NCBI GenBank assembly: GCA_964433515.1
Contig: CAYSRL010000001.1
Span: forward strand, 1 to 48,435
Source: an uncultured Ruminococcus sp.
GTDB taxonomy: Bacteria > Bacillota > Clostridia > Oscillospirales > Acutalibacteraceae
Reading direction: 5' to 3'
Length of the DNA stretch: 48,435 nt
Part shown: positions 1-48,435 of the stretch, piece after piece
Layout: each line of letters starts with the position of its first letter
How positions within the stretch are numbered: position 1 is the stretch's first letter
Translations under genes and position numbers: made by a program
The notes under the pieces: model-generated
Told to the model about the DNA's origin: nothing
Database searches by the model: none
The model's input: the letters and a program-made list of their open reading frames with translations, nothing else

Positions 1-166
1 TCTCTTCCAGACCGGCGATCATACGCAGGGTGGTGGACTTACCACAGCCGGAGGGGCCGACCATAATGATGAACTCTTTGTCCTTGATCTCCAGGTTGAA
101 GTCCGAAACGGCAACCACGCCGCCGGGATACTTCTTGTAAATGTTTTTCAAAGAAAGACTTGCCAT
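1..166 (-). CDS. ABC transporter ATP-binding protein, N-terminal fragment (MalK/MsmX/UgpC-type); the gene continues past the window edge
   Basis: My translation of the reverse strand from the ATG at 166 gives [55 protein letters not shown]. Walker A motif GPSGCGKST is present. It is absent from the ORF track because it is truncated. Confidence 0.85.
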
Positions 167-351
167 AAGTAACAACCTCCACAGAATATATTTGGTATCA
201 GCCTGCCGCCCATACGCCGACAGGCAGACAAAATCCTACACACTTACTATACCACGGTCTTGCCAATTAAACCATACCTAAAATGCACAAACTTTTATCC
301 CAATTTATGGGGAGAATTTATACACCCTCGTAACAATGCCTAAAAAATATT

Positions 352-1068
352 TTATTTTTCAGTTAAAATGCTGTCTTTTTCTTCCGGGGTCAGGGGACGG
401 CATTCTCCCTCTGCCAAGGTTTCGTCCAAGGAAAGGCCTCCCATCTTCACCCGCTTGAGCCATTCCACGTGGCAACCCACCGCCGCAAACATCCGCTTGA
501 TCTGATGGTATTTGCCCTCATAAATGACCACCTCCGCCAGAGGGTTATCCCCCTCCCGGAGCACCGTCAGATGAGCCGGCTGACAGACGGTGCCGTCCGC
601 CAGGGTGGGGCCCGCCCGAAACGCCTGTGCCATTGCGGCGGTCAGAGGCTTGTCCAATACGGCGTGATAGGTCTTGGGAATATGATGGCGGGGGGACAGC
701 ATCCGGTGAGCAAAATCGCCGTCGTCGGTGATCAGCACCAGGCCGTGGGTGTCCTTGTCCAACCGTCCGGCAGGAAACAGGCCCTTGCGCTGTTCCTCCG
801 GAGGGAGCAGATCCACCACCGTGGGCACCTTTTTATCCCGGGACACGCAGAGTATCCCCGCCGGTTTATTCAGCATCCAATAGACGAATTTGGCGTATCC
901 CAGCGCTTTTCCGTCCACCGCCACCGTCTGTTTGGCCGGATCCACCTTTTGGGCGGTCTGACGGCAGACGATACCGTCCACCGTCACCCGGCCCTGACGA
1001 ATCACCCGACCCGCCTCGCTACGGGTCAGGGTTCCCTGTGAACACAACAATTTATCCAGTCGTTCCAT
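352..1068 (-). CDS. rsuA: 16S rRNA pseudouridine synthase, RsuA family (S4 domain plus PseudoU_synth_2)
   Basis: 238 aa. N-terminal S4-like segment RLDKLL...TRSEA. Catalytic motif GRLDKDTHGLVLITDDG followed by SPRHHIPKTYHAVL, close to E. coli RsuA. RBS AAGGAG lies 4 nt upstream of the ATG. Confidence 0.9.
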   Translation of the reverse strand: MERLDKLLCSQGTLTRSEAGRVIRQGRVTVDGIVCRQTAQKVDPAKQTVAVDGKALGYAKFVYWMLNKPAGILCVSRDKKVPTVVDLLPPEEQRKGLFPAGRLDKDTHGLVLITDDGDFAHRMLSPRHHIPKTYHAVLDKPLTAAMAQAFRAGPTLADGTVCQPAHLTVLREGDNPLAEVVIYEGKYHQIKRMFAAVGCHVEWLKRVKMGGLSLDETLAEGECRPLTPEEKDSILTEK

Positions 1069-1501
1069 CCGTTTCTCCTTGTTGTTGGGGGATCAGTCCG
1101 TGTGTTTCTCCATTCACGGAAATATCCCCGGCAATCACCAGCCCCCCTGCCACATACAAGGTGGCGGTGGCCGGTCCATCTGAGGTCTGCACCCCATAGG
1201 TATAGCGTTTCACCCGCTGTCCCAGATAGGGGGTCAGGTCATAGCCGGCGGCCTGCTGTATCCCATTATACGCCGTCCATTCTTCATCCAATGCGGTGGG
1301 CAAGGTGACCTCCCGCAGGTCGGTCCAGTGAGACTCCGCCTCATACCCCAACTGCCGCAGGCAGGCCGCCGGAACCCCGGACACCGCCGCCGACGTGGGA
1401 GCGGACTCCCCACACTGGGTCAGCAACATCGCCAACGCCACGCCTATGGCCGCCACCGCTATCAGCAATCCCCGATTGGCTTTCATCGATACTACAAACA
1501 T
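1052..1501 (-). CDS. DUF4830-like membrane-anchored protein
   Basis: 149 aa with an N-terminal TM/signal segment (LLIAVAAIGVALAMLL). The remainder resembles the clostridial DUF4830 family (GYDLTPYLGQRVKRYTY). Overlaps rsuA by 17 nt. AAGGAG lies upstream. Confidence 0.6.
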   Translation of the reverse strand: MFVVSMKANRGLLIAVAAIGVALAMLLTQCGESAPTSAAVSGVPAACLRQLGYEAESHWTDLREVTLPTALDEEWTAYNGIQQAAGYDLTPYLGQRVKRYTYGVQTSDGPATATLYVAGGLVIAGDISVNGETHGLIPQQQGETDGTTG

Positions 1502-1551
1502 CCCTGCATCACTCCTTACGGAATACTATGCAGGGATGCTTCAAACTATAC

Positions 1552-3378
1552 TCAGTCGTTGAAATACACGCCGTACCAGACGAGGAACATATACACCGTC
1601 CAGATCTTACGGCTGTTATCCTTTTTGCCGGCCTTGTGCTGATCCAGCAGTTTCACCAGATAGCCGGTGTTGAAGAACTGCTGTGCCGCCTCAGACAGGA
1701 ACGCTTCTTTCACCTTATTATAGTAAGCGTCCTGCCGGAGCCACACACGAATCGGCACCGGGAAACCCAACTTCGGTTTGCTGGCGGCAGAGGCAGGGAT
1801 ATGCCGTTTTGCCGCCTGGCGCATAGCGTATTTGGTGGTGCCGCCGGCGATCCGGTGCTTCACCGGAATACGGGCCGCCACCTCAAACACCTTTTTGTCC
1901 AGGAAAGGCACCCGCAACTCCAAGGAATGGGCCATACTCATCCGGTCCGCCTTCAGCAGGATATCCCCCACCATCCAGCGGTTGATATCCAGATACTGCA
2001 TCCGGGTCACGTCGTCCTGACCCTGACACCGGTCATAATACGCTTTGGTATGGTCGGCGGGGTCGGTGGCGGGGATATCTTTGAGCAGGCGGGATTTTTC
2101 CTTCTGCGTGAACATATTGGCGTTGCCGATAAACCGTTCCTCCAGGCTCTTGCTGCCCCGAATGAGGAAGGATTTTCCCTTAATATCCGGCAACAAAGAG
2201 GCGCAGGCGCCGATGCCACGGCGCAACCACCGGGGCAAACGCTGATAACCCCGCAAGGAATAGGGCTCGTGGTAAATGCGGTAGCCGCCAAACAACTCGT
2301 CGGCGCCCTCGCCGGACAGCACCACCTTTACCTGTTCTGCCGCCAATTTGGACACGAAATACAGCGCCACACAGGCCGGGTCCGCCAACGGCTGATCCAG
2401 ATAATACTGAACCTCGGGCAGACTCTCCCAATATTCCTCTTCGCCGATGATGTGGGTGAAATGCTCGATCCCCACCTCGTGGGCCAACTCGGCGGCGTAG
2501 TTGCTCTCGTTGTAGTGCTGACCGTTGTCAAAGCCCACGGTGAAGGCCTTTTGGCCGCCAAAATAGGAGGCCACATAGGAGGAGTCCACGCCGCTGGACA
2601 GGAAACAGCCCACCTCCACATCGCTGATGCGGTGGGCGGCAACCGAGTCGGTGAACACCTCGTCAATGGCGTCCACCGCCTGTTCCAGGGTCATCTCCTC
2701 ATCGGGGTCAAAGACAGGCTCCCAATAGCGGTGCACCGACACCTGACCCTCCTTATAGATCAGATAATGGGCCGGGGGCAAACAGGAGATGCCCTTGAAA
2801 AAGGTTTCGGTGGGCACCGAATACTGGAAGGACAGATACTTGTCCAAAGCGGCAGGGTTAAACTCTTTTTTCACGTCCGGGTGGCAGAGGATGGATTTGA
2901 TCTCCGAGCCGTACACCAGCCGGCCGTCCTCCAGCAGAGTATAGTGCATCGGCTTGATGCCGAAATAATCCCGGGCGATAAACAGGGTCTGCTCCGCCAC
3001 ATTCCAAATAGCAAAGCCGAACATACCCCGCAAACGAGGGAGCAGGTCGGCGCCCCACTGCTCATAGCCGTGGAGCAGGGTCTCGCCGTCGCCGGAGGTG
3101 GCAAAGGTATGCCCCAGCCCCACGAGTTCCGCCCGCAGATCCTGATAGTTGTAGATCTCGCCGTTGAACATCAGCACCAACGACTTGTCCTCATTATACA
3201 AAGGCTGGGAGGCCGCCTCAATATCGATAATGCTCAGTCGGCGGAAGCCCATCGCCACACCGGCATCCATATAATAGCCATCCGAATCGGGGCCCCGGTG
3301 GGTGATCTTTTCGGTCATCTGACGCAGATACTGTTCCCGGTCCACGATCTCACCGGTGAAACCGCAAAATCCGCACAT
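1552..3378 (-). CDS. asnB: Asparagine synthase (glutamine-hydrolysing)
   Basis: 608 aa. N-terminal Ntn nucleophile MCGF. A GATase-2 domain is followed by the PP-loop SGGVDSS of the asparagine synthase domain. Confidence 0.95.
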   Translation of the reverse strand: MCGFCGFTGEIVDREQYLRQMTEKITHRGPDSDGYYMDAGVAMGFRRLSIIDIEAASQPLYNEDKSLVLMFNGEIYNYQDLRAELVGLGHTFATSGDGETLLHGYEQWGADLLPRLRGMFGFAIWNVAEQTLFIARDYFGIKPMHYTLLEDGRLVYGSEIKSILCHPDVKKEFNPAALDKYLSFQYSVPTETFFKGISCLPPAHYLIYKEGQVSVHRYWEPVFDPDEEMTLEQAVDAIDEVFTDSVAAHRISDVEVGCFLSSGVDSSYVASYFGGQKAFTVGFDNGQHYNESNYAAELAHEVGIEHFTHIIGEEEYWESLPEVQYYLDQPLADPACVALYFVSKLAAEQVKVVLSGEGADELFGGYRIYHEPYSLRGYQRLPRWLRRGIGACASLLPDIKGKSFLIRGSKSLEERFIGNANMFTQKEKSRLLKDIPATDPADHTKAYYDRCQGQDDVTRMQYLDINRWMVGDILLKADRMSMAHSLELRVPFLDKKVFEVAARIPVKHRIAGGTTKYAMRQAAKRHIPASAASKPKLGFPVPIRVWLRQDAYYNKVKEAFLSEAAQQFFNTGYLVKLLDQHKAGKKDNSRKIWTVYMFLVWYGVYFND

Positions 3379-3507
3379 ACTACCCTCTCCTTTATGTTAA
3401 AATCACAAAGTTTTTTACTATCCTTTTTATTATAACACATATCCCGGCAGGTTAAAAGATGTTTTTGCACAAAATGCACATTTACCCAAAGAAAAAGCGA
3501 AAAATGC

Positions 3508-3535
3508 TTGACTTTTTCCTTTTGTTGGTTATAAT
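3508..3535 (+). promoter_or_regulatory. Sigma-A type promoter candidate for the 3602 permease operon
   Basis: TTGACT (3508-3513), 16-nt spacer, TATAAT (3530-3535). Confidence 0.5.
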
Positions 3536-3548
3536 TACTATGTGCTTT

Positions 3549-3569
3549 AGGTTATATTAGTTATAACCT
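3549..3569. promoter_or_regulatory. Perfect 8-5-8 palindrome, candidate operator
   Basis: AGGTTATA-ttagt-TATAACCT lies between the putative -10 box and the RBS (AAGGAGG) of the permease gene. Confidence 0.4.
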
Positions 3570-3601
3570 ATTAATATTATCTGCACAAAGGAGGAAGCAT
3601 T

Positions 3602-4966
3602 ATGCCTGTCGAAGTATGGTATCTTATAGCGATGTTCGCTGTAGTCACCATCGGATTCACCCTGCTCAAGCGACCCCTGTACGAGTGTATGCTGGCCGGC
3701 TTTATCGTGCTGGTCGTCATCACCGGAACCTGGTCCGACGTGGGCACCTTCATTTGGGAGGCGCTGAAAGAGCCTACCCTGTACGTCATTTTCGCCTTTA
3801 TCCTGTCGGCGGAACTATTGTCCAAGACCTCGGTCATTGACGATTGCATCGCCATCATCCTGTCCATCTTCGGACGGCTTCGTGGCGGTGCCGGTTTTGT
3901 GGCCGTCATCGGCAGTTCCTATATGGGCTCTCTGTCCGGCTCCGGCCCCGGTAACGTGGCCACCACCGGCGTGTTCACCATCCCGGCCATGATCCGCTCC
4001 GGCTTTCCCCGCCATCTGGCCGCCAACGTGGAGGCTCATTCCAGCACCATGGGCAATATGATCCCTCCCGCCGGTATGATCGGCGTGGCCTTTGCCCTGT
4101 TGGACAAGTTGTATCCCAACACCTATACGCTGCCCCAGTACTGGCTGTTGTTGTGGGGTATTGCTCTGTGGTTTATCGCCCAGCGCATTATCACCCTGTA
4201 TCTGATGTGCCGGTATTATAAGGTGGAGCCCATGAAAAAAGAAGAGGTGCCCAAGTTGGGCGAGTCTCTCAAGCGGGGCTGGAAGGCTGTGTTTCTCCCC
4301 ATCATCGTGTTTGTGCCTTTCCTGTTGACCAGCAAGTTTGATTATTTCTTCACCGCCCGGCTGAACGAGGCCGGTGCCAAAGCGCTCAACAACAGTCTGC
4401 TGTTGATCATCCCCGCCCTGATCGTGCTGTGCGGCATCCTGCTTTCGGATAAAAAATCCCGCAAGTTGATGACCCCCAAGTATATGTATCAGAGCATCAA
4501 CAAGGGTATGCTGAAGGTGGTTCCCACCGCCGCTCTGGTGCTGTTCGCCTATTTCGTGGCCAACGTGCTGGAGAGTCTGCACATCGAAGAGGCCATCGGC
4601 ACCTTTATCCAGGAGATGAATATGAGCCACGTGGCCCTGTGCTTCATCATCCCCTTTATCTGCGCCATCCTCGGTATGGTCCTTCCCGGTTCCAGCCAGG
4701 TTAAGATCTTCGGCGGTATCATCATCACCCTGCTGGCCGGTGCCGGCGGAAACCCCATGCTGGCGGCGGCTATGCTGCCCTGTATCTGCGGCGCTATGCA
4801 CGGCGTCACGCCCCCCTATTGCGCCTGCGTATATACCGGTATGGGTATCGCCCAGTCCGAGTTGAAGCCCACGCTGCTCAACTGTATATTCTGGATCATC
4901 CCCCACTATCTGCTGAGCGTTGTGATCCTGCTGGAATGGCTCCCCGTCTGGGGTCTGATTGGTTAA
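3602..4966 (+). CDS. TRAP-transporter large-permease (DctM)-like membrane protein
   Basis: 454 aa and polytopic. The segment GSGPGNVATTGVFTIPAMIRSGFP...AANVEAHSSTMGNMIPP resembles the DctM/TAXI-TRAP signature (..AAxVEAxASTGGQxMPP). Strong RBS. No DctP or DctQ partner is present in the window. Confidence 0.6.
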   Translation: MPVEVWYLIAMFAVVTIGFTLLKRPLYECMLAGFIVLVVITGTWSDVGTFIWEALKEPTLYVIFAFILSAELLSKTSVIDDCIAIILSIFGRLRGGAGFVAVIGSSYMGSLSGSGPGNVATTGVFTIPAMIRSGFPRHLAANVEAHSSTMGNMIPPAGMIGVAFALLDKLYPNTYTLPQYWLLLWGIALWFIAQRIITLYLMCRYYKVEPMKKEEVPKLGESLKRGWKAVFLPIIVFVPFLLTSKFDYFFTARLNEAGAKALNNSLLLIIPALIVLCGILLSDKKSRKLMTPKYMYQSINKGMLKVVPTAALVLFAYFVANVLESLHIEEAIGTFIQEMNMSHVALCFIIPFICAILGMVLPGSSQVKIFGGIIITLLAGAGGNPMLAAAMLPCICGAMHGVTPPYCACVYTGMGIAQSELKPTLLNCIFWIIPHYLLSVVILLEWLPVWGLIG

Positions 4967-4981
4967 GGAGGTTGAGCAAGT

Positions 4982-5272
4982 ATGCGTGAAAAGATTTTTA
5001 AGATCCTCAACAATATCTACGGCGTTCTGATGACCGCCTCCTTTTTCGGAGGTGTGCTGCCGCTTATCCCCTTTATCATCGCCATGATCGTAGGCGGTGA
5101 GGCCGGAGAGGCGATCGCCCTGTTCCTCTACAACGACTATTATCCCTGGGTGATCCTGGCCGGTTCCATCGCCGTTGTGTTTGGCCTCATCGCCATGTAC
5201 GTCGGTAAGTTGGAAGGTCTGAGCGTGAAAAAGGTCAGCGTCGACAATCCCGCTGAGAAACCCGAAGAATAA
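4982..5272 (+). CDS. Small two-TM membrane protein, unknown function, co-transcribed with the permease
   Basis: 96 aa with two hydrophobic helices. Strong RBS TAAGGAGG lies 9 nt upstream. Starts 15 nt after the permease stop codon. Confidence 0.65.
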   Translation: MREKIFKILNNIYGVLMTASFFGGVLPLIPFIIAMIVGGEAGEAIALFLYNDYYPWVILAGSIAVVFGLIAMYVGKLEGLSVKKVSVDNPAEKPEE

Positions 5273-5301
5273 AACAAAGAAACCCAATACCGCAACAGAA
5301 A

Positions 5302-5340
5302 AAGAGAAGGCTCGTTTATCACGAGTCTTCTCTTTCTTTT
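5302..5340. terminator. Rho-independent terminator between convergent operons
   Basis: Hairpin AAGAGAAGgCTCG-tttatca-CGAGtCTTCTCTT followed by TCTTTT. Confidence 0.6.
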
Positions 5341-5443
5341 GGTCTGTTAAGTGATGTTCCGCCTTTGTCGGAGTGATGTTTTTGTTGTGCAAAAGCGCTA
5401 TTGAACTCTTACGGTTTCAGTGATATTTTAGGAGTGTTTTTTA

Positions 5444-6895
5444 TCACTTTTGCTCGGCGATGATCCGCTTGCGGTCGATCTTGCCGTTGAAGGTGCGGGG
5501 GATCTCGTCAATGGCCTCAATGTATTTGGGCACCTTGTAGGCCTCCAATTTCTCGGCCAGATACTCCGACAGGGCGGCCGCATCCAGCCCATAGCCCTCG
5601 TTCAGTTTCACCAGCATCTTGACCACACGGCCGTATACCCGATCCTCATAGGGGATGCAGACACACTCGTCCACCATCGGGTGGCGCAGAGCCACATCCT
5701 CCACCTCGGTGGGGGCGATCTTCAGGCCGCCCACGTTGATAACGTCGTCACGGCGTCCCACCAAATACAGATAACCGTTCTCAATATACCCCAGGTCGGT
5801 CATATAGATCACGCCGTCCTGAATGGTGTTGGCGGTCAACTCCGGCTCATTCCAATAGCCGGCGGTAACGGTATTGCTGCGAATGGCGATGATGCCGGGG
5901 TTCTCCTTGGTGGCATTCTCCATCCGGTCGTAGTGCTCATCCACGATATAGATGTCCACGCCGGGATTGGCCTTGCCCACGCATTTGGTGTCGCCGGTCA
6001 CCGCATTATAGTCGATGTAACACACGGCGCCCACCTCAGAGCCGCCGTATGCATCAAATTTCCGCACATCGGGGAGCAGAGAGATCAGTTTTTCTTTATC
6101 GCCGCCGGGAAGTGCCGAAGAACTGGAATACAGGAAATCCAACTGGTCGTTGTATTTGGCCAGTTCCTTGGCGCCCAGCATCAGCACGTAATGGACGCCG
6201 GCCGGAGGCAAATAAATGGAGGTGACGTGGTGGTTTTTGATGTTGTCAAAAAACTGTCTTAGGTTGGTAAATCCAGTCATCAGCAACACCGTACTGCCCC
6301 GCACCATCGACATATGCGTCTTACGCAGGCCGGCAGCGTGATTCATCGGGGTGGGAATCAGCCACACGTTATCCTTGCTGTAATTCAGCACCGCATTCTG
6401 GGACTCGCACATATTCATCTGGCCGTAATGCGTGATCATCACGCCCTTGGATTTGCCGGTGGTGCCGGTGGTGAACAGGATCTCCTGCAACATATCTTCA
6501 GAGGGGAACTCCGGCACCGGGCCCTGATAGGCGGCCAGGTCGTCCAGGGTGACACCGAACGGCTCCAAAGGATGCTCGCCGGTGAGCAGCATACTGGGCG
6601 TAATCTCGGAGGCGATCGCAGACACCCGATCCGCCGGAGCGGCGTGCTCCACCGGAACGTGGACACCGCCCGCCAAGTGGATGCCGTAGCACATCACCAG
6701 AAACTCCACCGTGTGGTTGGCCTCCAGAATGACCCGTTCACCCTTTTGCAGCCCCTTATCCTTCAGCAACGCCGCCATACCCGCCACCATACTCCACAGG
6801 GCGGCGTAATCCACCGTGCGGTCGGGAGCGATCAGAGCGGTCTTGTCCGGCTGGGACAGGCTATGGTCATAAATACTCTTTACAATGGAACGCAT
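5444..6895 (-). CDS. AMP-dependent (adenylate-forming) ligase, DltA-like carrier-protein ligase
   Basis: 483 aa. AMP-binding core motif TTGTTGKSKGV. C-terminal NGKIDRK motif typical of ANL enzymes. AAGGAG RBS. Lies two genes from a DltC-like carrier protein. Confidence 0.85.
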   Translation of the reverse strand: MRSIVKSIYDHSLSQPDKTALIAPDRTVDYAALWSMVAGMAALLKDKGLQKGERVILEANHTVEFLVMCYGIHLAGGVHVPVEHAAPADRVSAIASEITPSMLLTGEHPLEPFGVTLDDLAAYQGPVPEFPSEDMLQEILFTTGTTGKSKGVMITHYGQMNMCESQNAVLNYSKDNVWLIPTPMNHAAGLRKTHMSMVRGSTVLLMTGFTNLRQFFDNIKNHHVTSIYLPPAGVHYVLMLGAKELAKYNDQLDFLYSSSSALPGGDKEKLISLLPDVRKFDAYGGSEVGAVCYIDYNAVTGDTKCVGKANPGVDIYIVDEHYDRMENATKENPGIIAIRSNTVTAGYWNEPELTANTIQDGVIYMTDLGYIENGYLYLVGRRDDVINVGGLKIAPTEVEDVALRHPMVDECVCIPYEDRVYGRVVKMLVKLNEGYGLDAAALSEYLAEKLEAYKVPKYIEAIDEIPRTFNGKIDRKRIIAEQK

Positions 6896-6932
6896 ACAGA
6901 CACTCCTTAGTTTTCAGCAGTTATCAGCGTGA

Positions 6933-7496
6933 TCACTTATCCCGGCGCTTATGAAAGCGCTCCCACACCAAAGCGGCGGTCTCGGGATCCATCTCCTGGT
7001 TTTTCACCTTGACGCACTGGCCACGGCTCATCTTCCGCAACGCCAGGAACATATCAAAGCGGCCGGTCACCTTGGCAGGGATGCCGGAGGCCACCGAATT
7101 CTCGGGAATGTCGGAGGTGACCACACTGCCGGCGGTCACGATGGAATCCTTGCCGATGCGGACATCCGGCATCACGGTCACGTTCATAGCGATATACACA
7201 TTGTCCTGCAGATCCACGCAACCCAACTTCTCGCCGTGGCCGAAATCGTCTTCGGGATTACGGATCTTGAGATAGCGGTTGAGCATATCGTGGGTAACGA
7301 TCTTTGCCGTCTTGTGTACGTGGACGTTGTCGCCCAGGCAGATCAGCTCCGGGTATAACGGCACCAGCCAAGGACCCCATTTGCAGTTATCGCCGATGGC
7401 GCCCAGAATGTGGTTCTTTTTCAGATAAGCGGCACGCTTTGCCGGTTTGCGGCACAGCAGCAACCGGATACTGTGATACATTCGTTTTGCTCTCAT
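6933..7496 (-). CDS. Left-handed beta-helix (hexapeptide-repeat) acyl/acetyltransferase
   Basis: 187 aa. Hexapeptide repeats include LGDNVHV, LQDNVYIAMNVTVMPDVRIGKDSIVTAGSVVTSDIPENSVASGIPAKV. Overall similar to maltose/capsule O-acetyltransferases. Confidence 0.8.
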   Translation of the reverse strand: MRAKRMYHSIRLLLCRKPAKRAAYLKKNHILGAIGDNCKWGPWLVPLYPELICLGDNVHVHKTAKIVTHDMLNRYLKIRNPEDDFGHGEKLGCVDLQDNVYIAMNVTVMPDVRIGKDSIVTAGSVVTSDIPENSVASGIPAKVTGRFDMFLALRKMSRGQCVKVKNQEMDPETAALVWERFHKRRDK

Positions 7497-7508
7497 ACTG
7501 CCACCTTA

Positions 7509-7739
7509 TCAGCCTTTCAGCCGCTCTACCATCGCCGTGATAGCCGCAACAGAATTGAAGTTTTCGGGGGCGATCTCATCCACACCGATCTCCACGTCAA
7601 AGCCCTCGGACAGCATCGAGATCAGGCTCATCAGTTCGAAAGAATCCAAATAGCCGCCTTCAATAATGTCCTCAACGCCGGACAGGTCACGGGTGGGCTT
7701 TACCTCGTTCAGAATGGCCAGTACTTTTTCCTGAGTCAT
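7509..7739 (-). CDS. Acyl/peptidyl carrier protein, DltC-like
   Basis: 76 aa. The phosphopantetheine attachment context GGYLDSFELMSL matches the D-alanyl carrier protein motif (ILDSFGTVELL). Confidence 0.8.
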   Translation of the reverse strand: MTQEKVLAILNEVKPTRDLSGVEDIIEGGYLDSFELMSLISMLSEGFDVEIGVDEIAPENFNSVAAITAMVERLKG

Positions 7740-7742
7740 AAC

Positions 7743-9233
7743 TTATTCCTCCGTTTTTTCTTTTGTTGTAGATGTTTGCTTTTTCTTAAACTTTTTGCGA
7801 ACCAATTTCATAATCAGCGCCCGATAGCGGTAGGCCACGATCAGCACCGCCACGCCCAAGGCGCCGATAACGCCCAGACGCACCCACAGGTGGTCATACA
7901 AATAATAACTGATGGCCATCACGCCGCAAAGCACCGCCAGAATGGCCACAAAGCCTTTGAAATTCAGGTATTTGCCAAGGCCGCTGCGGCACACCAGTAT
8001 GTAGTTGATGAAGAACAGCACCGCAAAAGCCGCAATGTTGATATACGGCAGGATCAGCACGCCGTTTCCGGGGTTTAGCGCATCGTACCAAGGGAGCAGG
8101 AAATACTTGGCCACCACGCACAACACCGCCACAATGCCCGTCCAGACGGCGGTGCTCGCCACCTTTTTCTGGTACGTGAGCATAATGGTGAAGATGGTGG
8201 TGGAGGACTGGATCAGCACCGCCACCACAAAGCCGGGCATCAACACCGTGGACTCCGGATACTTGCCGCTGCCCAGAATGTGCACCACCTCGGGAGCCAG
8301 CAGGATCACGCCCGCCGCCAACACCGAGATGCCCGCCATATAGGCCAGTGTGCCACGCCGGACCGCCTTGACATTCTCCTGATTCAGGTTGTCCATCAGC
8401 CAGGTGGTCACCGCTCCGGACACCGCCGTCAGCAACGTGGTCATAATGTGGTTGGCTGAGGCGGCGGTGGACACCACCGCATTGGCCTCTTCACCCAACC
8501 GCATCGTGGTGATGATGGAGTTGGAGGAACTCAGCAACTGGGCGGTCAGATAATGCAGCATCAAGGGGAAAGACAAGGCCAAGCCGTATTTGCAATATTT
8601 CCAGCCAAAGCCCTTTCCCCGGGCGATCAGCGCCAAAGCGCACCCCAAGCCGATCAAAGCGGAGGGAATATAGAAGCCGTAAATGCGGGCGCCCAACTTT
8701 TGCGTTTCGGGGGCCAGAATCACCAGCACCACCGCAATCACCGTGGGGATCAAGGCGTTAAGCGCCGAGATCACCGCCACCCCTTTGTACCGATAAAAGG
8801 TGCGCTCACGGGCCATAAAGATCTGCTTGCATCCCTGGAACAACAGCATAATAAACAAAACGTGGATATACTGCTTCGGGATGGAGGTGAAAGCGGAGAA
8901 CCAATCCCCGCAAAGCAACGCCACACCGTACAAGACCAGTGTCACGCCGCAACTTGCCAAGGTGACCGAGGATACGTATTTGTTGAAATCCTCTTTAAAA
9001 TCGTAATAGGCACGGGCCACCGTATTCTGCATCTCCAGACTGGTGATGATCAGCAACAGGGTCTCCCAACTGGCAAAGTTGGAGAAGGCGCCCAGATCTT
9101 CTTTGGACAATAACCCGGCAAAAATCGGGTGGGTGATAAAGGACAGACTCTTTACCAAAAACGTGCTGAGCACATACCAAAAGCCCGCTTTGATCGCCAG
9201 ACCGGCGCTGCCCCTTTTTACATTCTCTTGCAT
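7743..9233 (-). CDS. MOP-family polysaccharide flippase (Wzx-like)
   Basis: 496 aa with about 12-14 TM segments. Sits in a glycan locus directly downstream of the polymerase-like gene. Basic C-terminal tail. Confidence 0.75.
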   Translation of the reverse strand: MQENVKRGSAGLAIKAGFWYVLSTFLVKSLSFITHPIFAGLLSKEDLGAFSNFASWETLLLIITSLEMQNTVARAYYDFKEDFNKYVSSVTLASCGVTLVLYGVALLCGDWFSAFTSIPKQYIHVLFIMLLFQGCKQIFMARERTFYRYKGVAVISALNALIPTVIAVVLVILAPETQKLGARIYGFYIPSALIGLGCALALIARGKGFGWKYCKYGLALSFPLMLHYLTAQLLSSSNSIITTMRLGEEANAVVSTAASANHIMTTLLTAVSGAVTTWLMDNLNQENVKAVRRGTLAYMAGISVLAAGVILLAPEVVHILGSGKYPESTVLMPGFVVAVLIQSSTTIFTIMLTYQKKVASTAVWTGIVAVLCVVAKYFLLPWYDALNPGNGVLILPYINIAAFAVLFFINYILVCRSGLGKYLNFKGFVAILAVLCGVMAISYYLYDHLWVRLGVIGALGVAVLIVAYRYRALIMKLVRKKFKKKQTSTTKEKTEE

Positions 9234-9247
9234 AGGATGGCTTCTCC

Positions 9248-10519
9248 TTAATCTGAAACTAAATCTTTCGCCAGTATCTTGCGGTCGCCCAACAGTATCA
9301 ACATATAATACAGCATACCAATGGTGGAATGTGTGTGAGCGCTAAAGATTGAGGTGATCAGAACCACCGCCGCAACCAGTTTATACGGTAATTCGCCTTT
9401 GAACAAACCAACTATATACAATTCTACCGACAAAAGCATACCAATAAGGCCGTGGCGAAGAAGAGCACCGATCAAGCCGGGAACGTTGTAGGAAATGTTG
9501 TGGGTGGTGTCCTGAACACCAAATATCCATTGCGTAACGGTCAAATCCTTAAGGCTCTCAAGCGCCTTGGAAATTCGACCGGTGATCGCTGTTGTGCCCG
9601 TCTTAGTAACAAAAATCCGTGTTACGGTACGATTCACAGAAGGAATAAACAAAAACGCCAACACTGCCGCAACCAGCATAATACCAATCAACAGGAGATT
9701 GCGCCGGCAGAATACATTTCGCAAAGCAAAGGTGCCGCTCTTCTCATCGTATAATGCAAAAAACAAAACCCAGGCACCCACCACAACGGCCATTCCCATT
9801 CCGGAGGTGCAAAGGATCATCCCGAGGCTGATCAGAATGGACACCGTTAACCGTTTCTTCGTGGCTTTACCGCCAAACAAGGATAAAAGCAAATGAGGAA
9901 AAGCATAAATATACAGGTGGGAGGGCTCCAAAAAGAAAGCTGAGGGACGATAAAAATCGCTCAATCGTCCGGTGATGCCCGCCAAACCGGTTTGCGCTCC
10001 TAAAATCCACTGGTCCGCCATCGGCAGCAAAAGCGACGTAGGAACCAGTTGGATGTGATGCTCAAAGAGATAGAAACTGATGTACTGCACTATCAGACAA
10101 AGGGAAGCCGCAATGCTAACCATCGTTGCGGCCTTACACATCTTATCGATCTTGATACACCCTAGCGCTGCGGTCAGCAGATACAATGCCAAAACCCCGC
10201 TTTGGCCAAACTCCTCTACAGAAGTTCCGTGATCAACGACCCGATAGACAAAATAGCCTACCATAATCAAGACCGGGCTGATTCTTTTCAATATTGTTTT
10301 AATGTCCGTTCCTTTTACAGAAAAGTAAGCCCGCACAAGCAAATACGGCACCAGTACCACCAACAAAGTCAAAGCAGCATTGTACAATACGCTTCTGTAG
10401 TGTTGCAGAATAGGCACCAGTGCCAAAATGATGGCGCAAACATAATCCAACATTTCAGTTGTATCCTGTCTTGACCAATCGCTTGTTGCGTTGATACATT
10501 TACTCCGTAATGTTCCCAT
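9248..10519 (-). CDS. Polytopic membrane protein, Wzy/O-antigen-polymerase-like
   Basis: 423 aa with more than 10 TM helices. Visibly AT-richer than its neighbours, as is typical of wzy genes. GAGGAG RBS lies 7 nt upstream of the ATG at 10519. No catalytic motif was recognised. Confidence 0.5.
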   Translation of the reverse strand: MGTLRSKCINATSDWSRQDTTEMLDYVCAIILALVPILQHYRSVLYNAALTLLVVLVPYLLVRAYFSVKGTDIKTILKRISPVLIMVGYFVYRVVDHGTSVEEFGQSGVLALYLLTAALGCIKIDKMCKAATMVSIAASLCLIVQYISFYLFEHHIQLVPTSLLLPMADQWILGAQTGLAGITGRLSDFYRPSAFFLEPSHLYIYAFPHLLLSLFGGKATKKRLTVSILISLGMILCTSGMGMAVVVGAWVLFFALYDEKSGTFALRNVFCRRNLLLIGIMLVAAVLAFLFIPSVNRTVTRIFVTKTGTTAITGRISKALESLKDLTVTQWIFGVQDTTHNISYNVPGLIGALLRHGLIGMLLSVELYIVGLFKGELPYKLVAAVVLITSIFSAHTHSTIGMLYYMLILLGDRKILAKDLVSD

Positions 10520-10580
10520 TTTATACTCCTCATCTCAGAACGCTGTCAGAATAGTATGCTTTCCGGCGGAAACAACTCAA

Positions 10581-11627
10581 TTATGCCCGATAACGAGGGA
10601 AAAAGCCGCCCTCAGGCAAAGACTCACGCATAGAAACCAGTTCGTCGTATTTTTCTTGGTTAAATACTTTTTTTCCTATGTAAAAGCGGTGCAAAGCCTC
10701 ACCACGGTAAAAGGCTCGTTTGAACTTAAAAAGGCTGTCCTCACCGCTACCAACACCGCCGCCGAGGTACAGACTCTTGCACCCATTGGCGCAACCCCAC
10801 AGGGCTGCCTCATACAACAGCAGATTGCTGGGCGCCAAATGAGCGTATTCCCGCAACGAGCCGGAAAGGTGATAGTTCATTTTGCCGTTGCAGGCCAGCA
10901 TAATGGAAGCGGCAATGATCTTATCCTCCCACACAGCATAAAACACCTGGGCATTCTGAGGCAAATCATTCAGCACGCTCTCGTAAAACTCCGGAGAGAA
11001 ATAGTAATAAGCAGAGGCGTTATCCTTATCCATCGTGCCGTTGTAGATCTCTCGGAAGATCTTGTAAATCTCAGGATATCGGCCATTGTAGATGACAATG
11101 CCATTTTTCTGGGCCTTGCGGATCATATTGCGGTTTTTGCTGATGATATTGGCCCAAATCGTCTCAGGAGAGGTCAGGTCCATAGTCACCGTTTCGCCCA
11201 GAGGAATCACCTCATAATGATCGGTAACTTGCCGATGATTCTCCAGAACCGGGTGAAAACGAACAAACTCGCTGACGATACCGTTTTTACGGCACCAAGA
11301 CTCGTAAGCGGCCATCAGGCCGGATACATCCTCTCCCTCGATCAGCCAACCGCCATAGCCGTAAGGGCAAGCCAGATCAAAGACCCGGTTCTCCTCCAGA
11401 CGGCCCTGAAACAGGGCGCTGTGAGCCACATCCCGCTTCATAGACACCGAAATGCCACGGGTCTCCCCTTTTTCATAATGAAAAAGAAGCGGCTCGCCAT
11501 CGCCGTGAAGTTGAAAAGCCTTCACATAACCGCTCAGGTAATAGGTGTCGTATTCTTGGAATGTACGAACCACAGCATCCCACTGTTCCGCTTGTTCTAA
11601 CGTATATACGGTCAACAATACACTCAA
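10581..11627 (-). CDS. FemAB-family (Acetyltransf_6, GNAT-fold) aminoacyl/peptidyl transferase-like protein
   Basis: 348 aa. The C-terminal segment HLSGS...LLLYEAALWGCANGCKSLYLGGGVG..DSLFKFKRAF resembles the FemX/FemAB signature (..FK.GFGG). Confidence 0.65.
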   Translation of the reverse strand: MSVLLTVYTLEQAEQWDAVVRTFQEYDTYYLSGYVKAFQLHGDGEPLLFHYEKGETRGISVSMKRDVAHSALFQGRLEENRVFDLACPYGYGGWLIEGEDVSGLMAAYESWCRKNGIVSEFVRFHPVLENHRQVTDHYEVIPLGETVTMDLTSPETIWANIISKNRNMIRKAQKNGIVIYNGRYPEIYKIFREIYNGTMDKDNASAYYYFSPEFYESVLNDLPQNAQVFYAVWEDKIIAASIMLACNGKMNYHLSGSLREYAHLAPSNLLLYEAALWGCANGCKSLYLGGGVGSGEDSLFKFKRAFYRGEALHRFYIGKKVFNQEKYDELVSMRESLPEGGFFPRYRA

Positions 11628-12652
11628 CCTCTCCAGAACATTTTTAGTATCTGCGCCAACCGCTCCATATCCTCGGGGGAATACCGCTGGTCGCAGACCA
11701 AACTCAATTCAGACTGATAAATACGCTTCGTCTTTTCGTCCGGGCGGTGATAGTCGGTCAGCGGCCAATGCACCGGACAGTATATCTCATTCTGTATCAA
11801 GTGACGACGCAGAGCATCCCGTCGGTCCGCCGGCACCATCACCGGCACAAACAAAGGGCAATCCGCCGCCTGCATTTCCGGGAACAACGCCACCTCTGAA
11901 AAATGACGAAGTAACACCGCCGCATTCTCACGACGGCGGCGGCGCATCTCAGTTACATCCAGCACGACCGCTCTCGCCACATCCTCCGATTCGGCAACGG
12001 CCATAGGATTGCTCTCCAGTATCTCCTCAGCCTCGCCAAACAGGGACAGATATTCTTTGCTGTCGGTTTTTCCGGCGATATACTCCGCCTTTTGCTCCAT
12101 TGCCGTGCGGCGCAAAGATACATACTCTTTATAGGTGTCCTCCGGCTGTCCGGAGAAGCCCCAACCATAACCGCCGGTGTAGAACCCGGCCCATTTCCGC
12201 AAACTGCCAAAAGAATAGGCGTCCTCCCCGCTATGGGGGGCAAACAGGCCATGTGTCAGGTCGTGAATACACACCCCGTCAAAGGATGCCGTATTGGCAC
12301 CCGCCTCATAGCCGAAATAGTCCATCCGAAACAATATATCGCAACTCTCTGTACCGGAAAGTTCCTGTTTGAAGCGGCCGTTTTCGGTATACACCGGATA
12401 AAAGCACACCTCAATACCCGCCTCGGCAAAGGGGGAAATCATACTGTCGCAACACCAGGCAGGCATCGCCACCCGGCGCACCGGACGCTGTGCCTGTATC
12501 TCGGCGATAATGTGGGTCAGGGCGCTACGCCCAGAAAGAAACCAACGGGTTTCTGCCGGGAACACGCCGTTTTCGGCAGAGGCGATGGGAACATTCCAGA
12601 ACTCACTGCCGATTTCTAAGCGGTGACGCACAACCGCATTATCTTGCATCAT
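11624..12652 (-). CDS. PLP-dependent-transferase-fold protein (DegT/DnrJ/EryC1-like), function unclear
   Basis: About 342 aa. SGRSALTHIIAEI...MPAWCCDSMISPFAEAGIEVCFYPV resembles the DegT N-terminal region. A possible Schiff-base Lys is in SLRKWAG. The track ORF starts at a TTG at 12676. I prefer the ATG at 12652, preceded by GGGGAG. The ATGA overlaps the next gene. Confidence 0.45.
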   Translation of the reverse strand: MMQDNAVVRHRLEIGSEFWNVPIASAENGVFPAETRWFLSGRSALTHIIAEIQAQRPVRRVAMPAWCCDSMISPFAEAGIEVCFYPVYTENGRFKQELSGTESCDILFRMDYFGYEAGANTASFDGVCIHDLTHGLFAPHSGEDAYSFGSLRKWAGFYTGGYGWGFSGQPEDTYKEYVSLRRTAMEQKAEYIAGKTDSKEYLSLFGEAEEILESNPMAVAESEDVARAVVLDVTEMRRRRRENAAVLLRHFSEVALFPEMQAADCPLFVPVMVPADRRDALRRHLIQNEIYCPVHWPLTDYHRPDEKTKRIYQSELSLVCDQRYSPEDMERLAQILKMFWRG

Positions 12653-12685
12653 ATTCTCCCCTGCCTTGTCTGGCAAATACCGTCC

Positions 12686-13984
12686 TTACGAGTTGTGGAT
12701 CATCTCCAGGGCACGATCGTAGGTCAACTGCTCCACCTGCATATCCTGGCCGTTCTCGTCCAGGATCCGCAGAGTGCGGCTGATCTTCTCCAGGGTGGTG
12801 GCCAACGCCTCCGGGGTGTCGTCCATCACGTGCAGACGATAAATCACACGATCCAGAGAGTTGGTGGTGCTGATAACATCCCCCACCTTTTTAAAGGTGG
12901 CATTCTGCAACACTTGAGGCATCGCCTCCACCTCTTCGATGCCGGAGATGGCGGTGATGGTGCCACCCTTAAGCGTGATATAGTAATTGCAGCAGGTCTT
13001 GGTGAAATGAGGGTCGTCCTGCTCCTTAGCATTGCCGCAGGTCATCTTTCCGGTGACCGAGAACTCGATCATCATATCCAGGGCGTTGATGCCGTTGATG
13101 GGATCGGCAAATACATAAAACTGCTCGCCGCCCATACGCAGACCAGACTCGTAGAAATAGAACTGATCCTCGTGAATGAAGCCCTGCATCATCACGATGC
13201 CGTTCTTCAGACCCAAACTCTCAAACATACGAACCACAGCCGGTTCGGCAGTAGCCTTGTAAAGGTCGATGTAAGAGGAGGGGAATACGTGCAAAATGGC
13301 GGAAGAAGCCACCTTGTTCTCGCCGATGGCCTTCTGTTTCATAAAGGTGGAGGACAGGCTGCAATAGCCATCCTGCACCGTGTAATGGATGTAGATCTCG
13401 TTGGGACAGTCAATGTACTTCTCCACCAAAATCTTCTTGCTCTTGGAATGCTCGTACAGCTCGGCATAATAGGAGACCAACTCCTCCTCGCTGTCGCACC
13501 GGCGGATTCCACGGCTGCCACTCTCGTCAGCCGGCTTCACCAACACGGGGTAGGTGATCTTATCCAGATCTTCCCGCTTGAAATCCGTATCCAACTTATA
13601 CTCAGGGATGGTGGGAACACCATACTGCACACAGGCCTGCTTAAAGCGGCGCTTATCGTTGGAGAGGATGTCAAACTGCTCCATCGTGCCGCAAGAAGGC
13701 AGACCGGCCTTTTCGCAAATCTCAGCATAGTAAGGCAAGTGAGAATCGGTCCAGCCCACAAAAATACCGTCAATCTGGTGCTCCTTGATCAGGGCTACCA
13801 TATTGTCCACATCGGAAAAGTCCACCTTCCACTGTTGGTCGGCAATCCGCTTGGCCGGAGCCTTATCCTCTTCGTAGAAGTTGGCGACAATGGTGGTGAC
13901 GCCCAACTCTTTGGCTCGCTTTACCGCACTGGCCGCCAAAGAAGAGCCATCAAAAAACAGCAATTTTTTCCCTTGAATGTTCAT
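12686..13984 (-). CDS. ATP-grasp ligase
   Basis: 432 aa. A pre-ATP-grasp Rossmann-like N-terminus (KKLLFFDGSSLAASAVKRAKELGV) is followed by a central ATP-grasp segment (YPVLVKPADESGSRGI..., LVEKYI). Confidence 0.8.
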   Translation of the reverse strand: MNIQGKKLLFFDGSSLAASAVKRAKELGVTTIVANFYEEDKAPAKRIADQQWKVDFSDVDNMVALIKEHQIDGIFVGWTDSHLPYYAEICEKAGLPSCGTMEQFDILSNDKRRFKQACVQYGVPTIPEYKLDTDFKREDLDKITYPVLVKPADESGSRGIRRCDSEEELVSYYAELYEHSKSKKILVEKYIDCPNEIYIHYTVQDGYCSLSSTFMKQKAIGENKVASSAILHVFPSSYIDLYKATAEPAVVRMFESLGLKNGIVMMQGFIHEDQFYFYESGLRMGGEQFYVFADPINGINALDMMIEFSVTGKMTCGNAKEQDDPHFTKTCCNYYITLKGGTITAISGIEEVEAMPQVLQNATFKKVGDVISTTNSLDRVIYRLHVMDDTPEALATTLEKISRTLRILDENGQDMQVEQLTYDRALEMIHNS

Positions 13985-14011
13985 AGTTTTTTCCTCTCTT
14001 ATCGTTTTTCT

Positions 14012-14734
14012 TTACTTTGCCGAAAAAGGGGAGGATAGCGACTTGGTGTCGTCCCCCTCAGTCTTAGGAAGGCGATCTGCCCGCTCAATATGCAGGCTAA
14101 CCGGGCGTTGCTCACCTTGGCCGATGCCGTCCCGCTTGACCACCTTGATAACGGTTTCAAACAGGATGCGGATATCCAGCCAAAAGGACATATTGTTGAC
14201 GTACTCTACGTCATAGGCAAACTTCTGCTCCCAACTCAGGTTGTTCCGTCCACGAGCCTGAGCCAAACCAGTCAGACCCGGCAACACATCGTGACGGTGC
14301 CGTTCCTCCTCGGTGTAATAAGGGATGTACTTCATACCCAGAGGTCGGGGACCCACCAGACTCATATCTCCCTTGAGAATGTTAAACAACTCCGGCAACT
14401 CATCCAGCGAAGAGGCTCGCAACAACTTGCCAAACTTGGTCAAGCGGCGGCTGTCCGGCAACAGATTGCCGTTTTCGTCCTTTTCGTTGGTCATAGAACG
14501 GAATTTGTACAATTTGAAGATTCTTTCCTTTCCGGTCTTGGGATCGATCTTGCCAGGCCGGGTGGCAGTATAGATCACCGGGCTTCCCAGTTTGAGGCGT
14601 ACCAACAATGCCACAACGGCAAACACTATCGCCAAAACGATCAAACCGGACAAAGAACAGACAATATCCAACAGCCGCTTAACATAGCGGGCATACAAAC
14701 CATTCTTACCCTTTTTCATACGCAACTTCCTCAC
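14012..14734 (-). CDS. Monotopic initiating phosphoglycosyltransferase (bacterial sugar transferase, PglC/EpsL/WbaP-C type)
   Basis: 240 aa. Re-entrant helix, then KFRSM...DELPQL-like motif (SSLDELPELFNILKGDMSLVGPRP) diagnostic of the Bac_transf family. Confidence 0.9.
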   Translation of the reverse strand: MRKLRMKKGKNGLYARYVKRLLDIVCSLSGLIVLAIVFAVVALLVRLKLGSPVIYTATRPGKIDPKTGKERIFKLYKFRSMTNEKDENGNLLPDSRRLTKFGKLLRASSLDELPELFNILKGDMSLVGPRPLGMKYIPYYTEEERHRHDVLPGLTGLAQARGRNNLSWEQKFAYDVEYVNNMSFWLDIRILFETVIKVVKRDGIGQGEQRPVSLHIERADRLPKTEGDDTKSLSSPFSAK

Positions 14735-15945
14735 TCAAAACACGCCCGGATGGCGGCGATCACCACGTCCTGATCCTCGGGGGACATCTTAATGTCGCTG
14801 GGCAGGCACAAGCCACGATGGAAAATGTCGGCGCTCACATTGTCGATGGCGTCCTTTTTTTGGCTCTTATACAGTCCCTCTGCGGTGACGAACGCATTGC
14901 CCTTGTAAATGGGCTGCATATGCATCGGCTTCCAGATGGGACGGCCCTCGGCGTTGATGGCCGCCAGTTTCTCCAGGATCTCGGTGGGACAACTCTTGCC
15001 CGGTTCATCGGAATAAGCCGCCACACACGCCTTTCGTCTTTGGAAGCACATCGCCTCTTGGTCAATCAGCATACAGGTCAGCCAGAAGTTGGGCTCCATC
15101 TCCCCCTCCACGTAGGGGTTGAGGGTGATGGGCAGACCCTTCAGGCCCTCTTTGTACCGTTCGTAGATGGCCTTTTTCCGGGCCACGTGATCCTCCAGAT
15201 AAGGCAACTGACCCCGAACCACGCCGGCGATCACATTGCTCATACGGTAGTTATATCCCCGCTCCTCATGCTGATACCAAGGAGCATCCTCACGGCTCTG
15301 GGTGGACCACTTGCGCACCTTGGCGGCCGCCTCGGCGCTGTCGGTCAGCAACATACCGCCGGAGGAACCGGTGATGATCTTGTTGCCGTTAAAAGAGATC
15401 ACGTTATAGTCACCCACCGAGCCGGTCTGGCGCCCCTTATAGGTGGCGCCCAAACTCTCGGCGGCGTCCTCGATCAGCACCGCACCGTGAGCATCGCAGA
15501 TGGCACGGATCTCGTCCAGTTTGGCAGGGGTGCCGTACAGATGCACCGCCACCACCGTCTTGACCTCCGGGTACAGTTCAAAGGCCTTTTCCAGCGCCGC
15601 CGGGTCCATATTCCAGGTCTCCCGCTCGCAGTCGATGAACACCGGCTCGCCGCCCTCGTAGGCCACCGGGTTGACGGTGGCGGCAAAGGTCATATCGGTG
15701 CAGAACACCTTATCGCCGGGGCGGACACCCGCCAACTTGACCGCCATATGGAGAGCCGCCGTGCCGGCAGACAGCCCCACGGCATAGCGACAGCCCACCT
15801 TTTCGCAGACCAGGCGCTCTGACTCGTTGATGTTCTCGCCGATGGTGGACATCCAGTTGGAGTCATACGCCTCTTGGATATACTTCATCTCATCCCCGTG
15901 CATCGTGGGGGTGGATAACCATACTCTGCTCTTAAATGCTTCCAT
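14731..15945 (-). CDS. DegT/DnrJ/EryC1/StrS-family sugar aminotransferase (PglE/EpsN-like)
   Basis: 404 aa. Contains HGDEMKYIQEAYDSNW, SAGTAALHMA, and the active-site lysine context SFNGNKIIT. The ATGA overlaps the sugar transferase gene. Confidence 0.9.
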   Translation of the reverse strand: MEAFKSRVWLSTPTMHGDEMKYIQEAYDSNWMSTIGENINESERLVCEKVGCRYAVGLSAGTAALHMAVKLAGVRPGDKVFCTDMTFAATVNPVAYEGGEPVFIDCERETWNMDPAALEKAFELYPEVKTVVAVHLYGTPAKLDEIRAICDAHGAVLIEDAAESLGATYKGRQTGSVGDYNVISFNGNKIITGSSGGMLLTDSAEAAAKVRKWSTQSREDAPWYQHEERGYNYRMSNVIAGVVRGQLPYLEDHVARKKAIYERYKEGLKGLPITLNPYVEGEMEPNFWLTCMLIDQEAMCFQRRKACVAAYSDEPGKSCPTEILEKLAAINAEGRPIWKPMHMQPIYKGNAFVTAEGLYKSQKKDAIDNVSADIFHRGLCLPSDIKMSPEDQDVVIAAIRACFE

Positions 15946-16144
15946 AGAATCATCTTCTTTCCGGATAGACTGTCTTTGAAATATGCCGATTCAGCATATA
16001 ATTACATATATACACAGACTAATGTTACCACATTACCGCATAATTTGCAAGTATAATTTCTTATTATAGTATATAGTTGATGCAGTTGCCTATTTTTTAT
16101 GCATCGAGCCCCGAAGTTTTAGGCAAAAGCAACGGAGAAACAGC

Positions 16145-16184
16145 AAAAAAACACCCGACATTTCCAAAATGTGTCGGGTGTTTT
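16145..16184. terminator. Bidirectional rho-independent terminator ending the PrpD-like operon
   Basis: AAAAAA-ACACCCGACAtttccaaaatgTGTCGGGTGT-TTTT. The A and T runs on either side serve both strands. Confidence 0.75.
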
Positions 16185-16187
16185 CTC

Positions 16188-17543
16188 TTATTCTAAGATA
16201 GCCGAAAAGGGCTGCTGTACATCCAGGTCACGGATGCGGCCGATAAGCGCCGCCACCCGCCGGTCGTCCGCCATACCGGCGGCACACTGACGGAGTTTGA
16301 TCTCCATATCCCTCCAGGAAAGGCGCTGTTCCCCCTCGCCCTTGGGGGTGAGCACCGTCTCGGTATAGGTTCTGCCGCCGGCGGTGATGGTCACCACCGC
16401 ACCACGGATCCCCTTTGCCCGGTTTTCCAGTTCCGGGTCGGGGATCACCCGAATCTTCGGCACCAGAAACGCCGTCTTTTCACAGGTGCTCACATCCAGC
16501 TGGGACAGCCCGAATTCTCCCTTTTCCAGCGCCGCCGCCAGGCAATAATGCAACGAAAACTTCGCCTCGTCCACCGTGGTGGGATACGGGGTGTGACCGG
16601 TGGATCTGATGGCGCTGGGATACACGGTGACCGCAATATCCTCTACCCCATCCAGATCCACGCCATCCGCCTCCATCCGGTGACGGATGGCGATGGCCGC
16701 ATCGATGCCGCAATGGGTGTGACGGCAAGAAGGATACAGTTTTAAATAACTCTCGTTGATGGTGAAGGTCTCCCCCAGCCCATCAAACAACACCGCCTCG
16801 TCCACCTCGTCAGAAAAGGCGTTAAACCAGCCTTTTTTGCTCTCTAAGGGGTTGCGGGAACTCTCCACGCCCATCGCCGCCAACTGGGCGGATTCCAGGC
16901 CGATGCGGGCACCGTTGGCGGGGTTTATGGGCTTACAACCCTGGCCGCTCTCGTCAATAATGATCAAGCCGGAGGCCTGTATGGCCGCCAGGGAAATGGC
17001 GTTGTAAATGCCATCGGCATCCAGACCCAACAGTTTGGCGCAGGCCGCCGCACAGGCGATCCCGCCGCCCACGCCGGTGGAGTGAAACCCCTTGTTGTAC
17101 AAACTGGGTTGGGCGGCGCCCGCCACCCGGTTAAACACGTCGTAGCCCACCACGATGGCGGTAAACACCTCACGCCAGGTCACCGGCAACGTTTCTGCCA
17201 AAGCGAACACCGCCGGCATCACGTGGGTGCCGATGTGCCCGGCGGATCTGCGGTTGCCGTCGTCCATATCCGCACCGTGGGCATAAAGGGCGTTGAGAAA
17301 CGCCGCATTGGTCTCGGGGAATTTTTGGCCGGAGAACAGCACCGTTGCCCGGGGGGTGCCCCCCATATCCGCCATTCTGGCAAACACCTTTTCATTCAGC
17401 GCCGTATTGATGCGGTAGCCGGCAAAACAAGCGGCGTAATAATCCGCCATAAACAATTTGATCTGTTCCACCGTAGCCGGGTCCAGATCCTCAAACCGCA
17501 ACCCGGCCGCAAACCGGCTGAGGCGGGTGGTTATATCCTGCAT
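16188..17543 (-). CDS. MmgE/PrpD-family protein, paralog 2
   Basis: 451 aa from MQDITTRLSRFAAGLRFEDL, the typical PrpD-family N-terminus. AAGGAG lies 7 nt upstream. The 45 extra codons in the track ORF overlap the upstream gene and are Arg/Cys-rich. Confidence 0.85.
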   Translation of the reverse strand: MQDITTRLSRFAAGLRFEDLDPATVEQIKLFMADYYAACFAGYRINTALNEKVFARMADMGGTPRATVLFSGQKFPETNAAFLNALYAHGADMDDGNRRSAGHIGTHVMPAVFALAETLPVTWREVFTAIVVGYDVFNRVAGAAQPSLYNKGFHSTGVGGGIACAAACAKLLGLDADGIYNAISLAAIQASGLIIIDESGQGCKPINPANGARIGLESAQLAAMGVESSRNPLESKKGWFNAFSDEVDEAVLFDGLGETFTINESYLKLYPSCRHTHCGIDAAIAIRHRMEADGVDLDGVEDIAVTVYPSAIRSTGHTPYPTTVDEAKFSLHYCLAAALEKGEFGLSQLDVSTCEKTAFLVPKIRVIPDPELENRAKGIRGAVVTITAGGRTYTETVLTPKGEGEQRLSWRDMEIKLRQCAAGMADDRRVAALIGRIRDLDVQQPFSAILE

Positions 17544-17559
17544 AGCGATCTCCTTGTTG

Positions 17560-18906
17560 TTACAGCAGCCGGCACAGTTCGTCCAGCCGGGTCTCGACCT
17601 GCAGAACAGCCTCCACAATGGCCGCCGCCTGCGCCTCGGTCTTGCCGCCGTACACAGCCAGCGCCGTGAACTTATCAATAGCCTCTTGGCGGGTCAACGG
17701 ATTTTCCGGCTCACCCTTGGGCAGGATGCTCTTGCCGCTGATGACCCGGCCGTCCTTAAGCACCATCTCCACGGTGGCGATGGTCTCTTGGGGGAAAGCG
17801 GCGGTCATCCCGGCGTCCTCGGTGGTGACGATCTTCTTGGTGATGGCCTGCACCTCCGGATCGTTCAAGGAATCCTCGGTGAAGGCCTCCATACCGGTGC
17901 GGCCCAGCACATAGGTCACCGCAAAGTTATAGGGAATGCTCATTTTGGCAGAGGCAGAACCCTTGATGTCGGTGTGGTCGTGCTTTTTCACCGCCAGAGC
18001 ATAGGTCTTGATGTGAATGCTCTCGATCCGGTCGGAGGGCAACGCCCCCTGCGCCCGCAGCTCCCGAGCCACGTCAATAGAAGGATGGGTATACCGGCAG
18101 GCGGCATACGGCTTGATATAGGCCTTTTGCACCGCATAAGTGCCATTCAGAAGGGGGGACACAAACTCCACATCCTCGGTGCCGTACATCTGGCACAGGA
18201 AACCCGCCATACCCGCCAGGGCGTCGTCCGCCGTGTCGAAACCGGCGGCCGCCATCTGGGTGGAGATCAACCCCAACAAGGCGGTCTTTCCCACGTTATA
18301 AGGCTTTAACTGAGAACCGTCCTCCAGCACCTTAAGGGTGCCGGTGGCGGAGGCCGCCGCCGTCGAGAAGGCGTCCTTACGCTGTTTTTCGGTATAGCCC
18401 AGCAACTCGGAAACCGCCACGGCGATGCCCAGCAGACCACAGGTGGCGGTGGCGTGATAACCCCGCTGTTTGTGGGTGGGCTGGATGGTCATCGCCATCG
18501 TGAAAGAGGTCTCGTAACCCAGCACCGCCGCCTTCAGCAGTTGCTGGCCGGTGACCGGATATTTCTGCGCCAGCGCCAACAGCACCGAGAACAAGGGCGA
18601 GCCCAAATGGATGATGCCGGCATTGGTGCCGTCGTCAAAATCCAGAGCGTGACCGTTAAGGCCGTTGAGGAACACCGCATTGTTCATACTCATCGGTATA
18701 TCCAGACCCACCGGACGAATATCCCCCTCCCGGTCGCTGAAACTCTCCACCAGGCTGTTTACCTTATCCCGGTATTCCTGCAGACCCGCCAGGGTGACGC
18801 CGATATAATCCAGCAAAGCCAGTTTGGTCCGCTCCAGAACCTCCGCCGGGATCTCCTTGGCCCTTACTTCATCTATGCGTTGCAAAAATAAATCGGTTTT
18901 GTTCAT
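17560..18906 (-). CDS. MmgE/PrpD-family protein, paralog 1
   Basis: 448 aa from MNKTDLFLQRIDEVRAKEIP. The family segment LLDYIGVTLAG...HALDFDD is present. GGTGAGG RBS precedes the ATG at 18906. The track start at 18918 is a GTG. Confidence 0.85.
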   Translation of the reverse strand: MNKTDLFLQRIDEVRAKEIPAEVLERTKLALLDYIGVTLAGLQEYRDKVNSLVESFSDREGDIRPVGLDIPMSMNNAVFLNGLNGHALDFDDGTNAGIIHLGSPLFSVLLALAQKYPVTGQQLLKAAVLGYETSFTMAMTIQPTHKQRGYHATATCGLLGIAVAVSELLGYTEKQRKDAFSTAAASATGTLKVLEDGSQLKPYNVGKTALLGLISTQMAAAGFDTADDALAGMAGFLCQMYGTEDVEFVSPLLNGTYAVQKAYIKPYAACRYTHPSIDVARELRAQGALPSDRIESIHIKTYALAVKKHDHTDIKGSASAKMSIPYNFAVTYVLGRTGMEAFTEDSLNDPEVQAITKKIVTTEDAGMTAAFPQETIATVEMVLKDGRVISGKSILPKGEPENPLTRQEAIDKFTALAVYGGKTEAQAAAIVEAVLQVETRLDELCRLL

Positions 18907-19036
18907 AAGGAACCTCACCTTTCATAATCATTTATCTATATTTTAAAATCATACCACAGCGATCTCCCCTTGGCAAGTGTTTTTTGCTAGGTTACAGCAC
19001 TATGATCGGCGCTTTTCCGGCTACACATATTACCAG

Positions 19037-19065
19037 TTGCAATTGCCGGAAAAATGTGCTATAAT
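19037..19065 (+). promoter_or_regulatory. Sigma-A promoter candidate for the small ORF at 19123
   Basis: TTGCAA (19037-19042), 17-nt spacer, TATAAT (19060-19065). Confidence 0.55.
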
Positions 19066-19122
19066 GCCTATGCAAACAGGAAATCTGTTTTGAAAAACTG
19101 ACGAGAAAGGAGTAGGCGATCT

Positions 19123-19359
19123 ATGAAAAAAATCATCTGCAAGGTCGAGTACGATACCGAGACCGCTCAGCTCATCGGCAAGGTCACCAGCGGTGAGTTC
19201 GGCGACCCCGCCGGCTATGAAGAGAGCCTGTATCTGACCGAGGACGGCAAGTATTTCATCTATGTCAACGGCGGCGCCGAGTCCATCTATCCCAAAGAGG
19301 ATATCAAGCGCCTGGCCAAGACCAAGGTCGACGAGTGGAAGGCCGAAAAAGGCATCTGA
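19123..19359 (+). CDS. Small cytoplasmic hypothetical protein
   Basis: 78 aa. AAAGGAG RBS, its own promoter and its own terminator. No family was recognised. Confidence 0.65.
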   Translation: MKKIICKVEYDTETAQLIGKVTSGEFGDPAGYEESLYLTEDGKYFIYVNGGAESIYPKEDIKRLAKTKVDEWKAEKGI

Positions 19360-19374
19360 TAAGCCTAAAGAAAA

Positions 19375-19407
19375 CAGCGCACCGACGGTTCGGTGCGCTG
19401 TTTTTTT
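19375..19407. terminator. Rho-independent terminator shared by convergent genes
   Basis: CAGCGCACCGAcggtTCGGTGCGCTG followed by TTTTTTT, with AAAA upstream. Confidence 0.8.
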
Positions 19408-19438
19408 ATTCTTTCTGGCGGATCGGCCGGTCCGGCGA

Positions 19439-20848
19439 TCAATGGGTCAGCAGCAGCATAGCCACAAACAAAGCCGCAATGACCCAGGAACTGAATTTGA
19501 TCTTTTTGATGTCGCCGCAGAACACGCTGATGGCGATATACGAAATCAGGCCAAAGGCGATGCCATAGGAAATGTTGTAGGTAAACGGCATCAGCGCCAG
19601 GGTCATAAAGGCCGGCACGGAGGTCTTGAAATCGCTCCAGTCGATGTTTTTCACCGAGGCTATCATCAAAAGACCCACGTAGATCAGTGCCGCCGCCGTA
19701 GCGCAACTGGGCACCAACTGAGCCACCGGGCTCAGGAACATAGCGATAAAGAAGAAACCGCTGCAGAACAGGGAGGTCAGGCCGGTGCGGCCGCCGGCCG
19801 CCACACCCGCATTCACCTCGCTGAAGGTGGTGACGGTGGAGGTGCCGCAGATCGCACCCACCGTGGTGGCAATGGCATCCGACAGCATACCCCGGTTCAT
19901 ATTGATGGGCTCGCCCTTTTCGTCCAGCAGATCGGCACGCTCACAGGCGGCGTACAGGGTGCCCAAGGTATCAAACATATCCACCATACAGAAAGCCAGA
20001 GCCGTGGTAACCACGGTCAGAACCAGGTTGGCGCCGCCGTGTTCCGCCACATAGGCGGAAAAATCAAAGCCGTCGGTAAACACCTTAAACAGCGACTGCT
20101 CCCCAAACTCCTGAAAAGCGGCAATGGGGCTGACAAACCGGATGTTCAGGCTCTCATAGAACCCATCCACCGTCAAGCCCAGCAGATAATACAGCGCCAT
20201 ACCGCCCAAAATGCCGAACAGCACCGCCCCACGCACCTTTTTGATGCTCATAATGACGATGGCCAAAAAGGCGCAAAGCGTGACCACCATAGGCATAATC
20301 TCACCCCAGGTGCGCCCCAACAGATTAAAGGAGCCCAGATCCACCAAGGTGGAGGGGTTATCCACCACAATGCCCGCATTCTGCAGACCCAAAAGGGCGA
20401 TAAACAAGCCGATGCCCGAGGGGATCGCCGAACGCACCGCCAACGGCAGAGAGTCAAAGATCTTTTTCCGCAGACCGGTCACGGTGAGCAGGATAAAGAC
20501 CAGCCCTTCCAAGAGCACCAACACCAGCGCATTGGCATAGGACAAGCCAAAGGTCAAGCACGCCGTATACACGAAAAAGGCGTTCAGACCCATACCGCTG
20601 GCCTGTGCCAGGGGCAGGTTAGACAGCAAGCCGCCCAAGGCGGTGCCCAGCACCGCCGAGATGCCGGTAGCAATATAAATGGCGCCGTAAGAAACGCCCA
20701 GCGGGTTCGACCCATCGTTTAAGGGGTCGGCGAACATATTGGCGTTGACCATCAGAATGTACACCATCGAAAAGAAGGTGGTCATTCCGGCGATCAATTC
20801 GGTTTTTACCGTGGTGTTTCGTTCCTTCAACTTGAAAAATCGTTCCAT
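19439..20848 (-). CDS. NCS2/AzgA-family purine permease (PbuG/PbuO-like adenine/guanine/hypoxanthine transporter)
   Basis: 469 aa. The N-terminus MERFFKLKERNTTVKTELIAGMTTFFSMVYILMVN matches the PbuG/AzgA signature. AAAGGAG RBS. Confidence 0.9.
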   Translation of the reverse strand: MERFFKLKERNTTVKTELIAGMTTFFSMVYILMVNANMFADPLNDGSNPLGVSYGAIYIATGISAVLGTALGGLLSNLPLAQASGMGLNAFFVYTACLTFGLSYANALVLVLLEGLVFILLTVTGLRKKIFDSLPLAVRSAIPSGIGLFIALLGLQNAGIVVDNPSTLVDLGSFNLLGRTWGEIMPMVVTLCAFLAIVIMSIKKVRGAVLFGILGGMALYYLLGLTVDGFYESLNIRFVSPIAAFQEFGEQSLFKVFTDGFDFSAYVAEHGGANLVLTVVTTALAFCMVDMFDTLGTLYAACERADLLDEKGEPINMNRGMLSDAIATTVGAICGTSTVTTFSEVNAGVAAGGRTGLTSLFCSGFFFIAMFLSPVAQLVPSCATAAALIYVGLLMIASVKNIDWSDFKTSVPAFMTLALMPFTYNISYGIAFGLISYIAISVFCGDIKKIKFSSWVIAALFVAMLLLTH

Positions 20849-20933
20849 ATTTCTGCTCCTTTATGTTTGGGGTAGAATGCCTTTCACCTTTGGGGGATGA
20901 ACGCAAGGGTTCCACACGCTGTTCAAGGGGTCG

Positions 20934-21902
20934 TTACTCATAAAAAGTGAGACTTCCTTGGACACGAATCATTTTTACAAAATTGTATTTTGCCATCGTG
21001 CAACTGCCTGTCGTTTTCCCTCCGTCGCCAAGAGAAAAAGAAAGATAACTTTCAAATGCTCCACCGGTAAGAGTTGCTGTATGCTCGTCAAAATAGTCCT
21101 TTTGGTCAACAACCGTGTATGTCTGGTTTTGAACATCATAGGTCACGTCACAATGGCTTTGATTGAGCAAATATTCACAAGCAACCGTTGCACTACATTT
21201 ATCGGCATATTCACTTTTGATATTAAAACTGCATCGAATGCCAAAAAATTTTGTCGGTTCGCCAAAAGCGTTTTCCTGCCAATCCGCCCACTCATACACC
21301 TCAAAGTATTCATCCCAATTATCCAACGTTATAGCAATTTCCTTTGGTTGACTCCGCTCCGTTTTTGTACTTGAAACATTGGCCGTAATGGTTGTGGTTT
21401 CTGTTGTGGTAGTAATGGTCGTTGCCTTAGTTGTCGTCCTCTCGTCAGTGCTCGAAATATTGCTCTCTGCTTGCGTGTCGCCTATGGTGACATCAGCTGT
21501 ATCAACATATTCTTTCTCTTTGACAACAAAATCTTCTGACCTGTAATAGATTTCCGTGGAATACTTTAAGATGGGTTTTCCGTCCTCTTCCGCTATTTCT
21601 AAAACTCCACTCGCCTTGTTGCTGTCAAGTGTAAAAACGATTTGGCCAAGGTCGGTAACGTACTCCCATTTTGCGCTTTCACCTTTGTAAACACACGTGC
21701 CATCCTCCAGCAAAGTAATCGTTGCAACTTGATAAAGAATCTCGTTATCGATACGAGATTTTATAGCGTTGGCTTTCCATTCTCCCACATAGGCAAAACC
21801 CGATTGTTTATGACTGCTATCGCCTCTTGACGCATAATCACAAGCCGTAACCGAAAGCAACAGCATAACAGCCACGAATATCAGCACAATCCGTCTTCTC
21901 AT
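20934..21902 (-). CDS. Hypothetical lipoprotein with a Thr-rich linker
   Basis: 322 aa. Lipobox LLSVTAC. Central low-complexity linker TTTKATTITTTTETTTITANVSS. Clearly AT-richer than flanking genes by eye. Confidence 0.7.
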   Translation of the reverse strand: MRRRIVLIFVAVMLLLSVTACDYASRGDSSHKQSGFAYVGEWKANAIKSRIDNEILYQVATITLLEDGTCVYKGESAKWEYVTDLGQIVFTLDSNKASGVLEIAEEDGKPILKYSTEIYYRSEDFVVKEKEYVDTADVTIGDTQAESNISSTDERTTTKATTITTTTETTTITANVSSTKTERSQPKEIAITLDNWDEYFEVYEWADWQENAFGEPTKFFGIRCSFNIKSEYADKCSATVACEYLLNQSHCDVTYDVQNQTYTVVDQKDYFDEHTATLTGGAFESYLSFSLGDGGKTTGSCTMAKYNFVKMIRVQGSLTFYE

Positions 21903-22165
21903 TTTTTGCCCCCCTTGTCGTTATTTACCCAAAATGTGAAATTATCGTATCACAAATTTCAAAATAAAGCAATGGGCAGGAATCATTATACCGGAAATCT
22001 GCAACTTTTTTGTTTATCAGGGGGCACGCCACCTAACGGCGCTAACATTGGGCGATTCGTGAATCGCCCCTACGATGGCGCACCGACCCCGAGGGGAGGC
22101 AAGGGTTCGCTCCTTTTTTACCTTTCCCCGGTAGAATGGAGGTGTTTTCACGTCTAAAGGCATGG

Positions 22166-22205
22166 AAAAAGCGGCTTGAAATCAAACGATTTCAAGCCGC
22201 TTAAA
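22166..22205. terminator. Terminator hairpin, copy 1 of a 40-nt direct repeat, ending the zinc operon
   Basis: AAAAA-AGCGGCTTGAAATC-aaac-GATTTCAAGCCGCT-TAAA, a perfect 15-bp stem. On the minus strand it is followed by TTTTT. It is identical to the sequence at 26397-26438. Confidence 0.8.
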
Positions 22206-22291
22206 GCCGTTGTAAGACGGGATGTGTACACGTCGGGAACTGGTTCGCTTAGCAATCTCAGGTGGTTTCAGAAGAGCGTGCCCAGCACCCT

Positions 22292-22774
22292 CTACACTTC
22301 CATCTTGGCGTTGATGAGTTGGCAATAGGTGTATCCGTCTTCTTCATAGGTGTCAAAGATCCCCGTAACCGTGATCACCGTATTGATCTCCGGATAGTCG
22401 TCGGGATAGGTATGATCCCCCTCCAGGACAAACTCGATGCCCTGCGAACAACACGAAGAAGCGTCCGTGACAAGGCAGGCATAATAGATCTTGCCTGTGG
22501 TCTGATCCTGATATATGCTGAAGTTGCCGCACATCTTGATCTTCTTTCCCAGATAATTCTCCGGAGAGGCCACCATATTGTATACCTCGGAATACATCAT
22601 CGTGCTGCTTAATTCCGTCAGATCCACATCATAACTCTCCTCATTGGCGGCAGGGGATGCTTCGGCATTTTCACCTTGCGGCGAGCCGTCGCTTGCAGTT
22701 CCGCAACCGGCTATGGACATCGTCATCAGCAGAGCCAACAGAACGGAAAGAACCTGTTTCATTTTCAGTTTCAT
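22292..22774 (-). CDS. Cys-rich lipoprotein of unknown function, last gene of the zinc-uptake operon
   Basis: 160 aa. Lipobox SIAGC. Cysteines occur in KMCGNF, YYACLVTDASSCCSQG and YTYCQL. AAGGAGG RBS. The start overlaps the znuB stop codon. Confidence 0.75.
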   Translation of the reverse strand: MKLKMKQVLSVLLALLMTMSIAGCGTASDGSPQGENAEASPAANEESYDVDLTELSSTMMYSEVYNMVASPENYLGKKIKMCGNFSIYQDQTTGKIYYACLVTDASSCCSQGIEFVLEGDHTYPDDYPEINTVITVTGIFDTYEEDGYTYCQLINAKMEV

Positions 22775-23628
22775 TTTCTAACGCCTCCTTTGATCATACG
22801 GATAAGGGTAAACGCACCGAACACGGCAAGGTCCGCAACCACAATGGTGGAGCCCACCGGCGTGCCCGCAAGAACAGACACCAGGATGCCGATAAACGAG
22901 CAACAGACCGACGTGATGGCCGCACAGAGCGTTACGCCCTTAAAACTCTTACACACACGCATTGCCGAAAGCGCCGGAAACACGACAAGCGCAGAAATAA
23001 GAAGAGAGCCCACCAGATTCATCGCCAATACGATAACCACCGCAATGACGGTCGCCAGCAAAAAGTTGTAGAACCGGACCTGTATTCCGGTTGCCTGCGA
23101 AAATCCTGCGTCAAAGGTGATGCAGAAGATCTTGTTGTAACACAGGGCGAATACGACGACGACGGCTATGGACAATCCGGCGCACAACCACACCTCTGTT
23201 TCGGTCAAGGTCAGAATGGAGGTGGACCCAAACAGAGTCGTACACACGTCCCCTGCCACATTTCCGGAGGGCGAAGGGAAAATGCTCATCAGCATATATC
23301 CCACCGCAAGCGCCGACACCGAGATCATAGCAACGGCGGCGTCCCCCTTGACTTTAGCGTTCTGGCCGGTACACAAGAGCAAAATGGCGCAAAGGACGGT
23401 GACCGGCAATGCCACGACCATTTCATTGGTCAAACCGACCACGGCCGCCACAGACATCGCCCCAAAAGCCACGTGGGAAAGGCCGTCCCCGATAAAGGAA
23501 AAGCGTTTCAGCACCAACGTGACGCCAAGCAAGGCGGAACACAGCGAGATCAGAACGCCTACCACCAAAGCGTATCTTACAAACGGAAACTCCATATAGA
23601 GAGCAAGTTTCTCAAACAAGGCGCTCAT
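22771..23628 (-). CDS. znuB: Metal (Zn/Mn) ABC transporter permease, ABC-3 family
   Basis: 285 aa with 8-9 TM segments. Typical ABC-3 layout. Overlaps the ATPase gene by 4 nt. Confidence 0.85.
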   Translation of the reverse strand: MSALFEKLALYMEFPFVRYALVVGVLISLCSALLGVTLVLKRFSFIGDGLSHVAFGAMSVAAVVGLTNEMVVALPVTVLCAILLLCTGQNAKVKGDAAVAMISVSALAVGYMLMSIFPSPSGNVAGDVCTTLFGSTSILTLTETEVWLCAGLSIAVVVVFALCYNKIFCITFDAGFSQATGIQVRFYNFLLATVIAVVIVLAMNLVGSLLISALVVFPALSAMRVCKSFKGVTLCAAITSVCCSFIGILVSVLAGTPVGSTIVVADLAVFGAFTLIRMIKGGVRK

Positions 23629-24338
23629 TCCCCCTCACCCCCTTTGGCAGGAGCAAGACCCTTGGCAATATCGCTTGCCAAATAGTCGGCCTTTGTCCCG
23701 AAGAACAGGTCTTTGCCGACGTATAAGATATGGCTTGCATAGGTGATGGCGGCCTGTAGATCGTGTGAGATCATAATGACCGTGATGCCGTCTTTTTTGT
23801 TCAGGTTTTCAATGAGTTGATACATTTCAAGGGTCACTTTCGGATCCAGCCCCGAAACCGGCTCGTCCAAAAGCAACAGTTTTCCGGTCGCACATAACGC
23901 CCGGGCCAGCAGCACCCTCTGTTGCTGACCGCCGGAAAGATCCCGGTAACAGCGTTTTTGAAGCTGTAATATGTTCATCTTTTCCATCGCCTCATAGGCA
24001 AGCGCTTTTTCGCCCTTATTGTAGAAAGGGCGTGGGCCGCACCGCCCCTGGCAGCCGGAAAGCACGATCTCATAAACGGATGCGGGAAAATCCTTTTGCA
24101 CCACCGTCTGCTGCGGAAGATAGCCGATCTCATTTTGCCTCAGTCCGTCCCCCATCTCCACGGTGCCGCTTATGGGCTTGTGAAGTCCCAAAAGGGTCTT
24201 CATCAAAGTGGTTTTTCCGCTTCCGTTTTCTCCGATAATGCACAGATACTCCCCCGCACGTACAGAGAAACTGAGATCTTTCAGGATCTCCTTCCCATCA
24301 TAGCCGAGGGATACATTTTGACAAATCAGTTGTGCCAT
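23625..24338 (-). CDS. znuC: Metal ABC transporter ATP-binding protein
   Basis: 237 aa. Walker A GENGSGKTT, signature LSGGQQQR, Walker B LLLLDEP. Confidence 0.9.
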   Translation of the reverse strand: MAQLICQNVSLGYDGKEILKDLSFSVRAGEYLCIIGENGSGKTTLMKTLLGLHKPISGTVEMGDGLRQNEIGYLPQQTVVQKDFPASVYEIVLSGCQGRCGPRPFYNKGEKALAYEAMEKMNILQLQKRCYRDLSGGQQQRVLLARALCATGKLLLLDEPVSGLDPKVTLEMYQLIENLNKKDGITVIMISHDLQAAITYASHILYVGKDLFFGTKADYLASDIAKGLAPAKGGEGE

Positions 24339-24350
24339 AGTTCTTTCTCC

Positions 24351-25322
24351 TTACTCCAACGCTTCCTTCAACAACTGGAGATTGCTTTCCATCACCGAGA
24401 GATAGGTGGTGCCGTTGTCCGCATCCTTTGCGGTTATCGTCTGCATCGAATCCAAAACCAGTATTTTTGCATTTTTCGCCGTGCTTGTGCTGATGACGGT
24501 CTGGGCAATGTCTGCATCAGAACCTTTCAGCGTGAGCACCGAGGTAAGACCCAGTTCGTCCACCTTTTCCACGAGAAAGACAATGGTCTCAAAACTTGCC
24601 TCGCTCTCGGCGGAGCAACCGGCAAAAGCGGCGTAATAGTCCAGTCCGTAGTCATCAACGAGATAGCGGAAAGGGAAACGGTCCGCAAACAGGAGCGTAT
24701 TCGTCGAAGCCGCAGAAACCGCTTGCGCATATTCCGCATCAAGAGCCGTTAATTTTTGGCAATAGGCTTCCGTGTTGGCGGTATAAATATCCGCATTTTC
24801 CGGATCCAGGCCACAAAGTTGTCCGCTGATGGCTTGGCAGATGGTTTGCGCATTCCTGAGCGAAAGCCAGACGTGCTCATCCATTTCGTGTTGCTCCTCG
24901 TGCTCTTCTCCCGGATGTTCTTGGTGCTCCATACCCTCAACGATCTCTTCCTCCTTGACCGCATTGCCGAGCACGTCCAAAAGATTGATAACGACCCTGT
25001 CCTCGTTTGTCCCCTGAGCGAGAACGGCGTCCACCCATTCGTCCGATTCTCCGCCCACATACACAAACATATCGCAAGCGGATATGGTAACGATATCGTC
25101 CGCCGTCGGCTGATAACTGTGAAGATCCACGCCGTTATCCAGCAACAGGGTGACCTCTGCCTGTTCCATCCGATCGCCGAGAATCTGTTTTACCCAGTCG
25201 TATTCAGGAAAAATGGTTGTAACGATCGACAATTTGCCGTCAGAACGGCCTGCCGCTCCGCACCCGCTCAGCACACCGGCAAACAGACAGAGGGCGGTCA
25301 GCATACTAATCATCTTTTTCAT
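24351..25322 (-). CDS. znuA: Zinc ABC transporter substrate-binding lipoprotein (cluster A-I, ZnuA/AdcA-like)
   Basis: 323 aa. Lipobox LSGC. Contains a His/Glu-rich loop EGMEHQEHPGEEHEEQHEMDEH, characteristic of zinc-specific ZnuA proteins. Confidence 0.85.
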   Translation of the reverse strand: MKKMISMLTALCLFAGVLSGCGAAGRSDGKLSIVTTIFPEYDWVKQILGDRMEQAEVTLLLDNGVDLHSYQPTADDIVTISACDMFVYVGGESDEWVDAVLAQGTNEDRVVINLLDVLGNAVKEEEIVEGMEHQEHPGEEHEEQHEMDEHVWLSLRNAQTICQAISGQLCGLDPENADIYTANTEAYCQKLTALDAEYAQAVSAASTNTLLFADRFPFRYLVDDYGLDYYAAFAGCSAESEASFETIVFLVEKVDELGLTSVLTLKGSDADIAQTVISTSTAKNAKILVLDSMQTITAKDADNGTTYLSVMESNLQLLKEALE

Positions 25323-25429
25323 AAAAATAAAAACCTCCGAATTAAAAATAGATCACTGTTTTAGAACCGTCACGAGGGCGGTCTGACGGGGCGCACACCC
25401 CGTTACCACCCCCAAAAAGGCGCAAAAAT

Positions 25430-25492
25430 ACAAGGGATACGGCAACCGCCGCAACGCCCCCATTCGGGAAAATGGGTAGACTTATCCCTTGT
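25430..25492 (-). terminator. Long stem-loop plus T-run after the small membrane protein gene, a possible terminator or attenuator ahead of znuA
   Basis: Minus strand: ACAAGGGATA...(internal hairpin CCCATT-cgggaa-AATGGG)...TATCCCTTGT followed by ATTTTT. Confidence 0.4.
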
Positions 25493-25506
25493 GCAACAGC
25501 ATCTAT

Positions 25507-25803
25507 TTAATTCAGAAGTTCTACTTTAAGCGCAACAAGACTGCCCTGCAACATAGGCCGTGCAAAGCAGCAGATACATAGATAAACGGTATGTGTCAGC
25601 ACAATGGCAAAGGCCATTGCGAGGATACCGGCGGTAAGCGCTCTGAGGATCTGTCGGGCGGACTCCGTCTGCTGACAGACCGGACAGTCGATGCCGATAC
25701 ATTCGTGTTCTGCGTCGTGCGTGATCACGCTCACGGAAAGCGCCATGGCAAAGAAAACCGCAATCGCCAGAATCAATGTGAGTATAGTCTTTTTCTTTGT
25801 CAT
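25507..25803 (-). CDS. Small two-TM membrane protein with a His/Cys cluster, unknown function
   Basis: 98 aa. Between the TM helices lies HDAEHECIGIDCPVCQQ (H-x3-H-x-C-x4-C-x2-C). A second cluster, CICC, lies in TM2. AAGGAGG RBS. Starts 21 nt downstream of zur. Confidence 0.75.
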   Translation of the reverse strand: MTKKKTILTLILAIAVFFAMALSVSVITHDAEHECIGIDCPVCQQTESARQILRALTAGILAMAFAIVLTHTVYLCICCFARPMLQGSLVALKVELLN

Positions 25804-25824
25804 TTCGCTTTCCTCCTTTCGGTC

Positions 25825-26217
25825 TTACTTGGAACACGAGCCGCAAACGCCGTAAATAACGGTGTTGGCTATGCTTATATTGAACTTTTCCGTGTTTGCC
25901 AATCCCTGTGTTATCACATCCGCAAACGCCGGATTCAGGTGGTAGGATCTTCCGCATCGCTGGCAGTTTAAATGGAGATTTTCCTTGCAACGCTCGGCGC
26001 CGATATACTGAAAATACACTTTTCGCTTGCCGTTCTGGCTTGTTCGGCGAACCTTGCCCTCCGATTCAAGTTCGGCAAAATTTCGGTAAATGGCACTGAT
26101 GCTGATCTTCTCATCGGCAAGTTCGTCTGCGATCCGATGTGCCGACAACAATTCGTCAGGATGCTGTTCTAAATACTCCGCAAGGAGTTTTCTCTGTTTT
26201 GTCCTATATTTAGCCAC
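25825..26217 (-). CDS. zur: Fur-family transcriptional repressor, probably Zur
   Basis: 130 aa. A winged-helix N-terminus is followed by structural-zinc Cys pairs CQRCG and CGSC. GTG start preceded by GGGGG. Directly upstream of znuABC. Confidence 0.8.
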   Translation of the reverse strand: MAKYRTKQRKLLAEYLEQHPDELLSAHRIADELADEKISISAIYRNFAELESEGKVRRTSQNGKRKVYFQYIGAERCKENLHLNCQRCGRSYHLNPAFADVITQGLANTEKFNISIANTVIYGVCGSCSK

Positions 26218-26233
26218 AGCACGACCCCCTTGG

Positions 26234-26261
26234 ATTTGCGACCATTTCGCAAATTAGTATA
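26234..26261 (-). promoter_or_regulatory. Candidate Zur/Fur operator overlapping the zur promoter
   Basis: Palindrome ATTTGCGA-ccatt-TCGCAAAT (26234-26254). On the minus strand it sits immediately downstream of a TATACT -10 box (26256-26261). Confidence 0.5.
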
Positions 26262-26396
26262 GCACGATCCGCCGCACAAGTCAACCACCCCTAGGCGATT
26301 GCCAAAAAAGTTTACAAACGGCAACAGGCGGCAAGGATCTCTCCCTTTTTGTTGCCAAAAGGTTGCCATAAAGCAACTGCGGTTTGCATAGGAAAG

Positions 26397-26438
26397 AAAA
26401 AAGCGGCTTGAAATCAAACGATTTCAAGCCGCTTAAAA
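26397..26438. terminator. Terminator hairpin, copy 2 of the 40-nt direct repeat, ending guaA
   Basis: Same AGCGGCTTGAAATC-aaac-GATTTCAAGCCGCT hairpin with flanking A and T runs. Lies 12 nt after the guaA stop codon. Confidence 0.8.
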
Positions 26439-26449
26439 GCCTTACGGTA

Positions 26450-27460
26450 TTATTCCCACTCGATGGTGCCCACCGGCTTCGGGGTCAGGTCCATCAGCAC
26501 ACGGTTGATGCCCTCCACCTCGTGGGTGATGCGGGCGGTGATCTTGTGCAACACGGGATACGGGATCTCCTCAACGGTGGCGCTCATAGCGTCGGTGGTG
26601 TTCACCGCACGGATGATCGCCGGCCAGCCCTCGTAACGGCTGTCGTCCTTGACGCCGACGCTCTTGATATCCGGCACCACCACGAAATACTGCCACACCT
26701 TCTCGCTCAAGCCGCAGTTGTCAAACTCCTCACGGAGGATGGCGTCAGCCTCACGCAGGGCGTGGAGACGGTCCCGGGTGATGGCACCCAGACAACGGAC
26801 ACCCAGACCGGGGCCGGGGAACGGCTGACGGTATACCATAGCGTGGGGCAGACCCAAAGCCTCGCCCACCACACGAACCTCGTCCTTAAACAGCAGTTTG
26901 ATGGGCTCCACCAACTCGAACTGCAGATCCTCCGGCAGTCCGCCCACGTTGTGGTGGGATTTGACCGCCTTTTTGCCCTCGGCGGCTTTGATGGATTCCA
27001 GAATGTCGGGGTAAATGGTGCCCTGCGCCAGATAGGTGATATCCTCCAGTTTCCGGGCCTCATCGGCAAACACCTCGATAAACTCTTTGCCGATGATCTT
27101 GCGCTTACGCTCCGGGTCGGACACGCCCGCCAACAGGTTCAGGAACCGGTCGGTGGCGTCCACATAGATCAGGTTGGCGTCCAGTTCCTCCCGGAACACC
27201 TTGATGACGTTCTCGGACTCATCCTTACGCATCAGGCCGTGGTTTACGTGGACACAGACCAACTGCTTGCCGATAGCCTTGATCAGCAGGGCGGCCACCA
27301 CAGAAGAATCCACGCCGCCGGACAGCGCCAACAGCACCTTTTTGTCCCCCACCTGGGCACGGATAGCCTCCACCTGGGCGTCAATAAACCCATTGGCCAG
27401 GTCGGCGTTGACGATGCGCTCCATTTCCTCGGGGCGAACGTTGGCATTGAAATCAATCAT
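26450..27460 (-). CDS. guaA: GMP synthase, ATP-pyrophosphatase plus dimerisation domains only (no glutamine amidotransferase domain)
   Basis: 336 aa. PP-loop SGGVDSS. Canonical C-terminus KPVGTIEWE. Strong RBS GGGAGG precedes the ATG at 27460, so the short form is not a mis-called start. Confidence 0.9.
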   Translation of the reverse strand: MIDFNANVRPEEMERIVNADLANGFIDAQVEAIRAQVGDKKVLLALSGGVDSSVVAALLIKAIGKQLVCVHVNHGLMRKDESENVIKVFREELDANLIYVDATDRFLNLLAGVSDPERKRKIIGKEFIEVFADEARKLEDITYLAQGTIYPDILESIKAAEGKKAVKSHHNVGGLPEDLQFELVEPIKLLFKDEVRVVGEALGLPHAMVYRQPFPGPGLGVRCLGAITRDRLHALREADAILREEFDNCGLSEKVWQYFVVVPDIKSVGVKDDSRYEGWPAIIRAVNTTDAMSATVEEIPYPVLHKITARITHEVEGINRVLMDLTPKPVGTIEWE

Positions 27461-27493
27461 TTGAATAGCCTCCCTTTTAAACAGTCACTAAGA

Positions 27494-28693
27494 TCAGTTC
27501 GTATAGTTGTCGAAATAGCCCTGTACCAACACCACCGGCGTACCCTTGTCTCCGGAGCCGGAGGTCAGATCGCACAGCGAACCGATCAGGTCGGTGAGCT
27601 GGCGGGGGGTGGTGCCCTGAGAGGCCATATTGCCCACCAGGTTATCCTGCTTTTGGCGGATGCTGTCCGAGATGGCCTGTTTCAGTTCTTCGCCGGACAG
27701 ATCCCGGAAATCGTTGTCCGCCAGGTATTTCAGTTTCAGTTCGTTCGGGGTGCCCACCAGGCCGTCGGTATAGGCCGGGGAGACCACCGGGTCCGCCAAC
27801 TCCCAGATCTTGCCCTGGGGGTCTTTGAAGGCGCCGTCGCCGTACACCATAACCTCCACGTGCTTACCGGTGGCGGCCATGATCCGGCTCTGGATATCCA
27901 GCACCAGATCCTGGCAGGACTGGGGGAACAACTTGATGGAGTCCTCGGTGGACTTGTTGGAGCCCAACAGGCCGTAGCGGTCATTGTAGCCGCTGCCATT
28001 CACCGGGGCGGTGAGAATATCGTCCAGACCGCACACCACCTTGGCGCCGGCGGCCTTGAGGATCCGCTTGGTGCGGGCACGGGTGTGGATATCGCAGGTC
28101 AGCACGTGGTCGGCATAATCCAGAACAGCCCGGGGCTGATTGGCAAAAATGACCTCCACCTCGGCGCCCGCCTCACGGATAAGGTCGCTGTAATACCGGA
28201 CATAGTCCACGCCGGTGAATTCGTGCTTGTTCTCGCCGAACAGTTCCCGGTATTTCTCCAGCGTCAGCACGTCGGAATAGGGGTTGACGCCCGCCTCGTC
28301 CAACTGATCCAGGGACAGCAGATGGTTGCCCACCTCATCCGAGGGATAACTGAGCATCAGCACCACCTTTTTGGCGCCCATAGCGATGCCCTTGAGGCAG
28401 ATGGCAAAGCGGTTGCGGGACAAAATGGGGAACAGCACGCCGATGGTGCCGCCGCCCAGTTTTTGCCGCACATCCTCGGCGATCGCCTCGACAGAGGCGT
28501 AATTGCCCTGTGCCCGGGCCACGATGGACTCGGTGATGGAAATCACATCCCGGTCACGGAGCGAAAAGCCCTCGCTCTGTGCCGCCGCCAGCACGCTGTC
28601 CGCCACAATGGCGGCCAGGTCATCACCCTGGCGGATGATGGGGCAACGGATACCACGGGAAACAGTACCGACCAAACGCATGGAATCTGCCAT
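27494..28693 (-). CDS. CofE-like protein (F420-0:gamma-glutamyl ligase family fold), function unknown in this context
   Basis: 399 aa from MADSMRLVG. The segment CPIIRQGDDLAAIVADSVL...DRDVISITESIVARAQGNY resembles the CofE/F420_ligase N-terminal motif. The track ORF adds 12 codons upstream. Confidence 0.5.
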   Translation of the reverse strand: MADSMRLVGTVSRGIRCPIIRQGDDLAAIVADSVLAAAQSEGFSLRDRDVISITESIVARAQGNYASVEAIAEDVRQKLGGGTIGVLFPILSRNRFAICLKGIAMGAKKVVLMLSYPSDEVGNHLLSLDQLDEAGVNPYSDVLTLEKYRELFGENKHEFTGVDYVRYYSDLIREAGAEVEVIFANQPRAVLDYADHVLTCDIHTRARTKRILKAAGAKVVCGLDDILTAPVNGSGYNDRYGLLGSNKSTEDSIKLFPQSCQDLVLDIQSRIMAATGKHVEVMVYGDGAFKDPQGKIWELADPVVSPAYTDGLVGTPNELKLKYLADNDFRDLSGEELKQAISDSIRQKQDNLVGNMASQGTTPRQLTDLIGSLCDLTSGSGDKGTPVVLVQGYFDNYTN

Positions 28694-28897
28694 AAAGAAT
28701 CGTCCTTTCACGCAACACCAAAGGTGCACAATTTTTTACTGGAATATCATACTCTTATTAATGGTTGATGTCAATATTTCTCCGCCGATTTTGTGAAAAA
28801 TACACGGATTTTTTTGCGGAAAACCCGGCAATTTTGCTGTCAGATACGCCGTTTTTTCCTGTTCAAAATGCTTTAACAATTTTTGTGACAAAAGTAC

Positions 28898-28926
28898 TGG
28901 ACAAATACGAAAAAATGCAGTATAAT
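28898..28926 (+). promoter_or_regulatory. Sigma-A promoter candidate for the 28965 lipoprotein gene
   Basis: TGGACA (28898-28903), 17-nt spacer, TATAAT (28921-28926). Confidence 0.5.
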
Positions 28927-28964
28927 GACAAAGATTAAGCGTCCATTTAAGGAGGAACACCATT

Positions 28965-30092
28965 ATGAAACGTACCATCCGCATTCTGAGTGCCGTGCTG
29001 GCACTGACCCTGGCTATGTCGGTGATGCTCACCGGCTGCGATTTGTGGAAGCCCACCCTGCCCGGTATCGGCGACGTGGCGGCCACCTATGGCGACGGCC
29101 AGGAGATCTCCACCGGCGAGTATCTGGCGTATCTGTATATGAACTTCTCCAACGTCTACCAAAGTTACTACTATTACGAGCAGTACGGTATGGATCCCTG
29201 GGAGCAGACCGTGCCCTATGACACCGACGAGGTGGATGAAGAGGGTAACACCGTGACCGAGAACCTGCTTCTGGAGGACTATATCATCCAGATCACCAAG
29301 GACACCATCAAACAGCAGATCGTTCTGGACAAGATCCTGAAGGATGAGGGTCTGTCCTGGATCGAGGAAGAGCAGCAGGACATCGAGGCGGAACTGGCTG
29401 AGGTCGAAGAGAACGCCTATCTGTCGCTGGGCATCAACGACGAGCATTTCGCTTCCGTATACAAAAAGATCATGCTCAACCAGCGTGGCGCCTTCTTCGG
29501 CCGTTACGGCGAGGGCGGTACCCAGGAGATCGCAGAGACCGAACTGAAGGAGTATTTCGAGGAGAACTATCTGTCCTACAAGATCATCACCGTCCCGCTG
29601 ACCACGACCAACGACGAGGGCACCACCGAGAATATGTCCGATGACGAGAAGGCCGCCGAACTGAAAACCCTGAACGGCTATCTGGACATCTGCAACGACA
29701 AGGGCTTTGAGAAGGCCATGGACCAGTACAACAAGGACAACGCCGAGGACGACGAAGAAGTCGAGGCCACCGAGGACGAGGACAACCGCCAGAACGTAGA
29801 CGCCACCGAGATGGACGAGTACCTGGTGGAGGCCATCCGCTCCGTCAAGGTGGGTGAGACCAAGGTGGTGGAGTACGAAGCCAGCGGCAGCACCCCCACC
29901 GCCGCCCTGATCCAGCGTCTGGACATCAACGATCCCGAGACCCTGTATGAGGACTCTATCGAGAACATCATCATCGCTCTGAAAGCCGACGGCTTCACCG
30001 AAGAGGTGGAAGCGGCGGTCAAAGAGTTGACCATCACCTTTAACGATAAGATCGTGAAAGAGTGCAAACCCACGGACTTCCTGGAAGGCTAA
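28965..30092 (+). CDS. Acidic secreted lipoprotein, function unknown (possibly a SurA/PrsA-N-like chaperone)
   Basis: 375 aa. Lipobox LTGC. Very Asp/Glu-rich. AAGGAGG RBS. Confidence 0.7.
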   Translation: MKRTIRILSAVLALTLAMSVMLTGCDLWKPTLPGIGDVAATYGDGQEISTGEYLAYLYMNFSNVYQSYYYYEQYGMDPWEQTVPYDTDEVDEEGNTVTENLLLEDYIIQITKDTIKQQIVLDKILKDEGLSWIEEEQQDIEAELAEVEENAYLSLGINDEHFASVYKKIMLNQRGAFFGRYGEGGTQEIAETELKEYFEENYLSYKIITVPLTTTNDEGTTENMSDDEKAAELKTLNGYLDICNDKGFEKAMDQYNKDNAEDDEEVEATEDEDNRQNVDATEMDEYLVEAIRSVKVGETKVVEYEASGSTPTAALIQRLDINDPETLYEDSIENIIIALKADGFTEEVEAAVKELTITFNDKIVKECKPTDFLEG

Positions 30093-30107
30093 AATAAACG
30101 GTATTAT

Positions 30108-30141
30108 GAGGCACGCTCCCCCGGGAGCGTGCCTCTTTTTT
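30108..30141 (+). terminator. Rho-independent terminator
   Basis: GAGGCACGCTCCC-ccg-GGAGCGTGCCTC followed by TTTTTT. Confidence 0.85.
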
Positions 30142-30163
30142 ATCCCGGGGCAGAGCCGCTGCG

Positions 30164-30472
30164 CTAGCCCGTATAATCCTCCAGCAACACCGAGAGTTGG
30201 GTGTCGTCCCGGGCGGGAACCCCCGCCTTTACCTGCTCCCGCAATTCTTCCGGCAAGGCGTCCACATACACCTCAAACACCTGCCGGGGATACGGCTGTT
30301 CCCCCTCAAACACCGCCAGCCGCCCCTCCCACTCGCCAATGGTATACCGGGCAGGTTCGGTCTGCTCCCCATCGGCGGGCAGTAAAAACCGAAAGATCAC
30401 AAACAACAGCACCGCCGACAACAGCAGCGCCACCACCAACGCCCACAACAGCGTTCTGCCCATAGACCCCAT
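30164..30472 (-). CDS. Small membrane-anchored protein, BofC-C-terminal-domain-like
   Basis: 102 aa. N-terminal TM segment, then YTIGEWEGRLAVFEGEQ...LPEELREQVKAGV...LLEDYTG, which resembles the BofC_C-type domain commonly found next to PBP genes in Clostridia. Confidence 0.5.
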   Translation of the reverse strand: MGSMGRTLLWALVVALLLSAVLLFVIFRFLLPADGEQTEPARYTIGEWEGRLAVFEGEQPYPRQVFEVYVDALPEELREQVKAGVPARDDTQLSVLLEDYTG

Positions 30473-30603
30473 CGTTTCTCTCCCCTTTTCGATTTACACA
30501 CAAAAGTTTGCCCCGAAAAGAGAATATTATTGCTGTTTTTTGACCCCGGCCGGGAATAATCCCGATAAAATGCGAAAAATATGAAAAATCGGGCATTTTG
30601 GAT

Positions 30604-30632
30604 TTGACATTTGCGGTGTTTTGCAATATTAT
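30604..30632 (+). promoter_or_regulatory. Sigma-A promoter candidate for the PBP1A gene
   Basis: TTGACA (30604-30609), 17-nt spacer, TATTAT (30627-30632). A strong hairpin GGGTCTGTTCGCC..GGCGAATAGACCC follows in the 5' UTR. Confidence 0.55.
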
Positions 30633-30730
30633 TTAGTGTGTATAATTTTAATTATAGTGCCTTTTTATAACTTTTGGGTCGTGGGTCTGTTCGCCTCGGC
30701 GAATAGACCCATCCGGAAAGGAGCCCTTTT

Positions 30731-33160
30731 ATGGAAAAGAAACCCGATAACCGTAAACTCTCTCTCACCGATCTGGCAAAGAATCTGCCCCAGCAGAACA
30801 AGAGCGAGGCCAACGCCCTCGCCCACCCCACCTCCGGCAAAAAAAAGAAACGCCGCCGTTGGGGAAAGCGGTTGCTCCGCCTGTTGCTGGCGGCCGTGCT
30901 GGTTGGCGTCATCACCGTCAGCATCGTGGGATGTGTGCTGGTGGTGTATATCACCAACACCTTTGACGCCGAGGAATTCATCCCCATTTTGGGTGAGATG
31001 TCGGTGGATAACCGCTCGGTCATTTACGTCCAGAACGACGACGGTGAGTTTGAGCCGTATCACAACCTGCTGGGCGGCACCTCGGTATGGACCGACCTGG
31101 AGGATATTCCGGTGTATATGCAGGACGCCGTGGTGGCCATCGAGGACGAACGCTATTGGACCCACGAAGGCGTGGACTGGAAACGTACCGTCGGCGCTAT
31201 GGTGAATCTGGTGTTCAACCGGGTGTTTAACCTGGGCTCCACCGAGTATGGCGGCTCCACCATCACCCAGCAGCTGATCAAGGTGACCACCCAGAACACC
31301 GACCACAGCATCAAGAGAAAGATCAACGAGATCCTTGCCGCCTCCGAGATGGAAGCCGGATATTACACGAAAGAAGAGATCCTCGAAGGGTATCTCAACA
31401 ACGTGCCGTTGACCGGCGATCTGGTGGGTGTGGGCATCGGCGCCCGCTCCTATTTCGGTAAGGAGTTGCAGGAACTGTCCCTGGCGGAGTGCGCCGTATT
31501 GGCCAGCATCACCAACAACCCCAGCATCTACGACCCCTATGCCCACCCGGAAAACGTCCGCCAACGTCAGCAACTGGTGCTGGGCAAAATGTATGAATGC
31601 GGGTTTATCACCGAGGACGAATACATCAACGCCGTAAACGAGGAACTGGTGTTTAAGAGCAGTACCGTCCGGCAAACGGTTCAGGACTATTACGTTGACC
31701 TGGTGGTGGAGGATGTCATCGCCGACCTGATGGAGGAATACGGCTATACCTATACCTATGCCAACAATCTGGTGTATTACGGCGGTCTGAACATCTATTC
31801 CGCCGAAGACCCGGACCTACAGGCAAAGGTGGAGGCCGTTTACGCCGACGAGGATAACTATCCCGAGCACCGCAGCGGCGATGAGGAAGACCCGGAAGCC
31901 TGCTTCTTCGCCGTGGACTATACCGGCCGGGTGGTGGCCACCGTCGGCGGGCGGGGCGAAAAGACCGCCAACCGGGTGCTCAACCGCTCCACCCAGTCGG
32001 TGCGTTCCCCCGGCTCTTCCATCAAGCCCATCACCTCCTATGGCCCCTCGATCATTGAGAACCGGGTGCATTATTCCTCTATGCTGCGGGACGCCCCCAT
32101 CACCCTGACCAACGGCGATAAATGGCCCCACAACTATGAGGCGACCAGCACCCCCGACCGGGGCGACGTGCTATTGGGCGTGGCGCTGCAAAAATCCCTC
32201 AACACCACCGCCGCCCGGTTGGTGCAGAATCTGACCCCTCAGCGCAGTTACGACTACGCCACCAACATCTTCCGCCTGTCCACCCTGGTGGAGTCCAAAG
32301 CGGTCGGCGGGAAACTGTATACCGATATCGACCTTTCCCCCATGGCGCTGGGCGCTTTGTCGGACGGCGTCACCGCCCGGGAGATGACCGCCGCCTATGC
32401 CATTTTCGGCAGCGGCGGATACTATTGCGAACCCTACACCTATTACAAGGTCACCCAAGGACAGTTGGACAATGAGACCGTCCTGCTGACCGGCGGGCAG
32501 AAAGCCTCCCTCTCTATGGACTCCCAGAGTGCTTTTATTATGGTGAGCCTGTTGCGGCGGGTCGTAGAACAGGGTACCGCCTGGAACGGCATAGGCCAAA
32601 ACTGGAAGGGCTGGCAGGTGTTCGGCAAGACCGGTACCTCCGAAAGCGAAAAGGACGTGTATTTCTCCGGCGGCACCGCCTATTACTGCGCCTCCTCCTG
32701 GTTCGGCTATGACAACAACGACATTCTGTCCAAGTCCCAGACCGGCTATGCCAAAAGTCTGTGGAACAAAGCCATGAAGGTGCTCCACGAAGACCTGCAG
32801 ATCAAAGATTTTGAGATGCCGGAAGGGGTGGAAAAACTGGAATACTGCACCGAGACCGGTCAGTTGGCCACCGACGGATGCAAAAAGACCGATACCGGTT
32901 ATTATAAGTCGGATTTCAAACCCGACAAGTGCGAAAAGCACAGCGAGACCGCCACCACCTCCACCACCCAGGCGGATACGAAGGGCGAGACCGGCAAAAC
33001 CTCCGGCGAAACCACCGCAAATGAAGAGGAGACCGCCTCCACCGCCAAGAGTGAGAAGACCACTTCCGCCACCCAGAGTGAGGAAACGACTTCTGCCACC
33101 GAGAGTGAGGCAACAGAGCCCTCCGCCACCGCCGAAAAGCCGGAGGACGAGGACGCATAA
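30731..33160 (+). CDS. Class A penicillin-binding protein (GT51 transglycosylase plus transpeptidase), PBP1A family
   Basis: 809 aa. Contains the GT51 motifs AVVAIEDERYWTHEGVD and GGSTITQQL, and the transpeptidase SxxK motif (SPGSSIKP). Low-complexity Thr/Ser/Glu C-terminal tail. Confidence 0.92.
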   Translation: MEKKPDNRKLSLTDLAKNLPQQNKSEANALAHPTSGKKKKRRRWGKRLLRLLLAAVLVGVITVSIVGCVLVVYITNTFDAEEFIPILGEMSVDNRSVIYVQNDDGEFEPYHNLLGGTSVWTDLEDIPVYMQDAVVAIEDERYWTHEGVDWKRTVGAMVNLVFNRVFNLGSTEYGGSTITQQLIKVTTQNTDHSIKRKINEILAASEMEAGYYTKEEILEGYLNNVPLTGDLVGVGIGARSYFGKELQELSLAECAVLASITNNPSIYDPYAHPENVRQRQQLVLGKMYECGFITEDEYINAVNEELVFKSSTVRQTVQDYYVDLVVEDVIADLMEEYGYTYTYANNLVYYGGLNIYSAEDPDLQAKVEAVYADEDNYPEHRSGDEEDPEACFFAVDYTGRVVATVGGRGEKTANRVLNRSTQSVRSPGSSIKPITSYGPSIIENRVHYSSMLRDAPITLTNGDKWPHNYEATSTPDRGDVLLGVALQKSLNTTAARLVQNLTPQRSYDYATNIFRLSTLVESKAVGGKLYTDIDLSPMALGALSDGVTAREMTAAYAIFGSGGYYCEPYTYYKVTQGQLDNETVLLTGGQKASLSMDSQSAFIMVSLLRRVVEQGTAWNGIGQNWKGWQVFGKTGTSESEKDVYFSGGTAYYCASSWFGYDNNDILSKSQTGYAKSLWNKAMKVLHEDLQIKDFEMPEGVEKLEYCTETGQLATDGCKKTDTGYYKSDFKPDKCEKHSETATTSTTQADTKGETGKTSGETTANEEETASTAKSEKTTSATQSEETTSATESEATEPSATAEKPEDEDA
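33040..33130 (+). repeat. Imperfect 27-nt (9-aa) tandem repeats encoding the PBP1A C-terminal tail
   Basis: SEKTTSATQ / SEETTSATE / SEATEPSATA. The corresponding DNA units ACTTCCGCCACCCAGAGTGAGGAAACG and ACTTCTGCCACCGAGAGTGAGGCAACA are near-identical. Confidence 0.7.
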
Positions 33161-33197
33161 ACCCTGTGATCAACCCCAAAGAAAAGGATGATACCAA

Positions 33198-34430
33198 ATG
33201 ATTTCCATTGCTATATTAGGCCACGGTGTGGTTGGCTCCGGCGTTGCCGAGGTGCTGCTGCACAACGAAAAGGGCATCACCGCCAAGGCGGGCGAACAGA
33301 TCCGGGTCACCCGGATACTGGATCTGCGCACCTTCCCGGAACTGCCCTATGCCCACCTGTTCACCACCGATTTTGACGACATTCTGGGCGACCCGGATAT
33401 CCGCATCGTGGTGGAGACCATGGGCGGTCTGCACCCCGCCTATGACTTTGTCAAGGCCAGTTTGCTGGCGGGCAAGAGCGTGGTCACCTCCAACAAGGAG
33501 TTGGTGGCCGCCAAGGGCGACGAACTTCTCGCCATTGCCAAAGAAAACAACCTGAATTTCCTCTTCGAGGCCAGCGTGGGCGGCGGCATCCCCATCCTCC
33601 GCCCCATAGACCAATGCCTGGCCGCCAACGAGGTGTTTGAGGTGGCGGGTATCCTCAACGGTACCACCAACTTTATGCTCACCAAAATGATCCGGGAGGG
33701 TATGTCCTTTGACGGCGCCCTGGCTCTGGCTCAGAAACTGGGGTATGCCGAGCGGGATCCCTCTGCAGACGTGGAGGGTCACGACGCCTGCCGGAAGATC
33801 TGCATTCTGGCTTCTCTGGCCTTCGGCAAACACGTGTTGCCGGAGGAGGTACATACCGAGGGCATCACCGACCTGACCGAGGCGGATGTCCGGTATGCCG
33901 CCGCCGCCGGCGGTGTCATCAAACTGGTGGGCCGTGCCACCCGCACCGAGGATGGAAAACTGTTCTGCCTGGTGGCGCCGATGATCCTGCCGAAGGACAA
34001 TCTGTTGGCGGACGTGAGCGACGTATTCAACGCCATTATGGTCCGTGGCGACAGCGTGGGCGACGTGGTGTTTGTGGGCCGTGGCGCCGGCAAACTGCCC
34101 ACCGCCAGCGCCGTGGTGGCGGATGTCATCGACGAAGTCAAGCACCTCAAGGCCCGCAAGTATCTGTTCTGGGGCCCCCACGAGGAGGGTCACGTCCGTG
34201 ACCACCGCCTGGCCCCCACCAAACTGTTGCTCCGTTTCTCCTGCGAGGAGGATGCCGGAGCGCTGCTGCAGATCGGCCGTGCCTTCGGCGACGTGCGGAT
34301 GCTGTCCATCCCGGATGCGCCGGACAACGAGGTGGCGTTTATCACCCCCTGTATGCCGGAGTATCTGCTGGAGGAAAAGATCGCCTCCTTCACCGGGATG
34401 ACCCTCACCCGCCGTCTGCGGATGTACTAA
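33198..34430 (+). CDS. hom: Homoserine dehydrogenase
   Basis: 410 aa. N-terminal NAD-binding motif ILGHGVVGSG. The central segment NGTTNFMLTKM...AQKLGYAERDPSADVEGHD is diagnostic. Confidence 0.92.
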   Translation: MISIAILGHGVVGSGVAEVLLHNEKGITAKAGEQIRVTRILDLRTFPELPYAHLFTTDFDDILGDPDIRIVVETMGGLHPAYDFVKASLLAGKSVVTSNKELVAAKGDELLAIAKENNLNFLFEASVGGGIPILRPIDQCLAANEVFEVAGILNGTTNFMLTKMIREGMSFDGALALAQKLGYAERDPSADVEGHDACRKICILASLAFGKHVLPEEVHTEGITDLTEADVRYAAAAGGVIKLVGRATRTEDGKLFCLVAPMILPKDNLLADVSDVFNAIMVRGDSVGDVVFVGRGAGKLPTASAVVADVIDEVKHLKARKYLFWGPHEEGHVRDHRLAPTKLLLRFSCEEDAGALLQIGRAFGDVRMLSIPDAPDNEVAFITPCMPEYLLEEKIASFTGMTLTRRLRMY

Positions 34431-34490
34431 ATTTGTTTGTTTTGGATCTATCCATCAATATATTCTGATTCACCAAAGGGGTGCAAAACT

Positions 34491-35696
34491 ATGTTAGTCG
34501 TACAAAAATTCGGAGGTAGTTCGGTGGCGGATGCCCAGCGTGTTATGCGGGTTGCCGGCATCATCACCGACACCTACAAGCAAGGCAACGACGTGGTGGT
34601 GGTGGTGTCCGCCCAGGGCGATACCACCGACGACCTCATCGAAAAAGCCAAGGAACTCAATCCCCGGGCCAGCAAACGGGAAATGGATATGCTGATGTCC
34701 GCCGGCGAGCAGATCTCCATCTCTCTGCTGGCAATGGCCATCGACGCTCTGGGCTATCCCGCCATCTCTCTGCTGGGCTGGCAGGCCGGATTCGAGACCA
34801 ACTCCAAATACAGCGCCGCCCGCATCAAGCGGGTCAACCCGGAGCGTATCCGGGCGGAACTGGATAAAAACCGCATCGTCATTGTGGCCGGCTTCCAAGG
34901 TCTGAACCGCTATGACGACGTTACCACCCTGGGTCGGGGCGGCTCCGACACCAGCGCCGTGGCCATCGCCGCCGCCATGCGGGCGGATCTGTGCCAGATC
35001 TATACCGACGTGGAGGGTGTCTACACCGCCGATCCCCGAAAGATCCCCGGCGCCCGGAAACTGGAAGAGATCACCTATAACGAGATGCTGGAGTTGGCTA
35101 CCTCCGGCGCTCAGGTGCTGAACAACCGGTCGGTGGAAATGGCCAAAAAATACAACGTCGAAATGGAGGTCCTGTCCAGCATCACCCATGCGGCAGGCAC
35201 CAAGGTCAAGGAGGTTACCAAAATGGAAAAAATGCTGATTAAAGGTGTCGCCAAGGACGACAGCGTGGCCCGTGTGGCTCTGGTGGGTGTGCCGGATAAC
35301 CCCGGCATCGCCTTTAAGGTCTTCTCCCGGGTGGCAAAAGCCCACATCTGCGTGGACAACATCCTGCAGTCGGTGGGCCGTGACGGCACCAAGGACATCG
35401 CCTTCACCGTTCCCGCCGCCGATGCGGACGGTGCCGTGGATGCTCTGCGGGAATACTGCGAGATGGTGGGCGCCCAGAACCTGCTGGTGGAGAAGGACGT
35501 GGCGAAGATCTCCATCGTGGGCGCCGGTATGGAGACCCACGAGAACGTGGCCGCCGGTATGTTTGAGGCGCTGGCGGATGCCGGTATCAACATCCAGATG
35601 ATCTCCTCCAGCGAGATCCGGGTGTCGGTGCTGGTGGATAAGAAGGACGCCGACCGGGCTGTGGAAGCGGTGCACCGTCACTTCTTCGGAGCATAA
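34491..35696 (+). CDS. lysC: Aspartate kinase with C-terminal ACT domains
   Basis: 401 aa from MLVVQKFGGSSV, the canonical start KFGG(T/S)S. AAAGGGG RBS. The track ORF begins 18 codons earlier without an RBS. Confidence 0.92.
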   Translation: MLVVQKFGGSSVADAQRVMRVAGIITDTYKQGNDVVVVVSAQGDTTDDLIEKAKELNPRASKREMDMLMSAGEQISISLLAMAIDALGYPAISLLGWQAGFETNSKYSAARIKRVNPERIRAELDKNRIVIVAGFQGLNRYDDVTTLGRGGSDTSAVAIAAAMRADLCQIYTDVEGVYTADPRKIPGARKLEEITYNEMLELATSGAQVLNNRSVEMAKKYNVEMEVLSSITHAAGTKVKEVTKMEKMLIKGVAKDDSVARVALVGVPDNPGIAFKVFSRVAKAHICVDNILQSVGRDGTKDIAFTVPAADADGAVDALREYCEMVGAQNLLVEKDVAKISIVGAGMETHENVAAGMFEALADAGINIQMISSSEIRVSVLVDKKDADRAVEAVHRHFFGA

Positions 35697-35711
35697 TACA
35701 AGAAAACCGTA

Positions 35712-35744
35712 CAGGCAGAGCCGGTGGGCTCTGCCTGTTTTTTT
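35712..35744 (+). terminator. Rho-independent terminator after hom-lysC
   Basis: CAGGCAGAGCC-ggtg-GGCTCTGCCTG followed by TTTTTTT. Confidence 0.85.
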
Positions 35745-35813
35745 GCATATTTATCAGCATTTTTTCGCATAGTAATGGTGTATTTCTGTTGCTTGTGAAA
35801 AATTGGACGATGG

Positions 35814-35842
35814 TTGACAAAATCATTTATACCATATATTAT
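35814..35842 (+). promoter_or_regulatory. Sigma-A promoter candidate for the rnf operon
   Basis: TTGACA (35814-35819), 17-nt spacer, TATTAT (35837-35842). Confidence 0.55.
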
Positions 35843-35937
35843 ATAAGGTGAAGTATTTTGTCCGGGCAGAGGCTTTTCGGTCGGCAGAAAAGCCGCCAGA
35901 ACCGCCTCTGCTACTAACAAAGAAAGGTGTATGAGCA

Positions 35938-37260
35938 ATGGCATTTTCTCTCCACGGGGTCCATGTACCCCACAGAAAAAGCACCCAAAACAAGCCTCTC
36001 TGCAAAATGGATCTGCCCAAAACCGTTGTGATCCCCATGCGTATGCACATCGGCGAGCCTGCCACCCCCATCGTTAAGGTGGGTGACCTGGTCAAGGTGG
36101 GACAAAAGATCGCCGAGGCGGGAGGGACTATCTCCTCCCCCATCCACGCCAGCGTATCCGGCAAGGTCACCAAGGTGACCGACTTTCTCACCTCCCGTGG
36201 GGAGACCGTCCCGGCGGTGATGATCGAATCCGATGGGGAAATGACGGTGGATGAAAGCGTTGTTCCGCCCACCGTCAACAGCCGTGAGGATCTCATCCAC
36301 GCCATCAAAGAAAGCGGCATCGTGGGTCTGGGCGGCGCCGGATTCCCCACCCATATAAAATTGGATGTGGAGCCGGAGCGTATCGACTGGCTGGTCATCA
36401 ACGGCGCCGAGTGTGAGCCCTACGTCACCAGCGACACCGTGACTATGTTGAACCGTGCCGACGATATGGCTATCGCCCTGCGGGCCCTGTCCCGCTATAT
36501 GGGTATCCGGAATGTGGTCATCGGTATCGAAAGCAATAAAAAACAGGCCATCGCCGTGATGCGGGAGATGGCCGCCCAACTGACCGAGGACTGCACCGTT
36601 GTCATCAAGGTGCTGCCCGCCCAGTATCCTCAGGGCGGCGAAAAAGTGCTGGTCTACGCCACCACCGGGCGGGTGATCCCCGCCGGCAAACTGCCCGTCG
36701 ACGTGGGCTGTGCGGTGCTCAACTGCACCACCCTGGCCGCCATCGGCGCCTATCTGACCACCGGTATGCCGCTGGTGGAGAAGTGCGTGACGGTGGACGG
36801 CGGCTGTGTGGCCAACCCCCAGAACCTGCTGGTGCCCATCGGCACCTCTATGGCGGACGTGTTTGCCGCCTGCGGCGGTCTGGTCAGCGAGCCGGAAAAA
36901 CTCATCTACGGCGGGCCGATGATGGGTATCACCGTGCCGAACGACACCGCCCCCATTCTTAAAAACACCAACGCCGTCCTGGCGCTCACCGGCAAAGAGG
37001 CCTGGCTGCCCAAGACCACTGCCTGTATCCGGTGCGGTGCCTGTACCAACATCTGCCCCTTCGGTCTGGCCCCCGCCGCCATCTCCAACGCCCTGGGCAA
37101 ACGGGACGCCGAGGCGTTGGAGGAACTGGCGGTGAACGCCTGTATGGAGTGCGGTTGTTGCAGTTTCGTCTGCCCCGCCAACCGGCCTCTGGTCCAGAAC
37201 AACAAACTGGGCAAAACATTCCTGCGGGAAGCCAAAGCAAGGGAGGATGCCAAACAATGA
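35938..37260 (+). CDS. rnfC: Rnf electron-transport complex subunit C
   Basis: 440 aa. NADH/FMN-binding segment GLGGAGFPTH. Two 4Fe-4S motifs, CIRCGACTNICP and CMECGCCSFVCP. Confidence 0.93.
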   Translation: MAFSLHGVHVPHRKSTQNKPLCKMDLPKTVVIPMRMHIGEPATPIVKVGDLVKVGQKIAEAGGTISSPIHASVSGKVTKVTDFLTSRGETVPAVMIESDGEMTVDESVVPPTVNSREDLIHAIKESGIVGLGGAGFPTHIKLDVEPERIDWLVINGAECEPYVTSDTVTMLNRADDMAIALRALSRYMGIRNVVIGIESNKKQAIAVMREMAAQLTEDCTVVIKVLPAQYPQGGEKVLVYATTGRVIPAGKLPVDVGCAVLNCTTLAAIGAYLTTGMPLVEKCVTVDGGCVANPQNLLVPIGTSMADVFAACGGLVSEPEKLIYGGPMMGITVPNDTAPILKNTNAVLALTGKEAWLPKTTACIRCGACTNICPFGLAPAAISNALGKRDAEALEELAVNACMECGCCSFVCPANRPLVQNNKLGKTFLREAKAREDAKQ

Positions 37261-38183
37261 GCGTGAATCAAAAATTGACCGTTTCCCCGCATATCCACAG
37301 CGGTCACTCCACCTCCCGCATTATGCTGGACGTGCTGATCGCCCTGCTCCCCGCCACGGTAGCGGGCGTGGTCATCTTCGGTCTGCGCAGCCTGCTGGTG
37401 GTGGGTATCTGCGTAGCCTCCTGTGTGGGGTTGGAGGCGCTGTTTAACTACATTACCAAAAAGGACCAGACGGTAGGCGACCTGTCCGCCGCCGTCACCG
37501 GTCTGCTGTTGGGTCTGAATCTGCCCGCCAACATCCCGCTGTGGCAGTGTGTCATCGGCTCGGTGTTCGCCATCGTGGTGGTCAAGTGCCTGTTTGGCGG
37601 TATCGGCCAGAACGTGGTCAACCCCGCCATCACCGCCCGGGTGTTTATGCTGGTGGCCTTTGGCTCTATGGCCCAGGCGGCCCACCCCGTCATCACCCCC
37701 GACACCGTGGCGGGCGCCACCCCTCTGGCCGCCGAGCAAATGCCCTCTCTTCTGGATCTGTTTCTGGGTCTGCACGGCGGCGCCATCGGCGAGACCTGCG
37801 CCGCCGCCCTGCTGTTGGGCGGTGTGTATCTGCTGATCCGCCGGGTCATCTCCTGGCACATCCCGGTGGTCTACATCGGCACCGTGTTTGCCTTCTCCTT
37901 CCTGATGGAGGGCTTTGACCCCACCCGGGCGCTGGCGCTGAGCCTGTCCGGCGGTCTGTTTATCGGCGCTTTCTTTATGGCCACCGATTACGTCACCTCT
38001 CCCCCCACCCCTTGGGGCAAGGTCATCTACGCTCTGGGTTGTGGTCTGCTGACCGGTCTTATCCGGTATTTTGGCTCCTATCCGGAGGGCGTATCCTTTG
38101 CCATTCTGTTTATGAACATTCTGACCCCCTATATCAGCAAATGGACCCAGCATAAGGTCTTCGGAGCGGGAGGTGCGAAATGA
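37257..38183 (+). CDS. rnfD: Rnf complex subunit D
   Basis: 308 aa from MSVNQKLTVSPHIHSG. ATGA overlap with rnfC. The flavinylation context VAGATPLA is present. The track ORF includes an upstream in-frame extension inside rnfC. Confidence 0.92.
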   Translation: MSVNQKLTVSPHIHSGHSTSRIMLDVLIALLPATVAGVVIFGLRSLLVVGICVASCVGLEALFNYITKKDQTVGDLSAAVTGLLLGLNLPANIPLWQCVIGSVFAIVVVKCLFGGIGQNVVNPAITARVFMLVAFGSMAQAAHPVITPDTVAGATPLAAEQMPSLLDLFLGLHGGAIGETCAAALLLGGVYLLIRRVISWHIPVVYIGTVFAFSFLMEGFDPTRALALSLSGGLFIGAFFMATDYVTSPPTPWGKVIYALGCGLLTGLIRYFGSYPEGVSFAILFMNILTPYISKWTQHKVFGAGGAK

Positions 38184-39337
38184 TGGTCAAGAACATCAAA
38201 AGCGTAGCGGTGCTGGTGGCTATCTGCGGTGTGATCGCCCTGTTGCTGGCGGGCACCAACGCCATCACCGCCCCCATCATTGAGAAAAATGCCGCCGCCG
38301 CCGCCAACGAGGCACTGCTGGTGGTGATGCCGGAGGGCACCGGGTTTGAGGCGGTGGATCTGGCCGCCTATGAACTGCCCGCCACCGTCACCGAAGCCTA
38401 TAAGGAGACTGCCGGTGCCGGTTACGTGGTCAAACTGGTGACCAAAGGCTATGGTTCCGATTTCGTGATCATGTGCGGCGTGGACGCCGAAGGCACCGTC
38501 ACCGGCGCCGTCTGCCTGTCCTCCACCGAAACCCTGGGCAAGGAAAAAGAGTACGGTCAGAACTTCACCGGCAAAAATGCCGAAGGGGTGGAGGCCACCG
38601 ACACCATTGCCGGAGCCACCCTGACCTCCCAAGCCTATAAAAACGCCGTTAAGGATGCCCTGAACGCCGCCATCATCCTGGGCGGCGGCAGTGTAGACAT
38701 CCGCACCGAGGATCAAATTTTTGCGGACAATCTGGCCGCCGCTCTGCCGGAGGGCGATGCCTTTGTCAAATGGTTCGCCACCGAGCAACTGACCGGTGTG
38801 GACGCCATCTATGTGGCGGATAACGGCGCCGGCTATGTCTGTGTCATCGGCGAGGAATTTGTGGGCGTGGATGCCGCCGGCAGATCCGACAGCACGGCCG
38901 CCGCCGATGCCGTCAACGCTCTGCAGAATTCCACTCTGGAGCAAATGGATATTGCCGACAGCGGTATCCACCAGAACATCACCAAGGCGGAAAAGACCGC
39001 TTCCGGCAACTATGTGTTTGAGATCAACGCCGCCGGCTATGGCATCAAGGGTGGCAGCCAATACCACCCCGCCTCCGGCGAATATATCCGTATCCGGGTG
39101 TCTATGACCCCCGCCGGAAAGATCATCGACTGTCTGACCCTCTCCGAGGAGGAGACCGACAACCTGGGCTCTGCCTGTGGCGAAGAGAGTTTCTACGGAC
39201 AGTTTGCCGGCAAGACCGCCGACACCCTCTCTGAGGTGGACGCCATCTCCGGCGCCACCATCACCACCAACGGCTATCTGGAGGCTATCCAGCGCTGCTT
39301 TGAGGCGGTCACCATTCTGGAAGGAGGTGCCCAGTAA
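38180..39337 (+). CDS. rnfG: Rnf complex subunit G with two tandem FMN-binding domains
   Basis: 385 aa, versus about 180-210 aa as I recall for typical RnfG. N-terminal TM segment. FMN_bind-like domain 1 ends at DTIAGATLTS (Thr147, nt 38618-38620). Domain 2 ends at VDAISGATITT (Thr360, nt 39257-39259). Confidence 0.85.
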   Translation: MMVKNIKSVAVLVAICGVIALLLAGTNAITAPIIEKNAAAAANEALLVVMPEGTGFEAVDLAAYELPATVTEAYKETAGAGYVVKLVTKGYGSDFVIMCGVDAEGTVTGAVCLSSTETLGKEKEYGQNFTGKNAEGVEATDTIAGATLTSQAYKNAVKDALNAAIILGGGSVDIRTEDQIFADNLAAALPEGDAFVKWFATEQLTGVDAIYVADNGAGYVCVIGEEFVGVDAAGRSDSTAAADAVNALQNSTLEQMDIADSGIHQNITKAEKTASGNYVFEINAAGYGIKGGSQYHPASGEYIRIRVSMTPAGKIIDCLTLSEEETDNLGSACGEESFYGQFAGKTADTLSEVDAISGATITTNGYLEAIQRCFEAVTILEGGAQ

Positions 39338-40026
39338 TGAATAAAGACAGCAATCTGGCTACCCTGTGGAAGGGTATTCTGAAGGAAAACCCGGTGCTGG
39401 TGCTCATTCTCGGCACCTGCCCCACCCTGGCCACCACCAACACGGTGGACGGTGCCTTTGGTATGGGTCTGGCCGCCCTGGCGGTGCTGGTCTGTTCCAA
39501 CGTGTTTATTTCTCTGTTGCGAAAAGTGATCCCGGATACCATGCGTATCCCCTGCTATATCGTCATCATCGCCGGTTTTGTCACCATCGTGAAGATGATC
39601 GTTCAGGCCTATCTGCCCTCTTTGTATGAGACCCTGGGCGTGTATCTGGATCTGATCACGGTCAACTGCATCATCCTGGGCCGGGCAGAAATGTTCGCCA
39701 GCAAAAACCCGGTGGTGAAGTCCGCTCTGGACGGCATCGGTATGGGCATTGGCTTCACCCTGGCGCTCACCGCCATGGCCACCATCCGGGAGGTGTTCGG
39801 TTCCGCCTCCTTTGCCGGTATCGCCATCCCCTTCCTGGCGGATTACAAGATCGAGTTTTTGACCAAGGCGCCCGGCGGTCTGCTGGTGTACGGTCTGCTG
39901 ATTGCGCTGGTGTATGTCATCACCAACGGCAAATACCCCAAGAAGAAATCCTTCTCCTGCGCCGGTTGCCCCAATGCAGGCTCCTGCCACACCGGCTCCT
40001 GCCAAGAGAAAGGAGTTGAGGAATAA
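39337..40026 (+). CDS. rnfE: Rnf complex subunit E, with a Cys-rich C-terminal tail
   Basis: 229 aa. An RnfE/NqrD-like polytopic core is followed by the tail KKKSFSCAGCPNAGSCHTGSCQEKGVEE. Confidence 0.9.
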   Translation: MNKDSNLATLWKGILKENPVLVLILGTCPTLATTNTVDGAFGMGLAALAVLVCSNVFISLLRKVIPDTMRIPCYIVIIAGFVTIVKMIVQAYLPSLYETLGVYLDLITVNCIILGRAEMFASKNPVVKSALDGIGMGIGFTLALTAMATIREVFGSASFAGIAIPFLADYKIEFLTKAPGGLLVYGLLIALVYVITNGKYPKKKSFSCAGCPNAGSCHTGSCQEKGVEE

Positions 40027-40622
40027 TGGATATGAAAAACCTTGCCATCATCCTGTTTGGCTCCATCCTCACCAACAACTACGTGCTCAGCCGGTTTTTG
40101 GGCATCTGCCCCTTCCTGGGCGTGTCCAAGAAACTGGATCAGGCCACCGGTATGGGCATCGCCGTTACGGCGGTGATGCTGTTGGCCACCGCCGTCACCT
40201 GGCCCATCCAGTATTTCGTGCTCAACACCCTGAACTTGGGGTATATGCAGAACATCGTCTTTATTCTGGTTATCGCCGCCCTGGTGCAGATGCTGGAGTT
40301 GCTGCTCAAAAAGTTCTCCCCCGCCCTGCACAAAGGTTTGGGCGTGTATCTGCCCCTCATCACCACCAACTGTGCGGTGCTGGGTGTCACCATCAACAAC
40401 ATCAACGACGAATACACCTTCCTGGAGTCGATGGTCAGTTCGCTGGGCTGCGGTCTGGGCTTTTTGCTGGCTATGGTGCTGTTCTCCGGTCTGCGCTCCC
40501 GCATCAACGAGGACAACATCCCCGCTCCTTTCCGTGGTCTGCCGGTCACCCTCATCGCCGCCGCCTTTATTTCCCTGGCCTTTATGGGCTTTGGCGGCAT
40601 CGTTGAGAGCATTTTCGCTTAA
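40026..40622 (+). CDS. rnfA: Rnf complex subunit A
   Basis: 198 aa. RnfA/NqrE family (NNYVLSRFLGICPFLGVS). Confidence 0.92.
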   Translation: MDMKNLAIILFGSILTNNYVLSRFLGICPFLGVSKKLDQATGMGIAVTAVMLLATAVTWPIQYFVLNTLNLGYMQNIVFILVIAALVQMLELLLKKFSPALHKGLGVYLPLITTNCAVLGVTINNINDEYTFLESMVSSLGCGLGFLLAMVLFSGLRSRINEDNIPAPFRGLPVTLIAAAFISLAFMGFGGIVESIFA

Positions 40623-40640
40623 AAAGGAGGTAACATAAAA

Positions 40641-41477
40641 ATGGATATTTTGGTTGCTTTCTTAGTGGTTTCGGCGGTGGCGCTGGTCTTGGGTATCGCT
40701 TTGGCGGTGCTCTCCCATTTCTTCGCCGTGCCGGAAGACCCCACCTATACGAAAGTCCGTGCCTGCCTGCCGGGTATCAACTGCGGCGCCTGCGGATACA
40801 AGGGCTGTGACGACTATGCCGCCGCCCTGGCCGAGGGTGGGGTCAGCCCCAGCCTCTGCGTCCCCGGCGCTCAGGACGTGGCCGACCAGATCGGCGCCAT
40901 CCTCGGCGTGGAGGCGGAGCCCTTTGAGGACGTGGTGGCTTTTGTGGCCTGCAACGGCAACTGCGACGCCACCGGTAACAAGGCCTCTTATGACGGTGTG
41001 CCCACCTGCGCCGCCGCCTCGATGCTGTATGGCGGTCCCGGTGAGTGTTCTTACGGCTGTCTGGGTCTGGGGGACTGCGCCAAGGCCTGTCCCGCCGACG
41101 CCATCTGCACCATCGACGGCATCGCCCACGTGGACACCAGCCGGTGTCTGGGCTGCGGCGTTTGCGCCGGTGTCTGCCCCAAGGGCATCATCCATATGCT
41201 GCCCCAGTCGGCAATGGTGGCGGTGATGTGCAGCAGCAAAGCCAAGGGCGCCGACGCCCGCAAGGCCTGCAAAAACGCCTGTATCGCCTGTAAAAAGTGC
41301 GAAAAGACCTGCCCCAACGATGCCATCACGGTGGTGGATAACCTGGCGGTCATCGACTATGACAAGTGCATCCGTTGCGGTGCCTGTGCCGAGGTGTGCC
41401 CCACCGGCTGTCTGAAAAAAGTGTTCTTCCCCGATCGGCCGGAAGGCGTGAAGGCGGAAGACCTGCTGAACGATTAA
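40641..41477 (+). CDS. rnfB: Rnf complex subunit B (polyferredoxin)
   Basis: 278 aa. N-terminal TM segment, a CxxC..C cluster, then several 4Fe-4S motifs: CLGCGVCAGVCP, CIACKKCEKTCP and CIRCGACAEVCP. Confidence 0.92.
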   Translation: MDILVAFLVVSAVALVLGIALAVLSHFFAVPEDPTYTKVRACLPGINCGACGYKGCDDYAAALAEGGVSPSLCVPGAQDVADQIGAILGVEAEPFEDVVAFVACNGNCDATGNKASYDGVPTCAAASMLYGGPGECSYGCLGLGDCAKACPADAICTIDGIAHVDTSRCLGCGVCAGVCPKGIIHMLPQSAMVAVMCSSKAKGADARKACKNACIACKKCEKTCPNDAITVVDNLAVIDYDKCIRCGACAEVCPTGCLKKVFFPDRPEGVKAEDLLND

Positions 41478-41873
41478 ATGAAAACAAAAAACCGTACCGC
41501 AAAACAAAAAATACGCAACGACATCCTGTTTATCGCCGCCCTGCTGTTGGTGGTGACGGTGGCGGGAGCGTGTCTGTGGCTGTTCCGGGGTGAGGGTGAC
41601 ACCGTCACCGTCACGGTGGACGGCGAGGTGTATGGGGTGTACGCTCTATCCGAGGATCGGGTGGAGGACATCCGCACCGGAGAGACCGGCCTCAACCGGC
41701 TGGTTATCCAAAACGGCGAAGCAAGCATCGAAACCGCCACCTGCCCCGACGGCATCTGCGCCGGGCACCGGCCCATCAGCCGGGAGGGAGAGAGCATCGT
41801 CTGTCTGCCCCATCGGGTGGTGGTGACCGTCACCGCCGCCCACACCGCCGACCAACCGGACATTGTGGTATAA
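41478..41873 (+). CDS. NusG domain II-containing membrane-anchored protein (DUF1312)
   Basis: 131 aa. TM anchor followed by a beta-rich domain with CPDGICAGHRPIS...IVCLPHRVVV, typical of NusG_II proteins. Starts 1 nt after the rnfB stop codon. Confidence 0.7.
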   Translation: MKTKNRTAKQKIRNDILFIAALLLVVTVAGACLWLFRGEGDTVTVTVDGEVYGVYALSEDRVEDIRTGETGLNRLVIQNGEASIETATCPDGICAGHRPISREGESIVCLPHRVVVTVTAAHTADQPDIVV

Positions 41874-41885
41874 GGAGGTCTTAGC

Positions 41886-42386
41886 GTGAAAACCAATGCA
41901 AAAAAGACCGCCTTTCTGGGCTTGTGCGTGGCGGTGGCGCTGATACTCGCCTATGTGGAGGCGCTGTTGCCCCCGCTGGTTTCTGCCGTTCCCGGCATCA
42001 AAATGGGACTGCCGAACCTGGTCATCATCTTCCTGCTGTACCGGCGGGGTGTCTGGCCGGCGGCGGCTGTGTCCCTCTGCCGGATCGTGCTGGTGACGCT
42101 GTTGTTCGGCAACACCATGGCGTTGCTGTACAGCCTGGCCGGCGGTGTGCTGAGCCTCACCGCTATGGCGGTGCTGAAACGGCTGGATTTCTTGTCCATA
42201 ACCGGGGTCAGCGTGGCCGGCGGTGTGCTCCACAACGTGGGGCAGATCCTGATGGCAATGCTGGTGCTGGGCACCGCTGAGTTGGGGTATTACCTCATTG
42301 TGCTGGCGGTGACCGGCACGGTGGCGGGGCTCTGTATCGGTCTGGGCGGTGCCCTGCTGATCCGGCGGATCCCCACCCGACTGTGA
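41886..42386 (+). CDS. Gx transporter family protein (Hpre_diP_synt_I / ECF-S-component-like)
   Basis: 166 aa with 5-6 TM segments. GTG start preceded by TAAGGAGG. The sequence (ALILAYVEALLPP..PGIKMGLPNLVII) resembles the Gx transporter/heptaprenyl-diphosphate-synthase-component-I family. Confidence 0.65.
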   Translation: MKTNAKKTAFLGLCVAVALILAYVEALLPPLVSAVPGIKMGLPNLVIIFLLYRRGVWPAAAVSLCRIVLVTLLFGNTMALLYSLAGGVLSLTAMAVLKRLDFLSITGVSVAGGVLHNVGQILMAMLVLGTAELGYYLIVLAVTGTVAGLCIGLGGALLIRRIPTRL

Positions 42387-42476
42387 AAGTGTTGACAAGC
42401 CCTTTGCTGTATGCTACAATGAAAATAGCGTAGACCCTGTATGCTATTCAAAAAATATTTGTCGAGGAGAATGACT

Positions 42477-43454
42477 ATGAAAAAGATTGTTTCCCTGTGC
42501 CTGTGTGCGGCCCTGCTGGTGTCCGCCTGTGCTCTGACCGGCTGTACTGCCGAGGCAAAGACCCTGAAATTCGGCTCGGCGGTGTATGTCTCCGACCCCA
42601 CCGCCACCGACGCCGACGGCGATGCGAACGGTACCGCCGAGGTGGACGTGACCGTGGCCGCCGTGTCTGTGGACGCCGACGGCAAGATCGTCGCCTGCGC
42701 TCTGGATACGATGCAGAGCAGCCTGTCCTATACCTCCGACGGTAAGGCTGTGGGCAACCCCGAAGCTCAGACCAAGTATGAGCAGGGTGCCGACTATGGT
42801 ATGGTCGCCTATGGCGGCGCCACCAAGGAGTGGTATGAGCAGGCCGACGCCTTTGAGGGCGTGGTTGCCGGCAAGACCCTGGACGAGGTCAAGGCTCTGA
42901 TCGTAGAAGGCTATGGCACCGAAGAGGTGCAGACCGCCGGTTGCACCATCGCCATCAGCGAGTTTGTGGGCGCCGTCGAGAAGGCCTATAATGCCGCCGC
43001 CGACTCCAACGTGACCGCCGACCACACCCTGAAGGTCACCGCCTATACCGTCCAGACCATTGAGGATGCCACCGCCGATGCGGACGGCACCAACGAGGTG
43101 GAGGTCTATGTGTATGCCGCCGCCCTGGACGCTGACAGCAAGGTCGTCGCCGGTAACAGCGACTGCGTGCCGGTTTCCTTCACCTTTGACATCACCGGTA
43201 AGTCCACCTTTGACACCACCCAGGAGATCCTGTCCAAGAAGGAGCAAGGCTCCAACTACGGTATGGTCGCCTATGGCGGCGCCGCCAAGGAGTGGTACGA
43301 GCAGGCCGCCGCTTTTGATGCCCAGTGCATCGGCAAGACCGGCGACGAGATCGCCGGCCTGATGAGCGTCGACGGCAAGGGCGTGGAAGAAGTTCAGACC
43401 GCCGGCTGCACCATCTATGTGTCCGGTTTTGTGGCTGCCGCTTCCAAAATCTAA
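42477..43454 (+). CDS. Lipoprotein made of two tandem ~150-aa repeats, each ending in an FMN_bind-like EEVQTAGCTI motif
   Basis: 325 aa from MKKIVSLCLCAALLVSACALTGC (lipobox). GAGGAG RBS. The track ORF starts 12 codons earlier. Repeat 1 spans roughly aa 28-175 and repeat 2 roughly aa 183-325. Confidence 0.8.
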   Translation: MKKIVSLCLCAALLVSACALTGCTAEAKTLKFGSAVYVSDPTATDADGDANGTAEVDVTVAAVSVDADGKIVACALDTMQSSLSYTSDGKAVGNPEAQTKYEQGADYGMVAYGGATKEWYEQADAFEGVVAGKTLDEVKALIVEGYGTEEVQTAGCTIAISEFVGAVEKAYNAAADSNVTADHTLKVTAYTVQTIEDATADADGTNEVEVYVYAAALDADSKVVAGNSDCVPVSFTFDITGKSTFDTTQEILSKKEQGSNYGMVAYGGAAKEWYEQAAAFDAQCIGKTGDEIAGLMSVDGKGVEEVQTAGCTIYVSGFVAAASKI

Positions 43455-43471
43455 ACCAAACCAACCATAAA

Positions 43472-43501
43472 AAGCGGGAGGGTCCACCTCCCGCTTTTTT
43501 G
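43472..43501 (+). terminator. Rho-independent terminator (possibly partial) between the lipoprotein gene and apbE
   Basis: GCGGGAGG-tcca-CCTCCCGC followed by TTTTTT. Confidence 0.7.
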
Positions 43502-43517
43502 CTCTGTGGGTATATCT

Positions 43518-44564
43518 ATGAGAAAACGAATGCTGGCAGGAATGATGGGGATATGCCTGTTGTTGGGATGCCTCACCGCCTGCAAACAAGAACCCGAAAA
43601 ATATTCCACGTATTCCTTCGACTTTTTTGATACCGCCACCACCATCACCGGCTATGCCGACAGCCAGGAGGAATTTGACCGGGTGGCAGAAGGTGTTAAA
43701 GCCCAATTATTGGAATACCACCGGCTCTACGACATCTATCTGCGCTATGAGGGGCTTTCCAACCTCTGCACCGTCAACGACCTGGTGGACGGGGCTCACC
43801 CCACCGTGACGGTGGACCGGCGGATCGTCGACCTGCTTGTGTATGCCAAAGAGATGCACCAAACGACCGGCGGAATGGTCAACGTGGCTATGGGCAGTGT
43901 GCTGAAACTCTGGCACGACCGCCGCACCATCGGTGCGGATGACCCCGCCAATGCCACCCTGCCGCCCATGGACAGCCTCCGGGAAGCCGCCCAGCACACG
44001 GATATCCAGGCGGTGGTCATCGACGAGGCGAACAGCACCGTCACCCTCACCGACCCGCTGATGCGGTTGGATGTGGGCGCCATCGCCAAGGGCTATGCGG
44101 TGGAGCAGGTGGCTCTGTGGATGGAACAAGAGGGATACACCGGCTATGTGCTGAACGTGGGCGGTAACGTCCGCACCGTAGGCGGAAAACCGGACGGCTC
44201 CGGATGGGCCGTGGGCATCGAGAACCCTGCCGACACCGCCGCCGATCACATCGCCACGCTGGAACTGAGCGGGATGGCGCTGGTGACCAGCGGATCCTAT
44301 CAGCGGTATTACGTGGTGGACGGTAACCGGTATCACCACATCATCCACCCGGACACCCTGATGCCCTCTGAGGGGCTTTTGTCGGTGTCGGTGGTGTGCC
44401 CCGATTCCGGGCTGGGGGATGCCCTTTCCACCGCCCTGTTCTGTTTGTCCCCCGCCGAGGGACTGGCTTTGGTAGAATCCCTGCCGGAGGTAGAGGCGCT
44501 ATGGGTGGCCGAAGACGGCACCCAAGCGGTTTCCTCCGGATGGAGCAAGTATGTGAAACAATGA
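43518..44564 (+). CDS. apbE: FAD:protein FMN transferase (ApbE/Ftp), lipoprotein
   Basis: 348 aa from MRKRMLAGMMGICLLLGCLTAC (lipobox). ApbE family segments DVGAIAKGYA and LVTSGSYQRY..HHIIHP. The track start is a GTG four codons upstream. Confidence 0.88.
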   Translation: MRKRMLAGMMGICLLLGCLTACKQEPEKYSTYSFDFFDTATTITGYADSQEEFDRVAEGVKAQLLEYHRLYDIYLRYEGLSNLCTVNDLVDGAHPTVTVDRRIVDLLVYAKEMHQTTGGMVNVAMGSVLKLWHDRRTIGADDPANATLPPMDSLREAAQHTDIQAVVIDEANSTVTLTDPLMRLDVGAIAKGYAVEQVALWMEQEGYTGYVLNVGGNVRTVGGKPDGSGWAVGIENPADTAADHIATLELSGMALVTSGSYQRYYVVDGNRYHHIIHPDTLMPSEGLLSVSVVCPDSGLGDALSTALFCLSPAEGLALVESLPEVEALWVAEDGTQAVSSGWSKYVKQ

Positions 44565-44577
44565 GGAGTGTATCGCT

Positions 44578-44949
44578 GTGTTTGATGCGTTTGTAAATCA
44601 TTATGAAAGCCTTTTGCACCAATTTGCCGAGGTGTCCGCTCTGTCGCTGGAGTTTATCGGCGTGGCCATCATCGTTATCGGATCGATCAAGGCACTGGCC
44701 CAGCTTGTGCGCCGTCTGCTCCGCCGGGAGCCCATCAACATCGTTATCGAGTTGGGCAAAACGCTGGCACTGGCGCTGGAATTCAAGATGGGTGCCGAGA
44801 TCATCAAGACGGTTATCGTCCACGACCTGACCGAATTGGCGGTGCTGGGCATCGTCATTCTCATCCGTGCCTTGCTGGCCTTCCTCATCCATTGGGAGAT
44901 CAAAATGGAGAAAAAGGACAACGAAGAGGACGAGAAAAAAGCAGATTAA
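44578..44949 (+). CDS. DUF1622 membrane protein
   Basis: 123 aa with 3-4 TM segments. IGVAIIVIGSIKAL...LALEFKMGAEIIKT is characteristic of DUF1622. GTG start. Confidence 0.65.
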   Translation: MFDAFVNHYESLLHQFAEVSALSLEFIGVAIIVIGSIKALAQLVRRLLRREPINIVIELGKTLALALEFKMGAEIIKTVIVHDLTELAVLGIVILIRALLAFLIHWEIKMEKKDNEEDEKKAD

Positions 44950-44955
44950 CCGACA

Positions 44956-44991
44956 GGGGGAACGGTTTTTGGCCGTTCCCCCTTTATTTTT
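44956..44991 (+). terminator. Rho-independent terminator
   Basis: GGGGGAACGG-tttttgg-CCGTTCCCCC followed by TTTATTTTT. Confidence 0.8.
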
Positions 44992-45005
44992 ATGCGATAA
45001 ATAGG

Positions 45006-45034
45006 TTGAAAAACCAATTTCGGTGTGGTATAAT
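45006..45034 (+). promoter_or_regulatory. Sigma-A promoter candidate for serS
   Basis: TTGAAA (45006-45011), 17-nt spacer, TATAAT (45029-45034). Confidence 0.6.
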
Positions 45035-45070
45035 TTTGTATTATAGTCCCTGAAAGACGGAGGAATTGCT

Positions 45071-46366
45071 ATGCTGGACATTAAGTTTATCCGGGAAAAC
45101 CCGGAAATCGTCAAAGAGAACATCCGCAAAAAGTTTAAGGATGCCAAACTGCCCCTGGTGGACGAGGTCATTGAACTGGACGCCAAAAAGCGGGAGGTCA
45201 ACACCCGGGCCAACGACCTGCGTGCCAACCGCAACAAGATCAGCAAGGAGATCGGCGGGCTGATGGCCAAAGGTCTGCGGGAAGAGGCCGAGCAAAAGAA
45301 ACAGCTGGTCTCTCAGCAGGCGGCTGAACTGGCTCAGTTGGAACAGCAGGAGGCAGAACTGGCCAAGGAACTTTCCGACCGGATGATGAAGATCCCCAAC
45401 ATCATCGACCCCTCTGTCCCCATCGGCAAAAACGACGAGGACAACGTAGAGGTGGAGCGGTATGGCGAAGCCAACCAGGCCGCCTTTGAGATCCCCTATC
45501 ACACCGACATTATGGCGAAATTCAACGGCATCGACAAGACCGCCGCCGGCAAGGTGGCCGGCGAGGGTTTCTATTACCTGATGGGGGATATCGCCCGTCT
45601 GCATTCGGCGGTGCTCTCCTATGCCCGGGACTTTATGATCGATAAGGGCTTTACCTATTGCGTGCCGCCCTTTATGATCCGCTCCAACGTGGTCACCGGC
45701 GTGATGAGCTTTGAGGAAATGGACGCCATGATGTATAAGATCGAGGGCGAGGACCTGTATCTCATCGGCACCAGCGAGCACTCTATGATCGGTAAGTTCA
45801 TCGACACCATCACCAACGAGAGCGAACTGCCCCTGACCCTCACCAGTTATTCCCCCTGTTTCCGCAAGGAGAAGGGCGCCCACGGCATCGAAGAGCGGGG
45901 CATCTATCGCATCCACCAGTTTGAAAAGCAGGAGATGATCGTCATCTGCAAACCGGAGGAGAGCATGGAGTGGTTCAACAAGATGTGGAGTTATTCCGTG
46001 GAGTTGTTCCGGTCTCTGGACATCCCGGTACGCACCCTGGAGTGCTGTTCCGGTGACCTGGCCGACCTGAAGGTGAAATCCTACGACGTGGAGGCCTGGT
46101 CCCCCAAGCAGGGCAAATACTTTGAGGTGTGCTCCTGCTCCAACCTGGGCGACGCCCAGGCCCGCCGTCTGGGCATCCGGGTGAAGGGTGCCGACGGCAA
46201 CAAGTATCTGGCCCACACCCTCAACAACACGGTGGTGGCGCCGCCCCGCATGCTGATCGCCTTCCTGGAGAACAACCTGCAGTTTGACGGCGAGAAGTAT
46301 TCCGTCCGCATCCCCGAGGCTCTGCGCCCCTATATGGGCGGCAAAGAGGTCATCGAGGAGAAGTAA
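45071..46366 (+). CDS. serS: Seryl-tRNA synthetase
   Basis: 431 aa. N-terminal coiled-coil MLDIKFIRENPE. Class II core motifs are present (FRKEKGAHG..GIYRIHQFEK). Confidence 0.95.
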   Translation: MLDIKFIRENPEIVKENIRKKFKDAKLPLVDEVIELDAKKREVNTRANDLRANRNKISKEIGGLMAKGLREEAEQKKQLVSQQAAELAQLEQQEAELAKELSDRMMKIPNIIDPSVPIGKNDEDNVEVERYGEANQAAFEIPYHTDIMAKFNGIDKTAAGKVAGEGFYYLMGDIARLHSAVLSYARDFMIDKGFTYCVPPFMIRSNVVTGVMSFEEMDAMMYKIEGEDLYLIGTSEHSMIGKFIDTITNESELPLTLTSYSPCFRKEKGAHGIEERGIYRIHQFEKQEMIVICKPEESMEWFNKMWSYSVELFRSLDIPVRTLECCSGDLADLKVKSYDVEAWSPKQGKYFEVCSCSNLGDAQARRLGIRVKGADGNKYLAHTLNNTVVAPPRMLIAFLENNLQFDGEKYSVRIPEALRPYMGGKEVIEEK

Positions 46367-46466
46367 TGGAGAAAAAGAGGAAGGGAGATCCCTCCGTCTT
46401 TTGCCTTCGGCAAAATCCACCTCCCTCGGAGAGGGAGGCTACGCTCGATCTTATATTCTTCTAACC

Positions 46467-46506
46467 AAAAAACCACCGCTATCCGGACGGATAGCGGTGG
46501 TTTTTA
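46467..46506. terminator. Bidirectional terminator between convergent serS and dnaJ
   Basis: AAAAAA-CCACCGCTATCCggacGGATAGCGGTGG-TTTTT. Confidence 0.85.
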
Positions 46507-46538
46507 TCTTTTGCGGCGGGAGCAAGCCCCGCCCTATA

Positions 46539-47699
46539 TTACGAAAAATGCTTTTTCAGCGTATCAAAGAAACTTTTGCGTTTCTGGTATTGCTTGTCGC
46601 CGGTGGCGGACTCGAACTGCTGGAGAATCTTCTTCTGCTCTTTGGTGAGGTTTTTCGGCACCTCCACCACGATCTTCAGCAACAGATCGCCGGTGCCACG
46701 GCCGTTCACATAGGGGATGCCCTTGCCCTTGATCCGGAGAATGTCGCCGGGCTGGGTGCCCTCCTTGATGGTATAGGGTATTCTGCCGTCCAGGGTGGGT
46801 ATCTCCACCTCGGCACCCAATGCCGCCTGGGCATAGGTGATGGGCATCTCGTACCAGATATTAAAGCCGTCCCGCTCAAACACCGGATGGGGACGCACCG
46901 ACACCTGCACCTGCAGGTCACCGGCAGGCCCGCCGTTTGTACCGGCGTTGCCACGGCCGGGGACGGTGATCACCTGTCCGTCCGCAATGCCGGCGGGTAT
47001 GTTGATGCCCACCTGCTCGGCCTGGCGCACCCGCCCCTGGCCGCCGCAAGAGGTGCAGGGACTCTCGATGATGCGGCCTTTACCCTGACACCGGGGACAG
47101 GGGGACTGGGTCTGCATCACGCCGAAGGGGGTGCGCTGTTGACGGCTCACCTGACCGGTGCCGCCACACTGGGGGCAACTGGTGGGGCTGGTGCCTCTTT
47201 TGGCACCGGTGCCGCCGCAGTCGGAACAGGTGACGATCTTCTGCACCGACACCTTTTTCTTACAACCCTTGGCCGCCTCTTCAAAAGAAATGACCACCGT
47301 GGCGGCCACGTCACTGCCCTGTCGGGGGGCATTGGGGTTCTGCCGACGGCCTGTGCCGCCAAAACCGCCGCCAAAGCCGCCGCCGAAAATGGAGGAGAAA
47401 ATGTCGCCGATATCCCCGAAGTCCACATCCACGCCACCGCCCCAGCCACCGGCACCGGCGCCGAAATTGGGGTCTACGCCGGCGTGGCCAAACTGGTCGT
47501 AGCGACTCTTTTTCTGGGGGTCGGACAGCACCTCATAGGCCTCGCCCACCTCTTTGAATTTTGCCTCCGCCACCTTGTCACCGGGGTGCAGGTCGGGGTG
47601 GTATTCCTTCGCCATCCTGCGATAGGCTTTTTTGATCTCGTCGTCTGAGGCGCCTTTGTTAACGCCCAGCACCTCGTAATAATCCCGTTTATCCGCCAT
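46539..47699 (-). CDS. dnaJ: Molecular chaperone DnaJ
   Basis: 386 aa. J-domain with HPD (YHPDLHP), a Gly-rich linker, and four CxxCxGxG zinc-finger repeats. Confidence 0.95.
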
Positions 47700-47725
47700 A
47701 GGAAATTCTCCTTAGAAACACCGGT

Positions 47726-47750
47726 CACCGCCCGACAAAGTCGGGCGGTG
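47726..47750 (-). other. Intercistronic hairpin between dnaK and dnaJ
   Basis: CACCGCCCGAC-aaa-GTCGGGCGGTG. There is no clean T-run, so it is probably an mRNA processing/stability element or a partial terminator. Confidence 0.4.
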
Positions 47751-47761
47751 GTGTGTGCAAA

Positions 47762-48435
47762 TTAGTTCACAGTGCCATCGTAGAAACCGTCACCGTCGGG
47801 GGTGGCGGTGCCGTCGGGGGCCGCACCGCCCTCGGGAGCGCCCTGGGCTGCGGCGGCCTGATACAGCTTCTCGCTGACGGCGTAGAAGGATTTGGTCAGT
47901 TCCTCCTGCTTCGCCTTGATGGCCTCGATGTCCTCGCCCTTAAGAGCCTCTTTCAGAGCGTCGATCTTGCCCTGCAGTTCGGTCTTGTCGGCCTCGTCGA
48001 TCTTGTCGCCCATCTCCTCGATGGTCTTCTCAGACTGATACACCATCTGGTCGGCGTTGTTGCGGGTGTCCACCGCCTCACGGCGGGCCTTATCCTCGGC
48101 GGCATACTGCTCTGCCTCGTGCACCGCCTTCTCCACATCCTCCTTGGACATATTGGTGTTGGAGGTGATGGTGATGTGCTGCTCACGGCCGGTGCCCAGA
48201 TCCTTGGCGGACACGTTCACGATGCCGTTGGCGTCGATGTCGAAGGTAACCTCGATCTGGGGCACGCCACGGCGAGCCGGGGCGATGCCGTCCAGATGGA
48301 ACATACCCAGAGTCTTGTTGTCCCGGGCAAACTCACGCTCACCCTGCAACACGTGCACCTCCACAGAGGGCTGGTTGTCGGCGGCGGTGGAGAAGATCTG
48401 GCTCTTCTTGGTGGGGATGGTGGTGTTGCGGTCGA
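47762..48435 (-). CDS. dnaK: Molecular chaperone DnaK, C-terminal portion; the gene continues past the window edge
   Basis: Contains [27 protein letters not shown]-like sequence, DIDANGIV and a lid domain. The reading frame stays open to nt 48435. The track only reports from an internal Met. Confidence 0.93.

Follow-up and report, generated by a model that had tools for sequence, protein, structure and literature searches.

A Wzx/Wzy-type glycan operon without glycosyltransferases, possibly building on a single decorated amino sugar

How might a surface glycan be assembled by a locus that encodes an initiating phosphoglycosyl transferase (PGT), a flippase and a candidate polymerase, and no glycosyltransferase (GT)? 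The question is raised by a DNA stretch of 48,435 nt (the window), in which ten tightly packed, co-directional ORFs, all on the minus strand, fill positions 5444–15945, as originally predicted. The spacing between the genes is 3–61 nt, the widest gap being slightly larger than the 60 nt first given. Together the ten genes form a single operon of a gut bacterium of the Oscillospirales (Clostridia), for which the nearest genome is an Acutalibacteraceae MAG; the operon has a promoter-like site of its own and a terminator that serves both directions. The former, TAGGCA-18-TATAAT on the minus strand at 16063–16092 (read 16092–16063), is a consensus match only (10 of 12 positions in a consensus scan) and sits within the AT-rich leader at 15946–16144, the region proposed to hold the promoter. 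The convergent terminator, previously placed at 5302–5340, is a putative intrinsic terminator for both strands at 5301–5335, with a 15-bp stem and a 5-nt loop; the hairpin is palindromic, is preceded by an A run and followed by a T run, and is common to the operon and a convergent DctM gene pair. The supposed ATGA overlaps at 14731–14734 and 11624–11627 actually read GTGA and TTGA and are probably not true starts. On identical metagenome contigs, gene callers place the start of the PGT gene at ATG 14719 and that of the Fem-like gene at TTG 11618; therefore, there is probably no gene overlap at these positions.

Pfam and NCBIfam searches assigned eight of the ten proteins, and AlphaFold2 (AF2) with Foldseek the remaining two. 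The gene at 14731–15945 encodes a nucleotide-sugar aminotransferase of the DegT/PglE/LegC type (404 aa; PF01041, E 2e-85), with the LegC family (322 bits) and PseC as top NCBIfam matches, both below their equivalog cut-offs. Next to it lies a small monotopic PGT of the PglC type (14012–14719; PF02397 Bac_transf, E 1e-59), which has 235 aa as called on the identical contigs, a single N-terminal hydrophobic helix, an Asp-Glu pair in LDELPE and a GPRP motif. The 432-aa protein at 12686–13984 is an ATP-grasp carboxylate-amine ligase with the C-terminal domain of L-amino-acid ligases (Pfam CPSase_L_D2, Dala_Dala_lig_C, ATP-grasp_4 and LAL_C2); its sequence matches in the PDB are biotin-carboxylase/PurD-like enzymes and L-amino acid ligase 3vot. 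The gene at 10581–11618 encodes a FemX-like double-GNAT transferase (345 aa; Pfam FemAB and Acetyltransf_6), and that at 7743–9233 a Wzx-type flippase of the MOP family (496 aa; PF01943 Polysacc_synt, E 5e-11) with about 12 hydrophobic segments. The operon ends with a stand-alone carrier protein (7509–7739, 76 aa; PF00550, PP-binding) with the phosphopantetheine serine motif LDSFE, a left-handed beta-helix (hexapeptide) acyltransferase (6933–7496, 187 aa; PF00132) and an acyl-AMP-forming ligase of the acyl-CoA-ligase type (5444–6895, 483 aa; PF00501 AMP-binding and PF13193).

The two proteins left, P4 and P6, were those suspected of hiding a GT. P4 (11624–12649, 341 aa) had no match in Pfam, NCBIfam and PDB sequence searches. 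The top Foldseek matches of its AF2 model (pLDDT 91) are all DegT-type aminotransferases (E about 1e-10, TM about 0.6), and the invariant motifs D130xTH133 and GSLRK152W are consistent with a PLP-binding Asp and a Schiff-base Lys. P4, with 1822 homologues, is thus a divergent PLP enzyme of the DegT sugar-aminotransferase fold and not a GT. P6 (9248–10519, 423 aa) is a polytopic membrane protein with no match in Pfam. Its model (pLDDT 89.5) has a sole significant PDB fold match, the ligase WaaL (7tpg; E 1.7e-4, TM 0.50), followed by FtsW; Pfam Wzy_C is present in 11 of 42 remote members of the family, and a YRPSAFFLEPS loop, Arg301 and Arg315 are conserved. By its modelled fold, P6 is a divergent or new branch of the Wzy_C/WaaL superfamily, a candidate polymerase or ligase and not a GT. 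The original prediction had named a PglE/EpsN-type aminotransferase, a PglC-type PGT, an ATP-grasp ligase, a PLP-fold protein, a FemAB-like transferase, a hexapeptide acyltransferase, a Wzx flippase and a Wzy-like protein, and all these assignments hold, the last in the superfamily sense just given.

The absence of GT-A and GT-B enzymes, also predicted, holds as well: among the operon genes and the larger ORFs scanned elsewhere in the window there is no GT, and likewise neither a 4,6-dehydratase nor a Wzz/CpsCD chain-length regulator; an LCP ligase is absent from the window. We compared 24 non-redundant loci of the P6 family with at least 3 kb on each side. A GT is absent from 20 of them and present in four, whereas a PGT occurs in 23, the ATP-grasp gene in 22 and Wzx in 20. 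Because the GT-less design is repeated in this way, it is not an accident of one genome. The complete ten-gene set is also present in loci L007 and L087/L088, where P4 is 73% and 65% identical, respectively, and the other proteins 30–92%; variants of the set occur in four further loci (L053, L074, L091 and L094). In locus L102, genes for CpsB, Wzz/CpsC, CpsD, an LCP protein, CapD and a NusG-like protein precede aminotransferase, PGT, P6, Wzx and ATP-grasp, and P6 is the sole polymerase candidate. The CpsB/CpsC/CpsD and LCP genes of some relatives point to a polymer as the probable product.

Part of the gene set is not special to this locus. The cassette of aminotransferase, PGT, P4 and Fem-like protein occurs in about 280 species, mostly within ordinary multi-GT capsule loci; it is a widespread module for the first sugar and normally has GTs after it. 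The ATP-grasp clade was found together with the PLP/Fem pair in 11 of 11 loci. The Fem-like protein aligns to residues 148–335 of Weissella viridescens FemX (E 3e-6), and its Lys300, the counterpart of the catalytic Lys305, is conserved in at least 95% of 75 homologues; it presumably depends on aminoacyl-tRNA. FemX and the Fem-like Orf11 of BD-12 streptothricin biosynthesis share the double-GNAT architecture, a length near 340 aa and the conserved catalytic Lys; the acceptor of FemX is UDP-linked, and Orf11 uses Gly-tRNA to glycylate an amino sugar (PMC12945691). However, the similarity amounts to about 30 bits in the C-terminal GNAT domain only, and the putative acceptor here is a polysaccharide precursor. 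Two cassette loci, L089 and L090, lack a separate aminotransferase in the 10 kb read; therefore, P4 could be the sugar aminotransferase itself.

The carrier, hexapeptide transferase and ligase stand in this order in related loci without exception, and in one protein (P0238) the hexapeptide transferase is fused to the P6 family. The pair had been described as a DltC-like carrier and a DltA-like ligase. The families stand, and DltC is the top NCBIfam match of the carrier (35 bits, below its cut-off), but the ligase reads PTPMNHAAG where NRPS enzymes and DltA have FDxS, so that the alpha-amine-binding Asp235 is missing, and Pfam finds neither DltB nor DltD in the ten-gene locus. The pair is therefore more likely to deliver a non-amino acyl group than to be Dlt-like, and the ligase probably acts on acyl groups rather than amino acids; domain by domain, it resembles NRPS A domains no more closely than fatty-acyl, oxalyl and malonyl-CoA ligases. 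In place of the DltB (MBOAT)/DltD route, the operon has a cytoplasmic hexapeptide transferase, whose PDB sequence matches are galactoside and maltose O-acetyltransferases, QdtC and PerB. By description of function, the tetronate module of Vibrio cholerae O1 (carrier RfbK, ligase RfbL/WbeL) is alike in having a dedicated carrier and AMP-forming ligase within a polysaccharide locus; it acylates a 4-amino-4,6-dideoxy sugar at its amine, in a polymer with a one-sugar repeat (PMC3441752, PMC12208996), although that antigen is GT-made and exported by an ABC transporter instead of Wzx/Wzy.

A source for the acid may lie next door. Two tandem genes of the MmgE/PrpD family by Pfam (IRG1-like; 16188–18918, minus strand) adjoin the upstream side of the operon as a separate transcript, with a strong predicted terminator at 16144–16187 in between. 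Among solved structures, they come closest to B. subtilis IRG1, cis-aconitate decarboxylases and IDS epimerase. In 15 of the 24 P6-type loci a PrpD-family gene is found within 10 kb, compared with one of about 75 cassette-only loci. These genes are thus a conserved neighbour, and the functional neighbourhood reaches past 15945 to 16188–18918; possibly they supply an organic-acid substituent.

We propose, with about an even chance of being right, a Wzx/Wzy-type surface glycopolymer made without a GT, the repeat unit of which would be just one amino sugar with heavy N-acylation (a 4-amino-6-deoxy-HexNAc); such a unit is probable because about 20 other loci share the GT-less layout. A CapD/PglF-type 4,6-dehydratase, here encoded elsewhere and adjacent in relatives, would yield UDP-4-keto-6-deoxy-HexNAc, from which the DegT aminotransferase would form the 4-amino sugar. 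In a presumed order, the LAL-type ATP-grasp enzyme, P4 and the FemX-like transferase would then build a side chain, aminoacyl or short peptidyl, on an amine, which P4 perhaps creates or remodels and the Fem-like enzyme would acylate with aminoacyl-tRNA as donor; the acyl-AMP ligase would load a non-amino carboxylic acid, possibly from the IRG1/PrpD-like enzymes, on the carrier for transfer by the hexapeptide enzyme; and the PGT would move the sugar-1-phosphate to undecaprenyl phosphate. Wzx would flip the product and P6 would join the single-sugar units. If the sugar were 2,4-diamino-2,4,6-trideoxyhexose, O-3 alone would be free for linkage. Such a peptide-decorated mono-sugar Wzy polymer had been put forward as a pathway not known to be described, and a full-text literature search indeed found no Wzy-dependent polymer with a one-sugar unit; we know of none, so that the acyl-decorated Wzx/Wzy design, if true, is not yet described.

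This reading, already considered in the original prediction, gains from the missing GTs, their recurrent absence and the CpsBCD/LCP relatives; against it speak the WaaL match of P6 (TM only 0.50), the GTs in four of the 24 P6 loci and the lack of a 4,6-dehydratase, a chain-length regulator and an LCP ligase in the window. With the same cytoplasmic chemistry, P6 could instead be a ligase or O-oligosaccharyltransferase that transfers the Und-PP-monosaccharide once onto proteins (S-layer, pilin or others), in the manner of Neisseria PglO/PglL, which is able to transfer a monosaccharide. The WaaL fold match agrees with this; Wzy_C, reached via remote relatives, includes ligases, O-oligosaccharyltransferases and polymerases, the window scan yielded no chain-length regulator, and the Neisseria pgl core (PglB2 ATP-grasp/PGT, PglC, PglD, PglF, PglO) follows the same gene logic with Und-PP-monosaccharides (PMC11130364). 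However, related P6 loci lie directly behind genes for polymer length and wall attachment (CpsB/CpsC/CpsD and LCP), a Pfam Wzy_C protein together with one GT2 takes the place of P6 in locus L040, and no conserved acceptor protein gene is nearby; we regard single transfer as unlikely. Decidedly improbable is a third possibility, that the locus is incomplete and that GTs elsewhere in the genome extend the decorated first sugar to a multi-sugar repeat. The dehydratase is missing from the window, and therefore at least one step certainly depends on unlinked genes; moreover, several GTs normally follow the cassette (as in L089 and the Priestia plasmid locus L136). Yet the GT-less set is intact in varied genomic contexts and with proteins down to 30–50% identity, relatives with the dehydratase and CpsBCD/LCP lack GTs too, and Wzy enzymes are usually encoded beside the GTs that build their unit. 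Finally, the earlier suggestion of cell-wall glycopolymer modification, with P6 attaching the exported Und-PP-linked sugar as a branch on teichoic acid, on some other polysaccharide or on peptidoglycan, is very improbable: two P6 loci (L092 and L121) adjoin teichoic-acid-type genes (Glyphos_transf, IspD, LicD, cytidylyltransferases) and one P6-family protein is fused to LicD, but the extracytoplasmic branching systems known to us use Und-P-sugars from GT2 enzymes with GT-C transferases, not PGT-made Und-PP-sugars, and the locus has no GT2/GtrB-type gene.

For polymerization of the single decorated sugar, the comparison with L007 is suggestive: DNA homology is interrupted over just two of the ten genes, ATP-grasp and P6, which fits a polymerase that tracks side-chain chemistry. 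The argument is weak because L087 combines an ATP-grasp of 91% identity with a P6 of only 50%.

Among known systems, Wzx/Wzy-dependent capsule loci of Gram-positive bacteria (Streptococcus pneumoniae cps type) share the PGT acting on undecaprenyl phosphate, the MOP-family Wzx and a Wzy_C-superfamily membrane enzyme and, with relatives of the operon, CpsB/CpsC/CpsD, an LCP protein and CapD at the head of the locus; in contrast, the operon has no GT, its polymerase candidate belongs to a family without a Pfam model, and the window lacks the regulators. Bacillosamine/AATGal modules (C. jejuni PglFEDC, B. subtilis EpsC/N/M/L, B. fragilis WcfR/WcfS) also pair a DegT aminotransferase with a small PglC-type PGT and have a hexapeptide acyltransferase in the locus. 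Here, however, ATP-grasp, P4 and the Fem-like protein replace or supplement the acetyltransferase step, the hexapeptide enzyme accompanies a carrier and an acyl-AMP ligase, and the dehydratase is not linked in the window. The UDP-yelosamine pathway of Bacillus cereus (Pdeg, Pat, Pyl), reportedly the subject of Hwang et al. 2014, resembles the operon by description, with a dehydratase, an aminotransferase and a carboxylic-acid-ligating ATP-grasp beside a small PGT; a Fem-like enzyme, P4, P6 and the carrier trio are not reported there. According to the summary in a citing paper, Pyl joins 2-oxoglutarate to UDP-4-amino-FucNAc (PMC11257628), a precedent for ATP-grasp acylation of UDP-4-amino sugars. 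A second one is Neisseria PglB2, the ATP-grasp of which N-acylates a 4-amino sugar (GATDH), and there one sugar can make up the whole lipid-linked glycan (PMC11130364). The pgl system of O-linked protein glycosylation shares dehydratase, aminotransferase, ATP-grasp, PGT, flippase and a WaaL/Wzy_C-family transferase, but its ATP-grasp is fused to the PGT, its product goes to proteins and is usually extended by the GTs PglA, PglE and PglH, whereas the operon adds the Fem-like enzyme, a second PLP enzyme and the carrier-protein acylation trio, and its relatives carry capsule regulators.

On the other side of the terminator, the convergent pair on the plus strand (3602–5272) encodes a DctM-family permease (PF06808) and a 96-aa membrane protein with three helices, as judged by its hydrophobic segments. 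This pair recurs beside or inside related loci (L074, L094, L089, L104, L119, L123 and L133).

Pfam and NCBIfam identified eight of the ten operon proteins. Adjacent genes encode an aminotransferase (AT) of the DegT/PglE/LegC type (PF01041) and a small, 235-aa phosphoglycosyl transferase (PGT) of the PglC type (PF02397, E = 1e-59), in which the Asp-Glu pair, the PRP motif and one N-terminal helix are present. As a pair they match a bacillosamine/AATGal-type first-sugar module (PglF-E-D-C), with the AT in the place of the C4 aminotransferase. The other assigned proteins are an ATP-grasp ligase whose C-terminal domain is of the L-amino-acid-ligase type, a FemAB/Acetyltransf_6 (Fem-like) protein, a Wzx flippase of the MOP family with about 12 hydrophobic segments (Polysacc_synt, PF01943, E = 5e-11), a carrier protein of 76 aa, a hexapeptide acyltransferase and an AMP-binding ligase. 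The two remaining ORFs, of 341 aa (P4, 11624–12649, minus strand) and 423 aa (P6, 9248–10519, minus strand), had no match in Pfam, NCBIfam or the PDB sequences. No glycosyltransferase (GT) of the GT-A or GT-B type and no UDP-GlcNAc 4,6-dehydratase (Polysacc_synt_2) was found in the operon or among the other window ORFs scanned; a chain-length regulator (Wzz or CpsC/CpsD), DltB (MBOAT) and DltD were not found among the window ORFs scanned, nor an LCP protein among the flank ORFs scanned. On one side, these flank ORFs code for two MmgE/PrpD-family proteins, a permease of the xanthine/uracil type, a transporter of the ZnuABC type, proteins similar to GMP synthase and F420 ligase, a class A PBP, homoserine dehydrogenase, aspartokinase, Rnf subunits, ApbE, SerRS and DnaJ; those on the other side code for an asparagine synthase, a DctM permease, a pseudouridine synthase and a DUF4830 protein.

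Either of the two unassigned proteins might have concealed a GT, and their folds were analyzed with AlphaFold2 and Foldseek. Neither is a GT: the P4 model matches DegT aminotransferases only, which rules out a hidden GT at 11624–12649, and for P6 (pLDDT 89.5) the sole significant match among solved structures was WaaL (7tpg_B, E = 1.7e-4, TM 0.50), followed by FtsW. A GT-A or GT-B enzyme and a transporter (TM about 0.1) were thereby ruled out for P6. The original prediction that no GT can be recognized in the locus is thus borne out by the domain searches as well as by the folds of both unassigned proteins. The P6-family profile detected 1,456 representative clusters among 1.84 billion proteins, and Pfam Wzy_C was found in 11 of 42 remote family members. 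P6 thus belongs to the Wzy/WaaL/PglL superfamily as a divergent branch, and the earlier label "Wzy-like" for the 423-aa protein holds. In L092, one of the related loci in other genomes and metagenome contigs (L-numbers), a natural fusion (P0238, 10001–11866) joins a P6-family membrane domain (residues 20–409) to a C-terminal hexapeptide acyltransferase domain (459–585). A LicD domain was also present on one of the 42 remote family members scanned. No match to P6 was found in plasmids.

Comparison of gene neighborhoods upheld the ten-gene set of the original prediction. The same ten genes are present in L007, from the nearest genome (Acutalibacteraceae MAG JAZNSL01), and in L087/L088, with P4 identities of 73% and 65%, respectively, and identities of 30–92% for the other nine proteins; in L087, the chromosomal context is the same as in the window. 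Further P6-family loci were collected by protein look-ups and a metagenome scan. Iterated local profiles that started from Pfam-checked genes were used to annotate all 136 loci, the leftover ORFs were passed through Pfam, and counts were made for the 24 non-redundant P6 loci that extend 3 kb or more to each side. No GT was found in 20 of these 24 loci, whereas a PGT was present in 23, an ATP-grasp enzyme in 22, Wzx in 20, a hexapeptide transferase in 16, a PrpD-family gene in 15, P4 together with the Fem-like gene in 9, an AMP-forming ligase in 8 and CpsD in 4. These gene inventories indicate that the GT-less design is conserved in relatives. GTs do occur in the P6 loci L033, L093 (with a Wzy_C protein of its own), L129/L130 and the distant L135; L117, on a short contig and outside the 24, also has a GT. 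A minimal form recurs in L102, L107, L109, L111 and L115. Its gene order is CapD, AT, PGT, P6, Wzx and ATP-grasp, after which come PrpD, an aldo-keto reductase, a TPP enzyme of 380 aa, a protein of 300 aa, a C-C lyase and a fumarase-like enzyme with two subunits. A dehydratase gene lies immediately upstream of the AT gene in L053, L074, L092–L094 and L102, and chain-length regulators adjoin the P6 loci L091, L093, L102, L107 and L111. Several GT-less P6 loci also contain a gene for a PIG-L-type de-N-acetylase or a polysaccharide-deacetylase-like protein; such an enzyme could make the C2 amine available for acylation. One locus has two PGA_cap (CapA-like) genes and an alanine-dehydrogenase-like gene. 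Genes of the deacetylase and PGA_cap types were located in L119, L129 and L130 (ORFs of about 219 aa), in L102 (14072–15448) and in L127 (17056–18198 and 19645–20787).

The Wzy_C family is a mix of polymerases, ligases and O-OTases. The invariant residues of P6 (R191, R301, R315 and H397) and its predicted WaaL-like fold would fit WaaL/PglL and Wzy alike, so that both polymerization and ligation have to be considered. In its logic, the window operon is like the Wzx/Wzy capsule pathway, but it is without one defining feature, the GTs, and the window is without a chain-length regulator. It also resembles Neisseria pgl, where a WaaL-family enzyme can transfer an Und-PP-monosaccharide after it has been flipped. 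By analogy, P6 may ligate a flipped Und-PP-monosaccharide, and this is the main rival to polymerization. Two related loci bear on the choice. In L102, genes for CpsB, Wzz/CpsC, CpsD, an LCP protein and a NusG-like protein come before the minimal form and make up the full head of a Gram-positive Wzy-dependent capsule locus, in which P6 is the sole polymerase candidate and no GT is present. In L040, P6 is replaced by a Pfam Wzy_C protein plus one GT2. From gene content, both loci favor P6 as the polymerase of a single-sugar unit.

The proteins likely to decorate this sugar were compared with characterized enzymes. The Fem-like protein has a double-GNAT architecture (Pfam FemAB plus Acetyltransf_6) and aligns to FemX of Weissella viridescens over the second GNAT domain (E = 3e-6); its Lys300 occupies the position of the catalytic Lys305 of FemX and is conserved to at least 95% across 75 homologues (31–91% identical). 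The hexapeptide protein resembles sugar O- and N-acetyltransferases among the PDB sequences. Where amino-acid-activating domains have their FDxS motif, the ligase shows PTPMNHAAG, in which Asp is replaced by Ala or His as in the acyl-CoA-ligase form. Therefore, the Asp that binds the alpha-amine is absent, and the substrate pocket is not DltA-like as had been proposed. The score against gramicidin synthase in the PDB, which sums two A-domain matches, was for the same reason rejected as a sign of amino-acid activation. The invariable carrier-hexapeptide-ligase order in related loci suggests that this trio delivers a carrier-bound non-amino acyl group. Dlt-type D-alanylation is ruled out by the missing alpha-amine Asp together with the lack of DltB and DltD. 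Membership in the PEP-CTERM-associated (XrtA) families was also rejected, for the Fem-like protein (TIGR03019, 43 bits vs. a cut-off of 260) and for the ligase (TIGR03098, 208 bits vs. 592).

There are precedents for these types of decoration. ATP-grasp acylation of a UDP-4-amino sugar has been described for Neisseria PglB2 (PMC11130364) and, as cited in PMC11257628, for Pyl of B. cereus; the Fem-like Orf11 performs tRNA-dependent glycylation of an amino sugar (PMC12945691), and V. cholerae O1 uses a carrier-plus-ligase module for N-acylation of perosamine (PMC3441752, PMC12208996). In a literature search of incomplete coverage, we found no description of a one-sugar Wzy polymer, of the P4 and P6 families or of a Fem-like enzyme in a capsule locus.

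For P4, 1,822 homologues were detected, almost all of them unnamed. In the Foldseek comparison of its model (pLDDT 91, from a 44-sequence alignment) with the PDB, all 50 listed matches were DegT-type or closely related sugar aminotransferases, among them WlaRG, PseC, WecE and ArnB (E about 1e-10, TM about 0.6). Two motifs, D130xTH133 and GSLRK152W, contain residues invariant in the 44 homologues, namely D130, which we take to be the PLP-binding (pyridine-N) Asp, and K152, presumably the Schiff-base Lys. At the sequence level, the relationship to DegT enzymes is marginal (the best match of the family profile to PDB sequences was WlaRG, with E only about 0.03), and P4 is thus a separate, very divergent PLP family with a predicted DegT fold.

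Scanning one genome per species with the P4 alignment yielded 278 loci, 80 of which were read. Hosts include Lachnospiraceae, Oscillospiraceae, Acutalibacteraceae, Erysipelotrichaceae and others, with Oribacterium sp. P6A1, Absicoccus porci and Lawsonibacter sp. LCP25S3_E2 as cultured representatives. The core conserved by tblastn is a cassette of the AT, PGT, P4 and Fem-like genes, with P4 and the Fem-like gene together in 77 of 86 loci, mostly adjacent. Between PGT and P4 lies a variable slot, which can be empty or can contain an ATP-grasp gene (from one of several clades), a gene for a GNAT acetyltransferase or one for an epimerase. P4 could possibly transaminate a 2-oxoacyl group installed by the ATP-grasp enzyme; against this stands the slot itself, which in many cassette loci is empty or occupied by the GNAT or epimerase gene. 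The cassette stands, in most genomes, at the head of an ordinary capsule locus, as in L089, where it is followed by four GT4 genes, a Wzy_C protein and a pyruvyl transferase. It is also carried by a cultured Bacillales strain, Priestia megaterium CDC 2008724142, on a 59-kb plasmid (L136, NZ_CP069610.1, 10793–20762) with genes for Wzz, CpsD, CpsB, dehydratase, AT, PGT, GNAT, P4, Fem-like protein and GT4; RefSeq names P4 there "hypothetical protein" and lists the Fem-like protein as "GNAT family N-acetyltransferase". For experiments on the cassette, this strain offers a convenient entry point. All four cultured strains have the cassette but no P6-type locus. Given its place at the head of ordinary capsule loci and these uninformative names, the cassette is a widespread, unannotated module, probably for decoration of the first sugar, and not peculiar to the window.

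The clades of the ATP-grasp enzyme separate two types of loci. One clade is restricted to P6 loci without P4 (20 of 20 loci, 13 of them with PrpD), and the LAL_C2-type clade of the window occurs with P4 and the Fem-like gene in 11 of 11 loci. This distribution suggests that the window combines a P6 "engine", a peptide-building cassette of P4, Fem-like and ATP-grasp genes, and the carrier trio. Relative to L007, DNA homology of 75–85% is continuous except for two of the ten genes, ATP-grasp and P6, with breaks at 12617–14075 and 9214–10569; the two proteins are 30% and 35% identical, respectively, whereas their neighbors are about 90% identical. The breaks look like the cassette exchange of serotype switching, and such a pattern would be expected if the polymerase tracks the chemistry of the side chain. 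In L087, P6 is again the most diverged gene although ATP-grasp is conserved, which counts against this tracking.

The ten co-directional minus-strand ORFs run from 15945 to 5444 with gaps of 3–61 nt. Upstream, an AT-rich leader contains a promoter-like site (TAGGCA-18-TATAAT, 16092–16063, minus strand), recognized by consensus scan and sequence reading, and a 15-bp palindromic hairpin with flanking A and T runs (5301–5335) lies between the operon and a convergent gene pair. A strong predicted intrinsic terminator upstream of the promoter-like site (16144–16187, minus strand; predicted 16-bp stem, 11-nt loop and U7 tail; −21.6 kcal/mol, z = −5.8) ends the preceding PrpD-like gene; a consensus terminator scan passed over it, apparently because the loop exceeds the 8-nt limit of that scan. 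Therefore, the ten genes form a separate transcription unit, and co-transcription with the PrpD genes is ruled out for the window. The two ATGA overlaps of the original prediction read GTGA and TTGA in the sequence. In identical metagenome contigs, gene callers began the PGT at ATG 14719 and the Fem-like protein at TTG 11618, both farther downstream; an exact look-up of the Fem-like ORF from TTG 11627 gave no match because that start is wrong. No tRNA genes or Rfam elements were found in the window.

Immediately upstream of the operon are the two tandem MmgE/PrpD-family genes (16188–18918, minus strand). Among solved structures, their products come closest to B. subtilis IRG1, cis-aconitate decarboxylases and IDS epimerase rather than to 2-methylcitrate dehydratase. 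PrpD-type neighbors were also observed in other loci (L053, L074, L091, L092, L094, L096, L100, L102–L104, L107, L109, L111, L115, L119, L121, L123, L133), often followed by the enzyme series of the minimal form from aldo-keto reductase to fumarase-like enzyme, including the 300-aa protein, which has no Pfam match. This gene group resembles an organic-acid pathway, and the acid may end on the sugar.

The analyses above establish the gene families, the folds, the catalytic residues and the conservation of the gene set; for the substrates, the order of steps, the reaction of P4 and polymerization, we infer the following scheme as the most likely one. A dehydratase encoded elsewhere and the DegT enzyme would produce a UDP-4-amino-4,6-dideoxy-HexNAc, to which the ATP-grasp enzyme, P4 and the Fem-like enzyme would add an aminoacyl or peptidyl substituent; another acyl group would come from the ligase, carrier and hexapeptide enzyme. 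The PGT would transfer the sugar phosphate to undecaprenyl phosphate, Wzx would flip the unit, and P6 would polymerize or ligate it. A possible, if somewhat doubtful, reading goes further and posits an undescribed, widespread class of GT-less Gram-positive surface polymers. Its Und-PP-monosaccharide, a diamino-trideoxyhexose, would be polymerized directly by P6 as a new branch of the Wzy_C superfamily, and the residues would carry a tRNA-derived amino acid or peptide plus an organic acid from the IRG1/PrpD enzymes. The product would be a glyco-peptide homopolymer on gut Clostridia, possibly zwitterionic.

If this holds, Wzx/Wzy systems can run on a one-sugar unit made by the initiating transferase alone, with structural diversity arising wholly from N-acyl or peptidyl decoration and not from glycosidic linkages, and both the interpretation of capsule loci and the prediction of repeat-unit size from gene content would change. 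Testable roles would follow for three large uncharacterized families: the DegT-fold PLP enzyme (more than 1,800 homologues in about 280 species), its Fem-like partner and the Wzy_C-superfamily branch (about 1,450 representative clusters). tRNA-dependent aminoacylation of a polysaccharide precursor would take Fem chemistry past peptidoglycan and antibiotics. Carriers belong to the Clostridia that are abundant in gut and rumen. Certain zwitterionic polysaccharides are known to modulate host immunity, and amino-sugar polymers with amines and carboxylates would resemble them. The GT-less design is conserved, unexpected and open to direct test.

Beyond the convergent end of the operon, a gene for a DctM-family permease (3602–4966, plus strand) precedes one for a protein of 96 aa and about three hydrophobic helices (4982–5272, plus strand); DctP and DctQ were not recognized among the window ORFs scanned. 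This pair also occurs next to or inside the glycan loci L008, L024, L048, L059, L072, L074, L082, L089, L094, L104, L119, L123 and L133, and looks inserted in the window relative to L087. A 608-aa glutamine-dependent asparagine synthase of the AsnB type (1552–3378, minus strand) has a counterpart in L087 (17362–19188) directly after the ten genes and co-directional with them; in the window, only the DctM pair intervenes. The enzyme could amidate a carboxylate of the glycan or could simply be housekeeping. An antisense 635-aa ORF (1528–3435) is an artefact. Between the PrpD-adjoining permease and the ZnuABC-type transporter, a low-GC stretch (20934–22774, minus strand; GC 0.42 over 21001–22000 vs. 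about 0.55 around it) contains ORFs of 322 aa and 160 aa without Pfam matches and may have been acquired horizontally.

Follow-up and report, generated by a model that had tools for sequence, protein, structure and literature searches.

The locus and its operon

A small carrier protein and an ANL ligase, recalling the D-alanylation pair DltC and DltA, flank a left-handed beta-helix (LbH) acyltransferase in the genome of an uncultured Ruminococcus sp. (Oscillospirales), and the question raised by this locus is which acid such a trio would activate and onto what it would be transferred. Our study addressed this in contig CAYSRL010000001.1 of assembly GCA_964433515.1, of which a window of 48,435 nt (the whole stretch of DNA analysed) was examined together with the remaining assembly and related loci. 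The three minus-strand reading frames described by an earlier, sequence-only reading of this DNA are all present, with the 187-aa LbH lying between carrier and ligase (Table 1).

Table 1. Features of the glycan operon and its borders in the window
Feature	Position (nt)	Strand	Description	Basis
Carrier P0001	7509-7739	minus	76 aa	PP-binding
LbH acyltransferase P0002	6933-7496	minus	187 aa	Hexapep
ANL ligase P0003	5444-6895	minus	483 aa	AMP-binding + AMP-binding_C
Hairpin	5301..5335	no strand	15-bp stem	Terminator scan and sequence reading
Seven upstream operon genes	7743..15945	minus		Pfam, NCBIfam; Atlas leads for two unnamed proteins
Promoter-like site	16092-16063		Upstream of the operon	Same scan as terminators

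Ten co-directional genes, separated by gaps of -4 to 61 nt, make up a surface-glycan operon, and the trio closes it. The gaps within the trio are 12 and 37 nt, and each of its genes is preceded by its own Shine-Dalgarno-like sequence. The hairpin, located between the convergent ligase gene and a gene pair encoding a DctM-like and a 96-aa protein, is a probable bidirectional terminator closing the operon. The upstream genes encode a LegC/DegT-type aminotransferase, a small phosphoglycosyl transferase (PGT), an ATP-grasp ligase and a DegT-like 350-aa protein, followed in our annotation by a FemAB-like protein, a Wzy_C-like 423-aa membrane protein and a Wzx flippase; from these assignments, they are likely to provide the acceptor sugar and its export. 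No glycosyltransferase family and no dehydrogenase/reductase gene was detected in the operon by Pfam or NCBIfam.

The absence of DltB and DltD, claimed from the window alone, also held more widely. The MBOAT (PF03062) and DltD (PF04914) families gave zero matches across the whole assembly (1.50 Mb, 255 contigs, 90.57% complete), and neither was found in the Pfam gene tables of related loci.

The carrier protein and the ligase

The carrier is an acidic protein (pI 4.05) with a PP-binding domain (PF00550, 21.6 bits against a cut-off of 20.8). Its putative attachment residue, Ser33 (codon 7641-7643), sits in GGYLDSFELM, is followed by a conserved PENFNS motif and was invariant across 16 aligned carriers, which answers the earlier question of whether a modifiable serine is present. 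The best NCBIfam match was DltC (NF003464), although its 35 bits fall short of the cut-off (68), and a second DltC model (TIGR01688) was also sub-threshold (22.5 against 52.35). The carrier is thus DltC-like in type, as first suggested, yet below the DltC equivalog cut-offs. Its fold, its conserved serine and a phosphopantetheinyl transferase in the genome mark it as a predicted phosphopantetheine-dependent carrier. That transferase, of the ACPS type, is the only one in the genome (contig C9, 60.7 bits). A separate canonical ACP is encoded on contig C92.

The ligase contains AMP-binding (PF00501, 191.6 bits) and AMP-binding_C (PF13193, 54.4 bits) domains, both above cut-off. It carries the P-loop TTGTTGKSKGV (residues 142-152), which, like YLDSFELMSL in the carrier, is present as originally quoted, an A8 motif GRRDDVINVGGLKIAP (residues 380-395) and the catalytic A10 Lys within NGKIDRK (residues 470-476). 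The P-loop, A8 motif and A10 Lys are conserved in its orthologs, and by these features the protein is a predicted member of the ANL superfamily. Its former label, DltA-like, was not supported. The top NCBIfam models were fatty/acyl-CoA ligases, which reached up to 253.5 bits while all remaining below their own cut-offs, whereas the DltA model (NF003417) scored 153.8 bits (cut-off 476) and ranked 24th among the NCBIfam matches. A generic amino-acid adenylation model scored 176 against 317.

The substrate pocket was read in alignments through the equivalents of Asp235 and Lys517. The A4 region of the ligase, NHAAG (residues 185-189), is without Asp, and His186-Ala187 align with the Phe-Asp of both adenylation domains of LgrA. 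NHAAG is invariant in 11 ligase orthologs, and paralogs linked to MBOAT genes have Ala or Ser at the Asp position. As Ala187 occupies the position of the amine-binding Asp, an aminoacyl substrate is unlikely, and a non-amino organic acid is predicted rather than an alpha-amino acid. A special kinship with the glycine-activating LgrA was considered and rejected: the LgrA E-value of 2e-61 arises because two adenylation domains of one chain are summed, and the best single domain (123.6 bits) is no better than FadD5 (137 bits). Oxalate-, malonate- and o-succinylbenzoate-CoA ligases were among the better PDB sequence matches, and a conserved Arg plus Lys/Arg (GLRK, GLRR, AMRR), represented by Arg191/Lys192 in the window's ligase, follows the Asp-less A4 region.

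The acyltransferase

The LbH protein has a Hexapep domain (38.7 bits against a cut-off of 27) and consists of two N-terminal basic helices, the LbH core and a C-terminal helical tail. Its AF2 model is compact and soluble (pLDDT 94.2), and Foldseek returned LacA and Maa as the top matches. The best PDB profile matches were likewise Maa (E 7.5e-23) and LacA (1.9e-21), while LpxD models matched weakly (E about 2e-6). P46, H69, G138 and A141 are invariant in the family, and a loop of the core follows the invariant His69-Asp70 (His codon 7290-7292), which in the profile alignment lies one column off the position of LacA His115. Judged by its modelled fold and this catalytic-loop His, the protein is a predicted hexapeptide acyltransferase of the LacA/Maa type, whose named members are sugar O-acetyltransferases. 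A PglD-type identity was rejected, as Pfam detected no PglD_N and the TIGR03570 (NeuD/PglB) model scored 49.7 against 160.8, its match covering the C-terminal turns only.

The protein is basic (pI 9.57), and its first 30 residues carry a net charge of +10. A membrane-anchor role for the N-terminal basic helices is disfavoured, as a weak alignment matches them to the helical N-terminal part of Maa/LacA. Nothing resembling export or membrane embedding was seen in the three proteins of the trio. Given this and the soluble LbH, the earlier proposal of a cytoplasmic acylation of a nucleotide- or lipid-linked sugar still appears to be the most reasonable reading.

The charges of LbH and carrier are complementary, and a complex of three LbH chains with one carrier was predicted at a median score of 0.48 (runs of 0.48, 0.57 and 0.41; best of three controls 0.00), with the runs agreeing in at least 90% of contacts and a partner pLDDT of at least 84. 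In the calibration of this score, the mark was reached by 58 of the 80 solved complexes, as against 2 of the 110 pairs that were mismatched, but at scores of 0.60 or below it was reached by only seven of the 80 solved complexes, plus both passing mismatches; as our job used its own alignments and chain copies, these counts hold roughly. The prediction therefore weakly supports docking of the carrier on the LbH trimer.

Conservation, fusion and paralogous modules

The order carrier-LbH-ligase is constant in every related locus with enough flank, at identities of 69-93% for the ligase, 54-92% for the LbH and 46-90% for the carrier. The remaining operon genes diverge or are swapped between loci, the ATP-grasp proteins being 24-31% identical. 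The Fem/350-aa gene pair is missing from two loci (L015 and L016) that keep the trio and in which, besides the trio, conserved enzymes are limited to the aminotransferase, the PGT and an ATP-grasp. Such an arrangement is far more than chance, and on comparative grounds the trio is a real functional unit.

A natural fusion was found in a metagenomic protein of 804 aa (P0123). Residues 1-184 are an LbH domain 57% identical to P0002, a carrier domain with FDSLSL and ENFNS follows at about 212-285 (E 5e-11 to P0001), and residues 316-804 are an ANL domain 38% identical to P0003. Together with synteny, this protein bears out the earlier expectation that a soluble LbH, a ligase and a carrier of their own cooperate within a glycan operon. 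Among distant LbH relatives (39-57% identity), a carrier and an ANL are encoded within three genes in L030, L031, L022 and L032; in these loci the ANL is of another family or FAS-like enzymes accompany it. As LbH and carrier are kept while the ANL family changes, the constant pair is LbH plus carrier. No carrier or ligase was seen beside two further distant relatives (L035 and L033) within their short contigs. Separate PglD-type genes lie alongside the LbH relatives in L030, L031 and L022.

In one same-genus genome (G004), ligase paralogs (46% and 36% identical) and a carrier paralog (37%) were found in operons with DltB-like MBOATs. It had been foreseen that a DltB-like MBOAT adjacent in relatives would count against the proposal; such genes do occur beside the paralogous ligase/carrier pairs, but none was found beside any orthologous trio. 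The recurrence of these paralogs in MBOAT operons indicates that ligases of this clade are repeatedly coupled to carriers, and carrier loading is the likely job of the family. A related concern, that the ligase might group with acyl or aryl ligases unrelated to carrier loading, stands in so far as its profiles are nearer to acyl-CoA ligases, and fails in so far as fusion and synteny tie it to the carrier. Sequence does not distinguish loading of the carrier from synthesis of an acyl-CoA, which the ligase could make instead.

Genes for organic-anion transport recur near these modules. Next to the trio, the window has a DctM-type permease gene, and so do L008, L015, L016, L018 and L020. A DctQMP set is present in L030, one DASS/CitMHS gene separates the LbH gene of L032 from its ligase gene, and another belongs to an MBOAT-type operon in L037. 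Genes of the MmgE/PrpD family, or one for aconitase, often lie nearby.

Proposed mechanism and alternatives

Taken together, our data make it reasonably probable that the trio is a carrier-protein-dependent acylation module for a surface-glycan precursor. We infer that the ACPS-type phosphopantetheinyl transferase would convert the carrier to its holo form at Ser33, after which the ligase would adenylate a small carboxylic acid, not an alpha-amino acid, and thioesterify it to the carrier. The acid itself would probably be polar, of the hydroxy, dicarboxylic or tricarboxylic kind, and would come either from the medium or out of central metabolism. Next, the LbH, a basic protein and presumably a trimer, would dock the acidic acyl-carrier and, with His69 as general base, acylate a hydroxyl or amino group of the sugar supplied by the co-conserved aminotransferase and small PGT. 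This acceptor is expected to be a UDP- or undecaprenyl-PP-linked derivative of a 2-acetamido-4-amino-2,4,6-trideoxyhexose, and transfer would occur on the cytoplasmic side ahead of Wzx flipping. A PglF-like dehydratase is encoded on contig C73. The acceptor group is ambiguous, since the operon ATP-grasp could alone acylate the 4-amino group, as the ATP-grasp Pyl of Bacillus cereus does by itself (PMC11257628).

Gene context and the fusion argue for an acyl-carrier rather than acetyl-CoA. The solved structures closest to the LbH (LacA, Maa, VCA0836 and Pcryo_0619) are nevertheless all acetyl-CoA enzymes, and a carrier is not seen near some distant members of the family, albeit on short contigs, as would be expected of an ordinary acetyl-CoA sugar O-/N-acetyltransferase whose neighbouring carrier and ligase serve another operon enzyme or a lipid pathway. 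We regard this as unlikely: the LbH-carrier-ANL fusion speaks against independence, the trio is unchanged in loci without the FemAB-like and DegT-like genes, and LbH and carrier stay constant despite the change of ligase family. The fusion would fit equally well with an LbH that tailors the carrier-tethered acid, for example by acetylating its hydroxyl or amino group, while another enzyme transfers the acyl group to the sugar, and on-carrier tailoring is common in NRPS/PKS-type pathways. That version appears quite improbable, as conservation with the trio extends to no further acyltransferase that might off-load the acid, and ATP-grasp and FemAB-type enzymes are not known to take thioesters as donors.

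A Dlt/Alm-type module would differ in the acid: the ligase would activate D-alanine or glycine, the LbH would replace DltB/DltD or AlmG, and the decoration would be cationic. Both the DltC match of the carrier and the paralogous pairs adjoining DltB-like MBOATs point this way, as does AlmEFG, in which a Dlt-like pair feeds a cytoplasmic-face acyltransferase (PMC4278540). The ligase, however, makes it very unlikely, with Ala or Ser at the alpha-amino-binding position in all orthologs and MBOAT-linked paralogs, a DltA score that falls behind many acyl-CoA ligase models and a sub-threshold amino-acid adenylation score. A broader form of the carrier-dependent module can be offered tentatively, as possible although doubtful. 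In this 'organic-acid Dlt', the ligase/carrier clade, partnered by an LbH or an MBOAT, would install imported polar organic acids on surface glycans; here the LbH would acylate the 4-amino sugar, and the strain-variable ATP-grasp would extend the free carboxylate with an amino acid. The acid may be di-/tricarboxylic or a hydroxy acid, giving an anionic or neutral rather than cationic decoration. The hints are the recurrent organic-anion transporters, the MmgE/PrpD and aconitase neighbours, the Arg plus Lys/Arg after A4 and the dicarboxylate-ligase matches.

Comparison with known systems

Analogous logic has been published for AlmEFG, the Vibrio cholerae tetronate genes and WfpD/WfpG, and by analogy the trio is a variant of it. 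A literature search found analogues, but no description of a carrier, ANL and LbH trio in polysaccharide loci. A true Dlt system was rejected, with no MBOAT or DltD in the assembly and sub-threshold DltA and DltC models. The trio resembles DltABCD in that a DltC-like carrier adjoins an ANL ligase and same-genus paralogous pairs adjoin DltB-like MBOATs, but its ligase fails the DltA model and lacks the amine-binding Asp. With a soluble LbH for the transfer step, the trio is expected to acylate within the cell, not outside as DltABCD does.

With AlmEFG the trio shares only the logic of a stand-alone ligase, a small carrier and a dedicated acyltransferase without DltB/DltD. AlmG is counted among the lipid A secondary acyltransferases rather than the LbH enzymes. 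In V. cholerae, AlmE loads the phosphopantetheinylated carrier AlmF and AlmG adds glycine to lipid A (PMC4278540). In contrast to the glycine-activating AlmE, the ligase in the window lacks the amine-binding Asp, and the expected acceptor of the trio is an amino-sugar precursor rather than lipid A, reached through an LbH.

The tetronate set of V. cholerae O1 is likened to the trio by description, as a gene set in an O-antigen locus to which the addition of a polar hydroxy acid to a 4-amino-4,6-dideoxy sugar is assigned. Other members of the set are an ACP (WbeK), a hexapeptide-family acetyltransferase (WbeO) and dehydrogenase/reductase-type genes making the acid. The operon in the window is without such acid-forming genes. 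VC0248-VC0252 (wbeK-O / rfbK-O) have been assigned to tetronate biosynthesis for perosamine N-acylation, with WbeL described as a 471-aa protein with an ATP-binding domain and the roles in the set resting on homology (PMC3441752).

In Flavobacterium psychrophilum, the dedicated ACP wfpD is the predicted donor of a 3,5-dihydroxyhexanoyl group, wfpG is a PglD-homolog LbH predicted to transfer it to UDP-Qui2NAc4NH2, and the acylated sugar itself is chemically proven (PMC6519341). The combination of carrier and LbH is shared, and the 4-amino sugar class is the one expected for our trio. The acyl chain of F. psychrophilum is built on the ACP by FAS-like enzymes with wfpC/E/F and no ANL ligase (PMC6519341), whereas in our trio a single ANL would load a ready-made acid and the LbH is LacA/Maa-like, not PglD-type. 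FAS-like clusters in the F. psychrophilum style (KAS III, KR, MCAT) were observed beside the LbH relatives in L031 and L022.

LpxA and LpxD are LbH trimers that take acyl-ACP donors and acylate hydroxyl or amino groups of UDP-amino-sugars; their carrier is the housekeeping ACP, and their fatty acyl chains are supplied by FAS. Unlike these, the trio has a dedicated carrier with its own ligase, and its LbH is only distantly related. The upstream half of the operon (aminotransferase, ATP-grasp acid ligase and small PGT) resembles B. cereus Pat/Pyl (UDP-yelosamine), which according to PMC11257628, citing Hwang et al. 2014, lies beside a small PGT and places a polar organic acid on a UDP-4-amino sugar; the system needs no carrier, ANL or LbH. 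Its relevance is to the adjacent ATP-grasp gene of the operon rather than to the trio itself.

Significance and distribution

The acyl and aminoacyl groups attached to bacterial surface glycans determine their charge, their antigenicity and how phages or the host recognise them. Apart from lipid A (LpxA/LpxD), Dlt and AlmEFG, examples of carrier-fed glycan decoration have mostly been predicted from gene clusters. The module described here is compact and highly conserved, and stems from uncultured gut and rumen Oscillospirales; the fusion protein P0123 makes the coupling of donor, carrier and transferase directly testable in vitro. If our reading is true, a LacA/Maa-like LbH would join the short list of acyl-carrier-dependent sugar acyltransferases, and a previously unseen acyl group would be placed on a bacillosamine-type sugar. 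The sibling modules with DltB-like MBOATs suggest that the same chemistry may also occur outside the membrane.

The trio is rare: of 24 genomes from the same genus, 3 have orthologs, and in a sample of 400 genomes from the order, 1 does. A metagenome search with the LbH matched 350 protein clusters, with at least 66% identity among the 120 matches listed. Public annotation of the relatives is generic, reading 'acyl carrier protein', 'acyl--CoA ligase' and 'acyltransferase'.

Genomic organization

Our analysis confirmed that the three-gene feature is real. Its ORFs, encoding a carrier protein, a left-handed beta-helix (LbH) acyltransferase and a ligase of the adenylate-forming (ANL) superfamily, are tightly packed at 5444-7739 on the minus strand, with a Shine-Dalgarno-like sequence before each, and close a co-directional operon of ten genes that extends from 15945 to 5444, with gaps of -4 to 61 nt between genes. 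Pfam matches supported all three families named in the sequence-only reading, and both motifs that it cited were found: GGYLDSFELMSL in the carrier, within which Ser33 lies, and TTGTTGKSKGV at ligase residues 142-152. No glycosyltransferase family was recognised in the operon (5444-15945), despite its initiating phosphoglycosyl transferase (PGT), Wzx and Wzy_C-like protein. The PGT is followed at once by the ATP-grasp ligase, after the DegT-type aminotransferase (12686-14734, minus strand). Public records give the trio proteins generic names only.

Features of the window and of the Dlt-like operons in a same-genus genome (G004)
Feature	Location	Strand	Remarks
DctM-like permease (454 aa) and 96-aa partner	3602-5272	+	
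Hairpin, 15-bp stem	5301-5335		Between ligase and convergent DctM-like gene pair
AMP-binding ligase, 483 aa	5444-6895	-	Operon gene 10; Pfam AMP-binding 191.6 bits, AMP-binding_C 54.4 bits
Hexapeptide-repeat (LbH) protein, 187 aa	6933-7496	-	Operon gene 9; Pfam Hexapep 38.7 bits
Carrier, 76 aa	7509-7739	-	Operon gene 8; Pfam PP-binding 21.6 bits (cut-off 20.8)
Wzx flippase		-	Operon gene 7
Wzy_C-like membrane protein, 423 aa		-	Operon gene 6
FemAB-like protein		-	Operon gene 5
DegT-like protein, 350 aa		-	Operon gene 4
ATP-grasp ligase		-	Operon gene 3
Small PGT		-	Operon gene 2
LegC/DegT-type aminotransferase		-	Operon gene 1
Promoter-like site	16092-16063		Before glycan operon
Two tandem MmgE/PrpD-family genes	16188-18918	-	Directly upstream of glycan operon
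L036	G004:C76:58000-72000, 5386-9964		Dlt-like operon
L037	G004:C56:14000-30000, 6223-12139		Dlt-like operon

Conservation of the trio and a natural fusion

All related loci whose flanks were long enough kept the carrier-LbH-ligase order, at identities to the window proteins of 69-93 % (ligase), 54-92 % (LbH) and 46-90 % (carrier). The remaining operon genes were far more divergent (Wzy-like protein, 30-62 % identical; ATP-grasp, which varies most from locus to locus, 24-31 %), and the FemAB-like and 350-aa DegT-like pair is missing from two loci, L015 and L016. Hosts of the trio were metagenome-assembled genomes of Acutalibacteraceae, Oscillospiraceae and other Eubacteriales. With the LbH protein as query, 350 metagenomic protein clusters matched at E ≤0.001; the best 120 of them shared 66 % identity or more and ranged from 181 to 197 aa. 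Isolate-level sampling showed the module to be rare: 3 of 24 same-genus genomes had orthologs, as did 1 of 400 genomes sampled across the order.

An exhaustive representative search found an 804-aa metagenomic fusion protein (P0123, locus L032), in which residues 1-184 form an LbH domain (57 % identical to the window LbH), residues ~212-285 a carrier domain (FDSLSL and ENFNS; E 5e-11 to the window carrier) and residues 316-804 an ANL domain (38 % identical to the window ligase). The trio is one functional unit. After P0123 (L032 3332-9884) come a second carrier and LbH that are not fused, together with a DASS transporter and another ANL ligase; an aconitase gene lies upstream of P0123 on the opposite strand.

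More distant LbH relatives (39-54 % identical) lie beside a carrier and an ANL ligase in L030, L031 and L022, where the ligases belong to other ANL families; malonyl transacylase is added in L031 and L022, and KAS III and ketoreductases in L031 too. Since these loci keep the LbH and carrier while their ligase families differ, the constant pair is this LbH family and a carrier protein, whichever enzymes produce the acyl group. No carrier was in view on two short contigs bearing distant LbH relatives.

Ligase chemistry and sibling modules

The earlier interpretation, a DltA/DltC-like pair partnered with a cytoplasmic hexapeptide acyltransferase in place of DltB and DltD, was partly supported. 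The lack of both was borne out across the window's own assembly (1.50 Mb, 90.57 % complete), in which neither an MBOAT nor DltD was matched; the assembly encodes one ACPS-type phosphopantetheinyl transferase, a canonical ACP separate from the trio carrier and, on another contig, a PglF-like 4,6-dehydratase. Dlt-like aminoacylation did not hold up. DltC is the carrier's top NCBIfam match but scores 35 bits, where the cut-off is 68; the ligase's top models are acyl-CoA ligases (PRK06187, 253.5 bits), and the DltA model reaches 153.8 bits against a cut-off of 476. In amino-acid activators the A4 Asp binds the alpha-amino group; when aligned to both LgrA adenylation domains, the ligase has His186-Ala187 at the A4 Phe-Asp positions, and NHAAGLRK was invariant in 11 orthologs. 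The missing A4 Asp, together with the sub-threshold DltA and DltC models and the lack of MBOAT and DltD, led us to reject a Dlt system. With its P-loop, A8 and A10 Lys all intact, the ligase should adenylate; the most likely substrate is a carboxylic acid that has no alpha-amino group. Special kinship with LgrA was also rejected, as the E value of 2e-61 for this apparent top PDB match is two domains summed.

G004 carries the orthologous trio as well as two paralogs of the window ligase (46 and 36 % identical). These paralogs likewise lack the A4 Asp, and each lies in an operon (L036, L037) that also encodes a small PP-binding carrier, an unassigned ~365-aa protein and a DltB-like MBOAT, whose sole NCBIfam match is DltB (161 and 134 bits; cut-off 375); in L037, a CitMHS/DASS transporter gene separates the gene for the ~365-aa protein from the ligase gene. 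The sequence-only reading had named an MBOAT adjacent in relatives as evidence against itself, and one was found beside these paralogous ligase/carrier pairs only, not beside the trio itself. In this ligase clade, a link to carriers and to acylation of envelope polymers therefore recurs, through a membrane MBOAT in some loci and a soluble LbH in others, the window included. The L036 and L037 operons may be extracytoplasmic organic-acid acylation systems.

Proposed mechanism and acceptor

Carrier-dependent cytoplasmic acylation, as first proposed, is supported by the conserved order, the P0123 fusion and the soluble LbH. For the transfer steps, we infer that an ACPS-type transferase would generate the holo-carrier, the ANL ligase would adenylate a non-amino organic acid and load it on the carrier, and the LbH, with His69 as base, would move the acyl group onto a sugar from the aminotransferase and PGT, all on the cytoplasmic side ahead of Wzx export. 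The LbH (pI 9.57, +10 net charge in its first 30 residues) contrasts in charge with the carrier (pI 4.05). Prediction of three LbH chains with the carrier gave a median score of 0.48 (best of three controls, 0.00), with at least 90 % of contacts agreeing between runs and partner pLDDT of at least 84. In calibration, the mark was reached by 58 of the 80 solved complexes and by 2 of the 110 mismatched pairs, and at scores ≤0.60 by 7 of the 80 and both of those mismatches, counts that are only rough for this job, which used its own alignments and chain copies. The model thus weakly suggests an LbH-carrier complex.

The acceptor may be a hydroxyl or an amine. The closest solved structures and profiles of the LbH (AF2 model pLDDT 94.2) are galactoside and maltose O-acetyltransferases (Foldseek E about 1e-8, TM 0.5-0.6; profile search Maa E 7.5e-23, LacA E 1.9e-21), and its family-invariant His69-Asp70 lies one alignment column off LacA His115, the LacA catalytic base. 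This likeness favours a hydroxyl, with the sugar N-acyltransferases QdtC, Pcryo_0619, AntD and PerB ranking slightly behind; a PglD-type identity was ruled out by Pfam and NCBIfam. The aminotransferase is tightly co-conserved with the trio (62-89 % identity), which favours the 4-amino group as acceptor. As in B. cereus Pat/Pyl, the window operon has an ATP-grasp adjoining a small PGT, after an aminotransferase; in that UDP-yelosamine system, the ATP-grasp itself puts 2-oxoglutarate on the 4-amine (PMC11257628). Were the window ATP-grasp to do likewise, another position would be left for the LbH.

Candidate acids and neighbouring genes

No acid-forming enzyme was found in the operon. Organic-anion transporter genes turn up repeatedly beside these modules, in differing arrangements. 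A DctM-type permease and small partner occur in the window, L008, L015, L016, L018 and L020, the orthologs (45-90 % identical) adjoining the trio in both orientations in these five other loci. The best model for the window permease is a TRAP fused permease, below cut-off, and no DctP accompanies the window pair; L030 has a complete DctQMP set at the same place, and DASS/CitMHS genes lie within L032 and L037. Frequent neighbours include MmgE/PrpD-family genes (window, L008, L011, L021) and the aconitase gene of L032. The MmgE/PrpD neighbourhood may represent an organic-acid pathway linked to glycan decoration, and gene neighbourhood suggests a polar di-/tricarboxylic or hydroxy acid as a tentative candidate for the loaded acid. 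In L011, the MmgE/PrpD relatives sit with an aldo-keto reductase, a TPP enzyme, a C-C bond lyase and class I fumarase-like subunits.

Comparison with known systems

The logic of the trio is already established or proposed elsewhere. LpxA and LpxD are LbH enzymes using acyl-ACP. AlmEFG, like the trio, combines a ligase, a carrier and a dedicated acyltransferase, its target being lipid A (PMC4278540), and the tetronate genes VC0248-VC0252 of V. cholerae O1 serve perosamine N-acylation (PMC3441752). In F. psychrophilum, the dedicated ACP WfpD is the predicted donor of 3,5-dihydroxyhexanoyl to UDP-Qui2NAc4NH2 via WfpG, a PglD-homolog LbH (PMC6519341). What sets the window module apart is the combination of a LacA/Maa-like LbH family with its own carrier and a single Asp-less ANL loader, along with the natural tri-domain fusion and the MBOAT-linked sibling modules in the same genus. 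The layout of the L031 and L022 clusters resembles the wfpC-G logic of F. psychrophilum. Both are bacillosamine-type clusters (L031 994-14483, LbH 39 %; L022 4081-16563, LbH 54 %) with a carrier, ANL, GNAT, malonyl transacylase and metallo-beta-lactamase-fold protein, and each has a separate PglD-type LbH as well.

Follow-up and report, generated by a model that had tools for sequence, protein, structure and literature searches.

The region downstream of the rnf genes in this uncultured Ruminococcus sp. probably corresponds to the extracytoplasmic half of a flavin-based electron-export locus of the Listeria type and is joined to rnf where such loci usually have NDH-2 and quinone-synthesis genes. 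We read the window (the whole 48,435-nucleotide stretch analysed) in this way because a lipoprotein encoded there belongs to a family that is found at the PplA position of at least 16 distant loci, is homologous to FMN_bind domains and is paired with apbE. An earlier note, made from the sequence alone, had proposed an extracytoplasmic flavinylation module, and our analysis supports that proposal. Most of the interpretation is already known from Listeria; what appears to be new is confined to the direct connection with Rnf and the unusual attachment motif of the lipoprotein.

An rnf cluster followed by predicted flavin-export genes

The genes rnfC-D-G-E-A-B (35938..41477, + strand, identified by Pfam/NCBIfam family matches) are preceded by a promoter-like site, TTGACA-17-TATTAT (35814..35842, + strand), found by sequence scan. 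A site matching at 10 or more of 12 positions lies at this place in 59/59 related loci, compared with at most 13% for internal genes. RnfG is the two-domain form (385 aa), as it always is in the 67/67 relatives examined (381-405 aa). The three canonical flavinylation targets claimed earlier are all present on the + strand: T155 of RnfD (TVAGATPL, 37719-37721) and T147 and T360 of RnfG (TIAGATLT, 38618-38620; AISGATIT, 39257-39259). The five genes that follow rnfCDGEAB are likewise all on the + strand and belong to the families previously assigned to them, the lipoprotein having no Pfam or NCBIfam match.

The first of these genes is eetA (NusG_II; 41478-41873, + strand; PF07009, E=1.2e-26), whose product has one N-terminal membrane helix; PF07009 is EetA in Data Set S1 of PMC9973259. 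Its ATG at 41478 directly follows the rnfB stop codon (TAA, 41475-41477), as had been noted, and this abutment, together with the lack of a Shine-Dalgarno sequence, suggests that eetA is translationally coupled to rnfB. Twelve nucleotides further on lies eetB (41886-42386, + strand; PF07456, Hpre_diP_synt_I or 'Gx transporter'; E=9.5e-33, 113.7 bits vs a cut-off of 30), which encodes an ECF-S-like protein, polytopic by its hydrophobic segments.

The roles of NusG_II and the Gx transporter had been called undefined, a view that does not hold. EetB, whose homologues were defined by PF07456 in PMC9973259, has been shown experimentally to be an FAD-exporting ECF S-component that binds FAD and is needed for PplA flavinylation, and NusG_II is EetA, the deletion of which in Listeria gave no electron-export phenotype (PMC9973259). 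In the same 2023 study, eetB was colocalized with eetA in 3,328 genomes and with apbE in 2,169, and 572 genomes of Clostridia showed its colocalization with Rnf. Homology to Listeria EetB thus favours the flavin-exporter role that had been suggested, and EetB in the window is a predicted FAD exporter. Among the loci related to the window, eetA is kept beside eetB in 63/74, and apbE, 1.1 kb 3' of eetB in the window, is colocalized in 78/78. No gene for a partner ECF-T (FmnA) or ECF-A/A' protein was found within the 48-kb window; colocalization of eetB with ECF-T/ECF-A genes is seen in only a minority of genomes, shared modules being usual (PMC9973259).

A lipoprotein family with divergent FMN_bind repeats

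Between eetB and apbE lies the gene for a 325-aa lipoprotein with the lipobox LTGC (42477..43454, + strand; ORF 42441-43454). Translation is likely to start at the ATG at 42477 (MKKIVSL; GAGGAG 7 nt upstream) rather than at 42441. The two repeats described earlier are 53% identical (E=2e-38) and correspond to domain 1 (~42558-43010) and domain 2 (~43020-43451), both on the + strand and resembling divergent FMN_bind domains of the FMN-bind2 type. The family is large, with 1,609 clusters at 50% identity, and has no Pfam or NCBIfam model. Pfam FMN_bind (PF04205) matched neither repeat at E<=10 and none of 60 family members at E<=1. Two independent family profiles, on the other hand, match PDB 2KZX (E=2.1e-8 and E=1.6e-7), and in these alignments AGCT or ASVT of the family falls on SGAT. 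For 2KZX, the PF04205 score is 31.1 bits vs a cut-off of 22 (see also PMC4348036). The family also aligns with RnfG domain 2, motif on motif (hhalign, E=2.5e-4). From these profile matches we conclude that the repeats are divergent FMN_bind domains, linked to the known ones via 2KZX. Because a family of 1,609 clusters is invisible to Pfam and NCBIfam, surveys based on PF04205 and [S/T]GA[S/T] would undercount ApbE substrates.

The predicted structure (pLDDT 88, pTM 0.84) has three strands of 9-15 residues in each domain, and the pTM implies a fixed arrangement of the two domains in the model. A Foldseek search of the model against the PDB gave no significant match. The domain profile of the family covers 148 positions, the domains being about 150 aa long. 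Among 150 representatives most proteins have 2 copies (126), the others having 4 (11), 6 (2), 3 (3), 5 (1) or 1 (7); at least some of the single-domain representatives are apparently fragments. As judged by the published description, the repeats resemble the FMN-bind2 proteins of Huang et al. (2024, mSystems, PMC11334425; exemplar NTW96865.1) in domain length (~150-160 aa), in copy number (mostly 2 or 4), in their extended beta-strands and in the absence of an InterPro entry. In FMN-bind2 proteins the domain is ~160 aa long, copies are usually even in number, and beta-sheet faces pair two domains into a pseudo-symmetric unit (PMC11334425). That paper contains neither the motif A-[GS]-[CV]-[TS] nor the PplA position, nor does it mention an association with Rnf or the expression signals.

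Conservation of the acceptor residue

Both repeats contain EEVQTAGCT, which lacks Asp at -6, has Cys at -1 and so departs from the canonical D-x-x-[ST]-G-A-[ST]. The predicted flavinylation sites are T157 in repeat 1 (AGCT, 42936-42947) and T312 in repeat 2 (AGCT, 43401-43412), both on the + strand. Of 315 domains from 150 family representatives clustered at 50% identity, 293 have T and 19 have S at the acceptor position (99%). Position -1 is variable, with C in 247, V in 50, A in 9 and T in 6, which gives the variant motif A-[GS]-[CV]-[TS]; the canonical forms SGAT, AGAT and ASAT also occur inside the family. A conserved Thr/Ser amid varying neighbours fits selection on a modified residue. 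Mutagenesis of the canonical motif has shown that A->V and G->A are tolerated at about 50% flavinylation and that D->A has little effect (PMC12052999). The earlier suggestion that the lipoprotein is a further ApbE target is thus very probably right, and the protein most likely carries two flavins. If so, the variant motif would extend what is known of ApbE specificity, a point of relevance to flavin-tagging applications.

The departure from the canonical motif and the failure of Pfam FMN_bind to match could also mean that the lipoprotein is not covalently flavinylated and that degenerate FMN_bind repeats hold free flavin or another ligand, for example in handing FAD from EetB to ApbE or in scavenging. 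The strong expression predicted from the gene's own promoter would suit a binding protein, and targeted flavin delivery to ApbE has been suggested, with no carrier named (PMC9973259). We regard this as improbable, however, given the near-invariant acceptor among divergent domains, the occurrence of SGAT, AGAT and ASAT within the family and the position of the family at the PplA place of electron-export loci. It is less probable still, to the point of being very hard to credit, that the Cys next to the Thr is the functional centre, in thiol/disulfide or metal chemistry, with the FMN_bind similarity vestigial. In the close clade the Cys at -1 never varies, and C74, C230 and C284 are also conserved; yet about 21% of domains have Val, Ala, Thr or Ile in place of this Cys, whole proteins of the ASVT or SSVT type still have apbE downstream, and the other cysteines are unconserved in a diverse alignment of 60 members.

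Predicted separate transcription of the lipoprotein gene

A near-consensus promoter with an extended -10 element is predicted at 42392..42420 (+ strand; TTGACA-17-TGcTACAAT, 11/12), between eetB and the lipoprotein gene. It had been overlooked in the earlier note. A site of at least 10/12 is present here in 74/78 loci, compared with 0-13% upstream of other internal genes. The hairpin reported 3' of the gene (43472..43501, + strand) is real by computed folding: its 13-bp stem, which includes an A-U extension, has a centroid energy of -22.7 kcal/mol (z=-4.6) and is followed by a T-run, as expected of an intrinsic terminator. Such a hairpin and T-run follow the lipoprotein gene in 66/80 loci, with differing stem sequences, and at most 14% of other internal genes.

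The gene for the lipoprotein ApbE, an FAD:protein FMN transferase, likely starts at the ATG at 43518 (43518..44564, + strand; ORF 43506-44564). Its product matches PF02424 over the full model (E=2.8e-69, 234 bits) and has the lipobox LTAC within its N-terminal sequence, MRKRMLAGMMGICLLLGCLTAC. The ribosome-binding site of apbE is weak and the gene lacks a separate promoter; a promoter-like site lies upstream in 0/79 loci. After apbE comes DUF1622 (44578-44949, + strand; PF07784, E=8e-18), a small membrane protein with two hydrophobic segments, and a 13-pair terminator (44955..44983, + strand) closes the apbE-DUF1622 unit; a terminator 3' of DUF1622 is present in 37/55 loci. DUF1622 had been counted as part of the module, from whose core it can be removed: it is a lineage-specific neighbour, next after apbE in 55/74 close relatives and in 0/30 distant loci.

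The picture of these genes as a simple extension of the rnf operon must also be given up. In addition to the promoter and terminator of the lipoprotein gene, the whole lipoprotein-apbE-DUF1622 block is relocated upstream of rnfC in 7 genomes. As judged from these predicted signals and rearrangements, the locus is not one simple operon.

Genomic context and the link to Rnf

The pairing with apbE extends beyond the close relatives: the gene directly 3' of the lipoprotein gene is apbE in 78/78 close loci, in 48/54 distant metagenomic loci and in 5/6 sampled divergent architectures. Of the associations that the earlier note proposed to examine by neighbourhood statistics, the one with apbE therefore holds both close and far, whereas the one with rnf is limited to certain lineages. 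The block adjoins rnf, in either orientation, in 66/69 close loci, while among 30 distant loci whose flanks cover 5 kb each way rnfC/D occur in none (0/30), so that rnf adjacency is not a property of the family. It may reflect a mere shared need for ApbE and FAD export.

The comparison with Listeria that had been drawn as an analogy goes further and amounts to homology. At least 16 of 43 distant loci have the order Pyr_redox_2 (683 aa)-polyprenyl_synt-UbiA-NusG_II-PF07456-family member-ApbE, corresponding to Ndh2-DmkB-DmkA-EetA-EetB-X-ApbE; by gene order, the family occupies the PplA position in these loci, which belong to other Firmicutes. The window shares with the L. monocytogenes locus EetA (PF07009), EetB (PF07456), an ApbE-type flavin transferase and, between eetB and apbE, a lipoprotein with two flavinylation domains (predicted in the window). 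Unlike Listeria, it has no Ndh2, DmkA, DmkB or FmnA, the membrane electron-entry genes being replaced by rnfCDGEAB, as they are by rnf in 66/69 close relatives, and its lipoprotein has the motif AGCT rather than S/TGAT and goes unrecognized by Pfam FMN_bind. A 2019 study found cad(pplA)-apbE pairs solely in genomes without rnf.

How the parts would work together can be outlined from homologues, for which FAD export by EetB (PMC9973259) and FMN transfer by ApbE are literature results. FAD would be exported by EetB with EetA and a shared ECF-T/ATPase module encoded elsewhere. ApbE would use it to place FMN, via a phosphoester, on five sites: RnfD T155, RnfG T147 and T360 and lipoprotein T157 and T312. 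The lipoprotein, each repeat of which would be an FMN-bind2-type domain, would carry electrons at the surface much as PplA does. The strong promoter of its gene would supply it in excess, and a leaky terminator would pass only some transcripts on to apbE-DUF1622. Reduced flavins of the two-domain RnfG would pass electrons to the lipoprotein and thence to extracellular acceptors. We infer both the terminator read-through and the electron transfer from Rnf to the lipoprotein.

It is tempting to speculate that gut Clostridia without quinone genes run an Rnf-driven export from ferredoxin/NADH through the second flavin domain of RnfG to an abundant di-flavin AGCT lipoprotein and on to external acceptors, with a leaky terminator setting the ratio of lipoprotein to ApbE. 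We hold this fuller scheme tentatively, as possible rather than probable. Should the lipoprotein prove to carry flavin and to receive its electrons from Rnf, a large group of uncultured Clostridia of gut and rumen would have quinone-free electron export and a direct link between the ferredoxin/NADH pool and external acceptors. The two-domain RnfG, hitherto only noted and earlier suggested to provide a second extracytoplasmic path (PMC8238504), would then gain a concrete role.

Alternatively, the clustering could simply serve the need of RnfD and RnfG for FAD and ApbE, with a flavinylated lipoprotein that is independent of Rnf and draws on another donor, for instance to reduce iron for uptake, to scavenge oxygen or to reduce a soluble substrate. 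Of 30 well-flanked distant loci, 26 have the family-apbE pair but no rnf; the pair accompanies NDH-2 and quinone-synthesis genes in the 16 or more loci described above, the lipoprotein-apbE-DUF1622 block has its own promoter and moves as a unit relative to rnf, and a multi-FMN protein can reduce O2 (PMC12052999). Against this, the block lies next to rnf in nearly all loci of the window's lineage (66/69), RnfG is two-domain throughout the relatives, and no NDH-2, PepSY, MsrQ, NapH or similar alternative membrane electron donor was found at the locus. Multi-domain family members, moreover, also lie beside rnfC-D-G in L083, L084 and L088, the clusters of L084 and L088 being RnfC-D-G-only. We therefore consider a purely maturational role of the cluster rather doubtful and retain the reading of an electron-export half-locus joined to rnf.

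Two further systems bear comparison. Published Clostridia rnf clusters with eetB and apbE (PMC9973259; PMC8238504) share the colocalization of rnf, eetA, eetB and apbE and the two-domain RnfG. In the published models EetB and ApbE serve RnfD and RnfG only, whereas the window adds a separately promoted, probably di-flavin lipoprotein between eetB and apbE. In the NQR/RNF-like one-way systems (Meheust et al. 2021), part of Rnf/Nqr likewise sends electrons outward to an extracytoplasmic flavin domain. There, NqrB/RnfD is fused to a NAD-binding domain and joined by one NqrC/RnfG-like subunit, whereas all six subunits of Rnf are encoded in the window; nearer to this one-way idea are L084 and L088 with their RnfC-D-G-only clusters.

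Gene layout and known functions of homologs

The rnfC-D-G-E-A-B genes (35938-41477, + strand) directly precede a stretch of five genes on the same strand, and domain matches confirm the order first described in the earlier note: a NusG_II gene (41478-41873; PF07009, E=1.2e-26) and a PF07456 (Hpre_diP_synt_I) gene (41886-42386; E=9.5e-33), here given their Listeria names eetA and eetB, a lipoprotein ORF without a Pfam or NCBIfam match (42441-43454, probable true start 42477), apbE (probable true start 43518; PF02424, E=2.8e-69) and a DUF1622 gene (PF07784, E=8e-18). As also described there, RnfD and RnfG carry three canonical flavinylation motifs (RnfD AGAT T155; RnfG AGAT T147 and SGAT T360), the two repeats of the lipoprotein are related (53% identical, E=2e-38), and eetA directly adjoins rnfB, its ATG following immediately on the rnfB TAA. 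This TAAATG junction (window 41460-41480), together with the absence of a Shine-Dalgarno sequence at eetA, suggests translational coupling of the two genes.

Much of the functional reading was already in the literature. Listeria EetB is a PF07456 protein with an ECF-S fold that binds FAD (Rivera-Lugo et al. 2023, PMC9973259), and the ApbE homolog FmnB requires it to flavinylate PplA, so the earlier statement that the roles of these proteins are undefined fails for EetB. EetA corresponds to NusG_II, PF07009, in Data Set S1 of the same study, which reports colocalization of eetB with eetA in 3,328 genomes, with apbE in 2,169 and with Rnf genes in 572 Clostridia genomes. The proposed flavin exporter serving ApbE beside rnf had thus been published; the part of EetA in it is putative, since deletion of eetA in Listeria gave no phenotype (PMC9973259). 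A search of the remaining window sequence found no ECF-T or ECF-A genes. There is good support for a module that exports FAD and attaches flavin, with RnfD and RnfG, and very probably also the lipoprotein, as its targets.

Predicted promoters, terminators and transcription units

The earlier note read these genes as one extended rnf operon. We reject this reading on promoter and terminator controls, in which the same signal detectors were run on every gene junction of 80 loci. In the window, a promoter-like sequence (TTGACA-17-TGcTACAAT, 42392-42420, + strand) lies 5' of the lipoprotein gene and, 3' of it, a strong hairpin followed by a T-run (43472-43501, + strand). By itself the promoter match is not significant, since the region has 7 sites where 4.5 are expected; the claim rests on conservation across loci: matches of at least 10/12 occur upstream of rnfC in 59/59 and of the lipoprotein gene in 74/78, and at no more than 13% elsewhere (apbE 0/79, DUF1622 0/56). 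Terminators follow the lipoprotein gene in 66/80 and DUF1622 in 37/55, and are found at no more than 14% elsewhere. The stem sequences vary between loci, so that conservation lies in the structure.

From these sequence signals we predict the units rnfCDGEAB-eetA-eetB, the lipoprotein gene under a strong promoter of its own, and apbE-DUF1622 reached by read-through. Such units would yield abundant substrate and scarce enzyme. At window 43495-43520, the apbE start lies 17 nt past the terminator T-run without a clear Shine-Dalgarno sequence, a context consistent with low expression. An Rfam search of the whole window gave neither a riboswitch nor any other RNA family.

The lipoprotein as a divergent FMN_bind family

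The family of the lipoprotein is very large and has no annotation: its profile, run against 1.84 billion representatives, retrieved 1,609 clusters at E<=1e-3, and 497 at E<=1e-30. Neither its repeats nor 60 family members matched FMN_bind at permissive thresholds in Pfam and NCBIfam. Two independent family profiles matched one solved structure, 2KZX (E=2.1e-8 and 1.6e-7), both aligning the family AGCT or ASVT on its SGAT; 2KZX is itself an FMN_bind member (31.1 bits, cut-off 22; also PMC4348036). In profile-profile comparison (hhalign), the lipoprotein aligned with RnfG domain 2 motif on motif (E=2.5e-4); the match to domain 1 was not significant (E=0.022, probability 2%), so that among the RnfG domains support came from domain 2 only. 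Because the 2KZX and RnfG domain 2 matches agree, each repeat is a divergent FMN_bind domain, even if direct searches with the Pfam model detect none of the members.

In a confident AlphaFold model of the lipoprotein (pLDDT 88, pTM 0.84), each domain contains three long strands. Among 150 diverse representatives, 126 proteins have two domains, 11 have four and two have six. Matched by description, the family fits FMN-bind2 (PMC11334425; exemplar NTW96865.1), whose domains of ~160 aa occur in two or four copies, have extended strands and have no InterPro entry. Giant members with six tandem domains occur at two loci outside the window (P0122, 991 aa, L081:401-3376; P0131, 983 aa, L083:8001-10952), each with the same variant motif throughout (ASVT x6 or ASCS x6) and apbE directly after it.

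Probable acceptor motif and cysteines

Across 315 domains of the 150 representatives, the acceptor position is T in 293 and S in 19 (99%). Position -1 is more variable (C 247, V 50, A 9, T 6), as are positions -2 (G 221, S 58, T 16) and -3 (A 263, S 37, T 11). Selection acts on the would-be target of ApbE rather than on the cysteine. We considered a cysteine-centred function and rejected it, as other residues replace Cys in ~21% of domains. When the canonical motif was mutated, ~50% flavinylation remained after A->V at -1 or after G->A at -2, and D->A had little effect (PMC12052999); because these changes are tolerated, AGCT is a plausible acceptor site.

Three further cysteines, C74, C230 and C284 (window 42696-42698, 43164-43166 and 43326-43328), do not vary within the close clade (64-77% identity), unlike in the wider family. 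Each acceptor threonine also has a Cys at -1, and the whole set is puzzling in an extracytoplasmic protein of an anaerobe.

Gene neighbourhoods and the link to Rnf

We compared two sets of loci: a close set from 80 genomes at species level, every one of an uncultured animal-gut member of the Acutalibacteraceae, Oscillospiraceae or other Clostridia, and a distant set of 80 metagenomic loci, fetched with an alignment of divergent members only. Synteny with apbE holds in both, with apbE directly 3' of the lipoprotein gene in 78/78 close loci and immediately downstream in 48 of 54 informative distant ones. Synteny with rnf holds in the close set (66/69) and fails in the distant one, where, among 30 loci flanked by 5 kb or more on either side, none contains rnfC/D, none contains DUF1622 and at least 10 contain eetB. 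In the close set, eetB lies directly 5' of the lipoprotein gene in 63/74 and DUF1622 follows apbE in 55/74. Because the lipoprotein-apbE-DUF1622 block lies upstream of rnfC instead in seven genomes, it acts as a separate module.

Neighbour clustering revealed, in at least 16 of 43 distant loci, the order NDH-2-like protein (683 aa, Pyr_redox_2), polyprenyl synthetase, UbiA prenyltransferase, NusG_II, PF07456, family member and ApbE. This is the layout of the Listeria-type electron-export locus, with the family member in the PplA position between eetB and apbE. The core conserved across neighbourhoods is thus [eetA-eetB]-lipoprotein-apbE; the adjoining membrane electron-entry genes vary by lineage, and in the lineage of the window they are rnf. 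In contrast to a 2019 study, in which cad(pplA)-apbE pairs were reported only in rnf-less genomes, the module here is joined to rnf.

Rnf clusters with multi-domain RnfG, for which a second path to extracytoplasmic acceptors was proposed, have been described (Meheust et al. 2021, PMC8238504), and RnfG of the window has the two-domain form, as in 67/67 relatives examined. The lipoprotein would take electrons from this two-domain RnfG and hand them outward. Such a flow is favoured by the tight lineage-wide linkage to rnf, by a locus without another membrane electron donor, and by family members that adjoin rnfC-D-G clusters at three further loci (L083, L084, L088). Against it, the family usually does not adjoin rnf, and for that reason adjacency may reflect only a common dependence on ApbE and FAD.

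Taken as a whole, the earlier interpretation was supported in part and was mostly known already. What is new is that the module comes in an Rnf-linked form, that its promoter and terminator are nested, and that the PplA position is taken by a lipoprotein family missed by domain databases, with a variant acceptor motif. DUF1622 has no similarity to the small membrane ORFs following related clusters at L083 and L084, and the literature on it offered nothing useful; it is a lineage-specific neighbour rather than part of the core.

Several further loci depart from these layouts. A minimal three-gene version of the module lies at L082:1778-5510 and consists, in this order, of a divergent member with two domains (SSVT motifs), apbE, and a Pyr_redox_2 protein of 446 aa that may be a type II NADH dehydrogenase. 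At L083, P0131 and apbE are followed by rnfC-D, a 649-aa RnfG, rnfE-A and eetA-eetB; rnfB was not detected. L084:8001-14265 and L088:7063-14260 hold a four-domain family member, apbE, rnfC, rnfD and a single-domain rnfG, then a polytopic membrane ORF (143-145 aa) without a Pfam match and unrelated genes. No rnfE, rnfA or rnfB was detectable at these two loci by Pfam or tblastn, and their products could pass electrons one way, from NADH along an RnfC-D-G chain to extracytoplasmic flavins.

Other features of the window

Long ORFs (375-794 aa) without a Pfam match at E<=1e-5 lie on the + strand at 1528-3435, 19262-20722, 26384-28768 and 28965-30092; some face equally long opposite-strand ORFs, so that the coding strand is uncertain. 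A further long ORF occupies 30731-33160. A surface-polysaccharide cluster (7743-15945, - strand) encodes a Polysacc_synt flippase, a FemAB/GNAT-like protein, an ATP-grasp ligase, a Bac_transf sugar transferase and a DegT aminotransferase, with two ORFs lacking a Pfam match (9248-10519, 11624-12676). Beside it are two tandem MmgE/PrpD-family paralogs (16188-18918, - strand); because the listed ORFs overlap by ~120 nt, the downstream one probably has its true start deeper inside the ORF.

Follow-up and report, generated by a model that had tools for sequence, protein, structure and literature searches.

The locus raises the question of whether a lipoprotein built from two repeats, each carrying the variant motif A-G-C-T, is modified by the flavin transferase ApbE encoded next to it. 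The gene lies in a window (the whole stretch of DNA analysed) of 48,435 nucleotides from an uncultured Ruminococcus sp. A preliminary description of this DNA had proposed either a new flavinylation substrate with a non-canonical motif or a protein binding flavin or metal through the conserved Cys. An ApbE substrate with a variant motif appears to be the best reading, because A-G-C-T stands in the place of the flavinylation motif, the Thr within it is nearly invariant and the gene is tightly coupled to apbE. We consider it likely that the protein is an outward-facing, lipid-anchored electron carrier with two divergent FMN-binding domains that would be flavinylated by the neighbouring ApbE.

The lipoprotein gene and its neighbours

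Table 1. Features of the lipoprotein locus, with positions in the window
Feature	Position	Strand	Basis or remark
RnfG, two canonical FMN_bind domains	38180..39337	+	Pfam; candidate electron donor to the lipoprotein (putative role)
NusG_II membrane protein (PF07009, E 1.2e-26), probably EetA	41478..41873	+	Pfam; EetA by position
EetB homologue (PF07456, E 9.5e-33), substrate-binding subunit of ECF-type FAD exporter	41886..42386	+
Sigma-70-like promoter (candidate): TTGACA, 17 nt, TACAAT, TG before -10	42392..42420	+	11/12 consensus matches
Two-domain lipoprotein gene (divergent FMN_bind-like, 'FMN-bind2'-type)	42477..43454	+	ORF of 325 aa and stop
Signal peptide and lipobox L-T-G-C	42477..42545	+	Sequence pattern; Cys23 is the predicted lipidation site
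Domain 1, residues 28-175	42558..43001	+	Internal repeat; single-domain model; 2KZX profile match
Motif A154-G155-C156-T157	42936..42947	+	In register with S-G-A-T of 2KZX; FMN predicted at Thr157 (42945-42947)
Domain 2, residues 183-325	43023..43451	+	Internal repeat; two-domain model; domain tree
Motif A309-G310-C311-T312	43401..43412	+	Thr312 (43410-43412) is the predicted second FMN site
Terminator-like hairpin, 13-bp stem in centroid fold, then six T	43469..43500	+	Between lipoprotein gene and apbE
ApbE (FAD:protein FMN transferase), itself a lipoprotein	43518..44564	+	PF02424, E 2.7e-69
DUF1622 membrane protein (PF07784) after apbE	44578..44949	+	Pfam; module membership uncertain

The preliminary description was right about the architecture of the locus (Table 1). 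The open reading frame, the signal peptide with lipobox (MKKIVSLCLCAALLVSACALTGC in the translation) and the 155-aa repeat were all confirmed, and the gene indeed lies between an exporter subunit (the PF07456 protein) upstream and ApbE downstream. Cys23 shows no variation across 51 aligned homologues. The AlphaFold2 model of the whole lipoprotein has a pLDDT of 91.4 and a pTM of 0.86; in the single-domain model (pLDDT 94.1), helices come after three long beta-strands in domain 1. Homologues number more than 2500, and representatives of 50%-identity clusters 1330. The number of domain copies is even in 138 of 151 family proteins: 125 have two, 11 have four and 2 have six. A comparison of the lipoprotein with Pfam and NCBIfam gave no match, and none to PF04205 even at E up to 1.

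PF07456 has been equated with EetB, and the same source states that Listeria EetB is required for FAD export and PplA flavinylation and that eetA adjoins eetB in 3,328 genomes (PMC9973259). The sigma-70-like promoter, a candidate by consensus match only, sits in the 90 nt that separate eetB from the lipoprotein gene; a strict promoter pattern occurs in 26 of 70 close loci. The hairpin downstream of the gene, which a consensus scan of the region did not list, has a centroid energy of -22.7 kcal/mol (z = -4.7 versus shuffles), and a hairpin with a T-run is present in the lipoprotein-apbE gap of 53 of 81 close loci. ApbE is a single-copy protein in the 1.5-Mb assembly, with no other found in the genome. 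The DUF1622 gene follows apbE in 61 of 81 close loci and in 0 of 40 distant ones.

Two repeats and their kinship with FMN_bind

The two halves of the lipoprotein align at an offset of 155 aa, as had been described, with about 51-53% amino-acid identity. The best alignment covers 131 residues (53% identity, E 1e-38), and in a global codon alignment identity is 51% for amino acids and 64.5% for nucleotides. The near-identical DNA blocks reported earlier are also real: the block at 42795 differs from that at 43257 (previously placed at ~43258) by 3 mismatches in 51 nt, and the block at 42921 from that at 43386 by 3 in 30 nt.

What did not stand was the notion of a recent duplication, against which both the domain tree and codon use speak. 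In a tree of 218 domains, domain 1 falls within a pure domain-1 clade (support 0.90) whose 53 members each represent a 50%-identity cluster, and domain 2 within a pure domain-2 clade of 12. The halves use the same codon at 53 of 72 identical residues, where codon bias alone predicts 40-47.5. Judged by tree and codons, the duplication is old, and the near-identical blocks are largely a result of protein conservation and codon bias. Gene conversion was considered as their source and set aside, because the blocks resemble the rest of the repeat (same codon at 21 of 26 versus 32 of 46 residues) and the overall excess over the codon-bias expectation is small.

The relationship of the repeats to FMN_bind was observed at the profile level. 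A profile of 30 diverse family domains matches PDB 2KZX with E 1.8e-7 (1.2e-4 for a single sequence), and the alignment is in register, with 'DlaaGCTI' on 'DAISGATI' and the hallmark EW(Y/F)EQA on EWHEQA. This bears out the earlier proposal that A-G-C-T occupies the place of the flavinylation motif in FMN_bind domains. 2KZX is given as a member of PF04205 (PMC4348036), and its segment scores 25.9 bits on that model at a cut-off of 22 bits. Since the lipoprotein has no direct Pfam match and is linked via 2KZX, its FMN_bind membership is transitive and concerns the C-terminal 65-70 residues only. By this remote homology, each half is a divergent domain of the FMN_bind superfamily.

Weak support for the kinship comes from the register of an hhalign comparison with 30 canonical FMN_bind domains, in which G-K aligns with G-K and AGCT with SGAT (P 1.6e-3, probability only 16%). 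When the family HMM was run on 593 ORFs from FMN_bind loci, 14 fell below E 10, and 11-12 of these were FMN_bind ORFs matched in register. When 109 relatives were scanned with Pfam, FMN_bind came up in no more than 4, weakly and against a noisy background; single domains had no useful Pfam match. A single-domain profile search for short relatives yielded mostly gene fragments, with no bridging Pfam annotation.

Like the lipoprotein, PF04205 proteins (NqrC, RnfG and the small proteins 2KZX and 3O6U) have a beta-hairpin 'DxDGKI', a helix ending in G-K and then the motif, D-x-x-[S/A]-G-x-T, where the last helix begins. The lipoprotein family differs from them in falling under the Pfam threshold, in having extra segments and in carrying Cys or Val at a position that is almost always Ala in PF04205.

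Foldseek searches of PDB with the whole model and the one-repeat model gave no significant match, with no FMN_bind structure among the top 50. The best single-domain hit, the Fe-S scaffold IscU (E 0.012, TM ~0.3, rmsd 7-10 A), was non-significant and was rejected as the fold. The lack of Pfam and significant structural matches would fit a structural or other non-flavin lipoprotein that descends from an FMN_bind ancestor, has lost cofactor attachment and neighbours apbE by inherited synteny. We regard such a history as unlikely, for reasons that lie in the motif and in the distribution of the gene pair (below).

The domain type itself fits the FMN-bind2 class, described in 2024 from AlphaFold models only (Huang, Meheust, Barquera and Light, mSystems 2024, PMC11334425), so that calling the protein a new substrate was an overstatement. 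The assignment was matched to the published description, not made by alignment with the exemplars NTW96865.1 (2 domains) and WP_312031774.1 (6 domains) (PMC11334425), and neither accession appeared in a cluster look-up of ten relatives, which returned 'hypothetical protein' names only. FMN-bind2 and the lipoprotein family share a domain of ~150-160 aa, longer than the canonical one, in even copies of 2, 4 or 6, with two domains predicted to pack as one pseudo-symmetric unit. Both lack a Pfam/InterPro assignment, are detected by BLAST only and occur in Firmicutes and relatives. For FMN-bind2, PMC11334425 mentions neither the Cys motif, the lipoprotein anchor and the pairing with one ApbE clade that are found in the lipoprotein family, nor any experiment.

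The predicted attachment motif

The string EEVQTAGCTI is present in both halves, at residues 149-158 and 304-313, and Thr157 and Thr312 had been numbered correctly. The A-G-A-T motifs ascribed to the Rnf proteins of the window are there as well (DTIAGATLTS in RnfG domain 1 and TVAGATPL in RnfD). Compared with the canonical D-x-x-[S/T]-G-A-[S/T], the lipoprotein keeps the acceptor Thr and the Gly, with Cys at -1 and Ala at -3; its acidic residues are at -7 and -8 rather than at -6, where the canonical motif has Asp. In many distant members the sequence is D-L-x-[AS]-G-C-T, with Asp at -6.

The conservation ascribed to A-G-C-T stood in part. The 120 closest homologues show no variation of the motif in either half, but more distant ones do. 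A set of 327 domains taken from 150 distant representatives has Thr or Ser at position 0 in ~99%. At -1, Cys accounts for 76%, Val for 18% and Ala for 4%; at -2, Gly accounts for 70% and Ser for 20%; and -3 is occupied by Ala, Ser or Thr. In the non-gap domains, Cys is replaced by Val in 56 of 315 and by Ala in 13, as well as by Thr or Ile, while the adjoining Thr stays. Across 109 distant homologues, conservation reaches at least 90% at T157 but not at C156 or C311. Thr, EW(Y/F)EQ and G-K are strictly conserved in both halves.

This pattern bears on the idea that Cys156 and Cys311 are themselves functional, through thiol redox, metal binding or a cysteinyl-flavin link, and that the resemblance to the flavinylation motif is incidental. 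Invariance among the closest homologues agrees with it, and so, at first sight, do the IscU matches, but the latter are meaningless at such an rmsd. Val can neither bind metal nor form a thiol link, and it is Cys, not Thr, that gives way in distant homologues. We find a functional Cys very improbable; the role as metal or flavin ligand considered in the preliminary description is unlikely because Val or Ala replace the Cys in distant domains. The Cys-containing motif is most likely the family norm rather than new chemistry.

In one studied substrate, Ala-to-Val at -1 still allows ~50% flavinylation, and Asp-to-Ala at -6 has minor effects only (PMC12052999). We found no report in the literature of a tested ApbE substrate with Cys at -1. 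The departures from the canonical motif at -6, -3 and -1 are what a protein that had lost its cofactor could display. Against this, the change at -6 matters little in the studied substrate, and the strict conservation of Thr, EW(Y/F)EQ and G-K suggests a retained site.

Linkage to apbE and the proposed role

Adjacency in the window alone proves little, because RnfG and RnfD in any case require the genome's single ApbE; the argument therefore rests on distant loci. All 81 close loci have apbE directly 3' of the lipoprotein gene, as do 37 of the 40 distant ones, which come from 39 genomes spread over the phylum and for the most part lack a nearby Rnf. In an ApbE tree (a quick IQ-TREE search with SH-aLRT support), all 38 lipoprotein-adjacent ApbEs form one clade (SH-aLRT 99, stem 0.84), to which the ApbE of the window belongs, and paralogous ApbEs from seven of the same genomes fall outside it. 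The signal peptide and lipobox place the protein outside the cytosol, and the adjacent apbE and dedicated ApbE clade attest co-localisation with the transferase. The synteny spans many families and three wider contexts, which inheritance alone explains poorly; this again argues against a non-flavin role.

Eight of the 40 distant loci carry Ndh2, polyprenyl synthase and UbiA prenyltransferase, most of them also EetA and some EetB. By gene content, these are Listeria-type extracellular electron transfer clusters with the lipoprotein in the place of PplA. EetB was found near the lipoprotein-apbE pair in only 4 of 40 distant loci, and in 28 of 40 no recognisable membrane electron donor was found within ~8 kb.

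The scarcity of electron-transfer partners near most distant pairs would suit a protein that is not an electron carrier at all but an extracytosolic holder of non-covalent FAD, a chaperone delivering it from the EetA/EetB exporter to ApbE. Such a function would account for a gene exactly between those for an exporter subunit and ApbE, and for a pair that hardly ever comes apart in the phylum and has a common history with a single ApbE clade. Targeted delivery of FAD to ApbE has been speculated on, free exported flavin being undetected (PMC9973259). Yet the most conserved motif residue is the Thr/Ser for the covalent bond, needless in a mere carrier of FAD, and EetB is absent near most of the pairs. 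In addition, the Listeria-type clusters contain no other PplA-like substrate, and therefore the lipoprotein would fill the substrate's place. We judge a FAD holder to be quite improbable.

PplA of Listeria monocytogenes is a lipoprotein with two FMN-binding domains, encoded in an extracellular electron transfer locus and flavinylated by the ApbE homologue FmnB; its flavinylation depends on EetB, FmnA and FmnB (PMC9973259). The window lipoprotein resembles it in its lipid anchor, two flavin-domain repeats and a gene next to that of a flavin transferase. Unlike PplA, it has the motif A-G-C-T and lacks a PF04205 match, and its cluster is joined to genes for Rnf instead of those for Ndh2 and demethylmenaquinone. 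It can be seen as a positional analogue of PplA, set beside it by context rather than as a demonstrated orthologue, and is probably a functional analogue too.

For the preferred reading, that of a flavinylated electron carrier, we infer the flavinylation itself as well as the direction of electron flow, the donor and the acceptor. The protein would be exported and lipidated at Cys23, and the EetA/EetB exporter encoded just upstream would supply FAD outside the membrane. ApbE, encoded just downstream, would take this FAD and attach FMN via a phosphoester bond to Thr157 and Thr312. The two domains would pack as one pseudo-symmetric unit bearing two flavins, which would take electrons from a membrane donor and pass them to acceptors or reductases outside the cell, like PplA in Listeria. 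In the genome of the window, the donor would most plausibly be Rnf, via an RnfG that is unusual in having two domains. The Cys that precedes each Thr, at the position of the canonical Ala, would be a tolerated small hydrophobic residue, neither catalytic nor a ligand.

In 572 Clostridia genomes, eetB is colocalised with Rnf genes (PMC9973259). Like the window, Clostridia Rnf operons with eetB and apbE run rnfCDGEAB, an eetA-like gene and eetB, with apbE at the operon end. The window differs from them in the lipoprotein gene between eetB and apbE and in its two-domain RnfG, neither of which is mentioned in the accessible part of PMC9973259. Two-domain RnfG was seen only where Rnf and the lipoprotein are linked. 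A bolder and rather doubtful possibility is that RnfG, having gained a second FMN domain, and the lipoprotein form a four-flavin chain, an outward branch of Rnf in a clade of gut Clostridia, and that the family has its own ApbE lineage. Electrons from ferredoxin or NADH may then pass through Rnf to outside acceptors without quinones, and the ApbE lineage may be adapted to a G-C-T or S-V-T site missed by standard motif searches. If so, covalent flavoproteins would be under-counted in Firmicutes.

If both threonines are flavinylated, the ApbE target motif has been defined too narrowly as [S/T]-G-A-[S/T], and searches based on the motif or on Pfam FMN_bind miss a family of more than 1300 clusters at 50% identity. 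Many gut Clostridia would then bear a surface electron carrier tied to Rnf or to a Listeria-type export cluster, a point relevant to how gut anaerobes get rid of reducing power. Because the family is so constantly paired with one ApbE clade, it would also offer a natural system for studying substrate recognition by the transferase. Among 401 genomes sampled from the phylum, about one in eight has the family, of which the window gene is an ordinary member.

Domain type and attachment motif

Searches of Pfam and NCBIfam returned no match to the lipoprotein. The sequence gives four indications that the domain is of the FMN_bind type. PDB entry 2KZX, which is among the solved members of PF04205 (PMC4348036), was matched both by the lipoprotein sequence alone (E 1.2e-4) and by a profile of 30 diverse domains of the family (E 1.8e-7), and the matched segment of 2KZX scores 25.9 bits on PF04205 (cut-off 22). 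The profile places 'DlaaGCTI' and the helix after it over 'DAISGATIKV' and its helix, and the family hallmark EW(Y/F)EQA over EWHEQA. A weak hhalign match (P 1.6e-3, 16% probability) to 30 canonical FMN_bind domains from genomes of the phylum has the same register, with G-K on G-K and AGCT on SGAT. When the family HMM was run against 593 ORFs of FMN_bind loci, 14 matched below E 10; 11-12 of these were FMN_bind ORFs, matched always on the motif and the last helix.

AlphaFold2 modelled the whole lipoprotein with pLDDT 91.4 and pTM 0.86, and domain 1 alone with pLDDT 94.1. Neither the whole-protein nor the single-domain model had a significant Foldseek match in the PDB. The elements follow one another as in the minimal FMN_bind scaffold of PMC4348036: three long strands come first, then helices, and the Thr immediately precedes the final helix.

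Huang, Meheust, Barquera and Light (2024) distinguished the common FMN-bind1 (~120 aa) from a rarer FMN-bind2 (~160 aa), which has insertions, occurs in even copy numbers and pairs through beta-sheets into a pseudo-symmetric two-flavin unit (PMC11334425). FMN-bind2 was found by BLAST, is without an InterPro entry and was described from models, not experiments (PMC11334425). Compared with this published description, the lipoprotein family fits FMN-bind2 in its 155-aa offset, the pTM of the pair, the absent Pfam match and the copy number, which is 2, 4 or 6 in 138 of 151 proteins. An outline of the family to which the window gene belongs had thus been published before. That paper makes no mention of a Cys motif, a lipid anchor or an ApbE clade. 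Our analysis adds the phylum-wide count of pairing with apbE, the single ApbE clade, the Listeria-type clusters in which the lipoprotein stands in for PplA, and the link with a two-domain RnfG.

According to the preliminary description, each half ends in a conserved AGCT variant of the flavinylation motif. This holds for 120 close homologues, where AGCT is invariant in both halves. Among 327 domains from 150 representatives of 50%-identity clusters, position 0 is Thr in 299 and Ser in 14 of 315 non-gap cases. The Cys at position -1 varies (Cys 239, Val 56, Ala 13, Thr 4, Ile 2), as do position -2 (Gly 220, Ser 64) and position -3 (Ala 249, Ser 51, Thr 11). In many distant members the motif is A-D-L-x-[AS]-G-C-T, and Asp occupies the canonical position -6. 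Across 109 distant homologues, conservation reaches at least 90% at T157 and T312, but not at C156 and C311. Constraint therefore lies on the predicted acceptor Thr, and at the canonical Ala position Cys is among several small hydrophobics that are allowed. The other proposal, a protein binding flavin or metal through the conserved Cys, has the invariance in close homologues in its favour; it is not supported, since Val and Ala replace Cys in distant domains while Thr/Ser is nearly always kept. In a review of ApbE, Ala-to-Val at -1 or Gly-to-Ala leaves about half-maximal flavinylation, and Asp-to-Ala in the motif has minor effects (PMC12052999). Our literature search found no paper discussing Cys at position -1 of the flavinylation motif.

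Age of the internal duplication

The initial observation is confirmed. Residues 28-175 and 183-325 are 53% identical (E 1e-38), the near-identical DNA blocks are real (42795/43257, 3 differences in 51 nt; 42921/43386, 3 in 30), EEVQTAGCTI occurs twice with Thr157 and Thr312 correctly placed, and the gene lies between those of a PF07456 protein and ApbE. The claim that the duplication is recent did not stand. Nucleotide identity over the whole repeat is 64.5%. The same codon is used at 53 of 72 aligned identical residues; from codon bias alone, the expected number is between 40, with the usage of eight window genes, and 47.5, with the gene's own usage. The striking DNA blocks thus correspond to the protein motifs under the strongest conservation, encoded with biased codon usage. 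All 120 of the closest homologues, at 64-99% identity, share the two-domain layout. When 218 domains of 109 distant relatives with two domains were placed in a tree, domain 1 of the window protein fell within a clade of 53 that contains only first domains (support 0.90), and domain 2 within a clade of 12 that contains only second domains.

In 29 of the 109 relatives, including the proteins P0199, P0154 and P0167, a protein's own two domains are sisters; identity is highest in P0199 (89%). The halves were therefore re-duplicated or homogenised in other lineages, not in that of the window, and these pairs point to repeated within-gene duplication or gene conversion. Four loci in distant genomes (L090, L144, L148, L152) carry two tandem two-domain lipoprotein genes ahead of one apbE.

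Pairing with a dedicated ApbE

The window gene order is rnfCDGEAB, a NusG_II-domain membrane protein, the PF07456 protein, the lipoprotein, ApbE and DUF1622. PF07456 has been equated with EetB, the subunit that binds the substrate in an ECF-type FAD exporter required for PplA flavinylation in Listeria; eetB adjoins eetA in 3,328 genomes, apbE in 2,169 and Rnf genes in 572 Clostridia genomes (PMC9973259). In 81 of 81 close loci, from gut genomes of Acutalibacteraceae and Oscillospiraceae, apbE directly follows the lipoprotein gene. The DUF1622 gene follows apbE in 61 of these and in none of 40 distant loci.

Adjacency in the window alone is weak evidence because the single ApbE of the source genome is needed anyway by RnfG and RnfD. 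For this reason we sampled the phylum, where the family is present in 49 of 401 genomes (36 of 278 genera). The lipoprotein gene is followed by apbE in 37 of 40 distant loci (39 genomes); the other three comprise a second copy, a locus truncated by a contig end and one true exception. Rnf is nearby in only one of the 40. Eight contain the parts of the extracellular electron transfer locus of Listeria: an Ndh2 whose C-terminus carries a membrane extension, a polyprenyl synthase and a UbiA prenyltransferase, together with EetA in most and EetB in some. In these eight the lipoprotein family occupies the place of PplA. The remaining 28 apbE-containing loci have the lipoprotein-apbE pair alone. About 1 kb downstream of the pair in genome G019 lies an ORF with FMN_bind matches (table), so a second kind of flavin carrier shares that locus.

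In genomes with several ApbEs, the lipoprotein-adjacent copy is the divergent one (204-234 bits on PF02424 vs 240-335 for the others). A quick IQ-TREE search with 85 ApbE sequences placed all 38 lipoprotein-adjacent ApbEs, the window's included, in one clade (SH-aLRT 99, stem length 0.84), and paralogues from seven of the same genomes fall outside it. Only two ApbEs within the clade lack the lipoprotein. One of these loci, L205, encodes a neighbour with I-D-G-F-T-G-A-T motifs, hence the clade is not restricted to Cys-type sites. An enzyme and its substrate would be expected to share their history in this way, as the two genes do across many families.

Putative expression signals and proposed function

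Coordinates of the features discussed (window positions unless a genome or locus is named)
Feature	Coordinates	Strand or place	Remarks
RnfG	38180-39337		385 aa, two canonical FMN_bind domains
Promoter-like site, lipoprotein gene's own	42392-42420	upstream	11/12 consensus positions match
Lipoprotein ORF	42477-43454	+	325 aa; N-terminus MKKIVSLCLCAALLVSACALTGC, signal peptide and lipobox
Strong hairpin and T-run	43469-43500	between lipoprotein gene and apbE	
DUF1622 membrane protein	44578-44949	after apbE	
Second RnfD/NqrB-like gene	source genome G000, contig C28, 5540-6466	-	outside window
Weak FMN_bind matches	G019:C1:717313-717855 (L097)		two, canonical, in a 257-aa ORF
Clade ApbE locus	L205 (G072:C3) 4535-8843		ApbE beside 499-aa protein with three I-D-G-F-T-G-A-T motifs, then EetA-, EetB- and FmnA-like genes

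The start at 42477 is preferred over the upstream ATG at 42441 because a GAGGAG ribosome-binding site lies ~8 nt upstream and every homologue starts MKK. A hairpin similar to that of the window occupies the lipoprotein-apbE gap in 53 of 81 close loci. These signals suggest that the lipoprotein is transcribed separately and perhaps highly expressed, with limited read-through into apbE; such an arrangement would make sense for a substrate needed in quantity and an enzyme needed only sparingly.

The motif register, the Thr conservation and the apbE linkage favour the earlier suggestion of an ApbE substrate with a variant motif, which we regard as the best explanation and a probable one. After export the protein would be lipidated at Cys23, EetA/EetB would supply FAD, and ApbE would move FMN onto Thr157 and Thr312. 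The protein could then carry electrons outward from a donor in the membrane.

In the source genome, this donor is likely Rnf. A sample of 121 genomes of the order yielded a two-domain RnfG in only two, the source genome and G449; in the latter, rnfG is followed on the same contig by the lipoprotein gene, ~3 kb downstream. The other 59 RnfG matches are shorter, and nearly all cover the first domain only. The two-domain form occurs in 67 of the 69 close loci that have RnfG; as these genomes are kin, its combination with the lipoprotein is a trait of one clade, not independent replication. The second RnfD/NqrB-like gene of the source genome, 33% identical to the window RnfD, may encode a further ApbE substrate.
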